Assembly: GCA_040219255.1 (NCBI GenBank)
Contig: JAVJSW010000012.1
Location: forward strand, 90,484-154,483
Direction of reading: 5' to 3'
Source of the DNA: Sumerlaeia bacterium
Lineage (GTDB): Bacteria > Sumerlaeota > Sumerlaeia > SLMS01 > JAHLLQ01
Length of the DNA: 64,000 bases
The position numbers and the translations under genes are program-made. The notes under the pieces were generated by a model. It did not search any database and was not told the DNA's origin. It saw only the letters and a program-made list of their open reading frames with translations. Shown piece by piece: positions 1 through 64,000 of this stretch; position 1 is the first letter of the stretch; every line of letters starts with the position of its first letter.

Positions 1-1350
1 CCGCAGCGTCGCCCCATCCCGCCAGAACGCCCGCCCGCCGCCATCGAGCACCAACCGATCCGGGTCCAGCGGCTCCGGATCCTCGCGCCCCGGCAGGCGC
101 ACAACCCATTGAAACCCCGAGCCCTCGGTGCCCACCAGGCTCAAGTTCGCCTCCTCCGACTCGAACACCAACGGTTCGCTCAGGTCCTCCCAGAGGGCGG
201 CCGCATCGCCAGACCATCGGGAAAACCAATGGATCGCCTCCTCCAGAGGCCACAGATCCTCGCGGCGCATGAAGGTGGTGTTGAGCGCCTCGGCGTCCCG
301 CACCGCCCAGGCGAGCAGCGCCCGGCTTTGCCGATCGAGCTCCCGCGTTCCCCCCGCTACTTCCTTCTGCAAGCGCAGAATCGCGTCCGGCTTGCGGGGT
401 GAGGCCACCAACGTGCCAGAGGTCAGCAGCAACTGCACGTTCATGTCCCACAGACCGTCGGCGTCCGCCTCTGGCACCCAGCGCAATTCCAGCTTGCCCA
501 GCGGCGCCCCCGGGCCGTCGCCGGCGCGCTGCGTGGTCAGCCAGTCGGTCAGCGCGCGCTCGCTTTCCTGGCGCGCGAAGTCGCGGAAAAGGGAGTGGGC
601 CTCGGGCGAAGCCAGGAATTGGCGCAAATCCTCGCACCCTTCGCCGGTTCTGCCGTACCCATGGCCGAGAGGCTCGGTCAACTGAACGAACTGCCTCAGG
701 GCTTGGATTGGGTTGGCGATCGCCGTCAGCGACCGAATCTTCCAGTACGATCCCCAATGCCGGTTCGACTGGCCGACTGTCCGGCGAAAGCCCTTGTCGA
801 TCCACCGCTCCCGCTGGGCCGGTGTCTTCGCCCTCAGATAAGTCCGCCACCACGGCTCCGCCTCGTCCTCCCGCGCCGACTCGCCCGCTTCGATCACCAG
901 CCGGTGGCAACCCTGATACGGCGAAATGGGCGGTGTCGATTTGCCCAGCAGCCACGCCCCGGGAAGCAAATCGTCGAACCTTTGCAGCCCATCGCATCCC
1001 CGCGCCAGAGCGTAGCCGATCACCCCCAGCGCCACCGCGTAGGTGTGTTTGCAATCGAAGGCCACGGGGCAGTCGCATTGCGTTTCGATCCCTTCCGCGC
1101 GGGTCAGGATCAACCGCGTCCGATAGGGCCGCGTGGCCGATCCGTCCACCGATGCGGTGATTTCATCGGGCAACGCGTCCGCCCGCAGGACCCGCCCTTC
1201 CAGAGCGTACTTGCGCCCCCTCTGGGCCGCGCCGGAACCGTCGAGCAAATCCAGGAATTCGAACAGTTGATCGCCCCAGGCGGGATCGAAGATCAGCTCG
1301 GACCCGGAAACGGGCCTGTTCTTGCGGTCGGTTTTTCGGCTCGGAGACAA
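1..1350 (-). CDS. SWIM zinc-finger protein, probable N-terminus of a SWIM-SNF2 (DEAD/H) helicase; runs off the window
   Basis: Not in the ORF track (no stop inside the window). Manual translation gives an open frame from TTG 1350 (in-frame ATG at 1380) to base 1: ...AQRGRKYALEGRV...ITASVDGSATRPYRTRL...TQCDCPVAFDCKHTYAVAL. This is the CxC-xn-CxH SWIM motif with the usual 'RG..Y...GRV' lead-in. The helicase assignment is inferred. Confidence 0.7.
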   Translation of the reverse strand, partial: MSPSRKTDRKNRPVSGSELIFDPAWGDQLFEFLDLLDGSGAAQRGRKYALEGRVLRADALPDEITASVDGSATRPYRTRLILTRAEGIETQCDCPVAFDCKHTYAVALGVIGYALARGCDGLQRFDDLLPGAWLLGKSTPPISPYQGCHRLVIEAGESAREDEAEPWWRTYLRAKTPAQRERWIDKGFRRTVGQSNRHWGSYWKIRSLTAIANPIQALRQFVQLTEPLGHGYGRTGEGCEDLRQFLASPEAHSLFRDFARQESERALTDWLTTQRAGDGPGAPLGKLELRWVPEADADGLWDMNVQLLLTSGTLVASPRKPDAILRLQKEVAGGTRELDRQSRALLAWAVRDAEALNTTFMRREDLWPLEEAIHWFSRWSGDAAALWEDLSEPLVFESEEANLSLVGTEGSGFQWVVRLPGREDPEPLDPDRLVLDGGGRAFWRDGATLR

Positions 1351-1437
1351 ACAGCCCGGCCCCCCTCGAAAAGATTGCATCCCCAAGGACACTCCCATCA
1401 TGTTACGCCTAAATTTCGTGTGCGCAAGGGAGCAATT

Positions 1438-2190
1438 GTGCGGCTCAGAGGAGTAACCATCACCGGACTGGAAGGCAAGCCCGAGGCGATTCTCTCCGCC
1501 GCCTTGGGCGAAGCATCTCTGCCCGGGCCGCTCCGCGTCTGGGGCAATCCGGAAATCCTCCTCGCGCCCCGCGCCGCCATCGCCGGCAGCCGCCAGGCCA
1601 GCCCCCGCTCCCTCGCCGCCATCGAAGGTCTCGCCGTCGCCCTCGCCCAGCGCGGCCTTTGCCTGGTCAGCGGCGGCGCCCACGGCACCGATTGCGCCGC
1701 CCACGCGGCCTGCCTCGGCGCCGGGGGCCGCACCGTCGTGGTGCTGCCTTGCGCCCTCGAGGACATCGACCTCGCCACCTGGCGCCCGAGGCTGGCGGGG
1801 CTGTGGAACGAGGAGCGGACGCTGTTCGTTTCGCCCTTCGCGCCCGGGTACCGCCCGACGCGCTCCAGCCCGGTCCTGCGCAATCGGCTGATTGCCTCCC
1901 TGGCGCAGGCCGCCGTCGCGGGCGAGACGGGATTGCAGGGCGGCACCAACCACTTTCTGACCTTCGCCCACGAGCGCCGGCTGCCGATTTTTCTCCTCGA
2001 TGTGTACGGCGAAGACCCCGCCATGGCGCAGGCCCTCGCGCTGTTTCGCCAGCAGGGCGCCCGCACGTTCACGCCGGACGACGCCTTTTCCGGCGGGTTC
2101 GCCGACCATATCGCCCGCGCCGCCACCGTCTGGCGCCCGGCCCCGAGGCCCGGCGGCCAATTGGCTCTCTTTGGCGAGGACGCGCCATGA
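1438..2190 (+). CDS. dprA: DNA-processing protein DprA/Smf (Rossmann domain only)
   Basis: Motifs AIAGSR, LVSGGAHGTDCAAH and RNRLIASLA...GGT. GTG start at 1438 chosen within ORF 595..2190; the stop overlaps the priA ATG (ATGA). Confidence 0.85.
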   Translation: MRLRGVTITGLEGKPEAILSAALGEASLPGPLRVWGNPEILLAPRAAIAGSRQASPRSLAAIEGLAVALAQRGLCLVSGGAHGTDCAAHAACLGAGGRTVVVLPCALEDIDLATWRPRLAGLWNEERTLFVSPFAPGYRPTRSSPVLRNRLIASLAQAAVAGETGLQGGTNHFLTFAHERRLPIFLLDVYGEDPAMAQALALFRQQGARTFTPDDAFSGGFADHIARAATVWRPAPRPGGQLALFGEDAP

Positions 2191-4481
2191 CATCCGCCTC
2201 CCGCTTTGCCCGCGTCGCCCTCAATCGCCCCATGCCGCCCTATACCTACGCGGTGCCGGAGTTCCTCGCCGGGAAGATCGCCCCCGGCGGACTTGTGAAG
2301 GTGCCCCTCGGAAAGAAAGCCGAAGTCGGTTTCGTGGTCGAAATGACCGATCACGACGAAGGCCTCGGGAAGAAGGTGAAAGCCATCGCCGACGTGGCGT
2401 CGCCGGAATACGCGATGACGCCGGAGTTGATGGCGCTGGCGCAATTTGTCGCCTCGTATTACTTTTGTAGCATCGGCGAAGCCCTTGCCACCGTGTCCGT
2501 CGTGGGCTTTCGCGATGTGCAGACCCAGCGCGCCGCGACGTTCCGGCTGAGGCCCGATTGGGAAGCCCTCGCCCGGGGCCTGACCATGAAGCAGCGGGCG
2601 GCCTGCGAAGCCCTGGCCGTCATGGGATTCCCCGCCGCCACCCGCCCCGCCCTGGGCGAGAGCGCCGGCGTCAGCACGGCCATCATCGGCAAGCTGGGCG
2701 AGGCCGGGCTGCTGGAAGCCGCCGACCCGGATTTGCCGCCTCCCGCGCCGGTGGAAACCGCCGCCGACGCCGATCTCGCCCTCCTGCCCGATCAGCGCAA
2801 AGCCCTCGACGCCATCACGGGCGCCATCGACGCCGGGGAGTTCGCCGCCTTTCTGCTCTTTGGCGTCACCGGCAGCGGCAAGACCGAGGTTTATCTGCAA
2901 GCCATGAAGCGCGTCCTCGAGCGCGGGGGGACGGCGCTGTGCCTGGTGCCGGAAATCAGCCTGACGCCGCAGACGCTGGCGCGCTTCGAAGCCCGCTTCG
3001 GGCCGCTGGGCGCGGAAATCGGAGTCTTCCACAGCCAGCAGACGCGCCGCGAAAAACTCGTCCTCTACCGCCGCATCCAGGCCGGCCGCGTCCGCATCGT
3101 CATCGGGGCGCGGTCGGCGGTGTTTTCGCCCCTGCCCCGGCTCGGCCTGATCGTGGTCGATGAGGAGCACGACGGCTCCTACAAGCAGGGCGAGACGCCT
3201 CGCTATCACGCCCGCGATATCGCCGTGCTGCGGGCCAATCGGCTCAAAATCCCCGTCGTTCTCGGCAGCGCCACGCCCAGCCTCGAGTCCTATCACAACG
3301 CGGAAATGGGCAAGTACCGGCTGCTGACCCTGACCGAGCGCGCGTCGGGCGAAGCGCTGCCCCCGGTGCGCGTCGTGGACATGGCCGAGCAGGTCGTCGC
3401 CCAGGGCAACATGAGCCTGTTCAGCGTCGAGCTGCGCGCAGCCATCGCCGAGCGCCTCAAACGCGGCGAGCAAACGCTGCTGTTCCTGAACCGGCGCGGA
3501 TTCAGCAATTTCCTCTTCTGCCCGTCCTGCAAGTGGGTCGCGCGATGCGACGACGACGACATCGCGATGACGGTGCATCGCCACGGCGGCGCGCGGAACG
3601 ATGAAAACGCCGAGCTGGACCTGTTCGTGCCCGACGCCGATGTGGGCGGCAAGGCGGTGCTGAAATGCCACTTCTGTGGCGTGAAAGCCGACGCGCCCAA
3701 GGTCTGTCCCGAGTGCCAGTACGAAGAGCTGATGTCCGTCGGCAGCGGCACCCAGCGCGTCGAGCGCGAGCTGGCCACCCTCTTTCCCGACGCCCGCGTG
3801 CTGCGCCTGGACCAGGACACGACGCGCGGCCGCCAGGCCTTTATTGACGCCTGGGAGCAGATGACGCGCGGCGACGCCGACATCATCCTCGGCACGCAGA
3901 TGATCGCGAAGGGTCTGCACCTGGAAAAGGTCACCTTGGTGGGCGTGATGCTGGCCGATGTGGGGCTCTTCCAGCCCGATTTCCGCGCCGAAGAACGCAC
4001 CTTCAGCGTCCTGACCCAGGTGGCTGGCCGCGCGGGCCGCAGCAGCGCCGGTCAGGTGATTCTGCAAACCTACCTGCCGCGCCACCACACGATCCGCTTC
4101 GCCTGCAACCACGACTACACCGGCTACTACCGGGCGGCCGCGCCCAAACGCCGCCAGATCGGGTTTCCGCCCTTTGGCAAGCTGATCGCCCTGACGCTGA
4201 GCGACCCCGACCGCGACAAGGCCTGGGCCGCGGGCAAGACCCTGGGGAACATCCTCTACCGCCTGAAATACCACACGAACGCCCGCGACGTGGTCATCAA
4301 TGGCCCGCTGGTGGCGCCGATTTCGAGGCTGGCGGGGCGGTTTCGCTACCGCCTGATGCTGCGCGGAGAAAGCCCCAGCCGCGTCGCCGGGCTGCTGCGC
4401 AGCGCCCTCGCCGACCGCGAGTACAAACTCCCCGCCACCACCCGCGTCGCCATCGACGTGGACCCGATGGATTTGCTGTAG
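2187..4481 (+). CDS. priA: Primosomal protein N' (replication restart helicase)
   Basis: GVTGSGKTEVY, LVPEISLTPQ, DEEHDGSYKQ, LNRRGF, Cys clusters, GTQMIAKG, QVAGRAGR, C-terminal IDVDP. Confidence 0.97.
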   Translation: MTSASRFARVALNRPMPPYTYAVPEFLAGKIAPGGLVKVPLGKKAEVGFVVEMTDHDEGLGKKVKAIADVASPEYAMTPELMALAQFVASYYFCSIGEALATVSVVGFRDVQTQRAATFRLRPDWEALARGLTMKQRAACEALAVMGFPAATRPALGESAGVSTAIIGKLGEAGLLEAADPDLPPPAPVETAADADLALLPDQRKALDAITGAIDAGEFAAFLLFGVTGSGKTEVYLQAMKRVLERGGTALCLVPEISLTPQTLARFEARFGPLGAEIGVFHSQQTRREKLVLYRRIQAGRVRIVIGARSAVFSPLPRLGLIVVDEEHDGSYKQGETPRYHARDIAVLRANRLKIPVVLGSATPSLESYHNAEMGKYRLLTLTERASGEALPPVRVVDMAEQVVAQGNMSLFSVELRAAIAERLKRGEQTLLFLNRRGFSNFLFCPSCKWVARCDDDDIAMTVHRHGGARNDENAELDLFVPDADVGGKAVLKCHFCGVKADAPKVCPECQYEELMSVGSGTQRVERELATLFPDARVLRLDQDTTRGRQAFIDAWEQMTRGDADIILGTQMIAKGLHLEKVTLVGVMLADVGLFQPDFRAEERTFSVLTQVAGRAGRSSAGQVILQTYLPRHHTIRFACNHDYTGYYRAAAPKRRQIGFPPFGKLIALTLSDPDRDKAWAAGKTLGNILYRLKYHTNARDVVINGPLVAPISRLAGRFRYRLMLRGESPSRVAGLLRSALADREYKLPATTRVAIDVDPMDLL

Positions 4482-4571
4482 GGAAGGGGTGTGGCGGGGG
4501 ATATTGAGGGATTGGGAAAGGTTCGTCATGGCGAGGCGCCTCCTGGGATTCGAGATCGAACAGGAAGGAGG

Positions 4572-4652
4572 GTCTCACAGGCCGGACGGTTTGTCCCCTC
4601 ATGTGGCGCTTGTGGAGCAAGATAGACAAAATAGACTTACTGCACTTATCAG
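4572..4652 (+). repeat. Dispersed ~70-80 bp element, copy 1 (TCTCACAGGC..GTTTGTCCCCTCATGTGG..CAAGATAGACAA..)
   Basis: Near-identical blocks at 19858-19926 (+) and 49062-49140 (-). Confidence 0.85.
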
Positions 4653-4727
4653 ACACCAGGAGCTTACGAAGGGTAAGTTGAGGGAACGGAGGGATTGAGA
4701 GCCGCGAGATGGGCACGAATGGAGATT

Positions 4728-4864
4728 GTTCGTAGTCCCGCCTTCAGGCGGAATGGGGGGGAGGCCGAGGTAGTCAACAGCCCGCACGATGGGGGGCGAG
4801 GCAGGTGGCTGGCGCAGAAGCAAGGTGGATGTTCGGCTTGCCGCCTGAAGGCGGAACTACGAGC
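4728..4864. repeat. Inverted pair of GTAG-type REP-like palindromes (REPIN-like)
   Basis: GTTCGTAGTCCCGCCTTCAGGCGGA at 4728-4752 and its near reverse complement CCGCCTGAAGGCGGAACTACGAGC at 4841-4864; a third copy lies at 46553-46577. Confidence 0.8.
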
Positions 4865-5036
4865 GGCGGGCAACCACACCTTCCGGGCGACTGGCATCAC
4901 AGCGTTTATGGACAACGGAGGGCGCCTCGAAGACGCGGCCGCCATCGCGGCCCACGAATCGACCCGCACGACGATGCTCTACGACCGCACGGGGGAGAAG
5001 GTGACCTTGGATAAGATCGAGCGGGTGCGGATATAA
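4865..5036 (+). pseudogene. C-terminal remnant of a tyrosine recombinase/integrase
   Basis: GNHTFRATGITAFMDNGGRLEDAAAIAAHESTRTTMLYDR contains the H-x-x-R, H and catalytic Y of box II. Everything upstream is replaced by the REP-like pair. Confidence 0.85.
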
Positions 5037-5037
5037 C

Positions 5038-5274
5038 GTCCGTCAAGGCGACAGGGATCCCGCCCGGCGACCCGGCGGGCCGAATCGGGCTGAGGCCGCG
5101 CAGCGTCATGGTCAGAAGTTCGTCGTCCGCCAGGTCTTCTGCCAAGAGCATGACACTTCCAGCCAAGCCATGCCCGATGCCAGATTGATCGTTGCTCAGG
5201 CGTAAAATGCCAGTGCGAAATTCGGGGGCGACTCCGCTGACGAGGGGTAATTCATCGGGGCGGTCGTCGACGAC
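5038..5274 (-). pseudogene. Start-less fragment homologous to the pre-toxin region of the toxin at 6313-7218
   Basis: Manual translation VVDDRPDELPLVSGVAPEFRTGILRLSNDQSGIGHGLAGSV...LRGLSPIRPAGSPGGIPVALTD aligns by eye with GDRP...PSELATG...GIGRLALD...GGGHGL...LLSKI...GPIPVPLTD. Confidence 0.6.
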
Positions 5275-5288
5275 TCAGCCTCCTTGAT

Positions 5289-6323
5289 TTAGCTATCCCC
5301 GTCTATTCGAGGCAACTCGTAGACCAGCAGTTCCTTGTCGGCTGTAGGGACAACGAAGTGATGCTGGAGGAAGATCGCCGGGGCCACAATATGCTTTTCC
5401 TCCCTCCAGCAAGAAACGAGTTTTCCACTGCGTCTCTCGAAGAGAGCCAACTCCGATCCGATTTCTGCCCCTAGGAGGAAGTCGTCATTGGCGCTGATAC
5501 AGTGATATACCCTCTGATGAGTCAGATATTGCTTCAGAACAATATACTCCCGTACAATACCCTCCGGACCAAATTGCATAATCTTGCTAGTTGACCCTAT
5601 GTATAATGACTCGCCGATCCTACGAAACATGGAAAAACCCTTCGGCAAGGACATTTGCCACTTGACAAAAAGATCATCGACGGAAATCGCTGTTAACGTT
5701 GGCTGGGATTTCTCGTTGTAGGGAACAGACACGATATACAAGTAACCCTCATGGACTATAAAGTCATACGACTTTCCGACTTCATAGACATTTCTTGTGA
5801 CAATTTTTCCATCCCTGTCTATCGGGCCGAAGTGAACGGATGACTTATAGTCTCCGGCACGGGAAACGACCATGACACCTCTGTGGGTGTGAAAGGCTCT
5901 GATGAATTGGGTTCTGTCGTCTGACCAAAGCTCCTCAGGACGTGAGGAAGGGAGGATTTTGTACAGACGACTGACATACGTCACTTTTATTATTGTAAGG
6001 AAGAAGACTGTGTCGCCAATGCTCCAAGAATCTTCAAGTATCTCATCCTCACGCAGGTCATTCTTGGAGACCACAAATTCCAGCCTCCCCTCCCGGACAG
6101 CATAATACGAGTTATCAGTATTCAAAACGTAGCATGACTCCTGGTTCTTAACGACCACACCGCGCGATTCATAGTTGATAAGCTTGGACATCGAAACGCC
6201 AGTGTCATCTTCTTTCAAAAAATATGAGCCCGTGCTATTATTAATTATAGGTACTACTGAAGCTTCGCCAACTACTTGCCTCGTAAACCTTGCATCAGAT
6301 CGTATAATGTGCTTAATCTTCAT
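5289..6323 (-). CDS. Low-GC predicted beta-propeller protein, putative immunity protein
   Basis: Markedly AT-richer ORF rich in beta-strand-like segments, with PQQ-like 'LTAISVDDLFVKWQ' and 'LFERRSGKLVSCW' segments. It overlaps the stop of the upstream nuclease-like ORF. Start may be 6323, 6332 or 6368. Confidence 0.65.
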   Translation of the reverse strand: MKIKHIIRSDARFTRQVVGEASVVPIINNSTGSYFLKEDDTGVSMSKLINYESRGVVVKNQESCYVLNTDNSYYAVREGRLEFVVSKNDLREDEILEDSWSIGDTVFFLTIIKVTYVSRLYKILPSSRPEELWSDDRTQFIRAFHTHRGVMVVSRAGDYKSSVHFGPIDRDGKIVTRNVYEVGKSYDFIVHEGYLYIVSVPYNEKSQPTLTAISVDDLFVKWQMSLPKGFSMFRRIGESLYIGSTSKIMQFGPEGIVREYIVLKQYLTHQRVYHCISANDDFLLGAEIGSELALFERRSGKLVSCWREEKHIVAPAIFLQHHFVVPTADKELLVYELPRIDGDS

Positions 6324-7218
6324 AACTGACATTTCCTTGCATACTTGGTGGAATTGAGTGATTTCCATTTCTGTACAGAAATATCACATCTCCTCCAAAA
6401 GTAGCATCGCCTAAAGCAATGCCTTGTCTTACCGCGTTCTCAATGGCGATTCGATCAGAATCCGAGTAGACTCTACTGAAAACATAATAGTACTTACGGC
6501 CAGCTCCAAAGACATCCACATAGTTTTCACCATGCCTCTCGGCCTGCTCCTTCAGTCTTTCCAAATCCGGAACTCCCTCATGGTTCTTATACTCATACAA
6601 GTCGGCACCATGCGCAATCACATCCATTTTCTGACTATCCGCGAGAATTGCAACATCTCCCGGAGCAAACCTCTGCCGCACATCCCATGCCTCGAAGTAA
6701 TAGCCCTTCAAATGCCCCGGGGTGTTCCCCGCCAGGGCGATCCAGTTGGTGAAGTTGTTGTACTCGTGCATGTCGCCGATGACTTCCAGGCCATCTGTCA
6801 CATCGAAATTCGATACCCCGAACATCCGTTTCATGACGTTATCGACCTTGGTCTCTCCGATTGCGACGTCCCCTGAAGCTTCAAACACCGCCAGCATTTT
6901 GACCACGTTTTTCGCCGCGTGATCGGTAAGCGGCACCGGGATGGGGCCTTGGGCGGCTCAGTGGAGGTGGATTTTCGACAGGAGCCTCATGCCGAGTCGG
7001 AAGCTTTCCTGCCGACCGGACGCTTGCCCGTACTCTTTCCAAAGATCGAACAGCGTGTCAAGAAGGCCGTGCCCGCCGCCGTCGGCGCCGGGATCGAGCG
7101 CCAAGCGGCCAATGCCAAGGAGCGCGTTGTGTTCTCCCGTTGCAAGTTCGGAAGGCATACGAGCGATTTCCTGCAGAAGACTCGCTGCCTCCGAAATTGG
7201 CCGGTCGCCCCTGTTACA
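6313..7218 (-). pseudogene. Orphan polymorphic-toxin C-terminal module with a PD-(D/E)xK (REase-fold) nuclease tip; one in-frame TGA at 6958-6960
   Basis: ORFs 6958..7158 and 6313..6936 share a frame that is open from 7218, directly after the LEA gene stop. Tip motifs KGYYFE...MDVI..ADLYEYKN...KEQAERH (E, D, ExK, Q). GC drops at about 6700. Confidence 0.65.
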
Positions 7219-8088
7219 TTATCCCCCCGTCCGCCCGCTCTTCGAAAACTCATGCGTAATCGGCGCGAACGGCGTTCCGAGGTCGATGTCGCCGGTCAGG
7301 TCGTAGCTCGCCTGGCCGCTTTTCATCATGTTGAAGGCCGCGAGGCCGAGGTCCATGGGGCGGACGCTGAAGGGGATTTCGAGGGTTTGTTCGCCGCCGG
7401 CTTCGAAGTTGGCCGCGTCGCGCAGGGAGCCCTTGGCCACCGACGTCCCCGAGAGTTTCAGGTCGTAGCCCATCTGCGCCAGCGAGGCGGCGAATTCGTT
7501 GGTGTTTTTGACTTTGAGCTTCAGCACGCCGTCGGCGTTCGCGAGCGAGAGGTTTTCCCAGGCGACGTCCTCGACGGTGACTTCGGGGGCGGCGGGCACG
7601 GGCAGCTCGCCCTTCTTTTCGATGGGCAGCCGGATGGGGTCGCCGCCGGAGGGGTTCGTCATCGAGAGGTCGAAGTTGGCGCGGTAGGGCAAGACCTGGC
7701 CGGGGCGGACACCCTGCACGGCGGTCAGCAGTTCCTGGAACCCGATGGTGAGCGGCAGTTCGACGGTGCGGGTGCCTTTGGCGGGCACGGTGCCGGTCAG
7801 TTTCTGGGCGCCCTGGAAGACGCTGGTGTCGCTGCCGCCAGCGGCCAGGCCATAGGTCACGTCGGTCAGGGGCAGCGCGAAGCCGTAGGGGTTTTCGATT
7901 TCGACGTCGAAGAGCATGGTGGCGCTCTGCTGCGAGAGGTCCTGGAATTTGGCGCCCTTGACGGAGGCGCTGGGTTTCGGGGCGGATTTGACGACGTCGC
8001 CGAGGACGCCCTGCATTTCCGCGCAGCCGCTGAGGCCGAGGCCCGCGAGGGCCATCAGGCCCGGGAAGAGGATCGCTCGTAGATTCAT
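7219..8088 (-). CDS. Lipoprotein with two LEA_2/WHy domains
   Basis: Lipobox LGLSGC; two repeats of 'V.I.NP..F...L..V.Y.L...G'. ATG at 8088 has an upstream GGAG. Confidence 0.85.
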   Translation of the reverse strand: MNLRAILFPGLMALAGLGLSGCAEMQGVLGDVVKSAPKPSASVKGAKFQDLSQQSATMLFDVEIENPYGFALPLTDVTYGLAAGGSDTSVFQGAQKLTGTVPAKGTRTVELPLTIGFQELLTAVQGVRPGQVLPYRANFDLSMTNPSGGDPIRLPIEKKGELPVPAAPEVTVEDVAWENLSLANADGVLKLKVKNTNEFAASLAQMGYDLKLSGTSVAKGSLRDAANFEAGGEQTLEIPFSVRPMDLGLAAFNMMKSGQASYDLTGDIDLGTPFAPITHEFSKSGRTGG

Positions 8089-8281
8089 GGGTCGGTCTCC
8101 GTTTTGGTTATTTCTACAGCCTGCCGGCCTGCGAATGTCGGGCCGTACCGGAGGGAAGGACAATGCCAGAGTGCGCGCCGGTTCCCCCGCAGAGGCCAGA
8201 TGGCACGCTCTTCTCTTGTCCCTTGCAATCGGACCGCTCTTGATAAAAGAACACTCTGACTTTCGAACCTAAGGAAACTCC

Positions 8282-9301
8282 ATGACTTTTTCTTCCACGC
8301 AGCGCCCGGCCCTTCGGCTGATGGCCGCCGCCGCTTGCTTCGCCGTCCTCGGCGCCACCGCCGCCGAGGCTCAGGACGGCGAGAAGTACCAGCTTCGTTA
8401 CAACCTCTCGCAGGGCGAGAGCTATGACTCCAGCGTCTCCACCGAGCAGGTCATCAGCCAGGAGATGATGGGCCAGAAGAGCGTCACCACCCAGAAGCTC
8501 GATCTGGCCTCTGGCGCCTCTGTGGCCGAGGTCGCCGAGGACGGCACGCAAGACATCCGTTACATCTTCGAGCGAGTTCAGGGCAGCGTCGAGGGCGACG
8601 CCATGTCGATGACCTTCGACTCTGACAACGCAGACGAAGAACCGTCCGGCCCCATGGCCGCGCTGTTCACCTCGCTGGTCGACAAGCCTCTGATCGTCTC
8701 CATCGAACCCGACGGCGACGTGGCGGGCATCGAAGGCTTTGGCGCCGTGATCGACGATGTGATCGAAAACGCCGGAATCCCCGACGAGCAGATGAAAGCC
8801 CGCGTCCGCTCTCAGCTCCAGGACCAGTTCAGTGACGACATGCTCAAGGAAATCATCCTCGGCGCGGTCTTCTCCTACCCCGCCGACGCCATGGCGGTGG
8901 GTGATTCCTGGACTTCCGACGGCTCGGAAAGCGTCGCCTTCCCCGTTCAGATGACCGATACTTACACGCTGGAAAGCGTCGCCGACGGCGTCGCCACGAT
9001 CAAGGTGTCCTCCGACATCGTGCCCCTGCCCGACCGCCAGGCCCAGGCCATGGGCCAGATGCTGGTGGACGTGGCCCTGACCGGCACAAAGACGGGCAAG
9101 CTGATGGTTGACCTGAAGTCTGGACTCGTGACCTCGGGCGAGACGTCGATGGACCTCTCCGGCGAAATCAACGCCCAGATGGGCATGCCCAACGCCCAGG
9201 GCGAGTCCGAGACGATGACCATCCCGATGTCCGTTAAGAGCAACACCACCGTCAGCAACAAGATGGTTGCCGCTTCCGAGGCCACCAAGACCGCCTCCTA
9301 A
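8282..9301 (+). CDS. Secreted protein, DUF6263-like
   Basis: Signal peptide ending AEA-Q; LRYNLSQGESY, FDSD, YPADAMAVGDSW and G.L.VDLKSG pattern; AAGGA RBS. Confidence 0.65.
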   Translation: MTFSSTQRPALRLMAAAACFAVLGATAAEAQDGEKYQLRYNLSQGESYDSSVSTEQVISQEMMGQKSVTTQKLDLASGASVAEVAEDGTQDIRYIFERVQGSVEGDAMSMTFDSDNADEEPSGPMAALFTSLVDKPLIVSIEPDGDVAGIEGFGAVIDDVIENAGIPDEQMKARVRSQLQDQFSDDMLKEIILGAVFSYPADAMAVGDSWTSDGSESVAFPVQMTDTYTLESVADGVATIKVSSDIVPLPDRQAQAMGQMLVDVALTGTKTGKLMVDLKSGLVTSGETSMDLSGEINAQMGMPNAQGESETMTIPMSVKSNTTVSNKMVAASEATKTAS

Positions 9302-9369
9302 GCGGCACGGCGCGCGACGCGCTTCCCCCCCGCCGGCAAGAATCTCTCCCGACAGAAACCCTCAGGGCG

Positions 9370-10350
9370 ATGACCCACTCCGATCCTCCTCCGCGGGAGG
9401 CCACCGCGCCTCCCGCCGCTCCCGCTCCCCCGCCGCCCTCCGTTTCCGTTGTCGTGCTGGCTTACAACAGCGCAGCCTTCCTTCCCATCTGCCTCGACGA
9501 ACTCGGCCGCAGCCAAGGCGTGACCTTGGAAGTCATCGTCGTGGACAACGCCTCGGCGGATGATTCGCACGCCATCGCTCAGGCCCACCCGGCCGTGGAT
9601 CGAGCCCTCCGCAGCGAGAAGAATCTCGGCTGCGCGGGCGGAAACAACCTGGGCTGGCGCGCGGCGAGCCATCCCCTCGTGGTGTTCCTCAACCCCGATT
9701 GCGCGGTGGACCGCCTGGCCGTGGCGCGGCTGGTGGCGCCTCTGATCGAGGACCCGGCGGTGGGTCTGACGGGGGCTAAGCTCTATTATCCCAACAGTCG
9801 AAGGCTCCAGCACGCGGGCGGCATCCTCTACACCAACGCGATGTGCGAACATCACGGGATGGGCAAAGAAGACCATGGCGAGTGGGACGATGTCTCGGAT
9901 GTGGACTACGTCACCGGCGCCTTCATCGCCGTGCGCCGTGCCGATCTCGAGGCCCTCGGCGGGTTCGACGAGGAATACTGGCCCGCCTACTACGAAGAAA
10001 CAGACCTCTGCACGCGGCTGCGGCGCTCCGCCAAGGCCGTGCGCTTCGTGCCCGCGGCGGTCGGTTGGCACTGGGAAAGCGTCGGCCTGGGCATCGAGAG
10101 CCCGCGCTTCATCCGCACCAGCTACCGCGCGCGCATGACCTATGTGGTGAAGAACGCGACGGCGGGCTGGTTTATGACCCGCTTTCTTCCCTTCGAAGTT
10201 CGTTGGTTTTGCGGGCCTTACGCCCGGGGCTATCGCTGGGCAACAATTTGCAGCTACGCCCATGGCGTCCGATTTGCTCTCTTCTGCCTTTCCCGGTTCC
10301 GCCGCCGGCCGCGCGCGAACCCACCCCGCCTTTCACGGACGGTCTCTTGA
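9370..10350 (+). CDS. Glycosyltransferase family 2
   Basis: SVVVLAYN, VVDNASAD, NLGCAGGNN, FLNPD, GGFDEEY..YYEETDLC. Confidence 0.92.
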   Translation: MTHSDPPPREATAPPAAPAPPPPSVSVVVLAYNSAAFLPICLDELGRSQGVTLEVIVVDNASADDSHAIAQAHPAVDRALRSEKNLGCAGGNNLGWRAASHPLVVFLNPDCAVDRLAVARLVAPLIEDPAVGLTGAKLYYPNSRRLQHAGGILYTNAMCEHHGMGKEDHGEWDDVSDVDYVTGAFIAVRRADLEALGGFDEEYWPAYYEETDLCTRLRRSAKAVRFVPAAVGWHWESVGLGIESPRFIRTSYRARMTYVVKNATAGWFMTRFLPFEVRWFCGPYARGYRWATICSYAHGVRFALFCLSRFRRRPRANPPRLSRTVS

Positions 10351-12107
10351 AAGCCCTTCTCGCTCTTAAAGTCTATCTCGTCAAGTATCGGTGGCGCTTC
10401 CTTTTCGGCATCGTCTTCGTTTTCTTCGCCAACTACTTCTCGGCCAAGGTGCCCGTGTACGCCGGCAAAGCGATCAACGGAATCACCGACCGTGCCACTT
10501 TGATGCAGGAACTCCGCGACGCCGCCTTGCTCCTGGTCTGCATCGCGGGGCTCGGCGGGGCCTTCCGCTACTTGATGCGCCGCGTCCTGATCGATACCAG
10601 TCGCGACATCGAATTCGACTTCCGCAACGACATCTACAAGAAGCTCCAGTCCCTCGACGCCACTTTCTACGATGGCAACAACACCGGCGATATCATGTCG
10701 CGCATGACCAACGATCTCGACATGATCCGCATGGTTCTGGGCCCGGCGATCATGTACACGGCGAACACGATTTTCGTGCTGCCGATCGTGCTCATTCAGA
10801 TGTTCCGCCTCAACTGGCAGGTCACCGTGGCGGGCCTGATGCCGCTCGTGCTGCTGCCCGCGCTGGTCAAGATCTTCGGCGCCCGCCTCCACCACGGCTA
10901 TCGCGCCCAGCAGGACGCCCTCGGCGATCTGACCACCTACACCCAGGAATCCCTCGCCGGAATCCGGGTCGTGAAGGCTTACGCGCAGGAGCAAAACCAG
11001 GAGCGCAAGTTCGACGCGGAAAACGACCACTACATCAAGGTCTCCCTCGACCTCGCCAAGACGCTGGCCTACTTCCGCCCGGCGATTCAGCTCATCGCTG
11101 GCAGCGGCCTCGCCATCATCCTCGTGGTGGGCGCGCGCCAGATCATGGCGGGCTCGCTCGATTACGGCGACCTGACGGCGCTGCTGCTGCTCTTCGGCAT
11201 GCTGGTCTGGCCCATGATCGCCGCGGGGTGGGTGATCAACCTGTACCAGCGCGCCAACTCCGCCATGGAACGCATCGCTGGAATCACGGAAGCCAAGTCG
11301 ATGGTCGGCGATTCGCCCACCGCCGTCTCCGCCGCCGATTTGCCCGGCGACCTCGACGTCGAATTCCGCGATCTGACCTTCGCCTATCCCGGCGCCGAGG
11401 AAGAACCGGTTCTCAAAAACATCACCCTCAAGATCCCGTCGGGCACCACCCTGGGCATCATCGGCCGCGTCGGCGCGGGCAAGAGCACCCTCGTCCATCT
11501 GCTGCTGCGCCTCTATCCGGTCGAGCGGGGCCAGCTCTTCCTTGGCGGCATCGACATCAATGACTGGCCCCTGGCCGAGCTGCGGCGCCGCGTCGCCATC
11601 GTGTTCCAGGAAACCTTCCTCTTCAGCGACACGCTCTCGGAAAACATCCGCTTCGGCGCGCTGAGTGAACTGACCCAGGAGCAAATCGAAGACGCCGCCC
11701 GCCAGGCCAACGTTCACGACGACATCGCCGGTTTCCCCAAGGGCTACGAGACGATGCTCGGCGAGCGCGGCATCAACCTCTCCGGTGGCCAGAAACAGCG
11801 CACCGCCATCGCCCGCGCCCTGGTGCGCGATTCTTCGCTGCTGATCCTCGATGACGCCCTCTCGGCGGTCGATACGCAGACCGAGGAGCAAATCCTCGGG
11901 CACCTGGAAACGGTGATGGCGAACCGCAGTGTTTTCCTGATTTCCCATCGCATCTCAACGGTCTCGATGGCCGATCACATTATCGTTCTGGAGGACGGAG
12001 TCATCACCGCCCAAGGCCGCCACGAAAGCCTCCTCGCCCAGCCCGGTCTCTATACCGAGTTGCACCGCAAGCAACTCCTCGAAGAGGAGGTGGAAGCCAT
12101 TGGCTAA
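10347..12107 (+). CDS. ABC exporter ATP-binding/permease (MdlA/YheI-like)
   Basis: TM domain, TGDIMSRMTND, GRVGAGKST, LSGGQKQR, degenerate Walker B ILDDALSAVD. TTG start overlaps the GT2 stop. Confidence 0.93.
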   Translation: MKALLALKVYLVKYRWRFLFGIVFVFFANYFSAKVPVYAGKAINGITDRATLMQELRDAALLLVCIAGLGGAFRYLMRRVLIDTSRDIEFDFRNDIYKKLQSLDATFYDGNNTGDIMSRMTNDLDMIRMVLGPAIMYTANTIFVLPIVLIQMFRLNWQVTVAGLMPLVLLPALVKIFGARLHHGYRAQQDALGDLTTYTQESLAGIRVVKAYAQEQNQERKFDAENDHYIKVSLDLAKTLAYFRPAIQLIAGSGLAIILVVGARQIMAGSLDYGDLTALLLLFGMLVWPMIAAGWVINLYQRANSAMERIAGITEAKSMVGDSPTAVSAADLPGDLDVEFRDLTFAYPGAEEEPVLKNITLKIPSGTTLGIIGRVGAGKSTLVHLLLRLYPVERGQLFLGGIDINDWPLAELRRRVAIVFQETFLFSDTLSENIRFGALSELTQEQIEDAARQANVHDDIAGFPKGYETMLGERGINLSGGQKQRTAIARALVRDSSLLILDDALSAVDTQTEEQILGHLETVMANRSVFLISHRISTVSMADHIIVLEDGVITAQGRHESLLAQPGLYTELHRKQLLEEEVEAIG

Positions 12108-14019
12108 GCCCGATTCGCACGCGCACGATCCGCAGGAAAACGCCGAAACCCCGGGAACGCAGGCGCCCCCCGCCCCCGGCACCGGCCATGGCCGCGTTCA
12201 GAACCCATCGCCTCAGGCCCGGCCACGCCGCGCCAAGAAGGCCGAGGTGGAGGAAGAAGCGCTCGAGTCCTTTGAAGACTGGACCCAGATCAAGCGCCTC
12301 GCGCGCTATCTCAAGCCCCGCAAAGGCGCCATCGCCCTCGCCGTCTTCCTTTCCATCATCATCGCCGGTTTGCAGCTCGCCCCCGGCCTGATGGTCAAAC
12401 CCATCGTGGACGATTACATCGTGCCGGGCAACTGGACCGGCGTGATCTGGATGGCCGGGATCCTTCTCGTGATCTTCCTGGTCATGTTCGGCCTGCAAGT
12501 TTACACCGAATACCAGATCGCCAAGATCGGCCAGCTCTCCATGCGCGATCTGCGCATGGACCTCTTCCGCCACATCAACAAGCAGGGCCTCGGCTTCTTC
12601 GACAAGCGCCCCGTCGGCTGGCTCATCACCCGCGTCACCAGCGACGTCAACGTCCTCAACGAACTCTTCGCCCAGGGCGTCGTGGGCATTTTCCAGCAGA
12701 TGTTCATGCTCGTCGGCATCGTCGTCGCGCTTCTGTTCTTGAACTGGCAACTCGCTCTCTGGACCTTCCTGGTGATCCCGGTGGTCATCGCGCTGTCGTG
12801 GTTTTTCCGCACCCGGGTCCGGCTCGGCTATCGCCTGACGAGGCTTCGGCTTTCGCGCCTCAACACCCACACCCAGGAAAACGTGACCGGTATGAAAACC
12901 GTTCACGCCAATACCCAGGAGCAACGCCAGTTCGGCCAGTTCGAACACCTCAACGATCTGCATCGCGACGCCCATTATCGCACAGTGTTCGCCTTCGCGA
13001 CCTACTTTCCGGCCATCGAAGTCATTTCCGCCGTCGGCCTCGCGCTGATCGTCTGGCAGGGCGGCCACCAGTTCACCCTCCAGATGGTCACCGTCGGCGA
13101 ACTCCTCGCCTTCGTGCTCCTTTTGGAACGCTTCTTCGCCCCGATCCGGGACCTGAGCGAAAAGTTCAATCTCGTTCAGTCCGCCATCGCCGCCAGCGAG
13201 CGCCTCTTCAAGATTTTCGACACCGCGCCCAAGATCAACGATCCCGAATCCCCCGCCGCCATGCCGATCAAGTCCGGCATGATCGAGTTCCGCGACGTCT
13301 GGTTCGCGTACAACGATGAGGACTGGGTGCTGAAGGGCGTAAGTTTCAAAGTGCAACATGGGCAGAAAATCGCACTCGTTGGTCCTACTGGCTCGGGCAA
13401 AACTACAATGATGGCGCTGTTATGCCGTTTCTACGACATTCAGAAGGGCGAAATCCTGCTCGACGGTGTCAATATTCAACACCTGCCCCAGAAACAGTTG
13501 CGCCAGCGCATCGCTATCGTGCTCCAGGACGTCTTCCTCTTCCGCGGCACGGTGCTCGACAACATCCGCCTCGGCGAGTCCGACGCGCGCATTAATGGGC
13601 AGCGCGCCGAAATGGTGGCCACGGCCGTCAACGCTCACACGTTCATCGAGCGCCTGCCCGGGGGCTACGACGCCAACGTCATGGAGCGGGGCGCCACTTT
13701 GTCCGTCGGCCAGAAGCAACTGCTCTCTTTCGCGCGGGCGCTGGCTTTCGATCCCGAGATTCTTGTCCTGGACGAAGCGACCTCGAACATCGACACGGAG
13801 ACGGAGCATTTGATCCAGGCCGCCATGGAGCGGCTGGTGGAGGGCCGCACGTCGATGATTATCGCCCATCGTCTCTCGACGATACAATCCTGCGACCGTA
13901 TTCTCGTGCTGCACCATGGGCATTTGGTGGAAGAAGGATCGCATCAGGAGCTGCTGGGGCGCGACGGTCTCTATCGGCGTCTCTATGAGCTACAATATCG
14001 CGAGCAAGCCGCCGTTTAG
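12100..14019 (+). CDS. ABC exporter ATP-binding/permease (MdlB/YheH-like), heterodimer partner
   Basis: GPTGSGKTT, LSVGQKQL, LDEATSNID, IAHRLST. Confidence 0.93.
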   Translation: MAKPDSHAHDPQENAETPGTQAPPAPGTGHGRVQNPSPQARPRRAKKAEVEEEALESFEDWTQIKRLARYLKPRKGAIALAVFLSIIIAGLQLAPGLMVKPIVDDYIVPGNWTGVIWMAGILLVIFLVMFGLQVYTEYQIAKIGQLSMRDLRMDLFRHINKQGLGFFDKRPVGWLITRVTSDVNVLNELFAQGVVGIFQQMFMLVGIVVALLFLNWQLALWTFLVIPVVIALSWFFRTRVRLGYRLTRLRLSRLNTHTQENVTGMKTVHANTQEQRQFGQFEHLNDLHRDAHYRTVFAFATYFPAIEVISAVGLALIVWQGGHQFTLQMVTVGELLAFVLLLERFFAPIRDLSEKFNLVQSAIAASERLFKIFDTAPKINDPESPAAMPIKSGMIEFRDVWFAYNDEDWVLKGVSFKVQHGQKIALVGPTGSGKTTMMALLCRFYDIQKGEILLDGVNIQHLPQKQLRQRIAIVLQDVFLFRGTVLDNIRLGESDARINGQRAEMVATAVNAHTFIERLPGGYDANVMERGATLSVGQKQLLSFARALAFDPEILVLDEATSNIDTETEHLIQAAMERLVEGRTSMIIAHRLSTIQSCDRILVLHHGHLVEEGSHQELLGRDGLYRRLYELQYREQAAV

Positions 14020-14529
14020 GGCCGGAATCTGGGCGAACGGGCGAGGCCTTCCCGGCCATGTCCTCGTCAAAACCTCGACAAATCCACCACTTTTGTCTTA
14101 GGTAAATGAGCGTACACTTTTCCATTGCGGTTGCTGGCCCGATGTGTGCAACTGTTTGCCTTCGGTTGGGACGAAGCCCTTCACGTTGGCTCCAAAGTTG
14201 CGGCAATGACTCAGAACCGGGACATTGCACCGCCTTTGGCCGGCAAAAAAGGGCTTGTGCCGGGACGGGCCGGGAACGCAGAGATTACAACCTTCGCCAA
14301 GAATGGCACGGTTTTCTCTAACTCAGTTGACGAGCCCGAGAAGCTGGACGACACTTCCAAGGTGAGTCGAACCTCGACTCCCGGAAACGAATCCAGAAAC
14401 CGGCCACCCAAAAAATTTGCGAAAACGGTCACGCGAGGAGGAACAAACAACCAACCCCTACTGTCTAACGATTTGCTCAGTCATGGTGGGCTTTGCCAAT
14501 TGAGGCGACTCTCCGGACACCCGTCCGGG

Positions 14530-14686
14530 TTTTTCCCTCCTACTAACATCCCTCGCTCCCGAAAAGGGACAAACTTCCCTCCCAATCACATCCCTCCAAT
14601 AGAACATCCCTCCTCACAATTCCCTCTATTGGTTCCACCAGGCTAACACCGGCCCCCGCCACCCCGGCGGGGGCCGCGCTGTTTTT
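14530..14686. ncRNA. Candidate sRNA with six CCCTC (+)/GAGGGA (-) repeats
   Basis: ACATCCCTC three times and TTCCCTC three times within about 100 bp of a long intergenic region, followed by a GC hairpin and T-run. Confidence 0.35.
14651..14686 (+). terminator. Rho-independent terminator-like hairpin
   Basis: GGCCCCCGCC-acccc-GGCGGGGGCC followed shortly by GTTTTT. Confidence 0.6.
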
Positions 14687-14796
14687 ACTCGCCCAAGCCA
14701 TTTTTTACCCGTTGCTCCCGCTCCTCGCCTCGACTTCAACAGCCGTTCAAGTCCCACAAAGTTTAGCCCTAATCCAGCGTTTGGGAGACATCCGTC

Positions 14797-16017
14797 ATGT
14801 TTGGACGCAAGAAGTTCGAAGACCTCTATGAAGACGCCGTCGAGGCCTATCAGGAGGGCGATCTCGACGAAGCCACGCGCCTTTGCGAGAAGGCCCTCGA
14901 CGCCGCCGGCAGCGCCAAGAGCAACCCCGATTCGGCCCGCGGCGAAGCCCTCAACCTCCTCGCCGGGATCTACCGACATCAGGACCGCCTCGAGGAAGCC
15001 CGCGAAGCCATGCTCGAAGCCCTTCCCCTCCTGGAGAAAGACCGCGGCGAAGACGACGTCGACTTCGCCGGCGCCGTGCAGAACGCCGGCGATCTTTGCC
15101 TTCAGACGGGCGATCTGGCCCGGGCCCGAACCCTCCTGCAAAAGGCCCTCGCCCTGAAGGCGAAGGTCGCTGGCGAAGACCACGAAGTCCTCTGGTTGCC
15201 TTACGCCTCGCTGGCCACACTGGAGGAAGAAGAGGGCAACGACGGGAAGGCCGCCGAGTTGTTCGCCAAGGCTCTGAAGGCCGCCGCCCACGACGGCAGC
15301 GGCGACACCTTGGCCAGCCTGGTGGAAAAACGCGTCGAGGAACTGATCGGCATGGGCCGCGGCGAGGACGCGGCGGAGTTCGCCGAGAAGGGCCAGGCGC
15401 TCCTGCGGGAGGTTTTCGAGCAGGACATCACGCCCTACACCGAGGCGGAGGTGAAGACCTGGGTGTTCGATTTCCAGCTCGCCCAGATGGTGCGACGCTG
15501 CACGATGTATCAGGAATCGGGCATTTTGCCGCACCCCCTGGTGCAAGTGATGCAGGCCCGCGCCAGCGCTCTGACGGCGGCCGAGCGGTATGCCGGCGCC
15601 GTCGCCGTGTTCGAAGAAGTGGACGCCGCGGCCCAGCGGGGCCGGCGGTTGTCGGGCCCCGAGGCGCGCTACCCTGAGGACATGCACCTGGACTCGCTGG
15701 CGCGGCGCGAATTCGATGCCGCCAATCCTCTCGCGCCGGAGCCGGACACGAAGGAAGCGGCGATGATGAGCCTGGACGGCAACGCGGAGGACCCGAAGCT
15801 GCTGATCGACCGCGCCCAGTTCCAGTACCGCTTCGCCCTGGCGCTTCATTTCCTGGGCCAGCAGACCAAGGACGCGGCGGCGCTGCGCCGGGCCGAGGAA
15901 CGCTATCTTTGGGCCGAGCCGATGTTCCAGCAGATCGTCCCGCCGCACCACCCGTTCTTCCAGGAATGGAACGCCAACCTGGCCGAGGTGCGCGAGGACT
16001 TGGCGGCGATGGGGTGA
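14797..16017 (+). CDS. Tetratricopeptide repeat protein
   Basis: TPR-like helices (ALNLLAGIYRHQDRLEEA; NAGDLCLQTGDLARARTLLQKAL); GGGAG RBS. Confidence 0.8.
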   Translation: MFGRKKFEDLYEDAVEAYQEGDLDEATRLCEKALDAAGSAKSNPDSARGEALNLLAGIYRHQDRLEEAREAMLEALPLLEKDRGEDDVDFAGAVQNAGDLCLQTGDLARARTLLQKALALKAKVAGEDHEVLWLPYASLATLEEEEGNDGKAAELFAKALKAAAHDGSGDTLASLVEKRVEELIGMGRGEDAAEFAEKGQALLREVFEQDITPYTEAEVKTWVFDFQLAQMVRRCTMYQESGILPHPLVQVMQARASALTAAERYAGAVAVFEEVDAAAQRGRRLSGPEARYPEDMHLDSLARREFDAANPLAPEPDTKEAAMMSLDGNAEDPKLLIDRAQFQYRFALALHFLGQQTKDAAALRRAEERYLWAEPMFQQIVPPHHPFFQEWNANLAEVREDLAAMG

Positions 16018-16038
16018 GAGGGTATTTCCCCGCGCCGC

Positions 16039-17208
16039 CTACACCTCCCAAATCACCGGCCAGGACTTCGTCCTGGGGTCGCGATAGCGCACGGCGAAAC
16101 GCTGGGCCTGATGATTTGTGCGGACGACGATTTCGCTGTTGAATCGAAGAAAACGCGGCATCAGTTCAAAAGGCAGTTCCTTTTCCCAATCGGTCTCGCG
16201 AGCCTGACGGAGAAGCTCGTCGAGCGACTGCGCGGGAGCGATGCGGTCGAGGGCCTGCCGGGCGGCGTGGGGGGCATTGGGGCGGGTGTCGCGGGCGAGG
16301 ACTTCGAGTTCCTCCTTGGCGGGCGACCACTTCCTGAGGCCGAGGCTTTCGGCGGCTTGGGCGGCGGTGAAGAAGTTGGGGTCGCGCAGGAACGGCACCA
16401 GCCACTGCGATTCCTCGCGGGGAAGGAAGGCGCAGATAGCGCGGTGGAGCGCTCCGGCGTGGAACCTGCCGGAGTCGTCCGGAGTCTTGTGACGTTCGTA
16501 GGCTTGCCTCAGGAGCGCCACCCGTTGCCGATCCGCCGGGTGCTCGCGTCCGGGCATCAAGCCGGGCCCGGGAAAATCCGCGGGCAGATCGCGAAAACCC
16601 GGGAAGCTCTCGGTCGCCGAAGGCACGAACCGGCGCCAGATGCGCCCGGCCTGCTTCTCCGCGATCAATTCCATCGAATCGCGGGGATGGCGGCAGCGGC
16701 TCTCGCTTTGGAAAATGTACCAGCGCTTGAGTTCCTCGGCGACCGGGTCGCGGCGATTCTCCCACTTTTCCAGCCGCCGCTCGTTGCGCACAGCCGCCAT
16801 CAGGTCCCGGAGGAGCGATGGCAGGCCGCGGTTGATCAGGCTGAGGGGATGGCCGTCGTGCTCCATTTCGACGATATGGCCGGTGAAAGGCTCGGCGAAG
16901 CAGTAGCCCAAGTAGTCGCTGTTGTCGTTGGTCCAGAGGAAGCGGAGTCCGAGGACTTCCCGGATGGGGTCGCGGAACCATTCGCGGCAGGAGGCTTCGA
17001 ACGCGGCGGCTTCGCGCAGGGTCATCAGGCGGTAGCCCCAGCCATCGGGGGCGGTGGAGCCGTCGTGATGCCGATAGAGGGCGCGCAGATCGGAGGGAAA
17101 GGTCACGCCGAGTTGCCGTTCGGCCTCGGCGATCGCCGCGGGCGAGGCGGACGGGCCGAAACGCGAGCCTTGCCACGCCATCTTGACATGATACCATGAG
17201 AGGAGCAT
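16039..17208 (-). CDS. SMI1/KNR4 (SUKH) domain protein with C-terminal HEAT-like repeats
   Basis: PSASPAAIAEAERQLGVTFPSDLRALYRHHDG...NSDYLGY; LVPFLRDPNFFTAAQAAESLG. Start at 17208 or 17181; the rest of ORF 16039..18771 is antisense shadow. Confidence 0.75.
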   Translation of the reverse strand: MLLSWYHVKMAWQGSRFGPSASPAAIAEAERQLGVTFPSDLRALYRHHDGSTAPDGWGYRLMTLREAAAFEASCREWFRDPIREVLGLRFLWTNDNSDYLGYCFAEPFTGHIVEMEHDGHPLSLINRGLPSLLRDLMAAVRNERRLEKWENRRDPVAEELKRWYIFQSESRCRHPRDSMELIAEKQAGRIWRRFVPSATESFPGFRDLPADFPGPGLMPGREHPADRQRVALLRQAYERHKTPDDSGRFHAGALHRAICAFLPREESQWLVPFLRDPNFFTAAQAAESLGLRKWSPAKEELEVLARDTRPNAPHAARQALDRIAPAQSLDELLRQARETDWEKELPFELMPRFLRFNSEIVVRTNHQAQRFAVRYRDPRTKSWPVIWEV

Positions 17209-17355
17209 CGTGCGGCCACCCCCGTTCTGCGATCGATGGAGGCAGAATTCGCTGGCGCCTGGCGGGCGCAAGCCCAGACCGCCTTGGCACGGACTTCTCT
17301 TCTTGTACCGCCCGCCGCCGTGCGCGGCGTATTTCCTCGAAGGATTGACGGTCTT

Positions 17356-18837
17356 ATGGCTGATGCCACGACGCCCCCGGCGATTGCGACTCTTGGCGAG
17401 TTGAAGGCGAGCGGCTGGAAAAGCCGGTCGGTGAAGGATGAGTTGCGCGAGAACTTGATCGTCAAGCTGCGCGCCGGTGAGACGGTCTTTCCTGGCATTG
17501 TCGGTTACGACAAAACGGTCATCCCTCAGGTCATCGCCGCCGTTCTGGCGCGCCACGATTTCCTGCTGCTGGGGCTGCGCGGTCAGGCCAAGACGCGCAT
17601 GATCCGCCAATTGGTGAACATCCTGGACGAATGGATGCCGGTGCTGGGCGGGTCGGCCATCAACGAGGATCCCTACCACCCGGTCACGACCCGCAGCAAA
17701 CGGCTGATCGCCGATCAGGGCGACGCGGCGCCGATTACCTGGGTGCATCGGTCGATGCGGTATCAGGAGAAGCTGGCCACGCCGGACGTGGCGATCGCCG
17801 ACCTGATCGGCGACATCGATCCCATCAAGGCGGTCAGCAAGAAGCTCGATTTCAGCGACGAGGAAGTGATCCACTATGGCATCATCCCCCGGACGAACCG
17901 GGGCATTTTCGCCATCAATGAATTGCCGGACTTGCAGGGCCGCATCCAGGTCGGTCTGCTGAACATTATGGAGGAGAAGGACATCCAGATCCGAGGCTTC
18001 CCGGTGCGGCTGCCACTGGACCTGGCTCTGGTGTTCACGGCCAACCCGGAGGATTACACCAACCGCGGCAACATCATCACGCCTCTGAAGGACCGCATCG
18101 ACGCGCAGATCCTGACGCACTATCCAGAGAACATCGAGGACGCGCGGCGCATCACGGAGCAGGAAGCCTGGACGGACCGGGAGAGCACCGTCCACGTGCC
18201 GGCGCTGATTTCGGAAGCGATCGAGCAGATCGCCGTGGAAGCGCGCGACAGCGACTTCGTGGACAAATCCTCGGGCGTCAGCGCCCGCATGGCCATCAGT
18301 TACCTGGAAACGGTCTTCAGCGTGGCGGAGACGCGCGCGGTGGTGCATGGCGAGCGGGAGGCGACGGCGCGCTTCACGGATCTGTTCCAGAGCATTCCGG
18401 CGCTGACGGGCAAGATCGAGCTGGTCTACAAGGGCGAGCAGGAGGGCGTGGCGAACGTGGCGATTCACCTGATCGGCCGCGCCCTGCGCCATCAATTCAA
18501 CAGCCGCGTGGTGGAGAATTACCGCCGAGGCCGCGACCGCAAAGCGGACTTCAGCCGGTTCCAGCCTATCGTCGACTGGTTCGAAGCGGGCAACCAACTG
18601 CACCTGACCGCGGAGATGAGTCAGGCGGAGTACGAGGCGGCGCTGAAAGAAGTGACGGGCCTGGAGCAGATCACCCGCGAGCTGAGCCTGAGCGAGAAGG
18701 CGGGCGAGCTGCCGGTGATGATGGAGTTCGTGATCGAGGGCCTGCATCAGAACTTCCTCCTGACGAAGCACATCCGCGACGCGCGGATCACCTATACGGA
18801 CGCGGTGGCGTACATGATGAACGAGTTGGCGGACTGA
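17356..18837 (+). CDS. AAA+ ATPase, magnesium chelatase ChlI/MoxR-like family
   Basis: TLGELKASGW..RSVKDELRENL, GLRGQAKTR, RYQEKLATPD, NRGIFAINELPDL, TANPEDYTNRG. Confidence 0.88.
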   Translation: MADATTPPAIATLGELKASGWKSRSVKDELRENLIVKLRAGETVFPGIVGYDKTVIPQVIAAVLARHDFLLLGLRGQAKTRMIRQLVNILDEWMPVLGGSAINEDPYHPVTTRSKRLIADQGDAAPITWVHRSMRYQEKLATPDVAIADLIGDIDPIKAVSKKLDFSDEEVIHYGIIPRTNRGIFAINELPDLQGRIQVGLLNIMEEKDIQIRGFPVRLPLDLALVFTANPEDYTNRGNIITPLKDRIDAQILTHYPENIEDARRITEQEAWTDRESTVHVPALISEAIEQIAVEARDSDFVDKSSGVSARMAISYLETVFSVAETRAVVHGEREATARFTDLFQSIPALTGKIELVYKGEQEGVANVAIHLIGRALRHQFNSRVVENYRRGRDRKADFSRFQPIVDWFEAGNQLHLTAEMSQAEYEAALKEVTGLEQITRELSLSEKAGELPVMMEFVIEGLHQNFLLTKHIRDARITYTDAVAYMMNELAD

Positions 18838-18842
18838 CGCCG

Positions 18843-19775
18843 GTGGCGGATGGCGAAACGCGGCTGGGGCCGCTGGTGCTGAAACCGGGGGACGGGCCCC
18901 GGATCATGGCGATTATCAACGCGAGCCCGGAGTCGTTCTTCGCCGGTTCGGTGGCTGCCGGGCGCGACGCGGTGCGCGCGGCGGCGAGCCTGGCCACCGA
19001 GGCCGGGGCGGATATCCTGGACATCGGGGCGATGTCCACGGCGCCCTATAAGGAAACACACGTCTCGCCCGCGGAGGAAGAGGAGCGCATGGCGGAAGCC
19101 GTGGCCGCCGCCCGCGAGGCCACGGACCTGCCGATCAGCGCCGACACGCAGCGCGCCAACGTGGCCCGCGCCGCCATCGAGGCGGGAGCCTGCATTGTCA
19201 ACGACGTGATGGGCTTCGCGGGGGACGAGGACATGGCGGCGGTGGTGGACGAAACCGGTGCCGGTTGCGTCCTGATGGCGAACGAGAACGCCCTCGCGAA
19301 CCCAGAGGCGGAGGATCCGCGCGACGTGCTCGAGTTGTGCGAAGCGCTGCTGCGCGAGGCCCTCGCCCGGGCGGAGGAGTCGGGAATTCCCCGAGAGCGG
19401 ATCGTGCTGGACCCGGGCGTGGGGTTTTTCCGGCGGCGCGCGGAGGTCTGGGCGCGAACCCATGAGCCGCCGCTGGGCCGGCCGAAGGGCTTTTTCAGCC
19501 GGGGCTATCCCTACTGGGCCCAGTACGACCTGGCGCTGCTGCGGGGCGTGGGGGAGCTGGGGCGGCGGATGGGCTACCCGATGCTGGTGAGCGCGTCGCG
19601 CAAGTCGATGTTCAAGGCTTTGCTGGGCCAGCAGGATCCGGCGGACCGGCTGGCGGGGTCGTTGGCGGTGGCGGCCTGGTGCGCCGCGCAGGGCGTGGCG
19701 ATCGTCCGCACCCACGACGTGGCGGAAACCTGCGACGTGGTGCGGATGTGGCGATTGCTGGGGAATGGCGCCTGA
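18843..19775 (+). CDS. folP: Dihydropteroate synthase
   Basis: IINASPESF, DIGAMST, ISADT, IVNDV, LDPGVGF, SRKS, IVRTHDV. Confidence 0.92.
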   Translation: MADGETRLGPLVLKPGDGPRIMAIINASPESFFAGSVAAGRDAVRAAASLATEAGADILDIGAMSTAPYKETHVSPAEEEERMAEAVAAAREATDLPISADTQRANVARAAIEAGACIVNDVMGFAGDEDMAAVVDETGAGCVLMANENALANPEAEDPRDVLELCEALLREALARAEESGIPRERIVLDPGVGFFRRRAEVWARTHEPPLGRPKGFFSRGYPYWAQYDLALLRGVGELGRRMGYPMLVSASRKSMFKALLGQQDPADRLAGSLAVAAWCAAQGVAIVRTHDVAETCDVVRMWRLLGNGA

Positions 19776-19857
19776 TGGCCAGGCATTGTTGAGTAGGCTG
19801 CGGGTCTGGGTGGTCATGGGGTGGGTGCTCCCTCGGAAGTGACGATCTGAGGGAAGT

Positions 19858-19926
19858 GTCTCACAGGCGAATCCGTTTGTCCCCTCATGTGGAGACTACG
19901 GAGCAAGATAGACAAGATACACATAA
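19858..19926 (+). repeat. Dispersed ~70-80 bp element, copy 2
   Basis: GTCTCACAGGC..GTTTGTCCCCTCATGTGGAGACTACGGAGCAAGATAGACAAGATACAC. Confidence 0.85.
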
Positions 19927-19993
19927 ACAGTCGAAATCGACTTGTGGAGCATCGGCCGAAGGCAAAGAGGGAAGCGGCGCGCCGTGGGGGGAT

Positions 19994-20968
19994 TCAATCG
20001 CGCACCAGTGGCTCGACAATCTCCACGGCCTGGGCGAGGCGCTGGTCCCAGTCGCCTCGGATGATTCGATAGGGCCGGCCGAGCCGCTCCAGCTTTTCGC
20101 GGCACAGATCGAAGAATTCGCGGCGGCAGTCTTCATAGAACCGCTGGCCATCGGGCACCCAAGGCACATCGACATCCAACAGCAAGGTCATGTCGTAGCG
20201 GCGGCGGGCCGCTTCGTCTTCGATCCAGGACGGACAATCCTGGAAGAGGCAGTGGCTCCAGATCGTCGTGGTGGCGAGGTCCGTGTCGGTGAACAGGACG
20301 CGATTGGCCTGGAGCGCGAGTGCGTCCTCGGAAGCCATCTGACCGCGGGCGATGCGGGGGATGTCGTCGCGGCCGCACTGGCCGTCCTGGAAGTCCAGCA
20401 GAGGCCGGGCGTATTCGGCGGCGTAGACGGTGCGGAAGTGCGCGGCGAGGTTTCGCGCGAGGGTGGATTTGCCGGTGGACTCGGGGCCGAAGACGCAGAC
20501 GCGCTTGACGAAATAGGGCCGGGCCTGGGGCAGGAGATAGGGCCAATGGGTCATGGGCCGCTCGCGCAGGGCCGTCCCCGATACCGGCACCAGTTCCCGG
20601 GCGTGATCGACGGGGATGTATTCGGCGCCGAGTTCCTCGGCGAGGCGGAAGCCATAGTCTTCCGAGGCGAAGACGTAGTCCGGTCCCTCGGGCAGAAAAC
20701 GCCGGATGGCGCGGCGCCAGATGTCCCAGAAGTCCGGGTGCTCGTGGGGGTATTGGGGGATGTCTTCCGCCAGGTGGCAGAAGCGGACGGTGGGGAAAGC
20801 CTCGCGGAGCCACTGGTAGCGCAGGTGTCCGGGGATCGGCTCGCGCTCGAGCGTCCCCACCAGCACCGTCAGGTCCGGCGCGATGTGGCGCGCGAAGTCG
20901 ATGAGGTACTGATGGCCGCGATGGGGCGGCAGGAACTTGCCGAGGAGAAAGCCGCTGGCGCCGGGCAT
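19994..20968 (-). CDS. nadR: NadR-type NMN adenylyltransferase / ribosylnicotinamide kinase (no HTH domain)
   Basis: GKFLPPHRGH, VFASEDYG, VSGT, GPESTGKST, EYAR, FTDTD, PWVPDGQR. Confidence 0.9.
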   Translation of the reverse strand: MPGASGFLLGKFLPPHRGHQYLIDFARHIAPDLTVLVGTLEREPIPGHLRYQWLREAFPTVRFCHLAEDIPQYPHEHPDFWDIWRRAIRRFLPEGPDYVFASEDYGFRLAEELGAEYIPVDHARELVPVSGTALRERPMTHWPYLLPQARPYFVKRVCVFGPESTGKSTLARNLAAHFRTVYAAEYARPLLDFQDGQCGRDDIPRIARGQMASEDALALQANRVLFTDTDLATTTIWSHCLFQDCPSWIEDEAARRRYDMTLLLDVDVPWVPDGQRFYEDCRREFFDLCREKLERLGRPYRIIRGDWDQRLAQAVEIVEPLVRD

Positions 20969-20969
20969 C

Positions 20970-21557
20970 TTAGATGGCCTCGCCGGATGCCATGGCGCGC
21001 CTCCAGGCGAAGAACCCGAGTGTGGCCATGACGAGGAAGACGGCGTAGAGCACCGAGGTCTGGTGCAGGCCCTTGACCAGGTAGATACCGATGGCGAGGA
21101 CATCGACGGCGATCCAGAAGAGCCAGGACTGGAGCACCTTGCGGCCCATGAGCCACTGGGCGATGAGGCTGAGAACCGTTGTCGCGGCGTCCCAGTAAGG
21201 GAGCGAGGCGTCCGTCGTGCGGCTCATGACCGTCCCGAGGAGCACCATTCCCACCAGCCCAGTCCCGATCCAGCCGGCCATCCAGGCCGCTGGAATGATG
21301 CGCACGGGCGCCCTGCCCCGGTCGCGGCCGCCATGCAGCCAGAACCACCAGCCGTAGATCTGGAGGCCGATGTAGATGACCTGAAGCCCCATGTCGGAGT
21401 AGAGCTTGGCGTTCCAGAAAATATAGACGTAGAGGACGACCATGGCGAGGCCGGTGGGCCAGCACCAAATGTTCTGGCGAATCGTCAGCCAAACGCACAG
21501 CAACCCGAAGATCGTCGCCGCCGTTTCAATCAGGAAATTCCACTCGGCGGCGCTCAT
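20970..21557 (-). CDS. pnuC: Nicotinamide riboside transporter PnuC
   Basis: NIWCWPTG, KLYSDMGLQ, YGWWFW, PYWDA, AQWLMGRK, W..WIAVD; adjacent to nadR. Confidence 0.92.
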   Translation of the reverse strand: MSAAEWNFLIETAATIFGLLCVWLTIRQNIWCWPTGLAMVVLYVYIFWNAKLYSDMGLQVIYIGLQIYGWWFWLHGGRDRGRAPVRIIPAAWMAGWIGTGLVGMVLLGTVMSRTTDASLPYWDAATTVLSLIAQWLMGRKVLQSWLFWIAVDVLAIGIYLVKGLHQTSVLYAVFLVMATLGFFAWRRAMASGEAI

Positions 21558-21564
21558 GGGCGGA

Positions 21565-22959
21565 TCAGTTGCCCCCTTCGGCGGCTTTCTCGGTGGGCGT
21601 TTCGGGCACGATGCCGAGGGCGTTTTCCGCCATGACGACGGCTTCGTGGATGTCGGCGAGTTGGATGGGCGTTTCCTTCGTGTCGATTTCCGCCAGGACC
21701 AGCCAGCCCCGGCCCGCTCCGGCGTCGTTCCACGAGCGCAGCAGATCGATCTGGTCGCTCTTCTTCAGTTTCCCCGTCTGCGGGTCCCAAACTTCCAGGG
21801 ACTTGATGCAGCCCAGCGACGGCACCAGCGGATAGAAGGGCTCGTCCTTATAGAATTCCGGGTTGGTGGTGGTGCCGTGGGCGATGATGCCGCTGCGGCC
21901 TGCCTTGCCGGCGAGGAAAGCCTCCGTCATGGGGAAGTACCGGTTCCAGCCCTGGGGCAGCAGCGCCGAATAGGCCGTCTGAGTCATCGTGATCGTCGTT
22001 CCCGAGTCGTCGTCGAACCAGGCGTTGGCGTGGATTTCGAAGGGCATATAGGCGTCGATAAAGGGGGTTGGGCCGATGAACTGGTTTTCCGAAACGCCGG
22101 TGCCGGTGATGGAGTAGAGGCCCTGGGGCGAGTAGCCGTTGGTGATGGTGCCGGGCAGGCCGGAGGCGGATTGGGCCAGGTGGGGGATGTGCCAGAGGGT
22201 GCCGTCCTCGCGCCGCAGGAAGGAGCCGTCGGCTTTGCGGATGAGGGCGATGCCGGGGATGATGCGGTTGTGGCGATGGAGGCTGAAGAGAACGGTGCGG
22301 CCGAGAAGTTCGCGGGCGCCGAGAAGATCCTCGAGCGGCGGGCGCTTCTCCAGGCTGGCTTGCATGTTCATGCGGGGGCGCAGTTCGCGGCGCAGGGCCA
22401 CGATGATCGGATCGTCGGTCAGGTTGAGTTGGCCGAAGTGCTCGCTGGCCGCCTCGCGGATGGTCCTGCGCGTGCCGTCCGGGTCGATGCGCAGCAGGTA
22501 ATAGGCCGCCATGGCGAACTGCTTTTTATCGGTGATGGTGGGAAGAAGGGCGGTGATTTCGGCCTGGAACTCGGTGGGGAACAAGCCGTAGATGGCTTCC
22601 AGGGCCTTGCGCCGGGTTTCGTCGTCGGTTTGCGCGTGGTAATTTGCGAGGACCTGGCCGAGGGCGTTCTTGACCCGCTCGGAGCGGTCGCGCGTGTGGA
22701 GGGCGGCCCAGAAGGCTTTGCGGTAGAGGGCTTCGGTTTCGGGCGTCAGGGGCTGCGCCAAAGCCCCGGCGAGAGCCTCCGTCTCCATTTCCTTCTTGAA
22801 GGCCTCGCGGGCCTCCTTCTTCGTGCGCTCGGCGGTATGCACCGCCGGGTCCGGAATGGGGACCTGGCCCAGGAAGGCGGGTTCCTGAGCGGGGGCGGTG
22901 AGGGCGAGAGCGAGGAAGAAGGCTCCGCCGAAAATTCCAAGACGTTTTTGAATGACCAT
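21565..22959 (-). CDS. Secreted protein with a C-terminal L,D-transpeptidase (YkuD)-like motif
   Basis: Signal peptide ending APA-Q; NGYSPQGLYSI and RSGIIAHG-x16-SLGCI. Confidence 0.55.
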   Translation of the reverse strand: MVIQKRLGIFGGAFFLALALTAPAQEPAFLGQVPIPDPAVHTAERTKKEAREAFKKEMETEALAGALAQPLTPETEALYRKAFWAALHTRDRSERVKNALGQVLANYHAQTDDETRRKALEAIYGLFPTEFQAEITALLPTITDKKQFAMAAYYLLRIDPDGTRRTIREAASEHFGQLNLTDDPIIVALRRELRPRMNMQASLEKRPPLEDLLGARELLGRTVLFSLHRHNRIIPGIALIRKADGSFLRREDGTLWHIPHLAQSASGLPGTITNGYSPQGLYSITGTGVSENQFIGPTPFIDAYMPFEIHANAWFDDDSGTTITMTQTAYSALLPQGWNRYFPMTEAFLAGKAGRSGIIAHGTTTNPEFYKDEPFYPLVPSLGCIKSLEVWDPQTGKLKKSDQIDLLRSWNDAGAGRGWLVLAEIDTKETPIQLADIHEAVVMAENALGIVPETPTEKAAEGGN

Positions 22960-23162
22960 GCCTATGAACCTGACTGTGGCGCCTTGCCGGCAGAGGCGCA
23001 GCGCGCGATGGGACTGATTTCCACGGCGCATCGTGGGAAAGGGCGCGGGTCGAGGCAATGGGGTTTTGAGGACCTTCCCCCGATTAGCCCTCCCAATCTT
23101 CCGACCCCAATCGCCCAGCCGAATTCCGTCTCCCACAGCTGCGACCCCCCTTGTCGGAGCGA

Positions 23163-23678
23163 TCAACCGAGGCTCGCGATGGTCTTCATCGGGAGAAATA
23201 GCCGCCTGTCTTGACTGGGGAACTTTCGGAAACCAAAGCGCTCGTAGAACCGCACCGCGGCTTCGGCGATCGCATCGACGATCATGGCGACGGAACCGAT
23301 ATCGCGATTGGCCGCGACGCTCCGCAGCAGAGCGTCGCTCAGAAGCAGTTGGCCAAAACCCTTGCCTTGATGCTCCCGCGAGACGGCCAGGCGACCAAGA
23401 AGGGTGGCCGGCAAGAGGGGATAGCGCGGCATTTTCTTCGCGAAATCGGGCGGAATCGCTTGGGGGTCGATGGCCGACGCGGAGAGCGTGTAGTAGCCTC
23501 CGATCCGGCCCGTCTCCTTCTCGATCAGAACGAACGGCGCGGCAACGAACTTGCGGGCTTCCTGGCCTGCTTGAGTCTGAAAATACCGGTCGAGGACTTC
23601 ATTGCCGCAATCGAAGTGGCTCCGGTCGTGAGATGGAGAAAGTGGCTCGATGGACCAACCGGCGGGAGGGAGGGTCAA
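23163..23678 (-). CDS. GNAT acetyltransferase toxin (TacT/AtaT family)
   Basis: HDRSHFDCG..LDRY, GYYTLSA, PATLLGRLAV..QGKGFG..LL.DAL, VDA, FYERFGF. Confidence 0.92.
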   Translation of the reverse strand: MTLPPAGWSIEPLSPSHDRSHFDCGNEVLDRYFQTQAGQEARKFVAAPFVLIEKETGRIGGYYTLSASAIDPQAIPPDFAKKMPRYPLLPATLLGRLAVSREHQGKGFGQLLLSDALLRSVAANRDIGSVAMIVDAIAEAAVRFYERFGFRKFPSQDRRLFLPMKTIASLG

Positions 23679-23962
23679 CGCGGCTCACCGAAGTACTCGC
23701 GGTGTTGGCGAAAGGCTTCTTTGAGGGCGTCGTTCGCCTCCGGCGGATTGCGCAGTGCCTCGAAGAAAAGCTCCCGGTCTTGCTCCGTGAGCGTGATAAT
23801 CTCGTGGGACTCGATGACGTGATCGGCCTTCTCTCGAACGGCATCGACCACAAAATCGGACAGAGTGCATCCCTGGATGGCGGCCGCCTTGATCAGGCGC
23901 TCCTTCATGATAGGATTCACGCGGGCTTCGATTCGGCTGGTTTTCGTCGCGTTGGTGTCCAT
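23675..23962 (-). CDS. DUF1778 RHH antitoxin (TacA/AtaR family)
   Basis: RIEARV..K..LIKAAAIQG.TLSDFV...ITL...D...FFEALRNPPEANDALK; overlaps the toxin start. Confidence 0.92.
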   Translation of the reverse strand: MDTNATKTSRIEARVNPIMKERLIKAAAIQGCTLSDFVVDAVREKADHVIESHEIITLTEQDRELFFEALRNPPEANDALKEAFRQHREYFGEPR

Positions 23963-23988
23963 GGGCAAATCCCCCTCTGATGCCTTCC

Positions 23989-24016
23989 ATTGTACTCCAT
24001 TTGTCGGGCAAGTCAA
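23989..24016 (-). promoter_or_regulatory. sigma70-like promoter of the toxin-antitoxin operon
   Basis: Minus strand TTGACT-16 nt-TACAAT, 26 nt upstream of the antitoxin ATG, with a GAGGGG RBS. Confidence 0.6.
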
Positions 24017-24131
24017 GCGGTGCTGAGGTGGGGACCATTCCTCAAGGTGCCCTTCCAATCTTTCACGACGATGTAACCTGACAAGAAGTCGCCTTTCCCG
24101 CATCACTCCACTAAGTTCGACAAAGACAACC

Positions 24132-24152
24132 CTCTCCGCGTCTCCGTGGTGA
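24132..24152. repeat. Single arm of the 9-nt-periodic CACRGAG repeat family
   Basis: CTCTCCGCGTCTCCGTGGTGA is the near reverse complement of the arm at 52490. Confidence 0.6.
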
Positions 24153-24179
24153 TTTCAGGCAAGAAACGTGGCGCTGCCG

Positions 24180-25109
24180 TCAATGCAGCCGCCGCGGCTT
24201 GACGTCGCGCAGCGCCTCGCCGATGTCCTGCGGGCGGACGAAGGCGTCGTCCGGCGCGATGGCGCGCGCCGTGGCGCAGGCGGTGGCGAAGGCGAGCAGC
24301 TCGCCGCCGCGCTCGCCCCGGTTCCAGGCGTCCGCCATGCCCGCCAGAAAGCTGTCGCCGGCGCCCACCACGTCGCGGTCCACGGTGCGGCTGGGGGCGC
24401 AGGACCAGACCTGGCCGTCCTTCTGCACGAGGAGCGCCCCGTGCCGCGCATCCGTCAGGCAAACCGCCTCGCAGCCCTTGGTCAGGAACTCCTTGGCGGC
24501 GTCCTCGAGCCCCGCGAAGCCGGAGCCGATGGTCCAGGGCAGAAGCTCCTGGGCTTCGGCGCGGTTGATCTTCAGCACCGTGGGCGGGGATTTTTCGAGG
24601 GTCAGGCGCAGGGGTTCGCCCGCCACGTCGAGGAAAACCGCTGGCTGCCAGGGCTGGGCGCGGACGATGCCCGTCCAGGCGTAGTCCGGCAGGCCGGGCG
24701 GCAGGCTGCCGGCGAGGATCAGGGCGACGTCCTGGCCGCGAAAGCCGGGCAGTTTGGCGAGGAACTCGCGGAATTTGGCGACGGAGACGGGCGCGCCGGG
24801 GGTGTTGATTTTCAGCAGGCGGCCCGATTCTTCCTCGCGCGCGTGGATGTTGATGCGCGTCGCCACGCCCGGGTCGGTGTGAAAGAGAGGCAGGTCCTCG
24901 CGCGAGGCGAGTTGGGCGAAATCCCGGTCGCAGAGCGCGCACGCCACCGTCGGCGAGCCGATGGCGTGGAGCAGCCGCGAGGCGTTGATGCCCTTGCCGC
25001 CGGCGAAGCGCCGTTCGTCCGGCGAACGCAGCACGGCGTCGAAGCGGATTTTCGGCACGGAAACCCAAAGATCGACGGAGGGGTTGAGGGTGAAAGTGAG
25101 TGTGAGCAT
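24180..25109 (-). CDS. 1-phosphofructokinase-family hexose kinase (PfkB)
   Basis: TLNPSVD, AGGKGINAS, TRIN, INTPG, AGSLPPG, KINRAE, DVVGAGDSFLAG. Confidence 0.9.
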   Translation of the reverse strand: MLTLTFTLNPSVDLWVSVPKIRFDAVLRSPDERRFAGGKGINASRLLHAIGSPTVACALCDRDFAQLASREDLPLFHTDPGVATRINIHAREEESGRLLKINTPGAPVSVAKFREFLAKLPGFRGQDVALILAGSLPPGLPDYAWTGIVRAQPWQPAVFLDVAGEPLRLTLEKSPPTVLKINRAEAQELLPWTIGSGFAGLEDAAKEFLTKGCEAVCLTDARHGALLVQKDGQVWSCAPSRTVDRDVVGAGDSFLAGMADAWNRGERGGELLAFATACATARAIAPDDAFVRPQDIGEALRDVKPRRLH

Positions 25110-25578
25110 GACGCGGGAACGGTAGGGGCCGGGGGGCGCGCGCTCAAGGCGCAAAGTGTGCGCCGCCCCGCCCTTGGGCGGAAAGGACGGAGGGTGCTCG
25201 CCGCGCCGCCTGGGCACGCCGCCGGGAACGCATTGTGCTTCACTTCGCGGGGTTATCACCTGGAAGCGCTTCGCCGGCAGGCGGCACCAATGAATGCGGG
25301 AGGTATGAACTAACTCTCTTTTTTCCAGTCGTCTTGTCGATTCTCGCCGATGAATGACGAGTCGATTCTCCATGAATGTGAAAGTGATTTCGCTCCTCAC
25401 TTCCCGTTGACGTGACGGTGCGAAGTGGGCACGGTGCGCTCCTATTAGCGGTGAGGCGGCTTGTCCGTCCTCGGTTGCGGTGGCGTGTTCCCAACCCCTG
25501 GGATGCGACCGAAATGAGAGCGACCGGCGGACAGGTCGTTCCGAACCCACCATCCGCAACACCGAGGATGACGACATT

Positions 25579-26691
25579 ATGTCCGTACCCTTTATGGATT
25601 TGGCCGCAGATAACGAGCCTCTTCTCGAAGACTTCCTGGAAGACCTGAAGGAAGTATTCGAGAGTGGCCACTTCGTCGGTGGACCGACCGTTCAGAAATT
25701 CGAAGAGACGTTCTCGCGATTTATCGGCGTGAAGCAGACCGTGAGCTGCGGAAGCGGCTCCGATTCGCTGACCATGGCCCTGCGGGCCGTGGGCGTGGGC
25801 GGCGGAGACGAAGTGCTCTGCCCCGCCTTCGGCTACGCCTCCGTTCCCGAAGCGGTCGCCCGCCTGGGCGCCACGCCGGTTTTCGTGGACTGCCATCCGG
25901 GCACCTACTGCATGGACCCGGAGAAGGCCGTTTCGAACATGAACCAACGGACCAAGGCGATCATCGCGGTCCACCTGTACGGCCAGGCCTGTGACGTGAA
26001 CAAGATCACCCACGTCGCCCGCACCGACAGCGTCATCGTTATGGAAGACGTGCGCCAGGCCACGGGCGCCCGCATCGGCAACCGCCGGCTGGGCACCTAT
26101 GGCGATTTCGGCATCTTCAGCTTCCACCCGGAAAATCCGCTCGGCGGCGTGGGCGACGGCGGCGCCGTGACCACGAATCACGAGCGCCACGCGGAAACGA
26201 TCCGTTTCCTCAAGGATCACGGCCGCGCCAGCGGCGCGGAAGTCTCCGATTATGTCGGTTACAACAGCCGTCTCGACGCCATCCAGGCGGTTATGATCTT
26301 GCAGAAGCTGCAAGATCTGGACGAGGACAACGCCGAGCGCATCGAGAACGCGCGCCTCTACAACAAGATGTTCGCCGGCTCGCCGGTGCAGACGCCTCAA
26401 TTCTTCGACGATGGCAGCCACATCTACTCGAATTACGTGGTGATGGTGCCGGAGCGCGATAAGCTGGTGGAGACGCTGAAGGCCAAGAACATCGGCTATC
26501 GCCTTCCTTGCCCGCAAGCCTGCCACCTACAGCCGGCCTTCAGCTACCTGGGCTATCAGCAGGGCGCTTTCCCCGTGGCGGAAGAACTGGCGGCGAAGGC
26601 GCTGGCGCTGCCGATCTGCCCGAACCTGAAGAAGAAGCACATCGAAACGGTGGGCGAGACGATCCTGGGCCACTACGGCGCCGCGATCTAA
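25579..26691 (+). CDS. DegT/DnrJ/EryC1/StrS-family aminotransferase-like protein lacking the PLP lysine
   Basis: VPFMDL, GATPVFVD, TKAIIAVHLYGQ, GDGGAVTT, GYNSRLDAIQA; the active-site loop reads FSFHPENPLG instead of SFxPxKxLG. Confidence 0.85.
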   Translation: MSVPFMDLAADNEPLLEDFLEDLKEVFESGHFVGGPTVQKFEETFSRFIGVKQTVSCGSGSDSLTMALRAVGVGGGDEVLCPAFGYASVPEAVARLGATPVFVDCHPGTYCMDPEKAVSNMNQRTKAIIAVHLYGQACDVNKITHVARTDSVIVMEDVRQATGARIGNRRLGTYGDFGIFSFHPENPLGGVGDGGAVTTNHERHAETIRFLKDHGRASGAEVSDYVGYNSRLDAIQAVMILQKLQDLDEDNAERIENARLYNKMFAGSPVQTPQFFDDGSHIYSNYVVMVPERDKLVETLKAKNIGYRLPCPQACHLQPAFSYLGYQQGAFPVAEELAAKALALPICPNLKKKHIETVGETILGHYGAAI

Positions 26692-26725
26692 ACCCGCTTG
26701 GCGTTCCGCTTCAGCTGAAACGTCC

Positions 26726-26760
26726 GGAAGAACCGCGGCCAACAAGGCTGCGGTTCTTCC
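26726..26760. terminator. Hairpin between convergent genes
   Basis: GGAAGAACCGCGGCC-aacaa-GGCTGCGGTTCTTCC. Confidence 0.6.
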
Positions 26761-26776
26761 ATTTAAGGCCAAGGCA

Positions 26777-27172
26777 TCAGAAGGCGGCGCGCATTTCCAG
26801 CAGCGCGGCCCGCTCCTCGTCGATTTCGCGCATGGTGCGCACGCCTAGGCGCCGCAGCACCGCCAGGGGAGGGCACCAGCCCTGGAGGGCGTGCTGGAGC
26901 AAGAAGCCGCTGACCGCCAGCGGCAGAATCAGCGCGCGCCGATGACCCATCAGGCCCATGGCGGTGCCCGCCAGCATGAGAGTGGAGGCGTTGGCTTCCA
27001 AGGTGCGTTCCGTGTCCCATTCGCGATCGAGTTCCTCGAGACGGTGATCGATCAGTTCCGGATGGCGGGCGTAGAATTGGATGCTGCGCTCCGTGTTGGC
27101 TTCGATGCGGGCGTTCAGGCTGTCGCGGGTGTGCTCGGGAACCCGGCGGGAGGTTGCGGGGAGAGTGGTCAT
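26777..27172 (-). CDS. DUF2892 (YgaP-like) membrane protein
   Basis: RLEELDREWDTERTLEANAS...FLLQHALQGWCPP..VLRRLGVRT.REIDEER; AAAGGA RBS. Confidence 0.8.
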   Translation of the reverse strand: MTTLPATSRRVPEHTRDSLNARIEANTERSIQFYARHPELIDHRLEELDREWDTERTLEANASTLMLAGTAMGLMGHRRALILPLAVSGFLLQHALQGWCPPLAVLRRLGVRTMREIDEERAALLEMRAAF

Positions 27173-27258
27173 AGTGGTCGTTCCTTTGACGAGATGGTTT
27201 GCCGCTTCCGGAGAAGAGGTTTTGCAAGGGTCGTGACAAGGGACGGAGCAGGGGGCGG

Positions 27259-29424
27259 TCAGGGGGTGGAAATTTCCGCGCGAACGGCGGAGAGGTCGCG
27301 CTGGAGCTGGAGCTGGCGGAGTTCGACAAGGCCCTCGCGGTCCGTCAGGTCGAGGCGGACCCGCAAAAAATTCGGCCCGGCGGCGGCCCAGGACGGGTTC
27401 TCGAGCAACGGCACCCGAACCGAATGCCAGGTGCCGTCGGCAGGGACTCGGCGCGCGATGGAACGGTCCTCGCCAAATGGTCGGCCATCGCTGGTGAAGT
27501 AGACTTGAAACGTGGATTGGCCGCCGGGGTCGCGGGGGACGACGCGCAACTCGACGGCGAGATGGCTGGCCGCGTAGGTCTCCGGCGGCAGGGGCAGGTC
27601 GATCCAGGAGTCGGTGCTGGTGGAGCGGAAGGCGAGCGCACCGTCGTCGGAACTCGGCTCGTCTGGTTCCAAGTGGGCGAAGGCCGCCCCGGAAGGCGCC
27701 CCGGGCCGGATTCGGGAGAGCAGGTTGAGACCGGTGGCGTCGGGGATCTGCTGGGTCGCGGAGAGCCAGCCCGCGATGGCGCGTTCGGGAGTGAAGCGCG
27801 TCCAGACCACCTTGCCGTCGCGGTCGGCGACGAGAAAGACCGTGCCGCCGGCGGAAGGAATGGGATCGTTCAGATTGGTTAGCACGCGGAAGTCCCGGCC
27901 GCCGGCCCAATCCTCCAGATACATCTCGTGAACCAGATAATAGTAGGTCAGCACTCGCGGCAGGTAGGGGCGGATGAGTTCCTGGGGGAAGTCTTGCAGA
28001 TAGAGGGTTGCGCCTTGCGGGGCGCTGGCGAGGAGGGGGGCGAGCTGCTCGCGGTGGCGCTCCATCATGGCGCCGCCCTCGCGCCAGAGTTCGACCGCCA
28101 CCCGCGTCCGCCACGCCGCGGCGAGCAACAGCAGACCGGCCACACCCGCGAGGCCCCGCCGGAGCCAAAGCGCGGCAGGGGGGGTGCCGGGCCGGGGCCA
28201 GAGCGCCTCAGCCACGCGCCCGAGCAGAATCGCCAGCAGCGCGACGGGCAAATAGTAGACGTAGCCACGATCGATGCCGGAATCGGCGATGGCGGGCCGC
28301 GGAACGAGCCAGAGGGCGTTGAGCTGGAACAGACAAAAGCAGGTCACGCCGAGCAGAGGCAAGGGCTGGCCGAGGAGCACGGCGCGGCTCCGGCGCCAGA
28401 GGAGGAGCACTAGCAGCACCGTCAGCACCGACGCCGCGATCCCCGCCAGCAGGCCCACCGGGGCCGTGCCGGGAATGCCCAGCGGAATCGGGTTCGCGTA
28501 GAGCTGGATATCGTTGACGAAGTTCCTGAGATAACGCAGCAGACGGGTCCGGACGGTGACTTCTTCAGCGAAGTAAGGCTGTGCCAGGGTCCCGAGGGCC
28601 ACGCGCCGGACGATCAGGTAGGCCAGCGGCGCCCACGCGAGAGGCAGAAGCAGAGCGGCGGCGCGCCGCGGGCCGGGCACGCGGCGCAGCGATTCGATCA
28701 GCAGCCAAAGCCCAAGCACGCCCATGGCGAGCGCCCCGATCTCGGCCACGAGAGCGAGGAAGAAGACGGCGGGCGAAAGGGCGGCGCTGGCGATGGCGGT
28801 TTGCCGGGCGGTTCTGTCGCTGGCGCGCACCAGCAGGACCTGGAACGCGGATGCCAGAGCCAGAAAAACCAGCGTCGCCGTGATCGTCCAACGCACCGCC
28901 GTGGCCGCGACGGCGGCGGCGATGGACGGATGAAGCGCCAGCACGGCGGCCCCCGCGAGCGCCGGACCGTCGCGCCGCCAGGCCGCGGCTCCCCCGAGTA
29001 CCAGCGGCCCCCTGATGAAGAGAAACACGAGCGCCGCGCACGCCAGGTGCATCAGCAATTGCGCCGTGTGATTCCACGCCGCCGTGTCGGGGCCGATGGC
29101 GTTGATCGCCTGGTCGACCACGCGCGAGCCAAAGCGGTAGTAGAGGCCGGCGCCTTCGTGCAGGTAGGCCGAGCGCAGAAAGAAGGCGAAGGGACTGCGG
29201 CCCTGGATGATGTTCTGCTCGACGGGGGCCTCGTTCATGAAGGGCAGCCGGATGACCGGGGCGTAGATCAGCGCGGTGAGCAGAAGGAGGCCGGCGAGCG
29301 CCAGCCAGGGCAGGAATCGCCGGGCCGGGCAGGCTCCCCCAGTGGCCGGCAGAGCTTGCCCGCCAGGGGAAGGAAGGGGAAAAATCGCGCGCGCGCAGCG
29401 TTGCGTTCGAAGCCAAAGGTGCAT
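27259..29424 (-). CDS. Polytopic membrane protein, GT-C glycosyltransferase-like, with a C-terminal carbohydrate-binding-like domain
   Basis: About 11 hydrophobic segments, YYRF, 'HP..A.AVA', DRGYVYYLP; C-terminus STDSWI...QVYFT...DGTWH...W...LRVRLD. Start uncertain. Confidence 0.6.
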   Translation of the reverse strand: MHLWLRTQRCARAIFPLPSPGGQALPATGGACPARRFLPWLALAGLLLLTALIYAPVIRLPFMNEAPVEQNIIQGRSPFAFFLRSAYLHEGAGLYYRFGSRVVDQAINAIGPDTAAWNHTAQLLMHLACAALVFLFIRGPLVLGGAAAWRRDGPALAGAAVLALHPSIAAAVAATAVRWTITATLVFLALASAFQVLLVRASDRTARQTAIASAALSPAVFFLALVAEIGALAMGVLGLWLLIESLRRVPGPRRAAALLLPLAWAPLAYLIVRRVALGTLAQPYFAEEVTVRTRLLRYLRNFVNDIQLYANPIPLGIPGTAPVGLLAGIAASVLTVLLVLLLWRRSRAVLLGQPLPLLGVTCFCLFQLNALWLVPRPAIADSGIDRGYVYYLPVALLAILLGRVAEALWPRPGTPPAALWLRRGLAGVAGLLLLAAAWRTRVAVELWREGGAMMERHREQLAPLLASAPQGATLYLQDFPQELIRPYLPRVLTYYYLVHEMYLEDWAGGRDFRVLTNLNDPIPSAGGTVFLVADRDGKVVWTRFTPERAIAGWLSATQQIPDATGLNLLSRIRPGAPSGAAFAHLEPDEPSSDDGALAFRSTSTDSWIDLPLPPETYAASHLAVELRVVPRDPGGQSTFQVYFTSDGRPFGEDRSIARRVPADGTWHSVRVPLLENPSWAAAGPNFLRVRLDLTDREGLVELRQLQLQRDLSAVRAEISTP

Positions 29425-29749
29425 GGAAACCGGAGCGGCGGCTCCATTCAAACGATCGAAGTCTGATTCTGAGAAGGACCGCGCGGGGACCGGCAGGTCA
29501 AGGCCCCTTATGCCCGGCGGAACGCGTGGAAGAAAAACAAAGGCTGGGGAAAGTGGGAAGTTCGCGGCGCCGTTCGGCGGTTTGGAACGCAAAGGAGAAA
29601 TGTGACGCAGTCGAGGATCATGACACTTTTCTGTTGCCAATTCCCGCAAGACCTTCACATTGCGCCTCTTTTTGGGATGGTGGAGCGATCCAAACTCGGC
29701 CACCGCTGTGGGCTCCGCCCCAACATTTTGCTTTGAAGGATGAGGTTTC

Positions 29750-30427
29750 ATGGGCTTGAATGGACTTTGCCGCCGCGGCGGCTTCACACTGATCGAACTG
29801 CTTATCGTGGTGGCGATCATCGCGATTCTGGCGGCCATCGCCGTGCCGAACTTTCTCGAGGCACAGGTGCGCTCGAAGGTTTCCCGGGCCAAGGCGGACA
29901 TGCGCACCATGGTGACCGGGCTTGAGAGCTATGCTGTGGACAACAACAAGTATCCAGATGTGGATCGCAGCCTGCTCCCCGCCGGCGCACCGATCAAGCT
30001 GGGCACGGGCTATTCCCGTTTGGCCCAGTCGCGACTGACCACACCAATTTCCTATCTCTCGAATTCGCAGCTGCGCGATCCATTCGCAATTGGCGACCCG
30101 GGTGCGACTCCGGTGGCGGGTGGCTCGGCGACTCAGGTGACTTACTATGGATACGCCAACGCCGAAGCGGCCTTGATTTCACCGGACCTCGCGGCGGTCG
30201 GCATTTCCGCCACACCGGAGCAGAAATCCCAGTTCGACGAGCACCGCTTCGTGCTCCAGAGCGTGGGCCCGGACACGGAGAACTTCGCCTACGTGCCCGG
30301 CAACTTCCCCGTGGCGTTCGCCACCCTGATCAGCGACACGCCCGCCGTCGGCGATTTCTATTACGACGCCACGAACGGCACGATTTCCGGCGGCGACATC
30401 GTGCGCACGGCGAAGGTCGCGAACTAA
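29750..30427 (+). CDS. Prepilin-type N-terminal cleavage/methylation protein (GspG-like pseudopilin)
   Basis: G/FTLIELLIVVAIIAILAAIAVPNFLEAQVRSKVSRAKADMR; LESYAVDNNKYP; LTTPISY; SVGPD; YDATNGTISGGDI. Confidence 0.9.
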   Translation: MGLNGLCRRGGFTLIELLIVVAIIAILAAIAVPNFLEAQVRSKVSRAKADMRTMVTGLESYAVDNNKYPDVDRSLLPAGAPIKLGTGYSRLAQSRLTTPISYLSNSQLRDPFAIGDPGATPVAGGSATQVTYYGYANAEAALISPDLAAVGISATPEQKSQFDEHRFVLQSVGPDTENFAYVPGNFPVAFATLISDTPAVGDFYYDATNGTISGGDIVRTAKVAN

Positions 30428-30452
30428 GACCGCACAGGCCCAAGCCTAGGGC

Positions 30453-31223
30453 CTAGGCCTGGGCGGCCGAGCGTTCCTGCAGGATCGAACGGAGAAGGCC
30501 CCGGGTCCTCTCGAAGACGGTTTGCGGCGAGCCTTCGGCGGAGATCTCGAGCAGGAGACCTTGGGCCTTGTAATACTCCTCCAGGGGCAGCGCGCTCGCT
30601 TCATACTGCTCCAACCTTTTGAGGATCGGTTCGGGCCGGTCGTCGTCGCGCTGGTACAGTTCCCCGCCGCACAGGTCGCAGACCTCCTCGACCTTGGGGG
30701 GGCTGAAGCGCAGGTGGTAGGTCGTCTTGCACTTGCCGCAAGTCCGTCGCCCCGAAAGGCGCTCGACAACGCTGTCGCGGTCGAGGGTGTAGCTGAGGAC
30801 GGCGTCGAGTTCGAGTTTCATCTCCGCGAGCATCGCGTCGAGCGCCTTCGCCTGGCCGACGGTGCGGGGGAAGCCGTCGAGCATGAAGCCGTAGCCGCAC
30901 TTCAGGCATCGGCCCCGCTCTTCCACCATGGCGATGACCATGTCGTCGGAAACCAGCAGGCCGTTGCGCATGGCCTCGATGGCTTCCCGCATCGCCGGGC
31001 TGATTTTCTCCTTAGGCATGCCTCGGGTGGCTCGAAAGACATCGCCCGTGGAAAGCGGACAGGAGGAGAATTCCTCGGAGATCAGGTCGGCCTGCGTGCC
31101 CTTGCCAACGCCGGGGGCGCCAAGCAGGACCAGGCGCAACGGCCGCCGGGGATTACAGTCCGTCCGGGTGCATGTTCCTCCGTTTGGAAAGAGCCAGACC
31201 CCTTGTGAATTTTCGATCGCCAT
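30453..31223 (-). CDS. adk: Adenylate kinase with zinc-binding LID and N-terminal extension
   Basis: LLGAPGVGKGTQA, LSTGDVFR, GFMLDGFPRT, RRTCGKC...CDLCGGELYQRDDD. Confidence 0.93.
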   Translation of the reverse strand: MAIENSQGVWLFPNGGTCTRTDCNPRRPLRLVLLGAPGVGKGTQADLISEEFSSCPLSTGDVFRATRGMPKEKISPAMREAIEAMRNGLLVSDDMVIAMVEERGRCLKCGYGFMLDGFPRTVGQAKALDAMLAEMKLELDAVLSYTLDRDSVVERLSGRRTCGKCKTTYHLRFSPPKVEEVCDLCGGELYQRDDDRPEPILKRLEQYEASALPLEEYYKAQGLLLEISAEGSPQTVFERTRGLLRSILQERSAAQA

Positions 31224-31286
31224 TCGCCAGACCTCTCAGTGGATTCGAAGAGCCAGCTTCAGGGTAGGCAGAAAGATTGCCGCAGG

Positions 31287-33548
31287 TCAATTCGGAGCGT
31301 ATGGACCGGTGTCTTGTTTGGCCAGAACCCCCGTCGCCCGTGTCAACTCGTCCACCCGCAGCGTCGCGAACGTCTGGAGGAGCGGCTTCTGGCCAGCGCG
31401 TCCGGCGGTCAGTTGGTATTGGCCGGGGGCGAGGCCCCGGATCGTGACGACGCCGTCGGGGCCAGTCGTGCCGGCGCGTGGGTTCTGGATGCTTGCGGGG
31501 TCGAGGGGTTCGGCGCGCACCGGCAGGCCGGCTGCGGGCGAACCGTCGGCACGGGCGATTTTCCACAGGAGCGACCCGGCGCGGTAGAGGACGTCCTGGA
31601 AGGTCAAATCCTCGGCGGCGACTTCGATCTGGCGCTCCAGGACGCTGTAGCCCCAGGCGCTGATCTCCATGTCGTAGCGGCCGGGCGGGATGTTGTTCAT
31701 GGTCAGGACACCGTCCGCCCCGCGATGGGAGGGGTCGAACCGGTAGGGCGTGCCGTCGGCGGCGGTCAGGTAGCACCACGCCTTCTGTAGCGGACCCTCC
31801 GTATCCAGGCTGTAAACGACCGAGGTGATGGTGGCTCCAGAGGCGGGCTCGAGGACGATTTCGATCTGGCTGGCCTCGCCGGAGGAAGGCAGGGCGGTGA
31901 GGGTTTCGGTCTGATAATCGGCGTGGCTGGCGGTGATGCGAAAGGTTGAGTCGAAGGATGGTTTCAACTCGAAGCGTCCTTCCCGGTCTGTGACGGCGGA
32001 GACGCCCAACTCTTCGAAGGTCAGGGATGTGGGTGGGTTGTCCGGTTCGGCGCTGATGCGAACACCGGGGATCGGCTCGCCGGTCGTATTGCGCACGAAG
32101 CCGGCGAGGTTGAGGCGCGGAATGTCGATGTCGTGCTCGACGCGTTGGCCCGGGCCGACGGTGACATCATGACTTTCAAAAGCCTGCAGGTTCCAATGGG
32201 GCCGGGCGACGACGGCGTAGGTGCCTGGAACAAGACCCGGAAAAGAATAGAAGCCATCGCGCGACTCGCTCCATTCGGCGCTGTATTCGGTGCTTTCCTC
32301 GTGCTGAAGAACCACCCAGGCCCGCAGTGGCTGGCCGCTGGAGGTGATGCGGCCAAAGACCTCGGCGGAACCGACCAGGATCGTTTCCTCATAGACATCC
32401 TCCGGGCCCCAGGCTTTCAGCTGAACGTCGCGATTGTACTCGGGCACTTCCAGCCGGTAATCCCCCGGCGGCAGGTGCGCGAATCGGGTGCTGCCCTGGG
32501 CGTCCGTTTCCTTTTCCCAGCTTTCCCATGTCGACTCGTTGCGCAATTGAACCTGGGTTTCCGCGACGGGGGAATTATTATTCGCTTGCCGGACATGGAC
32601 TCTAATCATCGTGCCAGAGCCAACCTCAATGACCCCAACGTCCGACTCCCGTCCCTTCGGAATGTCGATCGACTTGTATGCGGTCACGTAGGGGTCCGAC
32701 GGCAGGATCTGCAGGCGCGCCGGACCAGACGGCACCGTCAGCGTGAACCGGCCACCCTCATCGGTAATGGTGTGCTCGCTCGGCAGGCCGCCGAGCCGAC
32801 GGCTGTCGGCCTCGGCTGGCATAGCCACGACGCGGCACCCCGCGATGGGCTCGCCATGAACGGAGTCGACCACCCGGCCATGGGCCGTGGCGGCGGGGCG
32901 GAGCAGCACCGCCTGCATCGTTCGCGCAGAGGCGTTACTGAATGCGATACTTCCTGATTCGCCCGTCGCATAGCCAGGAGCCTGTACACGGAATCGCACG
33001 AACTCGCCGGACGTTCCGGTGACCTGAATATGGCTCGAAGGCTCCTTCAACAGGACCGGCGTGGGGCCTATGAGACGCTGGATGGTGAAGTCACCGATGG
33101 GCTGACTTGTGGAAAAGTCAACCACTTGAAACAGCAAGGTGATGGAGTCCGAGGGCGTTTCCTTACCACCGGTCTCCGCCGTTTCGCCGCCCGCGCCAAT
33201 GGAATCTCCGGCGGTATTGGGCGGTTCGACCGTCATCGCGCCTTCGGGCACCGGTGCCGGGTTTGGAGCCGCGGGGCGTGGAGAAAAGTCGACCTCCTCC
33301 GGTTCGGAGACTGCGGGAGCCGTGACGGTATGTGGCGCGGGAGAAATTTCGCCCCCCGAAGCGAGCGCCCCAGCACCGCCGTTCGGGCCGTCGGCCACGG
33401 CCGTGAAACCAGCGACGGCTGTTTCGGCCGGGAGAGGAAGCGTGGCATTGCCGCCGGGAGGGCCCTGCGACCGCCACGCCACCAGCACCAACACGCCAAG
33501 GCACGCGAGCACGAAGATGAGAATGAGGGGCAGAACGACTTTCTTCAT
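31287..33548 (-). CDS. Membrane-anchored protein with carboxypeptidase-regulatory-like (transthyretin-like) repeats
   Basis: N-terminal TM, Pro/Ala-rich linker, repeated 'G.V.D...G.PI.G..V...TD..GRF...L.PG.Y' units. Confidence 0.8.
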   Translation of the reverse strand: MKKVVLPLILIFVLACLGVLVLVAWRSQGPPGGNATLPLPAETAVAGFTAVADGPNGGAGALASGGEISPAPHTVTAPAVSEPEEVDFSPRPAAPNPAPVPEGAMTVEPPNTAGDSIGAGGETAETGGKETPSDSITLLFQVVDFSTSQPIGDFTIQRLIGPTPVLLKEPSSHIQVTGTSGEFVRFRVQAPGYATGESGSIAFSNASARTMQAVLLRPAATAHGRVVDSVHGEPIAGCRVVAMPAEADSRRLGGLPSEHTITDEGGRFTLTVPSGPARLQILPSDPYVTAYKSIDIPKGRESDVGVIEVGSGTMIRVHVRQANNNSPVAETQVQLRNESTWESWEKETDAQGSTRFAHLPPGDYRLEVPEYNRDVQLKAWGPEDVYEETILVGSAEVFGRITSSGQPLRAWVVLQHEESTEYSAEWSESRDGFYSFPGLVPGTYAVVARPHWNLQAFESHDVTVGPGQRVEHDIDIPRLNLAGFVRNTTGEPIPGVRISAEPDNPPTSLTFEELGVSAVTDREGRFELKPSFDSTFRITASHADYQTETLTALPSSGEASQIEIVLEPASGATITSVVYSLDTEGPLQKAWCYLTAADGTPYRFDPSHRGADGVLTMNNIPPGRYDMEISAWGYSVLERQIEVAAEDLTFQDVLYRAGSLLWKIARADGSPAAGLPVRAEPLDPASIQNPRAGTTGPDGVVTIRGLAPGQYQLTAGRAGQKPLLQTFATLRVDELTRATGVLAKQDTGPYAPN

Positions 33549-33706
33549 ATGTAAGGTCGTCGCGAAGGGGTTGCTCCGAGAGCAACGAAAAAGGCGCGGC
33601 AAAGGACCGGCGAGCGTGGCCTATCCTCGCATTCTCGGCACTCTCCCCTTGCCATTCCCACCCCGCCCCGCCCCAGTGAAATCAGTTGCAATGCGGAGAG
33701 TTTCCT

Positions 33707-36244
33707 GTGCGTCCGTCCATTCCTTGGCTATTACTTTTATTGGCTCTTTTCTCCGGTCGCGTCCCGGCCGCCGAACTCGCGTTCGACATCGTGGTCAATG
33801 GCGGGTCGTTTTCCGCTCCGGCGGCGGCGTTCGCGGCGGCGCGTGAGAATCCCCAGGCTCAGGTTCTCCTGATCGAGCCCACCGACTGGCTCGGCGGCCA
33901 GGCCACCAGCCAGGGCGTCTCGGCCATCGACAACGCCTATCACGCCCCCGCCAACGGCTGGATGGCGAACGACGAACCGAACCACTACGCCGCCGATTAC
34001 CTCCAGTGGATCACCCGCATGCAGACCGCCCCGCCATCGGCCCCGGGCGAAGGCTACTCGGGCTTATCCGGCTGGGTATCGCGCGATTGCTACGACCCGC
34101 GCACCGGGGCGTGGGCGCTGGATCAGTTGGCGGCGGGCTTTCCCAACCTGACGGTGATGAAGTTGACGGTGCTCAAGGACCTGACCGTCGAGCCGGTCGC
34201 GGACGAGCGCGGCGCGGGCCAGCGCATCACCGGCCTCGTCCTGATCGAGCGCACGCCCCAGCCCGGCTACTCGCCCTTCGACGATTTCACGTCCGAGGAA
34301 CTGCCCGACTGGTATTCCGACGCGGACTCCGCGCGCTTCACCAAGGCGACCCACACCGTTGTCGCCGCGCGGCCCGAGGTGGGGCTGGTGGTGATCGACG
34401 CCTCCGAAGTGGGCGACGCCCTAGTGCTCAGCGGCGCCCGCTATACTCAGGGACGCGAGGTCTCGACCGAGGCCATCGCCGAGGACGGTTCCCTGCCCGC
34501 CCTGAACGACGACGAGCCCATGGCCACCGTTTATCCCTTTGCCGTTACCACCAGCAACGTGGTGTCCGACGAAGCGGAAGTCAAAACCCCCTGGCCCGAT
34601 TTCGACGATTACCTGGCCCAGCGCACCGCCGATTACTTCGGCCTGGGCGGCTTCCCCTGGCACGAGGTCTGGACGTACCGGCGGCTGCTGGTCGGCCCCG
34701 GCGGCAGCAACGGCATCGCGGCGGTGAACCCGGGCGATGTCTCGATGCAGAACTGGAACCCCGGCAACGATTACCGCCAGGGCCCCTGGCTCCTGCCCAT
34801 GGCCGCCACGAACGCTCAAGCGGCATCGGGATGGCAAGGCGGGGTGGACGTCGCCCAATTGGCCATCGCCGAGAAGCACGCCACGGCTTGGTATTTCTGG
34901 TACAAGGCCAACCGGTCCAGCGCTCTGCCGACCGCCGACACGCGGCTTCTGCGCGGGTCCGACGCACTGAACATGATGGATACGGCCCACGGTCTGGCTA
35001 AGTTCCCCTACATTCGCGGCACGCGGCGTCTGGTCGGGCTGGACGCGTTCCGCATTACCAGCCGCTACTGGCGCGACACCCGGGCGCCGGGCTACGCGAA
35101 TGGGACATCCTTCCGCTACTACGACAGCGTCGGCATTGGCGCCTATTCGGCGGACTTGCGGCCCCTGATCGGCAGCAGCGGCATCGCCCCGCCCTTCAGC
35201 CTGCCCGCGCCGTTCTATGTGCCATATCGCGCTCTGGCGTCGGACAATGTACGCAACCTGCTGGCCTGCGGGAAACTGATGGCCCAGACCTACGTGACCA
35301 ACTCCGCCTACCGGCTTCATCCCATCGAGTGGTCCTCTGGCTCGGCCGCGGGCACCGCCGCCGCGATCATGGCCCGCGACAACCTGGACAATCACGACCT
35401 GCTGCCGATTCCGGCGCTGCGGGCCTATCAGACCCGCGTCGCCGCCAATTCGCCGATTCGGTGGCTTCTGACGGGCGAGGCCGTGCTGCCGCCAGACGAC
35501 GGCGACCTGGTGGTGAACGGCTTCCGGCCTCTGTACGCCACCACGCCCTTCGCGGTCGAGGCCTATCACCCCACCGCCGGCCGCGCCGTGATCCGTGTCG
35601 ATGGCGAATTCCTCGCCGAGACCACCCTGCGCAACCACGGCCGTCTGCTCCATAACGACGCGGGTCTCAACGGTCTGCCGGGTGTGCGCGTCTTCACCGT
35701 TCAGCTCTTTGAGGACGGCGCTCTCGTCGAAACCCTCACTGCCGAAGTCGAGTTCGGCGTCCTGCCCTGTGATCAGGACCCCACGGTCAGCGACAACGAC
35801 GATCCCTCGGTCTTCAGCCTGACTGGCGACTGGAGCGCCAGCAGCGCTCAGTCCGACCGCTGGTGCCCGGAATCCACGCCGAGCACCTACAGCTTCAAGT
35901 TCGGCAACGAAGCCCCCGGCACCGCCACCTGGCGCCTGCGCACCACCGTGCCCGGCGTCTATCAGGTCGGCGTGTACTACTCGCCCTCCACCAACCGCGC
36001 CACCGACGCGCCCTTCACCGTCCATCACCGCAACGGCTCGACCACGGTGCGCGTGAATCAGACGACCGGCAGCCGCGCCTGGATCGAGCTGGGCACCTTC
36101 GCGTTCGACGGCACCGCCGCCGACCGCGTGACCCTGACGAACGCCGGGATTTCCAACACCAGCCGCCTCGTCATCGGCGACGCCGTGCGGGCGGTCCTGA
36201 TCGAACCGGACTTACGGGAGTTCGAGGGGTGGGCGGTCTATTGA
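33707..36244 (+). CDS. Secreted FAD-dependent oxidoreductase with a C-terminal golvesin/xanthan-lyase-CBM-like domain
   Basis: Signal peptide; VVNGGS..AAA.AAAR, EPTDWLGGQATSQGVSAID, IDASEVGD, PYIR..RR, VPYRAL, YRLHPIEW..G.AAG; C-terminus NRATDAPFTV...VNQ...W.ELGTF...VIGDAVR. GTG start after GGAGAG. Confidence 0.85.
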   Translation: MRPSIPWLLLLLALFSGRVPAAELAFDIVVNGGSFSAPAAAFAAARENPQAQVLLIEPTDWLGGQATSQGVSAIDNAYHAPANGWMANDEPNHYAADYLQWITRMQTAPPSAPGEGYSGLSGWVSRDCYDPRTGAWALDQLAAGFPNLTVMKLTVLKDLTVEPVADERGAGQRITGLVLIERTPQPGYSPFDDFTSEELPDWYSDADSARFTKATHTVVAARPEVGLVVIDASEVGDALVLSGARYTQGREVSTEAIAEDGSLPALNDDEPMATVYPFAVTTSNVVSDEAEVKTPWPDFDDYLAQRTADYFGLGGFPWHEVWTYRRLLVGPGGSNGIAAVNPGDVSMQNWNPGNDYRQGPWLLPMAATNAQAASGWQGGVDVAQLAIAEKHATAWYFWYKANRSSALPTADTRLLRGSDALNMMDTAHGLAKFPYIRGTRRLVGLDAFRITSRYWRDTRAPGYANGTSFRYYDSVGIGAYSADLRPLIGSSGIAPPFSLPAPFYVPYRALASDNVRNLLACGKLMAQTYVTNSAYRLHPIEWSSGSAAGTAAAIMARDNLDNHDLLPIPALRAYQTRVAANSPIRWLLTGEAVLPPDDGDLVVNGFRPLYATTPFAVEAYHPTAGRAVIRVDGEFLAETTLRNHGRLLHNDAGLNGLPGVRVFTVQLFEDGALVETLTAEVEFGVLPCDQDPTVSDNDDPSVFSLTGDWSASSAQSDRWCPESTPSTYSFKFGNEAPGTATWRLRTTVPGVYQVGVYYSPSTNRATDAPFTVHHRNGSTTVRVNQTTGSRAWIELGTFAFDGTAADRVTLTNAGISNTSRLVIGDAVRAVLIEPDLREFEGWAVY

Positions 36245-36252
36245 TTGAAAAA

Positions 36253-36436
36253 ATTTAACGCGAAGAAGCAGAGGAGCAAAGGTGCAAAGAATGTGAAATC
36301 AGCGATGGGGATTGATCCTCTCATCGCTGAGTCGTTTGGCCGCAGCTGGAAATCAAATGCACATCAAAGTACCAATCCGACGACTCCGCTTCGCCGCCAA
36401 CCACCCCCTTTGCCTCTTTGCTGCTTTGCGTTAAAT
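36253..36436. repeat. Inverted 9-nt-periodic arms (CGCRAAG variant) enclosing about 125 bp
   Basis: ATTTAACGCGAAGAAGCAGAGGAGCAAAGG ... CCTTTGCCTCTTTGCTGCTTTGCGTTAAAT. Confidence 0.7.
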
Positions 36437-36473
36437 CCAATCTCTCGAACGGCCCATCGTCTCACTCGTCCCC

Positions 36474-36812
36474 TCACGTGATCGGCCCATCCTTACACGG
36501 ATGGCGGCCTCCGCCGGCTTCGTCGAATTCTTCGAGGGCTTCGGCCACGCGGGCGCGGATACCCTCAAGGGTCAGGTTGCCCAGGTCGAATTGCAAGTCC
36601 ACGCTCAGCCGCGACAGCTCGACCATGCGGTAGCTGACGTCGTTGGGGGCGAGGCCGTACTCTTCCAGCCAGCGCAGCACGGCGTCGGCGCTGACGCCAT
36701 AGGTGGCGGCGACGTGGTGGGCGTTGGGGAATTTGTAGGTGCCCGCGGGCGTGATGCCCAGGTAGTAGTAGCCGAAGAGTTCTTCGCGGGGAGGGCGGCG
36801 GTCGGTCGTCAT
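36474..36812 (-). CDS. Hypothetical protein with a possible HTH, coupled to the kinase gene
   Basis: ATGA overlap with the kinase stop; NAHHVAATYGVSADAVLRWLEEYG is HTH-like; host codon bias. Confidence 0.65.
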   Translation of the reverse strand: MTTDRRPPREELFGYYYLGITPAGTYKFPNAHHVAATYGVSADAVLRWLEEYGLAPNDVSYRMVELSRLSVDLQFDLGNLTLEGIRARVAEALEEFDEAGGGRHPCKDGPIT

Positions 36813-38797
36813 GGCTGGGACTCTAGCCCGAGAGGCTCGGCCGCGCGCAAGGCTGTCTTGTCATTCGATAGAGAGGGCGATGTGGCGTCGTCGTCCTGGC
36901 GATCCGCCGGGGCGCCTTTGGCCGTAGCGAGCAACCGCTCCTCCTCGCGTTCGAGTGCGAGGAAGAGGGCCTGAAGTTCGGGAGGGAGCGGCCCGTCGGC
37001 GCTACGGCGGATCAGCAGGGCCTTGGCGTTCGCCAGCGCCTGAGCGGCTTTCGAGACCTCGCCCTGATCGCGGAAGACCGCGGCGATTTCCAGGAACAGC
37101 CGCATCCGGCGCGCCGAGGCTTCATCGTCGATTTCGCCGTCCGGCAGGGACTCGTAGTAACGCAGGGATTGGGTGGCCATGTCCGCCATCAGGTCGAGAC
37201 GAGAGAATTCACGCAGCTTGTCACCCAGGTCTTCCACCATGAAGGCCAACAGTTCCTCGCCCCGGTCGCGCTCGGCCGCCAGGCGTTCGTTCGCCCGCGA
37301 GAGTTGGCGATAGAAGAGCAGCCCGCCCGCCAATGCCAGCACCGCCAGGACCCCGGCGATACGCAGGGCCCACCGCCGCTGGCTCACAATGGCTTGGCGC
37401 TCTCGCTCCTTCCTCGTCACGGCGTTCAGAAGTTCCTCGCGGTCCGCCGAGGACTCGGGCAGCGATTCGGCCTGGGAGCGCGCCAGCATCAGGTCGCCGT
37501 TCGCCAGCGCCTGGTTCCCGTAGCGGGCCAGCAGCTTCTCGCGCAGGGAATCGAGCCCGGTCAGGTCGGGCCAGAGCCCGCGTGCTTCCTCGATCCGCGC
37601 CAGGTGGCGGCTGAACTGGTGATAGGTGGTGTCTTTCTCCAGCCCGGATTGAATGCTCTTGGCGATTTTGTGGGCTTCCTTGCGGCGCGACGAACCGGAC
37701 AGGTAGCCCTGCAACAGCTCGTGGAACGCTTTGGCAGTCCGCAGGCGCTCCGCCGGATTGGTTTTCATCGCCAAATCCGCCAGATAGACCAGTTCGCCGG
37801 GCAGGTAGCGCTTCCCCTTGCAGAGTTCGCGGGGCGGCGTCACCCAGCCCGAGGCCGCCTTTTCGAAGGCGTCCTGTCCCGAACCGGAAGAGTGCGGCGG
37901 CGAGCCCGTCAGCACGAAATACAGCATGGCGCCCAACAGGTAGACATCGGTCCAGGGACCCAGGAATCGCGGATCGTTCCGCGTTTGCTCGGGAGCCATG
38001 AAGCTGGGCGTGCCGGCGGGATTCGAAATCGAGGTCGAGCCGCTCGGGCTGCGGACGTCCGCGGTGCCCTTTACCGGATCGGCCCGGTCGACGATGACCG
38101 CCAGGCCCCAATCCATCAGGAACACCTCGCCAAACTCGCCGATCATGACCTGGCTCGGCTTCAAGTCCCGGTGGACAATGTTGCGGCTATGGGCGAAGGC
38201 GACCGCCTGGGCCACATCCGCCAGGATGGGGATGTGTTTGGCGTAGTACTCGCCCGCCTCCATCGCGCGGAAATCGTCGCGCAGAATGTCCGACCAGGTC
38301 TGGCCTTCGATGCGTTTCATGGCCAGCAGCGGCCGGTTCATCGCATCCAGGCCCAGATCGTAGATCGGGACGATGTTCGGGTGGTCCAGGCTGGCGGCGG
38401 TGCGGCCCTCGGCGCGGAAGGCATCTTCGATCAGTTGGCGCGATGACTCGCTGTCGCCGGCCTGTTTGTAGATTTCTCCCCGCAGGCGCTTGATGGCCAC
38501 CTGGCGGCCTAGGCTCGTTTGCTCGCCCTCCCACACCTCGCCAAAACCGCCCCGGCCGATGGGGCGGCTCAGCGTGAACGATGTCGAAACGTCGCGGTTC
38601 CAACCGATTTTCTCCTGATCCAGAAGGCGCGTCTTGTCGAGCGCTTCCAATTCTGGAGTCGGCGGTGGCGGGGAACCGCCCAGGGTCTTCAGCGTCGCCG
38701 CGATGGACGACCAATCGGAGCCAAAGGTCTCCCAGGAGTTGGCGGGCAGTCCCTTGGGCGTGACACGTTCGGTCGTGGCTTCATGGCGGTGGGTCAT
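36809..38797 (-). CDS. Hanks-type Ser/Thr protein kinase with a TM helix
   Basis: IGRGGFGEV, VAIK, LDHPNIVPIYD, HRDLKPSQVM, DWGLA, GTPSFMAPEQ, DVYLLG. Confidence 0.93.
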   Translation of the reverse strand: MTHRHEATTERVTPKGLPANSWETFGSDWSSIAATLKTLGGSPPPPTPELEALDKTRLLDQEKIGWNRDVSTSFTLSRPIGRGGFGEVWEGEQTSLGRQVAIKRLRGEIYKQAGDSESSRQLIEDAFRAEGRTAASLDHPNIVPIYDLGLDAMNRPLLAMKRIEGQTWSDILRDDFRAMEAGEYYAKHIPILADVAQAVAFAHSRNIVHRDLKPSQVMIGEFGEVFLMDWGLAVIVDRADPVKGTADVRSPSGSTSISNPAGTPSFMAPEQTRNDPRFLGPWTDVYLLGAMLYFVLTGSPPHSSGSGQDAFEKAASGWVTPPRELCKGKRYLPGELVYLADLAMKTNPAERLRTAKAFHELLQGYLSGSSRRKEAHKIAKSIQSGLEKDTTYHQFSRHLARIEEARGLWPDLTGLDSLREKLLARYGNQALANGDLMLARSQAESLPESSADREELLNAVTRKERERQAIVSQRRWALRIAGVLAVLALAGGLLFYRQLSRANERLAAERDRGEELLAFMVEDLGDKLREFSRLDLMADMATQSLRYYESLPDGEIDDEASARRMRLFLEIAAVFRDQGEVSKAAQALANAKALLIRRSADGPLPPELQALFLALEREEERLLATAKGAPADRQDDDATSPSLSNDKTALRAAEPLGLESQP

Positions 38798-39011
38798 CGC
38801 GCGGTCCGGTTCAAAACGAAATCAAACTCTGACGCGCATTTTTGGACTCGCCAAACACCCTGCCAACGATTTCTTGCAGGTGGTCGGGGATTGCGCGGCA
38901 AACTTTGGAAAAGAGCGAAAACGCGATTGCTCCCATTCACATCTGCATGCCTTCTATTCTGAATTGAATCACAAAAGACATTGGGAAATTGCCTCGCCAC
39001 AGGATTTCGCC

Positions 39012-42000
39012 ATGCTCACCGCCTTCCCTATCCCACTCCTAACTCTGCTTTTTGGAGTCATCGCCATGACTGCTCGCCTTCACGCACTCCCTACGCCGTG
39101 GCAGGGGAGCGCCGAACCTGCCTCGGTGGTGGTGCAGGACAACGCCCGCTTCACGATTTTGACACCTCAGCTCGTCCGCCTCGAGTGGGCAGATGACGGC
39201 CAGTTCGAGGACCGCCCGTCGTTGCGCTTTCCCTATCGCAACCTGCCGGTTCCGGCCTATTCGGTCATGGAAGACGATGGCGCCCTCGTGATTGAAACGG
39301 AAGCGCTGGAACTGCGCTACGAAGGCCAAGGGACGTTCACGTCGGAAAACCTCTCGATCCGCCTCAAATCCTTGGAAACCCCCTTCACCTGGCGCCCCGG
39401 CATGGTGGACGAAGGCAATCTCGGCGGGACGGTGCGAACCCTCGATAGCGTCAGCGGCCCCACGGAACTGCAGCCGGGGCTTGTGTCGCGCGATGGCTGG
39501 GTTTGGGTGGACGACAGCGAGGCGCTGCTATTCGGCAGGGACGGCTGGCCCGAACCCCGCCAACCGGGCGCTCGACAGGACGGCTACTTTTTCGGCTACG
39601 GCCACAATTATCAGGAAGCGGTCCGCGATTTCACTCGCGTTTCCGGGGCGCCGCCGCTGCCGCCGCGCTGGAGCTTCGGCGCCTGGTGGTCCCGCTACTG
39701 GGCCTACTCGGAACAGGAACTCAAGGACCTCGTCGCCGAATTCCGCGAGCACGACGTCCCCCTCGATGTCCTCGTCATCGACATGGATTGGCACCTGGAC
39801 GGCTGGACCGGCTATACCTGGAACCCAGAGTACTTCCCCGATCCGGAAGACTTCCTGGCCTGGGTCCACGATCAGGGCCTTCATGTGACGCTGAACCTGC
39901 ACCCCCACGACGGTGTCGGAGCCCACGAAGCGGCCTTCGAAGACATGGCTCGCAGTCTCGGCCAGGACCCCGCCGAGACCGAACGCATCCCCTTCCAGAT
40001 CGCCGATCGCGCCTACATGGAGGCCTATTTCAAGCACCTGCACCATCCCCTCGAACGCCAGGGCGTCGATTTCTGGTGGATGGACTGGCAGCAGGGCGAA
40101 ACGTCCGACCTGCCGGGCCTCGATCCGCTGTTCTGGCTGAACCATCTCCATTGGATGGACATGGTCACCAACCCCGAGCGCCGCGACCTGCGGCCCATGA
40201 CCTTCAGCCGTTGGGCCGGGCTCGGCGGTCAACGCTACCAAATCGGCTTCAGCGGCGACACCTACAGCAACTGGGACTCGCTCGGTTTCCAGCCCGAGTT
40301 CACCGCCGCCGCCGCCAACGTGGCCTACCCATACTGGAGCCACGACATCGGCGGCCATTTCCTCGGACCGGTGCCGGGCGAAGTCTATGCGCGGTGGATT
40401 CAGTTCGCCGCCCTCAACCCGTTCCTGCGTACTCACGCCACCAAGAACCCCAACGCCGAACGCCGCATCTGGGCCTTCGAGCCAGAGGTCTTCCACGCCG
40501 CACGCAAGGCGTTCCACCTGCGCTATGCGCTTCTACCGTACATCTACACCGCCGCATGGCGCGCCCACGATGCCATCGAGCCCATGGTCAAGCCGCTCTA
40601 CTACCAGTGGCCCGAAATGGCCGAGGCCTACGAGTACAAGGACGAGTACCTCTTCGGCGACCAGATGCTCGTCGCGCCCGTCGCCGAACCCGTCGGCGGC
40701 GCTAGCCGATGCGCGGCGCGGACGCTGTGGTTGCCGCCGGGCCGGTGGCAGCTCTGGCACACGGGCCAGACCTTCGAAGGCCCCGCAGTGGCGACGGTGA
40801 TGGTGGCGCTCGACGAAGTGCCGCTGTTCCTGCGCGGCGGCGCCATCGTGCCCATGATGCCCAAGCGGAGCCGCACCGGCGATCCCGCGCCAGAAGACCT
40901 CGACATCCGCGTCGCGCCAGGCCTCGCGGGCGAGTTCACCCTCTACGAAGACGACGGTGTTTCTACCGCCTATCTGCGCGGCGAGTCCCTAAAAACCCGC
41001 ATCACCTCGCGCCGCACCGGTGACCGCACCACCGCCCGCGTCGAGCCGGCAGAGGGCCGCACCTTCGACGAATTCCCCCGCCGCCGCACCTTCCGGTTCC
41101 ACTTCACCGACGTCTGGAAGCCTGAGCGTGTGCTCCTGGACGGTGCAGCGACCCAGGCCTGGGAGTACGATGCCGAGGCGCTCACTCTTGTTGTCACGGC
41201 CGCCGATCGCGACGCTCTCGGCGCCGCCACGGAAGTCACCGTCGTCCATCCCCGGCGCGATGAATCGCCGCTGCGCCAGGGCCTGAGGGGGCGCAAGGCC
41301 CTCGTGCGGGACCTCGCCGAACGCACCGGCATCGCCCCGCCGGACATCGGCGAAGGCAACGCCCCGGCGGTCCTCGCGGCCGCCCAAGACCTCGCCGAGG
41401 CGGCGGGCGAAGACGACGCCCTGCGCTCGGAAATTCTGCTGCGCATGCTCGGCATCGCCGAGGAATTTCAGAGCACCGCGAGCGACACCGGAACCGTCGA
41501 GGCGAGCCTCACCGTCAATGTTCTGACGCCCATCGAGGGATTGACCGCCCGCGTCACCTTCGATCCGCCAGCCGGATGGTCCTTCACCGGCGGCGCCACC
41601 GAACACGAGCCCAGCCCCCTAAGCCACGGCCGGCCCTTCCACGCCACCGTCACCCTCGCCCCCGAAGGCGGCGCCCCCCAGCCGGTCATCCTCGGCGCCA
41701 CGCTCTTCCTCACGGGCCCCGGCGGCATCGCCATGAGTCTGCCCATGGAGCAGGTGCTCCTGCCTTCGATCAACGCCTGGAAGGTCATAGGCCCCTTCGC
41801 CAACGCCTGGGAGGACGGCCTCGATCAGGTCCTCGGCCCCGAAACCGATGGCTACGATTCCGAGGCCGAGTACACCGGCATGGACGGCGATCCGGTGGGA
41901 TGGGTCGGCGCGTCGCGAACCATCGAGCCCGGCATCGACCTCCAGAGCGAACACGTCGTCGATTTGCACGAGGCCCTCGGCGGCTTCCACGAATACGCCG

Positions 42001-42290
42001 TCGCCTATGGCTACACGATCATCCACTCGCCCAAAGCCATGGACGCCGTGCTGGCGCTGGGCTCCGACGATGGCGTGGCGGCGTGGCTCAACGGCGAACT
42101 CGTGCACAAGAACGCCGTCGGCCGGGCCTACACCGCGAAAGAAGACACCGTGCCCGTGCGCCTGAATGCGGGCGAGAACACGTTGATGCTGAAAATCACC
42201 CAGGGCCAGGCCGGGTGGGCCTTTGGCGCCCACCTGGAAACGCCCGACGGCCGGCCCATCGCGGGATTGCGGGCGGTGGAGCCGGAGTAG
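39012..42290 (+). CDS. Glycoside hydrolase family 31 (alpha-glycosidase) with accessory C-terminal beta-sandwich (PA14-like) domain
   Basis: WWSRYWAY, PLDVLVIDMDWH, WTGYTWN, DFWWMDWQQG (nucleophile), FSGDT (acid/base), WSHDIGGH, LYEDDG; C-terminus GSDDG...WLNG...LNAGEN.L.LK. Confidence 0.92.
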   Translation: MLTAFPIPLLTLLFGVIAMTARLHALPTPWQGSAEPASVVVQDNARFTILTPQLVRLEWADDGQFEDRPSLRFPYRNLPVPAYSVMEDDGALVIETEALELRYEGQGTFTSENLSIRLKSLETPFTWRPGMVDEGNLGGTVRTLDSVSGPTELQPGLVSRDGWVWVDDSEALLFGRDGWPEPRQPGARQDGYFFGYGHNYQEAVRDFTRVSGAPPLPPRWSFGAWWSRYWAYSEQELKDLVAEFREHDVPLDVLVIDMDWHLDGWTGYTWNPEYFPDPEDFLAWVHDQGLHVTLNLHPHDGVGAHEAAFEDMARSLGQDPAETERIPFQIADRAYMEAYFKHLHHPLERQGVDFWWMDWQQGETSDLPGLDPLFWLNHLHWMDMVTNPERRDLRPMTFSRWAGLGGQRYQIGFSGDTYSNWDSLGFQPEFTAAAANVAYPYWSHDIGGHFLGPVPGEVYARWIQFAALNPFLRTHATKNPNAERRIWAFEPEVFHAARKAFHLRYALLPYIYTAAWRAHDAIEPMVKPLYYQWPEMAEAYEYKDEYLFGDQMLVAPVAEPVGGASRCAARTLWLPPGRWQLWHTGQTFEGPAVATVMVALDEVPLFLRGGAIVPMMPKRSRTGDPAPEDLDIRVAPGLAGEFTLYEDDGVSTAYLRGESLKTRITSRRTGDRTTARVEPAEGRTFDEFPRRRTFRFHFTDVWKPERVLLDGAATQAWEYDAEALTLVVTAADRDALGAATEVTVVHPRRDESPLRQGLRGRKALVRDLAERTGIAPPDIGEGNAPAVLAAAQDLAEAAGEDDALRSEILLRMLGIAEEFQSTASDTGTVEASLTVNVLTPIEGLTARVTFDPPAGWSFTGGATEHEPSPLSHGRPFHATVTLAPEGGAPQPVILGATLFLTGPGGIAMSLPMEQVLLPSINAWKVIGPFANAWEDGLDQVLGPETDGYDSEAEYTGMDGDPVGWVGASRTIEPGIDLQSEHVVDLHEALGGFHEYAVAYGYTIIHSPKAMDAVLALGSDDGVAAWLNGELVHKNAVGRAYTAKEDTVPVRLNAGENTLMLKITQGQAGWAFGAHLETPDGRPIAGLRAVEPE

Positions 42291-42291
42291 C

Positions 42292-43374
42292 CTACTCCAC
42301 GAGGCGCCAGTTCAGGACGCGGGCCGTGGAGGAGTGCTCGGAAATCGTGTAGAGCGAGTCGTCCGTGCTGGCGTCGAATTCGATTTCCGAGTTCGCGCCC
42401 GCCAACGTCACCGTGCCGCCGATGTCGTCCCAGTTCGTCCCGCCGTCGAGCGACTGATACGCCGCCAGGTTCGAGGGCGTCAGGCCTTGCGACATGGCCT
42501 CCGACTCGTCGAACTCGTGCGTCATGCGCAGGGAAGAGTCGCTGCCTTGCAGGCCCGAGACCTCCCAGTACTGATCGCCCAGGACGGTGGCCTGGGGCGT
42601 GTTCGGAGGCAGCGCCGGGACCTGCTCGACCGTCAGGGCGCTGTATGTCGAATCGTTCAGGGTCACATCGGCGGTCATGCCCACAGTCGTCCCGAAGTCC
42701 ATCGGAGTGGTCGTGCCCGGCTCGGCCACGCGCGACACCGGGTTGTCCTGCGAGCCCTCGTAGATCCGCACGCCGTCCAGGCTCAGCGTGACATTTGGCA
42801 AGGCCAGAAAGGCGACACGGAAGTCGTAATTCGTCGAGACGGGAGCGCTGGAAGACAGACTGCCATCGATATAGAGTTCGATCGTGTCGGCCGAGAGCAC
42901 GAACGCCACATCGTGCGGCGTGGTATCCAGCGCCGCCGAGGCCTCCAGTTGGCCACCGCCCTGGGCCGTATCGAAAGACCGCACGAAGGGCGATGGATCG
43001 GACGTCCGCGTCACCGTGTAGGAATGACCCGAGTCCTGGCCGACTTGACTGACAAAGACGGTGGCGTAGGTATCCACGCCGTCGATCTGCTCGACGGCGA
43101 AGCCCTGGAATTCGATGACCACCGGGACGGCCTGGTAGCTGTTGGTGGAGATCACATAGCCTCCGGCCATCGTCAGGGTGCCGCTACTGATCGACACGGG
43201 GTCCTGGGTGAACCAATTGGGGTTGTTGACGAAAAATGGGTCGTCGAAGGTTTCTTCGAAGATGATCGTCTCCACATCGGGAAGCTGCGCCAGGGCCGGG
43301 AAAACCAGGACCGGGGAAACCAGGGCCACCATGGCGAAGAGGCTGAGAGAGACTGGAAATGGACGGGTTTGCAT
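42292..43374 (-). CDS. Secreted acidic beta-rich protein (ConA/LamG-like N-domain)
   Basis: Signal peptide ending ALA-Q; IFEETFDD...HDVAF...IELYIDG...LDGVRIY; tail VLNWRLVE. Confidence 0.7.
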   Translation of the reverse strand: MQTRPFPVSLSLFAMVALVSPVLVFPALAQLPDVETIIFEETFDDPFFVNNPNWFTQDPVSISSGTLTMAGGYVISTNSYQAVPVVIEFQGFAVEQIDGVDTYATVFVSQVGQDSGHSYTVTRTSDPSPFVRSFDTAQGGGQLEASAALDTTPHDVAFVLSADTIELYIDGSLSSSAPVSTNYDFRVAFLALPNVTLSLDGVRIYEGSQDNPVSRVAEPGTTTPMDFGTTVGMTADVTLNDSTYSALTVEQVPALPPNTPQATVLGDQYWEVSGLQGSDSSLRMTHEFDESEAMSQGLTPSNLAAYQSLDGGTNWDDIGGTVTLAGANSEIEFDASTDDSLYTISEHSSTARVLNWRLVE

Positions 43375-43581
43375 CGCGTCGGCTCCATAAGGAAAGAATA
43401 ACGCGGCCACGATAGCGGACCCGAACTATCCGTTCTAGAACTTTAATTTTTGCGCATGGAAAAAAGTGAAGCCCCCGGCGGCCTCGCGACCGGGAGAGGG
43501 TTTGCGGGGAGCGGAACCGTCTGAATTATTAACATGAGATCTCGGGCAAAGCCCTTCGCGTTAACAATTGGCGGCCGGGCG

Positions 43582-44106
43582 CTACCCCTGCCAATAACGC
43601 CGCACGCTCTCCCAATAGGCCTGCACCTCCGCCGCGTCCGTGCGCGACACCAACTCCTCCGCCGTCTCCCACGCCGCTTGCGCCAACGCCACCAGCCCCG
43701 GGACAGAGGGGTTCGCGAAGCGCATGCGAAACCAACCGTCTGGACAATCGATTGCCATCACGTACCCGATCCCATCCAGCGTCATTGTCGAAGGCTCCTC
43801 CCATGCCGTCAGCCGCAGCGGAGTCCTCAGCGCCGCCGCCATCGCGTCGCGCTCCAGGTCCGCCCGAACGCCCCTCAGCTTGGGGACGTCGCTTGAGAGC
43901 GTGACGACCCGCGAATGGCGATCCGTCGCATCCGCCAGAAAAACCCCGCGCAGCCGCTGCCCTTGGCCCCGGCAGGGCTGCCCCACCATGACGCAGCACC
44001 ACGGATCGAAGCTCGGCTGGAACAGGCAGGACCAGCGCGGTTCGCAATCGAGCCGCACCTTGGCCGCCCGGTAGAGTTCGTCCACTGTGCCCCCTCGATC
44101 CGCCAT
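43582..44106 (-). CDS. Hypothetical protein
   Basis: GAAGG RBS, host-like codons; LFQPSFDP and LDGIGY...F.NP motifs. Confidence 0.55.
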   Translation of the reverse strand: MADRGGTVDELYRAAKVRLDCEPRWSCLFQPSFDPWCCVMVGQPCRGQGQRLRGVFLADATDRHSRVVTLSSDVPKLRGVRADLERDAMAAALRTPLRLTAWEEPSTMTLDGIGYVMAIDCPDGWFRMRFANPSVPGLVALAQAAWETAEELVSRTDAAEVQAYWESVRRYWQG

Positions 44107-44129
44107 CGTCCGGCCTTCGCTTGGGGGGG

Positions 44130-46418
44130 TTACTTCACCACCCACCCACTCCAGGGCATCGCCGGCTGCGTCGCCACGGGAATGTGCAGCAACTCGATGT
44201 CGTCGATGTTCCAGCCCGCGTAGGTCCAGCCCACATCCGTCGGCCCCATGCCCCAGCGCAGGAAGATTTCATCCGCGCCGTCGGCCACGTTCGACAGGTC
44301 GAACTCGACTTGACCCCAGGCGGTGTCTTCGATGGTCACGTCGGGGTTTTCCCAGATGGTCGTCCAGGTCGCGCCGTCCGCCGAGGCCTGGAGATTGGCG
44401 CGGTCGTAACGGCTTTGCTCCACCTGGAGCCAGCGCTGGAACCGCAGCTTCGTGGAGTGGCCGCCGCTGACGTCGATGGGCGCGCTGGTCAGCGTCTCCG
44501 TCGTGGCCATGTCGTTCACATAGGCGCCCGTCAGGTTATAGCCGAGCACATTGGCGCCGGTGTGGCCGCTCGTGGGATCGGGTCCGCCATGGGTGCCCGC
44601 CTGACCGGTCGGTTGGCCGAAAGCCCATTCGCCCGTGCCGGTCCAGCCCGGGTCCTCGTCCAGCGGGTTGTCGTAGAAAACCACGAATTCGCTGATCGTC
44701 GCCGCGTCCATCACCGTGGCCGGTCCGGTGCCGTCGAAGGCATCGGCGTAGCTCACCGTCAGGGTCCCGCCCAGCTCCACCGGGAACGTGCCCTCCGCGC
44801 CGTTTCGCGAAATCGGCAGGTCCGCCGCGAAAACGCCGCCGCCCTCCGCCGCCAGCTCCAGCGTCCGGCTCGCCGCGGGGCTTGAAATGCTTACCTCGGC
44901 GACGCTCTCGTTCACCAGGTCCGTATCCACCAGCCGCACCCGGGGTGTGTCGGACACCAGGTACTCCTCGCGGTCCAGGCTCACCTGTCCCGCCGAGGTG
45001 CTCAGCAGCAGGTTCAGTTCCACCACATCGCCCGCATCCACGGTCACGGTGCCCTGGCCATTGCCCACGCCGGTTTTCTGGCCCCGCACCGTGTACGTCC
45101 CCGGCGCCACATCCAGGATCGTGTAGAAGCCGTCCCAGGCGCTCAGGTAATTGTACGCGTCGCCCGTCATGTTGATCTTCGCGTCCAGGATCGGATTGCC
45201 CAGGGCGTCGCGCACTGTGCCCACGACGATGGCGGTTTGCGGGTCGGTCTTCCAGGGCAGTTCGGGAACGGTCGCGGGTTCGGTGTAGGCCTGGGCCTTG
45301 ATCCCGGCGAAATCCGTCACCACCCCCGGCCACAGAACCGTTCCCAACGCCCCCTGGCTGCGGGATTGGAGAATCTGCGCCACCTCGTCGTTGCGCACGT
45401 TGATGCCGGGGTAAACGTAGCGCCCTCCATCGAACCTCTGGAAATCGTCCAGCAGCACCTCGAACGGATGATCGCTGCCGATCTCCCAGTAAATCTGCGG
45501 AAACAACACGTCCATCACATGCGACTCCATCCAGCCGAAACTGTCCTGGTACCAGGAATGATAGCTTTCCGTGCCGAATCCCTGGTAGCCGCCGGGGACT
45601 TTGCGGCAGATGCCAAACGGCGCCGAGCTGATCGTGATATTGGACTTCCGCAGCGCCGTCGCGCCATAAATTTTGCGCAAGTCCCGCGTGATCTGCGACC
45701 GCATGAAACCGCCCCAGTCCAGGCCGTCCGGGTTGCCGTCGCCGGCGAAGCGCGCCTCGGAAATCGGATCGTGCGAGAACTCTGGACCCGGCGTCCGGAT
45801 GCGGTCGAAATGCAGGCCGTCGATGTCGTAATTCTCCACGATGTGCATGATCGCCCGCCGCGTCCACCACGACGCCTCCGGGATGCCCGGACTCATCCAG
45901 ACGTAACCGTCCACGGTGCCCTGCGGCGCGCCGCTCTCGTCGTGGATGACCCATGGCTCGGCCGAGTCCGGCCCGTGCAGATTCAGGATGTGCTGGGGCG
46001 TCGTGTTGGCCGGCGGCACCGGCTGGGAAATCGTGTGGGTGTTGATGTAGGCATGCAGCTCCAGGCCCCGGGCGTGCGCCTCGTCGATGGCGAACTGCAA
46101 CGGATCCCAGCCCGGATCGGTCCAGCCGTAGGGCGAACTCCAGGGTTCGTAGGGGCTCGGGTAATAGACATCGCACTGGCCCCGCACCTGGAACAGCACG
46201 GCGTTGAAATTGTTGTCCACCAGTTCGTCGAAGATGGCGCGGATGTTGGCCTTGGTCGAGGTCTCGCCACCGGCGGGCCACAGGAACCGCGACACCCAGT
46301 AGGCGCGCATCTCCGGATTCTGGGCCACCGCGGGCGCCGCCAGCGCCACCGCGAGTGCGGCCATCAGCAAAGTCGTCAGGAAAGATTTCGTCGGGTGAAT
46401 CGGTCTCACGAGGTTCAA
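44130..46418 (-). CDS. Secreted glycoside hydrolase-like 10 (DUF187/YddW-type) protein with carboxypeptidase-regulatory and jelly-roll accessory domains
   Basis: EMRAYWV, NFNAVLFQVR, YPSPYEPWS, WDPLQFAIDEAHARGLELHAY, YDIDGLHFDRIR, YQD...W...PQIYW; tail SGWVVK. Confidence 0.88.
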   Translation of the reverse strand: MNLVRPIHPTKSFLTTLLMAALAVALAAPAVAQNPEMRAYWVSRFLWPAGGETSTKANIRAIFDELVDNNFNAVLFQVRGQCDVYYPSPYEPWSSPYGWTDPGWDPLQFAIDEAHARGLELHAYINTHTISQPVPPANTTPQHILNLHGPDSAEPWVIHDESGAPQGTVDGYVWMSPGIPEASWWTRRAIMHIVENYDIDGLHFDRIRTPGPEFSHDPISEARFAGDGNPDGLDWGGFMRSQITRDLRKIYGATALRKSNITISSAPFGICRKVPGGYQGFGTESYHSWYQDSFGWMESHVMDVLFPQIYWEIGSDHPFEVLLDDFQRFDGGRYVYPGINVRNDEVAQILQSRSQGALGTVLWPGVVTDFAGIKAQAYTEPATVPELPWKTDPQTAIVVGTVRDALGNPILDAKINMTGDAYNYLSAWDGFYTILDVAPGTYTVRGQKTGVGNGQGTVTVDAGDVVELNLLLSTSAGQVSLDREEYLVSDTPRVRLVDTDLVNESVAEVSISSPAASRTLELAAEGGGVFAADLPISRNGAEGTFPVELGGTLTVSYADAFDGTGPATVMDAATISEFVVFYDNPLDEDPGWTGTGEWAFGQPTGQAGTHGGPDPTSGHTGANVLGYNLTGAYVNDMATTETLTSAPIDVSGGHSTKLRFQRWLQVEQSRYDRANLQASADGATWTTIWENPDVTIEDTAWGQVEFDLSNVADGADEIFLRWGMGPTDVGWTYAGWNIDDIELLHIPVATQPAMPWSGWVVK

Positions 46419-46552
46419 AAGTCCTTTAGTTCGATCATGAAGTGGTTTGGACCGGCCCGCTCCGGGTTGGCAACAGAGAATTTATGCAGCCAAAAATTTT
46501 CACCCCGATCCACATCCTCCCTTATTGAATAGAAGCGACTTACGAACTTTCC

Positions 46553-46577
46553 GTTCGTAGTCCCGCCTTCAGGCGGA
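46553..46577 (+). repeat. GTAG-type REP-like palindrome, copy 3
   Basis: GTTCGTAGTCCCGCCTTCAGGCGGA, identical to 4728-4752. Confidence 0.8.
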
Positions 46578-46597
46578 ACAGGCTGCTAGCAGCCCCT

Positions 46598-46711
46598 TTA
46601 CTCCACCGCCCGCCAATACCCCGCCAGCGTCCGCGCCATCGCCATGTGGGCGTTCGCGTCGTCGCCGCCATAGCCCCACACGTGCAGCCCGCGCCGGTCG
46701 AAGCGGAACTT
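46598..46711 (-). repeat. Duplicated 3' end of the 47993..48859 gene
   Basis: 46602-46711 matches 47997-48106 with 3 mismatches; both encode KFRFD.RGLHVWGYGGDDANAHMAMARTLAGYWRAVE followed by a stop. Confidence 0.95.
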
Positions 46712-47732
46712 CATCGGGTAAACCATCCATTGTTCGGTGTAGTCTGCAAAACACCTGTCAACGTACAGGTCGTCGAGACGGGGTAGGGCCACGTGGGGCG
46801 TTCCAGGGCGGGCGGAAGACGAAAATCGCTGGGGCCCGGGCCTGGATTGAGAGAGTTATGATCGGGAGAAATCAAAAAACCCCTCCCAAAACTTGTATGG
46901 GGTTTAAGGTCCAAAATTGCAGAGTCTGTAGTATATCCTTCCAGTGCATATGTGATCTTGACAGGCCCTTGAGGCACTGGTCCCTCTGGATAAAGCAGTG
47001 CGGTACTTGCTCGCGCGTATTCACCACCACTGACCCAAACAAGTGTGGCAGTATTAAAAAGCACACTCAACGGCTGGTAATATCCTTGAACATATTTCGC
47101 ATCCCCAAACCTTGTACTTCCTTCCAAATATTCGACTGTTATAGTCGTTCTCCTGTCCTTGTAATCTACAAGAAAGTGATCATAAGAGACTGAAGACGGC
47201 CTATCTGTGCAATCAGCGATGTAACCACTAAAACTAACCACGACCAATTCCTCTGCTTCCTCGTGCGAAAGGTCTCCATAAAACTCCTCCATCCCAAGCG
47301 CCTCCCCATCAACCGGGACCACATAAGTTTGATTGAACATGCCCGCCGGACTGCCGTCGCTGAAGGTCGCTCCGAGACCCGCTCCCCAATATCCGGAAAA
47401 ACAATCGTGCATCGGCGAACTATAAGTAATATAGAACCCCTGGCCAAAGTCAAAAATACATTCTGGCCTCGAGTTGGCCGTCATTAATTCGCCATTCTCG
47501 TTATACCACTGGTAAAAGACGCTGGTTGGTGGTGGTTGAAACTGACTGATACTTTGGACACCAAAACGGCCGTTTGTGTCGTAGTACAGCGACGACGCCA
47601 ACCGAATGCACGTCGTGCTTTTCTCCTCTTCTCCGCCCTCCTGCGCCCACGCGAGAGCGCCAACGCCCAGAGCATCAGGGCCAGCAGGGCGCCGCTTCGA
47701 AGCGGCAGGAAGTCAATGGGAGGCGCTTTCAT
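46711..47732 (-). pseudogene. Secreted protein of mixed or low GC, frameshifted within its signal peptide (about 47665)
   Basis: AGGA RBS plus MKAPPIDFLPLRSGALLALML in one frame; LGVGALAWA-QEGGEEEKSTTCIRLASSLYY... continues in the frame of ORF 46711..47601; tail NNGWFTR. Confidence 0.65.
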
Positions 47733-47741
47733 GGCTATTTC

Positions 47742-47996
47742 CTACCAAGGCATTTCCGCCACGGCCATGGCCCGGCGCGTTCCGCTGGTGGCTTCCGCCT
47801 CGAAGGCCAGATTGACCACTTCGCCCGAGAGCCCGGCCGTCGAGATGCTCAGCGTAAAGCTTGTCTCCGTATCGTAGCTTCCCGTCACGTGGTTGGGCAC
47901 CTCGTCCAGCGTGCCGAATTTCCCCGAAAGCTGCGGATGCCAGGTCACCGTGAGCTGGGGAGATTCGAAGTGCTTGCCCAAAAGCGTCCGTTTCAT
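47742..47996 (-). CDS. Small hypothetical protein or C-terminal gene fragment
   Basis: ATG overlaps the stop of the upstream gene; MKRTLLGKHFESPQLTVTWHP...AEMPW. Confidence 0.4.
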   Translation of the reverse strand: MKRTLLGKHFESPQLTVTWHPQLSGKFGTLDEVPNHVTGSYDTETSFTLSISTAGLSGEVVNLAFEAEATSGTRRAMAVAEMPW

Positions 47997-48859
47997 TCCA
48001 CCGCCCGCCAATACCCCGCCAGCGTCCTCGCCATCGCCATGTGCGCGTTCGCGTCGTCGCCGCCATAGCCCCACACGTGCAGCCCGCGCTGGTCGAAGCG
48101 GAACTTGAGCGGGTTCGCCAGCTTCGGATCGGCCGCCGGGATCGAGCCCGGTTCCACCTGTTCGAACCGCCCGTCCATCGCCTGCACCAGCGCCCGCGCC
48201 GTATCGACGGTGCTGGCGTAGTCGGGGGTGAAGATTTCGCAGAACGCCACCACCATCAGCTTCTCGCCTCGCGCCGCCTTCTCCGCGAACGCGATGAAGG
48301 GCGCCATCTGGTGCGCCGCCGGCGCCCGGTCGTCTCCTCCGCCCTCCACCGCGAAGGACGCATACAGCGAATCCGCCAGCACCACCGCCTCCACCCGGTC
48401 GACGTACTCCGGCGTTTTCAGGATTTCCCGGATCGCGCCGTATCCCGCGCTGAAGCTCTGAAGCTCCACCGGCCCCACCGGCCGGTCCATCGCCGCGCTC
48501 GCCGACGTGATCAGGTCCTCGAACAGTGTCGTGCCTTCAAATGGCACCCGGTACGCCGACGAACCCTGCATGCCGCCAAAGGTGACGAGCGGATTGCGCG
48601 CGCCGCGGCGCAGATGCTCCTCCGCCGCCCACCACGACGCGCCGTGGAAGTGAAACGTCAACGTCGCCGTCGACCCCGCCTCCGCGCCCTCGCCCTCCGG
48701 CAGGAACAAGTCCGCGTGCTCCGCCAGCGCGATCCACTCGCCCTGGGCCTCGCGCGGCGCGTCCGCCAGATCCCTCAGAACGACCGTGGGTGGTTCGACG
48801 GCGGAGGTCCTTAGCGCGAAGAGGCAAAGGAGCAAGGGAGCGAAGTATTGGAGTTTCAT
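47993..48859 (-). CDS. Secreted alpha/beta-hydrolase-fold protein
   Basis: Signal peptide; FHFHG, nucleophile-elbow-like LQSFSAGYGA, VVLADSLY, terminal His (ANAH). Confidence 0.7.
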   Translation of the reverse strand: MKLQYFAPLLLCLFALRTSAVEPPTVVLRDLADAPREAQGEWIALAEHADLFLPEGEGAEAGSTATLTFHFHGASWWAAEEHLRRGARNPLVTFGGMQGSSAYRVPFEGTTLFEDLITSASAAMDRPVGPVELQSFSAGYGAIREILKTPEYVDRVEAVVLADSLYASFAVEGGGDDRAPAAHQMAPFIAFAEKAARGEKLMVVAFCEIFTPDYASTVDTARALVQAMDGRFEQVEPGSIPAADPKLANPLKFRFDQRGLHVWGYGGDDANAHMAMARTLAGYWRAVE

Positions 48860-49061
48860 GGGTTATGAGGGGCCCTGGAGGGAGATGGAAATCATGTGCA
48901 GGTGAGACCGTTCTCTCAACAGGCTCACCCTCTCAGCCTATGACAACCCATCGGCAGGTCAACGACAACGCCGACCGACTGAGGCGCGGGTCTCATAATT
49001 TCGTAACGGGAAATTGGGTACGGCTCCCATCGCCGCCAGCCACGCCCTCTACCGCCCCGAT

Positions 49062-49140
49062 GTGCGATAAGTGTATCTTGTCTATCTTGTCCCGTAAGCT
49101 CCACATGAGGGGACAAACGGGACGGCCTGTGCGAGTCTCC
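49062..49140 (-). repeat. Dispersed ~70-80 bp element, copy 3 (inverted)
   Basis: Reverse complement reads CACAGGCCGTCCCGTTTGTCCCCTCATGTGGAGCTTACGGGACAAGATAGACAAGATACACTTATC. Confidence 0.85.
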
Positions 49141-49325
49141 TTCCCAGACGCCGGCTTCCGACGTCCGTCAAACCCCTCGCACAGGACACCGCCCTCATGA
49201 CTTCGCCCACCCTGGCGCCTCGCGCACCGCAACTCGCTCCCTTTTTCCCTGTCCCTCCGCGTGCGAGGAAATGTTCGCCCCATTCCATCCTTGCCCTCGC
49301 CCAAACCATCCCGTACAAGGCTCCC

Positions 49326-50699
49326 ATGACCAAGCCACCGACCTCTGGCTCACCGGCGTCTTACGACTACACGCCGCCTCCCGGTGGAGGCGCGGGCGCC
49401 TCCGCGGTTTCCGCCGCCCCGCCGCCACGGCGTACGCCCGATCGGGGCAACGTGCCGCTGGGCCACAAACCGCTGAAGAAAAAATTCGTCCGCCGCCAGG
49501 CCACCGCCGGAGCCGAAACCATCCGCTGCGCCAGTTGCGGGTCGCCCATCGAACTGCGAAACGCCGCCATGAGCGAAATGGTCACCTGCCAGGCCTGCGG
49601 AGCCGTCCTCGATCTGTCCGGCCCCGAGCACAAGGTCCTGGAAAAAATCATCCTCTGCAAGCGCGAGGACCACATCCTGCCCCTCGGCGCCAAAGGCGAA
49701 CTGAAGGGCACCGTATGGGAATGCGTCGGCCGCATCACCATGGTCCAGGGCGGGTCCTGGTTCTGGGACGAGTACCTCCTCTTCTCGCCAGACAAGGGCT
49801 ACGCGTGGCTGCAGCTCGAAAAGGGCCACTGGCATTTTTTCCGCAAAGGCCGCAACAAACCGAGCCAGGACCCGCGAACGCTCAGCCCCGGCGAGTCGTT
49901 CCATCACTTCGGCGAAACCTTTAAGGTCCTGGAAAACGGCCAGGCCCGCGTTCACTACATCGAAGGCGAATTCCCCTATCAGGCCAAGAAGGGGGATCCG
50001 TCCGGCTTCATGGATGCCGTGGCGCCGCCGCTGATTCTATCCGGCGAATGGACCGACAAGGAAGTGGAGTGGCTCTCGGGCGATTACGTCCCGCGCGAAC
50101 GCATCGCCGAAGCCTTCCAACTCGACAAGCTGCCCGAACCCGAGGGCATCGGCGCGGCCCAGCCTTTCGAGGTGCCCCCAGCCCGGCGCCAGTCCGGCTG
50201 GATCGCTTTCCTCTTCGCCCTGCTCTTCATCGGACTCGGCATGGCGGCGGCCTTCTCCGGCAAGAAAAGCTACGTCTTCGTGGCCTATCCGGAACAGTAC
50301 ATGAACGCCGCGCCCGCCTACATCTCGGGCCGATTTCTCCTGGGCGGAGGCATCGGCCGGGTGGACATTTCCCCCGCGATGGCCTCCAACGCCTGGCTTT
50401 ACCTCGACATGGAACTTGTCAAGGACTCGGGTGAGAAGGTTTACGACATGGCTCGCAACCTGAAGGGCCGCAGCGACGAGCGCATCCCGTTCAAAATCCC
50501 CGAGGCCGGACCCTACCGCCTGACGCTGACGGGCCAGACGGGCGCCGGCGAGGCTTCGCCCCTGACGATCACGGTCCGCGAAGGCTTGATCCTCAAGCGC
50601 TGGTTCTTGCTCATCGGCATTCCCCTGTTTCTTCTCAGCGGCTGGGACTTGGCCACGGCCCGCAAACGCTTCGAGGCCCAGCGCGAGGACGACGAATGA
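49326..50699 (+). CDS. DUF4178 domain protein with N-terminal zinc ribbon and two TM helices
   Basis: CASCG...CQACG, LPLGAKG, WDEYLL, WLQLEKGHW, YIEGEFPY. Start approximate. Confidence 0.8.
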   Translation: MTKPPTSGSPASYDYTPPPGGGAGASAVSAAPPPRRTPDRGNVPLGHKPLKKKFVRRQATAGAETIRCASCGSPIELRNAAMSEMVTCQACGAVLDLSGPEHKVLEKIILCKREDHILPLGAKGELKGTVWECVGRITMVQGGSWFWDEYLLFSPDKGYAWLQLEKGHWHFFRKGRNKPSQDPRTLSPGESFHHFGETFKVLENGQARVHYIEGEFPYQAKKGDPSGFMDAVAPPLILSGEWTDKEVEWLSGDYVPRERIAEAFQLDKLPEPEGIGAAQPFEVPPARRQSGWIAFLFALLFIGLGMAAAFSGKKSYVFVAYPEQYMNAAPAYISGRFLLGGGIGRVDISPAMASNAWLYLDMELVKDSGEKVYDMARNLKGRSDERIPFKIPEAGPYRLTLTGQTGAGEASPLTITVREGLILKRWFLLIGIPLFLLSGWDLATARKRFEAQREDDE

Positions 50700-50724
50700 G
50701 CTTCCCACGGAAAGGCACCGCATC

Positions 50725-50955
50725 ATGAGCAAAATCGCATTCGCCGTCCTTGGCCTGATGGCGGGCGGGCTGGCCTTCACCAGTTACGCCAGCCTCAATG
50801 GCATCGGGGTCGGTGCGCCCAGCCCGGAAATCAAGAAGTCGCCCCTGAGTTCCACCCGCTCCTCGGACGACGACAACTTCTTCTTCTTCAGCAGCAGCGT
50901 CCGCAGCGGCAGCAGCCGGTCCGGCGGAGGCTTCTCCAGCTTTGGAGGAAAATAA
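50725..50955 (+). CDS. Small membrane or secreted protein with a Ser/Gly-rich tail
   Basis: AAAGG RBS, N-terminal hydrophobic helix, SVRSGSSRSGGGFSSFGGK tail; operonic position. Confidence 0.7.
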   Translation: MSKIAFAVLGLMAGGLAFTSYASLNGIGVGAPSPEIKKSPLSSTRSSDDDNFFFFSSSVRSGSSRSGGGFSSFGGK

Positions 50956-51017
50956 CCGGGCCCCCGGCGGGCCCCTATGACGCAGTCTCAACCTTTCGCG
51001 AAAACGGAGTTTTCTTC

Positions 51018-51284
51018 ATGTCCATCGTTCATCTTCTCGCTCAAACCACCGAAGGCGCCGAGCCCGGCTACTACGGGCTCGGCATCAACGCCATCATCTC
51101 CACCGTGCTGTACAGCCTGCTGGGACTCGTCCTGTTCCTGCTGGCGTACTTCATCATTGAAAAAATCGTGCCCTATCCGGTGCGCAAGGAAATCGAAGAG
51201 GACCAGAACATCGCCCTGGGCGTGATCATCGGGTCGATGGTCATCGGCTTGGCGATCATCATCGCGGCGGCGATTTCGGGCTAG
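51018..51284 (+). CDS. DUF350 (YjfL-like) small membrane protein
   Basis: VLYSLLG..LF...Y.IIEKI.P..VRKEIEEDQNIALGV....IGLAIIIAAAI; GGAG RBS. Confidence 0.88.
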   Translation: MSIVHLLAQTTEGAEPGYYGLGINAIISTVLYSLLGLVLFLLAYFIIEKIVPYPVRKEIEEDQNIALGVIIGSMVIGLAIIIAAAISG

Positions 51285-51470
51285 ACAGTGTGACTGCCGC
51301 CTGCTCCCATCGCGGATAGGCTGCTCAAAGGCTTAAGTGGCCCGTCCGGACCGGCTTGGATTTCCCATTGTCGGGATGGCACCTTTCCATGAGTAATGCA
51401 TCGCGCCACCGGTGAGCACTCCGGAATTGCAACGCGATACCGATTTGGAGCGAGTTCAGTGACGACGGAA

Positions 51471-52478
51471 ATGAACAAGCACGACAAAATTTTTGTCGCC
51501 GGGATGCGCGGTCTCGTCGGCAGCGCCATGGCGCGCCGGCTCTCCGCCCGCGGCTACGACAACATCGTGGGTCCCGGCTCGCGCGAACTCGACCTGCGCG
51601 ATCCCATCGCCGTCGCCGAGTTCTTCGAGCAGGAGCGCCCCGCCTACGTCGTCCTCGCCGCCGCCAAGGTGGGCGGCATCTACGCCAACAACACCTACCC
51701 GGCCGAGTTCATCTTCGACAACCTCACCGTCCAGAACAACGTCATCCACACCGCCTACCGCTTTGGCGTGAAGAAGCTGCTGTTCCTCGGTTCGTCCTGC
51801 ATTTTCCCCAAGCTCGCGCCCCAGCCCCTCAAGGAAGAATACCTCCTGAGCGGCCCCCTCGAGCCCACCAACGAGCCCTACGCCGTCGCCAAAATCGCCG
51901 GCATCAAGATGTGCCAGGCCTATAACCGTCAGTACGGCACCAACTTCATTAGCGTCATGCCCACCAACCTCTACGGGCCCAACGACAACTACAACCCGAT
52001 GAACAGCCACGTGCTGCCGGGCCTGATCCGCCGCTTCCACGAAGCCAAGGTCAACGGCGCCCACGAAGTCGTCGTCTGGGGAACGGGCAAGCCCCTGCGC
52101 GAGTTCATGTACAGCGACGACCTCGCCGACGCGTGCATCTACCTGCTCCAGCACTACAGCGGCAGCGACATCGTCAACATCGGCTCGGGCCAGGAAGTCT
52201 CCATCGCCCGCCTCGCCGAAATCGTCAAGGACGCCGTCGGTTTCCCCGGCCGCCTCACCTTCGATCCCACCAAGCCCGACGGCACACCCCGCAAACTCCT
52301 CGACCTCACCAAGCTCCACGGCCTCGGCTACACCAAAGAGCCGACGCCCCTGACCGACGGTATCTCCCAGGCCTACCGCGATTTCCTCACCACCGGCGGC
52401 CGCACCGGCCAGATCGAAGCCGAGGACAAAGAAGCGGTCGGCAGCGCCAGTTCGGATAATGGGGCGAAGCTGGGGTAA
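51471..52478 (+). CDS. fcl: GDP-L-fucose synthase
   Basis: [76 protein letters not shown]. Confidence 0.96.
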
Positions 52479-52489
52479 GGGATTCCAAT

Positions 52490-52519
52490 TTCACCACGGA
52501 GACGCAGAGACACGGAGAG
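52490..52519. repeat. Arm of the 9-nt-periodic CACRGAG repeat family
   Basis: TTCACCACGGAGACGCAGAGACACGGAGAG. Confidence 0.7.
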
Positions 52520-52528
52520 GCGCGCGCG

Positions 52529-52815
52529 ATGCCTCCTGACAGCTGCCGTTTCCTGAATACCGATCTCAACGTCACGTCTCGGTACAGCTTGGACAACTTG
52601 GTTCGTGCACTCGAAGAGCGAGAGTATCTCGCACTTCAATACGCGAAGACGGCGCCCCGTGAGTGGTTTCTCGTGGCCGAACGCCTTCCTCTCAAGTCAT
52701 TGGAACGCAGCATTCTGCATCTCTGTGAGACTCTGCGCCGCCTGGAAATGGAGGCGATGCACGAACTGAGAAAAAGTCATCGGGTGGAATTGAGCGTTGG
52801 ATTCGAGCGGATTAA
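52529..52815 (+). pseudogene. Lower-GC truncated hypothetical gene directly behind a repeat arm
   Basis: The repeat supplies a GGAGAGG RBS. MPPDSCRFLNTDLNVTSRYSLDNLVRALE... is protein-like until it runs antisense into the 52812..53579 gene. Confidence 0.4.
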
Positions 52816-53579
52816 CTCTTCCGCCCGAACATCCCCTTCAGTTTCCCCATCAGTCCGCCACCGCCTTCGCCGCCACCGCTGCCCGCGCCGCCGGGATAGG
52901 GGCCGAGTTGGCCGAGTTTTGCGAATTCGGGACCGTGGATTTCCCGAGCCCGTTCAAGGTAGCGGTCCGCCGAATCGGGCGGCAGGCCCGTCATCAACGC
53001 GGTCGCCCGGTCGGACCCGGCGAGGGAGCGATAGGCCTTGGCTTTTTCGAATCGTTTCTTGTCTTCCGGCGCGCACAGGGGCACGAAGGGAGCGAATCCC
53101 TCGGCAGGCTTGAGGAGCGTGCCGATGTGCTGGAACTGGCCGTTGCTGGTTTGGTTGACCATGTTTTCCATCAGGGCGGGCAGGGTGGTGATGGACTCCC
53201 GTTGCTCTCCGCTCTGAAAGGCCCAGTTGGCGTCGAGGCGCAGGAAGCCTTTGCGGCCGCGGGCGATGATGCGGCGGCGCAGGAGTTCGAGGCTGGCGTA
53301 CCAGACCCAGAGGTGGGGCGTTTCGCTGAGGCCCTCGATGGCGTGGGCGAGGCGGCCTTCGGCGACCTCGAGGGGCGTTTCGAAGCGGTTGCGGTCGGCG
53401 GAGGTGCCGCCCCGTTCCTCCACCTTTTCATCGAGTTCCCAGACGTTGCGCCCGCCGAAGCAAAGGAACCAGCTGAGGGGAATGCCGTCCTCGCAGAAAA
53501 ACAGAACTTCGGCGTCCGCGTCCGGCGCCTCGTTGCCAAATCGGTTGGTGCTATGGAGCAAACGGGCCTCGCGGCTCAT
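52812..53579 (-). CDS. Hypothetical protein
   Basis: GGAGG RBS, host codon bias, Gly-rich linker and GKLKGMFGRKS tail. Confidence 0.7.
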   Translation of the reverse strand: MSREARLLHSTNRFGNEAPDADAEVLFFCEDGIPLSWFLCFGGRNVWELDEKVEERGGTSADRNRFETPLEVAEGRLAHAIEGLSETPHLWVWYASLELLRRRIIARGRKGFLRLDANWAFQSGEQRESITTLPALMENMVNQTSNGQFQHIGTLLKPAEGFAPFVPLCAPEDKKRFEKAKAYRSLAGSDRATALMTGLPPDSADRYLERAREIHGPEFAKLGQLGPYPGGAGSGGGEGGGGLMGKLKGMFGRKS

Positions 53580-53707
53580 GTTGGGCGATTGCCTCCGGGG
53601 TCGGGAAAAATCAACTCTCGCGACGCATCAAAGAGCCGCCCGGCAGGCGCGTCAACCAAAGGCAAAAGCCCCCGCAAGCCCCCGCCTTCCTTCCCGCCAA
53701 GAGCCCT

Positions 53708-54121
53708 TTACCGAACGATTCGCGGCAGGTCGAACAACGCCACGTACATCGAGAAAATCATCAGCAGAAACAACACGATGAGCACCGCGTAGGCTCCTAT
53801 GGTCAGCAGCCAGCGATCCCTTCGCCGCCGCAGAAAGGCGACCGCCACGCCACCCGCCACAAAAAGCAGAGGCAACACGATGGACAGAACCGGTTGGGTC
53901 AGGAGCGTGAACCACACGAAACGGGAGAAGGCCGGCAGTTCCGCCTCCGCCTGCTTGAAGATCTCGACGTAATGGGGAACGAACTTCGCCCGGGCGATCG
54001 CCATGGCGGCCGCTATCAAGACGCCGCAAAACCCAAAGACCACCCCATGGGCCACGGCGGAGCGGGGCTTTCGCTCGCCGCCATGATGCAGCGCGGCAGG
54101 AACCGGGGGTGTCTCGGCCAT
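53708..54121 (-). CDS. Small 3-TM membrane protein resembling a GspF/PilC TM-loop segment
   Basis: FVPHYVEIFKQAEAELPAFSRFV resembles the 'VP.F..IF....ELP..T' segment of T2SS F proteins. Confidence 0.5.
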   Translation of the reverse strand: MAETPPVPAALHHGGERKPRSAVAHGVVFGFCGVLIAAAMAIARAKFVPHYVEIFKQAEAELPAFSRFVWFTLLTQPVLSIVLPLLFVAGGVAVAFLRRRRDRWLLTIGAYAVLIVLFLLMIFSMYVALFDLPRIVR

Positions 54122-54125
54122 GGCT

Positions 54126-54872
54126 CTACAGGCGGCTCAGCGCCGTCAGCCCCTTTTCGCTCCCGGTGCCGGTGTGGAAATTGGCGAAGGTGAAGCCGTA
54201 CTTCTCGCGCGCGCGCAGCACCGGGTTCAGAACGCTCGGCACGGACGCATCGTGGATCAGGCAAACCCAGTGATATTGCAGGGTCGAGAGCATCTGGAGA
54301 TCCATCTCCATGCCCTCCTCGGAATGATCGCCGTCCATGAAGATCACCGTCGGGCGCAGGCCCCAGAACATCGGGTGCAGGGCGTGGCTGTCGCCCAGAA
54401 TAGGGACGACTCGCTGCAGGGCTTTCTGGCCGCGGAACTGTTTCAGGGCCTTCAGGTAGGCTTCGCCCGGGTATTCATCGTCGCCCAGGGTGCCCTTGTA
54501 GCCCTCCTGGAACAACTCCACCGTATAGATCAGGTCGCTGCGTTTCAGCGTGTTCATGGCCTCCGTCATCAGGCAGGTGGTCACGCCGCGATAGGTGCCG
54601 ATTTCCAGCACCGGCCCGGGAAAGCGCTGGATCGCCATAGCGAGGATGAACATCTCGCGGGGGTCGATCATCTTGGTGACGGCGGCGTATTTCTTGACCA
54701 GATCTTTCCAGCGCGTCAGGTCGTCGATGGTGCGTTCCTGCAGGCCCTCGGACACCACGGCGGGTTCTTTCGAGGGCCAGGACCCTTGCGCGTTGAACTC
54801 GCCCTGCATGTAGCCCTGCAGGACCTCGAAGCAGTAGGTGGTGTGGCGGACAAAGGGATCGCCTATGTTCAT
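54126..54872 (-). CDS. Class I SAM-dependent methyltransferase (Methyltransf_24-like)
   Basis: VLEIGTYRGVTT, LGDS, IFMDGDHS, IHD. Confidence 0.82.
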   Translation of the reverse strand: MNIGDPFVRHTTYCFEVLQGYMQGEFNAQGSWPSKEPAVVSEGLQERTIDDLTRWKDLVKKYAAVTKMIDPREMFILAMAIQRFPGPVLEIGTYRGVTTCLMTEAMNTLKRSDLIYTVELFQEGYKGTLGDDEYPGEAYLKALKQFRGQKALQRVVPILGDSHALHPMFWGLRPTVIFMDGDHSEEGMEMDLQMLSTLQYHWVCLIHDASVPSVLNPVLRAREKYGFTFANFHTGTGSEKGLTALSRL

Positions 54873-55020
54873 GATCGTCGTGGCCCCTGGCCTTTCGGTG
54901 TCTTGCGTCCCCCCTAATTCGGACCCTGGGGGCGCGATTCCGACAGTTGCAAGGGAGAATAGCGCAGACCGGTGCTTTTTGGCAACTCTGAGTTTGCCCG
55001 CGCGTTAGCCCTTCGTCTGG

Positions 55021-55249
55021 TTAACCACAGAGGGCACTGAGGATGGAGTTTTCACAGAGGGAGAAAACATGCGAAGGCTGCGAATGAAGAGTAAGCCGAA
55101 GGAGGTCAGTGATTCAGAAGTTTTCTCGATGGCCCAACAGACTCGACCGCCATTCTCCAATCCCTTGAATAAACTGTGGTGCAACTCGCATGAGGAATCC
55201 AACCCTAATAAATTCAATTTTCTCTGTGCCCTCTGTGACTCTGTGGTGA
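55021..55249. repeat. Inverted CACAGAG arms enclosing AT-richer cargo
   Basis: TTAACCACAGAGGGCACTGAG ... CTCTGTGCCCTCTGTGACTCTGTGGTGA. Confidence 0.75.
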
Positions 55250-55267
55250 TTTCCTTCAGAGGGAAAC

Positions 55268-56035
55268 TCAACTCTTCCGCCGGCAGAGGGCGATGAATCG
55301 CCCGCTTTCCTCGGTCCAGGGCTCGCGGCCGTAGCCGCCCCACTCCTCCACCACCGCCAGGCCACGCACAGTCAATGCCGGGCGCAGGTCATCGGGCCGG
55401 AAGAGCCGCACCGACTCGTGGATTTCCCGTCCCGGCGAGCCATCGGCGGTTGTGATCCACTCGCGCTTTTCCACACGCCGCCCGGGCGGATCGGTCAGGC
55501 GCTTTTCGGACCGGATGCGAGTGCCGTCCTCCAGCGTCGTCTCGCTCTCTTGAATCAACCGGGCCCCGAAGGATGCCTCGACGCCGTGGGCGTTCAGGAA
55601 ATCGAGCAGGTACCAGCCGCCGGGGCGCAGCACCCGGGCCACTTCCTCGAAGACGAGGTAGTTTTCGGAGTCCCGCTCGAAGTAGCCGAAGGCCGTAAAG
55701 AAATGCGCCACCGCCGCGAAAGACCCCGGCGCGAAAGGCAACACCCGCATATCGCCCCGGATCAGACGGGGACAGTTTTCACCCTGGCATCGCAGGGACT
55801 CGCGAGCGCTGGCCAGGAGGTCCTGGGACAAATCGAAGCCGGTGACGCGCAGGCGGCTCTTCCACAGCGCGTAAGAATGACGCCCCGCCCCACAGCAAAG
55901 GTCCATCACGTCGTCGCCCGGCCGCAGGTCCGTCGCCGCAAGCAGCGACTCCACCGCCTGGCGGGCTTCATCGGCGCTGCGGTGGGCATAGCGATCCATG
56001 TAATCGGCGGTGAAGGCATTCTTGTACCAGGCCAT
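55268..56035 (-). CDS. Class I SAM-dependent methyltransferase
   Basis: WY..AF..DY...YAHR, MDLCCGAGRH, GFDLS, GDMR, FTAFGYF, LRPGG..LLDFLN. Confidence 0.9.
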   Translation of the reverse strand: MAWYKNAFTADYMDRYAHRSADEARQAVESLLAATDLRPGDDVMDLCCGAGRHSYALWKSRLRVTGFDLSQDLLASARESLRCQGENCPRLIRGDMRVLPFAPGSFAAVAHFFTAFGYFERDSENYLVFEEVARVLRPGGWYLLDFLNAHGVEASFGARLIQESETTLEDGTRIRSEKRLTDPPGRRVEKREWITTADGSPGREIHESVRLFRPDDLRPALTVRGLAVVEEWGGYGREPWTEESGRFIALCRRKS

Positions 56036-56264
56036 GGCGGTGTCGGGGGTCCTTTGGGCGGGGGCGGCGGGAGGCCAAAGCAAACGCCCGCCGATCACGG
56101 ACTGGAGAGTCCGTGCCACATTGTCAGGGGGCGGAAGAGCCCGGGCCGCTCTGCTAAGCGTCCCCGGTGCCAAGCGACGCCAGATGACTCCGGTCACCAC
56201 GCCCGAATGTAACACAGGCACTCTTGCCTGTGCCAAGGCTACAGAGTCCGTGCCATACAGCAGC

Positions 56265-57824
56265 CTACGGCAACCGCTGCCCCGCCAGCCAGTCCTTGCG
56301 CCGCGTGTGGGCGGCGAAGGCGTTGCGCAGGCGTTGCGAAGCGTCATCGTCGCCCATGACAGCCCCGTCCGCGCCGTGCAGCGTCTCGCCATCGCCCGCG
56401 AACCAGGGCGTGTTTAGCGCGTCGCAGGCGGTGTGCTCGATGGGCTGCAGGAACTTGGCGCCGGCGAAGCGCACGTTGGGGAAGATGACGGTGCTGACGC
56501 GCTCGCGCAGGTCTTCGGGCAGTTCGCGGAAATGCAGCGGGCGCGCGGGTTCGTGCAGCCGATGGTAGGGCCCGGCGGCGTGGGGAAAGACCATGTCGAA
56601 CTCGTAAAGCCCAAACCGCCACGGCGCGAACGGGCCGTAGCGGTAGTCTTCCCAGCGTTTGCTCCAGCCGCGGAACCACAGGCTGGCGAACCAGCCCCAC
56701 ATGTCCTGGCCCTCGTTCTGGATCATGCGCGAGTCTTCGAGGAAAACCAGCCAGCGCGAGTCGCCGAGCGGATAGACCCACGGGTCCGGACCCAGCCGCG
56801 CCGCCATCTGGCGCTCGGGGACGATGCCGAGGAGGCCGTTGGGGATGTAGGTGTTGGCCTGCAGCGTATCCCCGGGCCGCTGCAAAATGTCGTGACATCC
56901 AAATTCCACGACCGCCCGCTCGCCCGAGCCAGCGAAGTGCCGGAACCACTCGGGCCAGATGCGGCGCGCATCCTCCGGAAGGCCCTTGGGAACGGCGCCC
57001 CAGCCCGACGTCTGGAAAAATCCGACGTGGCCTTCGGCGTCGATGGCGAGCCATTCGCGGGGCACTGTCGGCAGGCGAAAGAGTTCCCGGGGCGGATAGG
57101 ACCCAGCGCTGAGTTCGCCGGCGGCTGGCCCCCGATGCTGGAAGGCCTGGCGATAGAGCTGGCGGGCCTCCGATTCGGCCATGTCGTCCCAGTCGATGCC
57201 GCCCTCGCCGACGCCTTCCATGGGTGGATAGGTGGTCATGCCGTCTTCGTCGAGCCAGGGCTGGGCGTACCAGGTAACGCAGCGTTCCTTGCGGGTGAGG
57301 GGCTGGATCAGGGTGCGCTCGGAGAAGCGTACGCCTTCGAGCCGAGCGCCGGGCCGCGAGAGGAGAGCGCGGGCCGGCTCGGGAGCGTCCGCCAGCCTGA
57401 GCGGGCGCTCGGGCAATCGCTCCTCCCGCGCATAAATCCCCACGCCCATGCCGCCATAGCCGTAGTGGTAGAGGCCGAGTTCCTGGGGTTCGCGGTATTC
57501 GAAATCGCCGTAGGGGCTGTGGACCGGCTCGAGTCCGAGGAATCTCTTCATCGTTCCCATCAAACCGCCGTGCCGGGAGGGAGCCGGCGGCGGTGGCGTC
57601 GGCCCGGAGGGCGGGGGCGTCAGCATATGCACGATATCGCCGTCGGCCTCCGTGTTGGGGGCGTCCTCCGGCGCAAAACCGTCCTCGCCGGTGTCGAAGA
57701 CGGCGATGAACCCGTCGTCGTCCACGGCGAACCATTCGGTGTCCATGCTGTGGGCGGCGGGGTAATCGGGAAATTGGGGAACCGAAGCTGGCGCGTCGGC
57801 CGGGGCGGGGGCGGAATCGGCCAT
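56265..57824 (-). CDS. Hypothetical protein with a tandemly duplicated domain
   Basis: EWFAVDDDGFIAVFDTG..G.AP versus EWLAIDAEGHVGFFQTSG.GAVP; GLY..Y.R..P.RPL...P...VRF....IQP appears twice. Confidence 0.75.
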   Translation of the reverse strand: MADSAPAPADAPASVPQFPDYPAAHSMDTEWFAVDDDGFIAVFDTGEDGFAPEDAPNTEADGDIVHMLTPPPSGPTPPPPAPSRHGGLMGTMKRFLGLEPVHSPYGDFEYREPQELGLYHYGYGGMGVGIYAREERLPERPLRLADAPEPARALLSRPGARLEGVRFSERTLIQPLTRKERCVTWYAQPWLDEDGMTTYPPMEGVGEGGIDWDDMAESEARQLYRQAFQHRGPAAGELSAGSYPPRELFRLPTVPREWLAIDAEGHVGFFQTSGWGAVPKGLPEDARRIWPEWFRHFAGSGERAVVEFGCHDILQRPGDTLQANTYIPNGLLGIVPERQMAARLGPDPWVYPLGDSRWLVFLEDSRMIQNEGQDMWGWFASLWFRGWSKRWEDYRYGPFAPWRFGLYEFDMVFPHAAGPYHRLHEPARPLHFRELPEDLRERVSTVIFPNVRFAGAKFLQPIEHTACDALNTPWFAGDGETLHGADGAVMGDDDASQRLRNAFAAHTRRKDWLAGQRLP

Positions 57825-57928
57825 GGCGATCGAGGCATCCGTCTCTGATTTCGTATCGAAGCAATCCGTATCGCGCGTTGGAAAACTTCCGCAAGCCTTC
57901 TTCGCCCCTCCCTGGTCCTTCAAAAAAA

Positions 57929-58233
57929 TTCACCACGGAGACACGGAGGCACGGAGACGCTTGGCGCGAGGTAGGTTACGTAGTACCAGAGTGGAAATCG
58001 GTTTCTTGTCCGGGTGGCTCGGGGGCAGCCAAATTCTTTCTCGCAAAGAGGCAAAAAGGTTCTGCGAGCGACCAAGAAGTACCCCATTCTTTCGATGTGT
58101 AGCGACAAAGCGTGCGGGCATGGCAACATGTGCCAAAGCAGGAATTGTTGAATTTATTGAATCTAGAAGAGAATCCTCTGGCCTCTTTAATTTCCTCTTT
58201 GTGAAAACACGGTCCTCTGCGGACTCCGTGGTT
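57929..58233. repeat. Inverted CACGGAG arms enclosing AT-richer cargo
   Basis: TTCACCACGGAGACACGGAGGCACGGAG ... CTCTGCGGACTCCGTGGTT. Confidence 0.7.
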
Positions 58234-58354
58234 GAAGGATTGGAGTTCGCTCTTCCGGGCGCCCCATTCCCCTTGAACCGCCAGCCGGGGGCCGGTTTCT
58301 TCGTCGTCCGCGCGATGCGCGCGCCCATCATACGACGCCACGAAAGAACCAGCC

Positions 58355-59317
58355 ATGCGGATTTTGACCGGTGTGAAACCGACGGGACGGCCCCATCTGG
58401 GCAACTACTTCGGGTCCATCAAGCCCAGCCTGGAGCTGTCGAAGGGGCGCGAGAGTTTCCTCTTCATCGCCGATTTGCACGCCCTGACCACGCTGAAGGA
58501 CGGCGTCGTCCTGCGCGAGATGGTGTACGACGTGGCGGCGACCTGGCTGGCGCTGGGGCTGAACCCAGACGAGATCGTGTTCTATCGGCAGAGCGATGTG
58601 CCGGAGATTTCCGAGCTGAACTGGATTCTCTCCTGCTACACGGCGCAGGGCCTCCTGGAGCGCGCCCACGCCTATAAGGCGGCCCGCGACGCCGGACAGG
58701 AAGTGAACGCCGGCCTCTACACCTATCCGGTGCTGATGAGCGCCGACATCCTCATGTTCCGCTCGACCCACGTGCCGGTGGGCCAGGACCAGCGCCAGCA
58801 CCTGGAAATCGCCCGCGACATCGCCCAGCGCTTCAATCACTACCACGGTGAGGTGCTGGTGCTGCCGGACCCGATCATCAACGACAACGTGGCGGTGATT
58901 CCGGGGCTCGACGGGCGCAAGATGTCCAAGTCCTACGACAACACGATCCCGATTTTCGACTCGGCCAAAGCCATCAAGGAAAAGGTCTTCAGCATCGTGA
59001 CGGATTCGACGCCGCTCGAGGAGCCGAAAAACCCGGACGCCAACGTGCTGTTCAAAATGTACCAGCTCCTGGCTGGCGAAAGCGACGCGGCGGACGTGCG
59101 GGCCAAGCTGGAGGCGGGCGGCTATGGCTGGGGGCATCTGAAGAAAGCGGTGCACGGCGTCATCATGGACGGCTTCGCCGACGCCCGGGCGCGTTACGAT
59201 CACCTGATGGCGAACCGGGGCGAACTGGACGCCATTTTCGCTCAGGGCGCCGTGAAGGCCCGCGCGGAAGCGGCGCGGACGCTGGACGATGTGAAGCGGG
59301 CGGTGGGGCTGCTTTGA
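58355..59317 (+). CDS. trpS: Tryptophan--tRNA ligase
   Basis: LTGVKPTGRPHLGNY, IADLHALT, QSDVPE, YPVLMSADIL, VPVGQDQRQHLE, KMSKS. Confidence 0.97.
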   Translation: MRILTGVKPTGRPHLGNYFGSIKPSLELSKGRESFLFIADLHALTTLKDGVVLREMVYDVAATWLALGLNPDEIVFYRQSDVPEISELNWILSCYTAQGLLERAHAYKAARDAGQEVNAGLYTYPVLMSADILMFRSTHVPVGQDQRQHLEIARDIAQRFNHYHGEVLVLPDPIINDNVAVIPGLDGRKMSKSYDNTIPIFDSAKAIKEKVFSIVTDSTPLEEPKNPDANVLFKMYQLLAGESDAADVRAKLEAGGYGWGHLKKAVHGVIMDGFADARARYDHLMANRGELDAIFAQGAVKARAEAARTLDDVKRAVGLL

Positions 59318-59323
59318 TTTATT

Positions 59324-59439
59324 GCCGCAGATGACGCGGATGGCGCAGAGGATGGGGGAGCCAAGAGCGGCGATTCTCCCTTCCCCCTTGGCTCACAAGC
59401 TCATAAATCCAATCTGTGCGAATCTGCGCCATCTGCGGC
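59324..59439. repeat. Inverted 9-nt-periodic arms (CGCRGAT variant)
   Basis: GCCGCAGATGACGCGGATGGCGCAGAG ... ATCTGTGCGAATCTGCGCCATCTGCGGC. Confidence 0.75.
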
Positions 59440-59448
59440 GAATTTTCC

Positions 59449-61149
59449 TCAATACCCCGTTGGCCGCAAGCCTTCGAGTGCCGCCCGCGCCTGCGCCGCT
59501 GTCAGCGGCAGGTCCGGATCGATGCCGTAGACCACCGCCAGGATGCCTTCGGGACCGGCGACCAGGTTGGCGCGGAGGCGGCCGGTGCCCCCGGCGCGTT
59601 CTTCCAGAGTCGTGAGCAGGCGGTCGAAGTGCTCGGCGGCGTTGCGTTCGGCGCGGTGGGCAAGCACCGGGTCGATGGCGATGGCGCGGCGATGGACGAT
59701 GACGCGCGGGTTTCGGCCGGCGCCGGGAGTGGCGGACCGCCAGTCGGGCAGGTGCGCGTCCGGGTCGTCGAGGGGTGGGAATGGCTCGGTGACGCGCCGG
59801 TGGTTCATCAGGGCGGGAATGGTGCGGGTCAGGGGCCAGGAGGTCATCACCAGGTCCTCGGGCGCCATGAGGGGTTTGAGCAGCAGCAGTTCGCCCTCGG
59901 GCTCGGTGCGGCGCGCCAGGCCCGGAATGGCGAGCGACTTCGCCCCCACGGCCACCAGCAGCAGCGCCGCCGCCGCGCCCGTGGCGATGCCCGCCGCGCG
60001 CAACCGCCTTGCCGGAACGCCACGGGCGCGAAGCATTTGGCCCAGCGCCGACGCGGCGAGGAGCAGGAGGGTGACCTGGGGCAGGATCGAGAGGTTCTGC
60101 ATGCTGCGCTGAAACGGCGTCCACCAGAGCAGGAAGGACTCGGTGGCAATCATCCAGAGCGCGATCCAGGCGGCATGCCGCCAGCGGCGCTCACCGGTGC
60201 GCAACGCCCGGACGGCCACGAAAACCCACGCGGCGCCGAAGGCGAGGGCGAGCGCCGCCGCGGCCTTGAGCGTGTAGCCGGGGGCCGGGTGGTAGTACTC
60301 GAAGGGATCGACGTTGAACCACATCCCGAACCAGGACCGCAGGAGCACACCCAATCCGCCGACGCCGAGGTGCTCGGGCAGGCCCCAGTTAGTGTTGCTC
60401 CAGTGCGCGTAGCTGGTGATCCAGACGGTGAATGGCATCCCGGGAGAGCGATCGATCAGGTAAGCCAGGAAGTGACCGCCCAAAGAAATCGCCCCCGCCA
60501 CCACCAGCATCCCTACCGGCAGGAGCCAGGACTGGCGCCGGGTGATCCCCGCCCGGCCCCGGAGTTCGATGAAGGCCAGGAGCGCCAAGGCCGGCGAGAG
60601 CAGTGCGGCGATCTGATGAAAGAAGGTGGCGAAGGCGATGGCGGCTGATGCGACGGCCCAGGGAGCGAGCCCCGGCGCCCCGCCCCGCCGCACGGTGATC
60701 CGCGCCGCCCGGGCCACCATCCACGCGGAGAGGGCGATGGCGGCGGTGCCGGGGTTGTAGGCCTCGATCTGACCGGCGTATTGCCAGACGCCGCCGCTGA
60801 CGGCGATGAGGACGGTGCCGAGGGTGGCCGAGGGGCGCGCGAAGCGCAGGGCGCGAAAGAAGCGGTACGCCGCCCAGAGCCCGATCCAGGCCACGCCCAA
60901 CTGGGCCAGGCGAAAGAAATCGAGCAGGTTGCGGTCGAAGCCGAGGAGATCGCCGAGGCGCGTCAGGAAAGCCAGAAAGGTCGGATGAAGGAGGTGGTGG
61001 GGGTGAAAGATCGCTTCGCCGAGGATGGCCTTGGCGGCGTACTCCATGCTGTCGCCGCTTTGGTCGCGGGGGCTGAGGGCGAGAAGGGCGCCCGCGGCGA
61101 TCATGGCTCCGTAGCAGAGGAGGCGGGGCCGTTGGGTAGGGGATGACAT
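59449..61149 (-). CDS. Polytopic membrane protein, GT-C/DUF2723-like
   Basis: GDSMEY, HPHHLLH, W.YA..IE.Y, ATFFHQ, many TM helices. Confidence 0.65.
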   Translation of the reverse strand: MSSPTQRPRLLCYGAMIAAGALLALSPRDQSGDSMEYAAKAILGEAIFHPHHLLHPTFLAFLTRLGDLLGFDRNLLDFFRLAQLGVAWIGLWAAYRFFRALRFARPSATLGTVLIAVSGGVWQYAGQIEAYNPGTAAIALSAWMVARAARITVRRGGAPGLAPWAVASAAIAFATFFHQIAALLSPALALLAFIELRGRAGITRRQSWLLPVGMLVVAGAISLGGHFLAYLIDRSPGMPFTVWITSYAHWSNTNWGLPEHLGVGGLGVLLRSWFGMWFNVDPFEYYHPAPGYTLKAAAALALAFGAAWVFVAVRALRTGERRWRHAAWIALWMIATESFLLWWTPFQRSMQNLSILPQVTLLLLAASALGQMLRARGVPARRLRAAGIATGAAAALLLVAVGAKSLAIPGLARRTEPEGELLLLKPLMAPEDLVMTSWPLTRTIPALMNHRRVTEPFPPLDDPDAHLPDWRSATPGAGRNPRVIVHRRAIAIDPVLAHRAERNAAEHFDRLLTTLEERAGGTGRLRANLVAGPEGILAVVYGIDPDLPLTAAQARAALEGLRPTGY

Positions 61150-61215
61150 GGAGCGCTACAACCTCGGCGCGGCTAGGGATGGTCGGCGCCATAGCGTCGC
61201 GCCGCCGGAGCCGGG

Positions 61216-61521
61216 TCAACCGGTGATGCGAAAGCCCTGGTGCTGCGGGTCCGCTTCGAGCCACCGGACATCCACGTTGTCGACGCGGCTGATGACGGGA
61301 CCGGTGAACAATTCCGTGAGCAGTTCGGTGAGGACGTCCTCCTCGCCTTCCGCAAAGACCTCGACGGTGCCGTCGGCCAGATTGCGAACCCAACCGGTCA
61401 GGCCAAGGCGCTGGGCTTTGGCGCGGACAAACACACGAAAGCCGACCCCTTGGACCCGCCCGTGAACGATGGCGGTCAGGACGTTTGGGTTCTCCGGCTC
61501 GGCGTAATCGGCGTCTGACAT
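61216..61521 (-). CDS. acyP: Acylphosphatase
   Basis: VHGRVQGVGFR, GLTGWVRNLADGTVEV.AEG. Alternative start at 61548. Confidence 0.93.
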   Translation of the reverse strand: MSDADYAEPENPNVLTAIVHGRVQGVGFRVFVRAKAQRLGLTGWVRNLADGTVEVFAEGEEDVLTELLTELFTGPVISRVDNVDVRWLEADPQHQGFRITG

Positions 61522-61528
61522 ATGTGAA

Positions 61529-62953
61529 TCAGGTTGTGTATTCGTCATCCTCGCTCCTCGCAAGGCGGGCAACCTCACCCTCCAGTTCGTACTTTTTCAA
61601 GCGATAACCTAACGTCCTCCGGGTAATTCCAAGCAACTTCGCGGCCCGGGTGCGGTTTCCACCGGTCCGTTCCAGCGCCGAGAGCAGGCACTTTCTCTCG
61701 ATGCTCTCCAATGTGGCGGCGCCAGCGGCGGTGGCGGCGGGGGCATGGGTTCCGGGAGCCGCCCCCGACTTGCGGCGGTGCTCCTGAACGGCCAGCGGCA
61801 GGTCCTCGACGGTGATGCCCTCGGGTTCGCCGAGCACGAGGGCGTGCTCGATGGCGTTTTCCAGTTCGCGGATGTTGCCGGGCCAGCGATAGGCATGCAG
61901 CGCCTCGCGCGCGTCCTCGCCAAAGACGACATCCCGGCCGCCGGAGAAGCGCCGGGCGAAAGCCGCGATCAGGGCTTCCAGGTCCTCGGGCCGTTCGCGC
62001 AGCGGCGGCAGCGTGAGCGGCACCACGTTCAGCCGATAATACAGATCGTTGCGGAAGTCGCCGGACTCCATCATCGCTTCCAGATCGCGGTTGGTGGCGG
62101 CGATGACGCGGACGTCGACCTTGCGGGATTTGTTGCCGCCGACGGGAATCAGTTCGCCGCTTTGCAGAACGCGCAACAGCTTGACCTGGAGGGCGGGCGA
62201 GACTTCGCCCACTTCGTCGAGCAGCAGCGTGCCTCCGTCTGCGGCGGCGAAGAGGCCCTCGCGGTCGCGGTCGGCGCCGGTGAAGGAGCCTTTGACGTGG
62301 CCGAAGAGTTCACTTTCCAGCAACGTTTCCGGAAGCGCGCCACAGTTGATCTTCAGATAGGGCCGGCCGGCGCGTGTGGATCGCGACTGCATCAGGTCGG
62401 CCATGACTTCCTTGCCGGTGCCGCTCTCGCCGCGCAGGAGCACGGTGGCATTGCTGCGGGCGATTTTGTCGAGCTTGCCCATGATGCCGCGCATGGCCGG
62501 GCTGGCGAGAATGGCGTCACCAGGCAGCGCCACGGCCGCCGTGGCGGATGGAGGGGCCACGGCCTCGCGGGAGGCGCCTTCGTCGTTTCCTTCGAGAAGG
62601 CGGCGCAGCAGAGGCTTGAGGTCCGTTTCCGCGCTGACCGGCTTGACCAGATAATCGGCGGCGCCGTGGGTGAGGGCCTCGCGGGCCGTTTCCACCGAGG
62701 CGAACGCCGTCATCAGGACCACGTCGATGCCCGGGCGGATGGCCTTGGCGCGGCGGAGGACTTCGAGACCGTCGAGACCCGGCATGCGCAGATCGGTGAC
62801 GAGAACATCGATGGGCGGTTCGGCTTTGAGGCGCTCGAGGGCGGCGGCGGGCAAGGTCATGGCCTCCGCCTCCCAGCCTTCGCGGGCGAGGGAGCGTTCA
62901 AGAAGGGACGCCATCTTCTGTTCGTCATCGAGAATAAGGATTCGCGCGGTCAT
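61529..62953 (-). CDS. Sigma-54-dependent response regulator (NtrC/AtoC family)
   Basis: Receiver ILILDDE..TDLRMPG; GESGTGKE; ESELFGHVKGSFTGA; WPGNIREL; Fis-type HTH. No cognate kinase adjacent. Confidence 0.95.
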   Translation of the reverse strand: MTARILILDDEQKMASLLERSLAREGWEAEAMTLPAAALERLKAEPPIDVLVTDLRMPGLDGLEVLRRAKAIRPGIDVVLMTAFASVETAREALTHGAADYLVKPVSAETDLKPLLRRLLEGNDEGASREAVAPPSATAAVALPGDAILASPAMRGIMGKLDKIARSNATVLLRGESGTGKEVMADLMQSRSTRAGRPYLKINCGALPETLLESELFGHVKGSFTGADRDREGLFAAADGGTLLLDEVGEVSPALQVKLLRVLQSGELIPVGGNKSRKVDVRVIAATNRDLEAMMESGDFRNDLYYRLNVVPLTLPPLRERPEDLEALIAAFARRFSGGRDVVFGEDAREALHAYRWPGNIRELENAIEHALVLGEPEGITVEDLPLAVQEHRRKSGAAPGTHAPAATAAGAATLESIERKCLLSALERTGGNRTRAAKLLGITRRTLGYRLKKYELEGEVARLARSEDDEYTT

Positions 62954-63101
62954 GGTTTCCCGGTTTGCCTGAGGCTAAATTGGAGCGCCGAGGAGAAGAA
63001 ATCGGAGGATCCCTCCCCGGAACCGCCAAGGGTGAATAGAAAAACGCGAATGCGCCGGGGCGCAAAAGGTTTCCCTCCGGATGCCGCACACGGCGGGTTC
63101 C

Positions 63102-63406
63102 TTCACCACAGAGGGCACGGAGGAGAGAGGTTCCACAGAGATCATTTGAAAGGTGCGGTTAGGAAAGTGGGTTGGCTGCACCAACTCAAACGAAATCAGT
63201 TGAGTGCAAATGAATCCCAGAACAGAATACTTGCCGAAACCAAATAAAGTCGCGAAAATTCTGGCATTTTCCTGCATGGATAATCATTTTTCAAAAGAAT
63301 CGGCCGCCGTTTTCCAGTCATCCATCCAGGAACCAAGGCCCGCCGGTTGTTTCGGCAAACTTAAAAAGCACCAATCATCTCTGCGTTCTCTGCGTCTCAG
63401 CGGTGA
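63102..63406. repeat. Inverted CACAGAG arms enclosing AT-richer cargo
   Basis: TTCACCACAGAGGGCACGGAG ... CTCTGCGTTCTCTGCGTCTCAGCGGTGA. Confidence 0.7.
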
Positions 63407-63418
63407 TTTCTTGAAGGA

Positions 63419-64000
63419 CTAGGGCGCACACGGTGGGTGATTGTCGCAGCGGCAGGACCTTCTCAAGGTACCACTTGACATTGTGGGCCATCAGGCCGTG
63501 AGTTCCGGCATCCCCTTCTCGCTGCTGCCTCCCATGACCACCGCTCCTTCCCAAGGCTCCCAAGATACCATCTGGCTCGATCTCGCCGACACCTTCGCCG
63601 CCATCCCCGACCCCCGTAACCCAAAAGGCGTCCGTCATCCGCTCGGCGCGCTGCTCTCGCTCATCGTCGTCGCCCTCCTCTGCGGCGAGGAAAACCCCGA
63701 GCGCATCAGCCGTTTCGCCGGCGCCAACCCCGGCCTGCTGCCGCTCCTGGGCTTTCGGCCGACCCGCCGCCCCAAGCGCGACGAGCGCCGCGGCGCCATC
63801 GTTGCCCCCAGCAATGACATGATCGCCCGCGCTCTGGAGATGGTCTCCGGCGAGGCGCTGAACGAGCACCTGGCCCGCTGGCTGGGACGGTGGAGCGCCC
63901 GCCGAGAGGTCGCCGCGATCGATGGCAAGGCGTTGCGCGGCCAGGGCGGCTACGTCCTCTCGGTTTACTCGCCCGCCAGCGGCCACGTCCTCTGGCAGGA
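63419..64000 (+). mobile_element. ISAs1-family insertion sequence (left part); transposase CDS starts at 63534 and runs off the window
   Basis: Manual translation MTTAPSQ...FAAIPDPRNPKGVRHPLGALL...ALLCG...APSND...AAIDGKALRG gives the ISAs1 signatures. The left end is guessed at CTAGGGCG (63419). Confidence 0.88.

Follow-up and report, generated by a model that had tools for sequence, protein, structure and literature searches.

Introduction

The pre-toxin and trafficking domains known from polymorphic toxins include PT-VENN, PT-HINT, PT-TG, LXG, and the Rhs core with its DPxG motif. Published signatures exist for the nuclease tips Tox-REase-7 (GxxxE, IxD, ExK, and Q) and Tox-REase-6 (E, D, ExK, Q, and Y; Zhang et al. 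2012, Table 2, PMC3482391). In the part of that paper considered here, stand-alone TI pairs of polymorphic toxin systems show a short toxin-like ORF followed by a co-oriented partner gene and a foreign, low GC content. In rAID, a tyrosine recombinase is tied to toxin/immunity cassettes, and immunity genes are retained without a working cognate toxin; a single recombinase stands at the head of the array, in which the immunity genes are short, point the same way, and are separated by conserved intergenic motifs.

In this study, we analyzed a 64,000-nucleotide stretch of a Sumerlaeia genome (the window), in which a first-pass annotation had proposed orphan toxin cassettes whose repeated segment may mark the pre-toxin junction of a new delivery family. 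On balance, we read the region from 4.7 to 7.2 kb as a small, horizontally acquired, decaying toxin-immunity islet with a nuclease-like toxin and a propeller immunity protein. It shares the above traits of the TI pairs and resembles them also in the 5′-fragment of another copy found downstream in the window, and in the position of a homologue in a metagenome-assembled genome (MAG) of SAR324, which ends a cassette and immunity array behind a giant protein. In contrast to the TI pairs as treated there, the 5′ region of the window and SAR324 genes has no match among the full-length toxin genes of the two genomes, the segment always precedes the same domain family, and each member has its own start codon. 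The likeness to rAID lies in the recombinase and in the retained immunity genes; unlike the rAID arrays, the units of this genome each end in a convergent truncated integrase remnant.

Results

Layout and base composition of the islet

The islet (4.7–7.2 kb) fills the gap between two convergent host genes. On the plus strand, an ORF at 1659–4481 reads by eye, from its translation, as the primosomal helicase PriA (GC3 0.82), while the minus strand carries a gene of the LEA_2 family at 7219–8163 (E 7.2e-28; GC3 0.86), the stop codon of which (TAA, 7219–7221) abuts the islet. LEA_2 homologues were present in eight of ten other genomes of the family, with differing neighbors in both genomes inspected. 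Compared with the flanking host genes (GC3 0.82–0.86), the islet has a foreign composition (GC3 0.42–0.53). Along its toxin-like minus-strand frame the GC content falls from 0.61 (6961–7218) over 0.55 (6700–6936) to 0.45 (6313–6699), and GC3 drops from 0.75 to 0.42 at about 6700, where the first-pass annotation had placed a switch. No tRNA was found in positions 1–15000 of the window and no Rfam match in 3500–9000 at E ≤ 1; scans for promoters and terminators gave no excess over the shuffled expectation.

The toxin-like gene and its in-frame stop codon

In full, the toxin-like gene runs on the minus strand from ATG 7158 to TAA 6313 and comprises 281 codons. In the assembled genome it is broken, which counts against our reading: an in-frame TGA at 6958–6960 stands between ..KIHLH and AAQGPIPVPLTD, so that translation table 11 yields a 66-aa ORF (P0004, from ATG 7158 to the TGA) and a 207-aa ORF (P0002, 6313–6936, start GTG 6936), the latter containing the end of the N-terminal region and the PD-(D/E)xK-like domain. 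A single public contig of depth 3.3, covering 6835–7209, reads GGA at this codon (plus strand 6960 A>C). The N-terminal region ("junction 1", here copy 1) occupies 6961–7218 on the minus strand, and its codon-position GC values (GC1/2/3 of 0.70/0.47/0.67) fit a coding frame. This frame had been described as start-less and opening immediately after the LEA stop. It is indeed open from 7218, directly behind the TAA, and the motif series quoted for it reads in frame as given, but it is not strictly start-less because ATG 7158 lies in frame; the TGA had been missed.

A rare protein family with a common C-terminal domain

Only two relatives were found in our searches, P0005 (257 aa) from the SAR324 MAG and P0006 (254 aa) from a metagenome contig of 1,025 nt. 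P0005 matched the window frame with E 1.6e-18 in HMMER (query 81–262) and 3e-30 in BLASTP (query 50–290), while the P0006 match (3e-12) begins at residue 71. Each of the two can be aligned over its whole length with the window frame, across the TGA, so that the homology extends into the upstream region and the supposed junction becomes the N-terminus of one family with the same C-terminal domain in all three full-length members, each of which has an available start codon. As judged from these alignments, the segment is the N-terminal part of a rare stand-alone protein family of about 254–281 aa. The family combines an N-terminal region of 40–95 aa with a C-terminal domain of about 200 aa carrying a PD-(D/E)xK-type signature (D, ExK, Q). 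For its homologues, diverse C-termini had been expected, and invariant ones had been named beforehand as speaking against a junction; essentially the latter was found, with homologous C-termini in 3/3.

The family size of three is a count within the collections searched, where the exhaustive search used a single-sequence query and missed P0006. Pattern and family scans of metagenome contigs gave no hit, nor did viral contigs or a tblastn search of plasmids and phages; a word-index search with the tip returned only the query itself among 4411 candidates, and a single-protein search of 60 relatives' genomes gave only noise (E 0.03–0.65, in eight genomes).

Nuclease-like features of the C-terminal domain

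The three-protein alignment contains 21 invariant columns, among them D105, E115, K117, N118, Q131, and H135. From the pattern E..D..ExK..Q that had been read in the tip, D105, E115-x-K117, and Q131 are thus kept in 3/3 members, but E82, the helix-1 glutamate expected in many PD-(D/E)xK enzymes, is replaced by T in P0006, which counts against the nuclease reading. By the published signatures in the table cited above, Tox-REase-7 and Tox-REase-6 come closest: the ordered D...ExK...Q is present in 3/3 members and GxxxE in 2/3. Differing from the Tox-REase families, the window family has no Pfam Tox-REase match (E ≤ 10) and does not keep the glutamate throughout, and its domain of about 200 aa has a long helical lead-in; similarity of fold is a prediction only.

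Atlas feature (language-model) neighbors of P0002 were Tox-REase-3/5/7 and EC869-like proteins with scores of 0.88–0.91, to be taken as a lead only, and nine of the ten best Atlas feature matches having a family belong to one family or clan. Atlas structure matches to REases reached TM values of 0.43–0.48 and were mixed with unrelated folds. Family models for the tip from Pfam (E ≤ 10), NCBIfam (E ≤ 1), and PADLOC returned nothing credible, and PDB sequence profiles gave chance-level rows only. AF2 models from the single sequence and from a two-sequence alignment were poor (pLDDT 32.8 and 45.6). The better one, still of low confidence, shows strands at 105–109 and 113–117 and a helix at 125–135; Foldseek with these poor models gave no match at E ≤ 0.001. 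Tox-REase-3 (PF15647) was found in 0/75 genomes of the phylum, but it was also absent from the control genomes. The proposal of a REase-like tip is therefore carried by the conserved D/ExK/Q residues and the Atlas neighbors, and it finds no backing in family models or Foldseek searches. We infer that the C-terminal domain may be a nuclease toxin, to which enzymatic activity and toxicity would belong.

The partner gene

As the first-pass annotation had described, an overlapping low-GC gene follows the tip. This ORF (5289–6368, minus strand) encodes 359 aa if it starts at ATG 6368 and 344 aa if it starts at ATG 6323, and it overlaps the 3′ end of the toxin-like gene by 11–56 nt. The Atlas model of the 359-aa protein matches PQQ_2 propellers with TM values of 0.63–0.71, which meets the bar for a name, and the protein is therefore predicted to be a PQQ-like β-propeller. 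The likeness to PQQ-like (BamB-type) propellers of PF13360 lies at the level of the modeled fold, whereas no Pfam family including PF13360 matched at E ≤ 0.1; a word-index search found no sequence relative among 1134 candidates, and a signal peptide was not visible by eye. The overlapping, presumably cytoplasmic propeller may bind and neutralize the toxin as its immunity protein, a role that we infer from gene position.

In SAR324, the gene behind P0005 starts after a gap of 24 nt and encodes a 662-aa protein with a Beta-prop_ACSF4 match (E 3e-8, below the family cut-off) and weak PQQ_2 and BamB matches. Hence, a tightly linked downstream gene for a predicted PQQ-like propeller occurs in both loci with known neighbors (2/2). 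Between the window and SAR324 propellers there is no detectable sequence similarity, which counts against our reading. In those parts of the literature that were consulted, no large β-propeller immunity protein for a nuclease toxin was found described.

The second copy of the segment

A second, start-less fragment ("junction 2", here copy 2) lies at 5038–5274 on the minus strand, opening 12 nt past the stop of the 359-aa gene. The motif series that had been reported for it can be read in 5274–5038. Its frame had also been said to stop at LTD; however, it continues to 4909, antisense to an integrase remnant, and only the similarity ends there, after ..PVALTD.

Whether the two copies align significantly depends on the method. 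Pairwise BLASTP of copy 1 against copy 2 gave nothing at E ≤ 100. The local alignment score of 47, compared with 27.2 ± 5.2 for shuffled sequences, was reached by 5/2000 shuffles and the global score by 0–6 of 2000. A profile of copy 1 and the P0005 N-terminus retrieved copy 2 as best non-self match among the 84,930 six-frame ORFs of the genome (E 8.5e-4; next unrelated match E 0.93), and the family profile reached E 9e-11, while the P0005 N-terminus alone as query found neither copy. An independent tie between the two copies comes from P0006, which shares 97% identity with copy 2 over 35 aa and is at the same time a homologue of the copy-1 gene. A 105-nt patch of copy 2 (5037–5141, minus strand), with loose ends at 5037 and 5141, recurs in another context in the P0006 gene, from the metagenome of the same study, with two differences (at 5080 and 5083); the 30-nt flank of that alternative context is absent from the MAG. 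Copy 2 is probably what is left of the N-terminus of another family member, which would have lost its body at the boundary to the integrase remnant.

Integrase remnant and Rhs cassettes

The integrase remnant reported beside the second fragment was corroborated by related remnants in the genome. The plus strand at 4695–5036 ends as a probable tyrosine-recombinase C-terminus of about 57 codons (4863–5036), convergent with the cassette; its Phage_integrase match (PF00589) is sub-threshold (E 0.028, 14.6 bits versus a cut-off of 27.1). The genome contains six or more remnants of this family, the one in the window included, with 96% identity to the window remnant over 57 aa in the closest case and 63–70% in others. 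A longer copy on contig C34, 63% identical, passes the Phage_integrase cut-off (34.8 versus 27.1 bits), and no intact copy turned up in the assembly. A MITE-like element (4730–4862) with 22-nt inverted arms of 95% complementarity lies within the window remnant or ahead of it, and its arm sequence is dispersed in the genome.

A related integrase remnant flanks three orphan Rhs_assc_core cassettes elsewhere in the genome (two on C34 and one on C27), with Peptidase_M76-like or AMOP-like tips. Both C34 cassettes are followed by a low-GC ORF of 324–352 aa and the C27 cassette by a low-GC stretch with small ORFs. Like the islet, these cassettes thus combine a toxin C-terminus, a low-GC downstream gene, and a convergent remnant of the same integrase family, although the three downstream proteins of the genome (324–359 aa) have no mutual similarity. 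In contrast to the islet, they start with the end of the Rhs core (TIGR03696, 61–66 bits), whereas the window segment has neither an Rhs core nor a DPxG-type motif and does not match the 3,304-aa Rhs-type protein of the genome (C65).

The SAR324 locus

P0005 closes the series of toxin-like genes in a cassette array that follows a protein of about 3,114 aa with Transglut_core and PKD domains. The array contains paralogous small genes and an orphan fragment of the main gene, and the SAR324 homologue therefore ends an array of the polymorphic-toxin type. The P0005 gene starts with an ATG of its own, which overlaps the stop codon upstream, and the pair is closely followed by a BrnT toxin-antitoxin gene. 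The first ~100 nt of the gene are repeated with ~90% identity by eye (66% at the protein level over residues 1–32); the repeat precedes a different sequence that matches the main giant gene in another frame, leaving a 32-aa fragment. A "GIHDLV" region of the giant protein, similar by eye to the segment, was rejected by a shuffle test (z 0.5–0.6).

Discussion

Our analysis confirmed that the segment differs from VENN, DPxG, PT-HINT, and LXG, since it matched no Pfam family at E ≤ 1 and the translations contain no VENN or DPxG motif. Also P0005 and P0006 gave no relevant Pfam match to PT-VENN, PT-HINT, PT-TG, LXG, or the Rhs core at E ≤ 10. From the proposed toxin and immunity cassette beside an integrase remnant, a foreign low-GC pair of a toxin-like and an immunity-like gene with the fragment of a second copy remains, but the carrier junction is not supported. 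The islet is plausibly a decaying toxin-immunity pair and a rare new example of an already known type of system. Counting against this, neither a secretion signal nor a known trafficking domain was detected, which leaves the delivery of the protein unexplained.

Of the other readings, the one surviving best is the original proposal that the segment is a pre-toxin or recombination junction of an unseen full-length carrier, with the two copies as orphan cassettes for tip swapping. We consider it unlikely, in spite of several observations in its favor. The 105-nt patch that copy 2 shares with the P0006 gene at ~98% identity has unrelated sequence on both sides, and the repeated start of the SAR324 gene stands ahead of giant-gene-like sequence. 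In the window and in SAR324 alike, the GC content of the gene is close to that of the host in the 5′ part and much lower in the 3′ part and in the partner, and copy 2 follows the immunity-like gene closely in the style of an orphan cassette. Moreover, at a genome completeness of 92%, a carrier could have escaped assembly. On the other hand, all three full-length proteins with the segment are short (~254–281 aa), have available start codons, and share one C-terminal domain; joined to unrelated toxin tips the segment was not found, with the 32-aa SAR324 fragment as sole exception. A search of the own genome returned only the two copies themselves, and no long ORF with the segment was present there, in the SAR324 genome, in 74 other genomes of the phylum, or in 63 genomes of the SAR324 order; the C-terminal 450 aa of the SAR324 giant gave no match either (z 0.5). 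A new delivery family is hence not supported.

Rather speculative is a further reading, in which the N-terminal segment would be a handling or recombination module of a new small class of polymorphic toxins, swapped in patches between paralogues. The near-identical 105-nt patch and the SAR324 repeat are the reason to think of such an exchange. Within this small phylum, such an integrase-linked cassette system would transfer toxin-immunity units as blocks flanked by a conserved integrase remnant and repeat, and it would be distinct from Rhs/CDI orphan arrays and rAID.

To a similarly small degree, the pair of a nuclease-like gene and a propeller might have another role, for example as a maintenance or addiction module of a mobile element or as an undescribed defense pair on an integrase element. 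The adjoining integrase remnant, the short stand-alone format of all three proteins without secretion or trafficking domains, and the BrnT gene behind the SAR324 pair would fit such a role. However, PADLOC assigned no family to any of five proteins, the SAR324 member belongs to an array of the kind usual for polymorphic toxin loci, and next to the same integrase remnant this genome has Rhs toxin tips in the corresponding places.

Finally, non-functional debris, with the upstream frame and copy 2 open by chance in GC-rich DNA and no present or former genes other than the two low-GC ORFs, would agree with the missing pairwise match between the copies, the failure of the P0005 N-terminus as query, the interrupting stop, and the abundance of open frames at 62% GC, but appears highly improbable, as it is already largely refuted by the two independent homologues aligning across the TGA, the genome-wide profile match of copy 2, and the location of the copy-2 patch within the intact 254-aa ORF of P0006, and it also conflicts with the codon-position GC pattern.

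Returning to the toxin-immunity islet, the immediate finding is modest, namely a broken gene in one MAG with an inferred function. The locus illustrates that a segment can be repeated ahead of a toxin tip without being a carrier junction. Toxin cassettes recur in this genome next to remnants of one integrase family, which hints at how such cassettes travel. If our interpretation holds, a very rare REase-like toxin family with a large β-propeller partner would be added to the bacterial conflict systems.

Gene organization of the islet

On the minus strand, a frame is open from position 7218, next to the LEA_2 gene (7219–8163, minus strand; Pfam E 7.2e-28), which ends in TAA. The first motif series quoted in the first-pass annotation is legible in this frame. 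That observation was real and incomplete: it left unmentioned an in-frame TGA at 6958–6960, due to which translation table 11 splits the gene into a 66-aa ORF starting at ATG 7158 and a 207-aa toxin-like ORF extending from GTG 6936 to 6313, both on the minus strand. The end of the latter is overlapped by a 359-aa ORF (6368–5289, minus strand; 344 aa from ATG 6323), the presumed immunity partner. A further minus-strand frame opens at 5274, 12 bases past the stop of the 359-aa ORF, and the second motif series can be read in it up to ..PVALTD at 5038. This frame continues beyond 5038, antisense to a tyrosine integrase remnant (C-terminal ~57 codons, plus strand, ending at 5036). Ahead of the remnant lie a MITE-like inverted repeat (4730–4751/4841–4862) and a 940-aa ORF, by eye taken to be priA, that ends at 4481. 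Neither tRNAs nor Rfam elements were found near the islet.

The triplet at 6958–6960 is TGA in the assembly and GGA in the only contig of the public sequencing run X1 that spans the site; this contig has a second change at 6948 and a depth of 3.3, so that it may be in error here. With GGA, the ORF from ATG 7158 would comprise 281 codons, a length close to those of its two homologues, P0005 from a SAR324 MAG and P0006 from a metagenome contig. Extra depth at 7044–7089 in X1 comes from a contig that lacks 3 nt in frame at 7073 (GGC GGC GGG run), and another contig matches the window up to 7089, followed by 255 nt of unrelated sequence; the latter may derive from another locus with a short patch of the first segment or may be a chance GC-rich match.

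Relationship of the two segments

The segments carrying the two motif series (copy 1, 6961–7218; copy 2, 5038–5274) did not match each other in BLASTP, and searches of the own genome did not link them. Of 2000 shuffles, 3–5 reached their local alignment score and 0–6 their global one, which is unusual, short of overwhelming. A profile of copy 1 and the N-terminus of P0005 was searched over 84,930 six-frame ORFs of the whole genome; the best non-self match was copy 2 (E 8.5e-4), the next, unrelated ORF having an E value of 0.93. Since the SAR324 N-terminus as sole query found neither copy, the profile match mostly reflects the resemblance of copies 1 and 2 to each other. A word-index search additionally revealed P0006, a 254-aa protein on a 1,025-nt Logan contig, with 97% identity to the final 35 residues of copy 2. 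Beyond this stretch, its body is homologous to the 207-aa ORF (BLASTP 3e-12, 27% over 233 columns), and the alignment to the window gene begins 15 residues before the TGA. P0006 is the decisive link between the copies.

Copy 2 is a fragment, because both its body and a start codon at the corresponding position are missing. In a contig of the public run X2 (depth 2.3, sides 91–95% alike), 27 other letters stand in place of the 75 nt within 5234–5310 where the 359-aa gene ends and copy 2 begins; the community thus contains a variant of this cassette boundary.

A rare family of short proteins

When 1.84 billion representatives were searched exhaustively with HMMER, one protein besides the two ORFs of the window was found, namely P0005 (257 aa, E 1.6e-18). 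Its alignment covers query residues 81–262, thereby crossing the TGA, and is extended by BLASTP to residues 50–290 (3e-30). P0005 and P0006, each a singleton cluster, are related at E 2e-5, and an end-to-end alignment holds for all three proteins. No further relatives were detected in 74 other genomes of the small phylum to which the window belongs, in 63 other SAR324-order genomes, or in metagenome, viral, plasmid and phage collections.

The SAR324 MAG encodes a ~3,114-aa protein in which Pfam recognizes Transglut_core and PKD alone; an array of genes lies behind it, and P0005 is the last of the toxin-like ones. Zhang et al. (2012, PMC3482391) name an "inactive transglutaminase" as one of the N-terminal domains that Sec-exported polymorphic toxins can have. 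The giant gene runs from L023:13702 to L020:4986 of a SAR324 MAG contig and is followed at L020:5006–12786 by three paralogous 158–180-aa genes (158, 162 and 180 aa), other small ORFs including a 124/125-aa pair, an orphan pre-tip fragment of the main gene, P0005 with its propeller gene, and a BrnT toxin gene. The propeller gene, 24 nt after P0005, encodes 662 aa with weak PQQ/ACSF4/BamB matches. The SAR324 locus is polymorphic-toxin-type with an unclassified carrier.

Junction or N-terminus

The first-pass annotation had proposed that the segment is a pre-toxin junction marking a new toxin-delivery family, with a full-length carrier elsewhere. In favor of cassette-like recombination, and with it of such a carrier, a 105-nt patch (5037–5141) reappears in the P0006 gene with 2 differences and flanks unrelated to the window, and SAR324 has a repeat of the initial ~100 nt of P0005 behind a further copy of the upstream immunity-like gene, followed by a homologue of the pre-tip region of the giant gene in another frame. 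Also, in both hosts, GC is close to the host level in the 5′ part of the gene and far lower in the 3′ part and the partner gene. However, the full-length proteins with the segment are all about 254–281 aa long, share one C-terminal domain, and each have an available start codon (ATG 7158 in the window; in P0005 an ATG overlapping the upstream stop). No long ORF with the segment was present in the window's genome (92% complete) or the SAR324 genome, and the SAR324 giant protein did not match it. The proposed junction and delivery family are therefore unsupported, and a carrier of this kind is unlikely. As the homologues all carry the same C-terminal domain, in essence the very outcome that the first-pass annotation had named as speaking against it, the segment is, by that criterion, the N-terminal portion of a single protein family and not a junction common to diverse tips.

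In numbers, GC3 of host genes is 0.82–0.86. Total GC in the islet is 0.61 in the upstream frame, 0.55 over codons 1–79 of the 207-aa ORF and 0.45 in the remainder (GC3 0.67, 0.75 and 0.42); the 359-aa gene has a GC of 0.46 and a GC3 of 0.53. Both segments have their lowest GC at the middle codon position in the originally annotated frame, which fits real or former coding sequence. The homologous genes (window 6313–7218; L020:10001–10771) reside in hosts of very different GC, and total GC falls in parallel from 5′ to 3′ in SAR324 (0.50/0.44/0.33); GC3 falls steadily there (0.63/0.50/0.25), but in the window its fall is confined to the 3′ part. The gradient in both hosts might reflect patchy recombination between the 5′ part and resident copies.

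Putative toxin and immunity functions

The three proteins share 21 invariant columns, including D105, E115, K117, N118, Q131 and H135 (207-aa ORF numbering); E82 of GxxxE, the Glu listed in the first-pass annotation, is replaced by T in P0006. The invariant D...ExK...Q pattern agrees with the Tox-REase-6 and -7 signatures tabulated in Zhang et al. (2012, PMC3482391). A low-confidence model places strands at 105–109 and 113–117 and then a helix at 125–135, and the Atlas feature neighbours, a lead only, are Tox-REase-3/5/7 and EC869-like clusters (0.88–0.91). Together these point to a putative nuclease domain; family models, PDB profiles and fold searches did not confirm this reading. The 359-aa protein, in its Atlas model, aligns structurally with PQQ_2 propellers (TM 0.63–0.71) and has no sequence similarity to the 662-aa SAR324 propeller. 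Its position suggests that the 359-aa propeller is the immunity protein.

Integrase remnants, Rhs cassettes and state of the islet

The integrase family of the window has further remnants on contigs C24, C34 (twice), C27 and C44 of the own genome; no intact copy was seen in the assembly. Those on C34 and C27 are convergent to low-GC cassettes, three orphan Rhs cassettes in total (C34:1–5500, two in tandem; C27:1–2500), with an Rhs_assc_core end (TIGR03696, 61–66 bits vs a cut-off of 32.5) and Peptidase_M76-like (two cases) or AMOP-like tips. Each C34 cassette is then followed by a 324–352-aa low-GC gene, and the low-GC stretch on C27 holds small ORFs only. The layout of the window islet is alike, but its toxin-like gene is non-Rhs. 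A dispersed repeat of about 150–250 nt (window 4495–4760; at least 20 blastn matches on many contigs, 74–85% identity) and the 22-nt MITE-like arms (window 4730–4862; arm sequence at >20 places in the genome) lie just ahead of the integrase remnants in the window and on C24, C34 and C44. On C65 (49272–59183, minus strand), a 3,304-aa open frame resembles the transglutaminase part of the SAR324 giant in its N-terminal region (E 1.6e-6) and by eye shows YD repeats, a DPSGW motif and a GIY-YIG-like C-terminal tip; the window's segment is absent from it.

The SAR324 array, the linked propellers and the integrase-flanked Rhs cassettes of the own genome make the toxin–immunity reading of the first-pass annotation plausible, without the new delivery family attached to it. 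The islet is a very rare new example of a known system type, and it is decaying.
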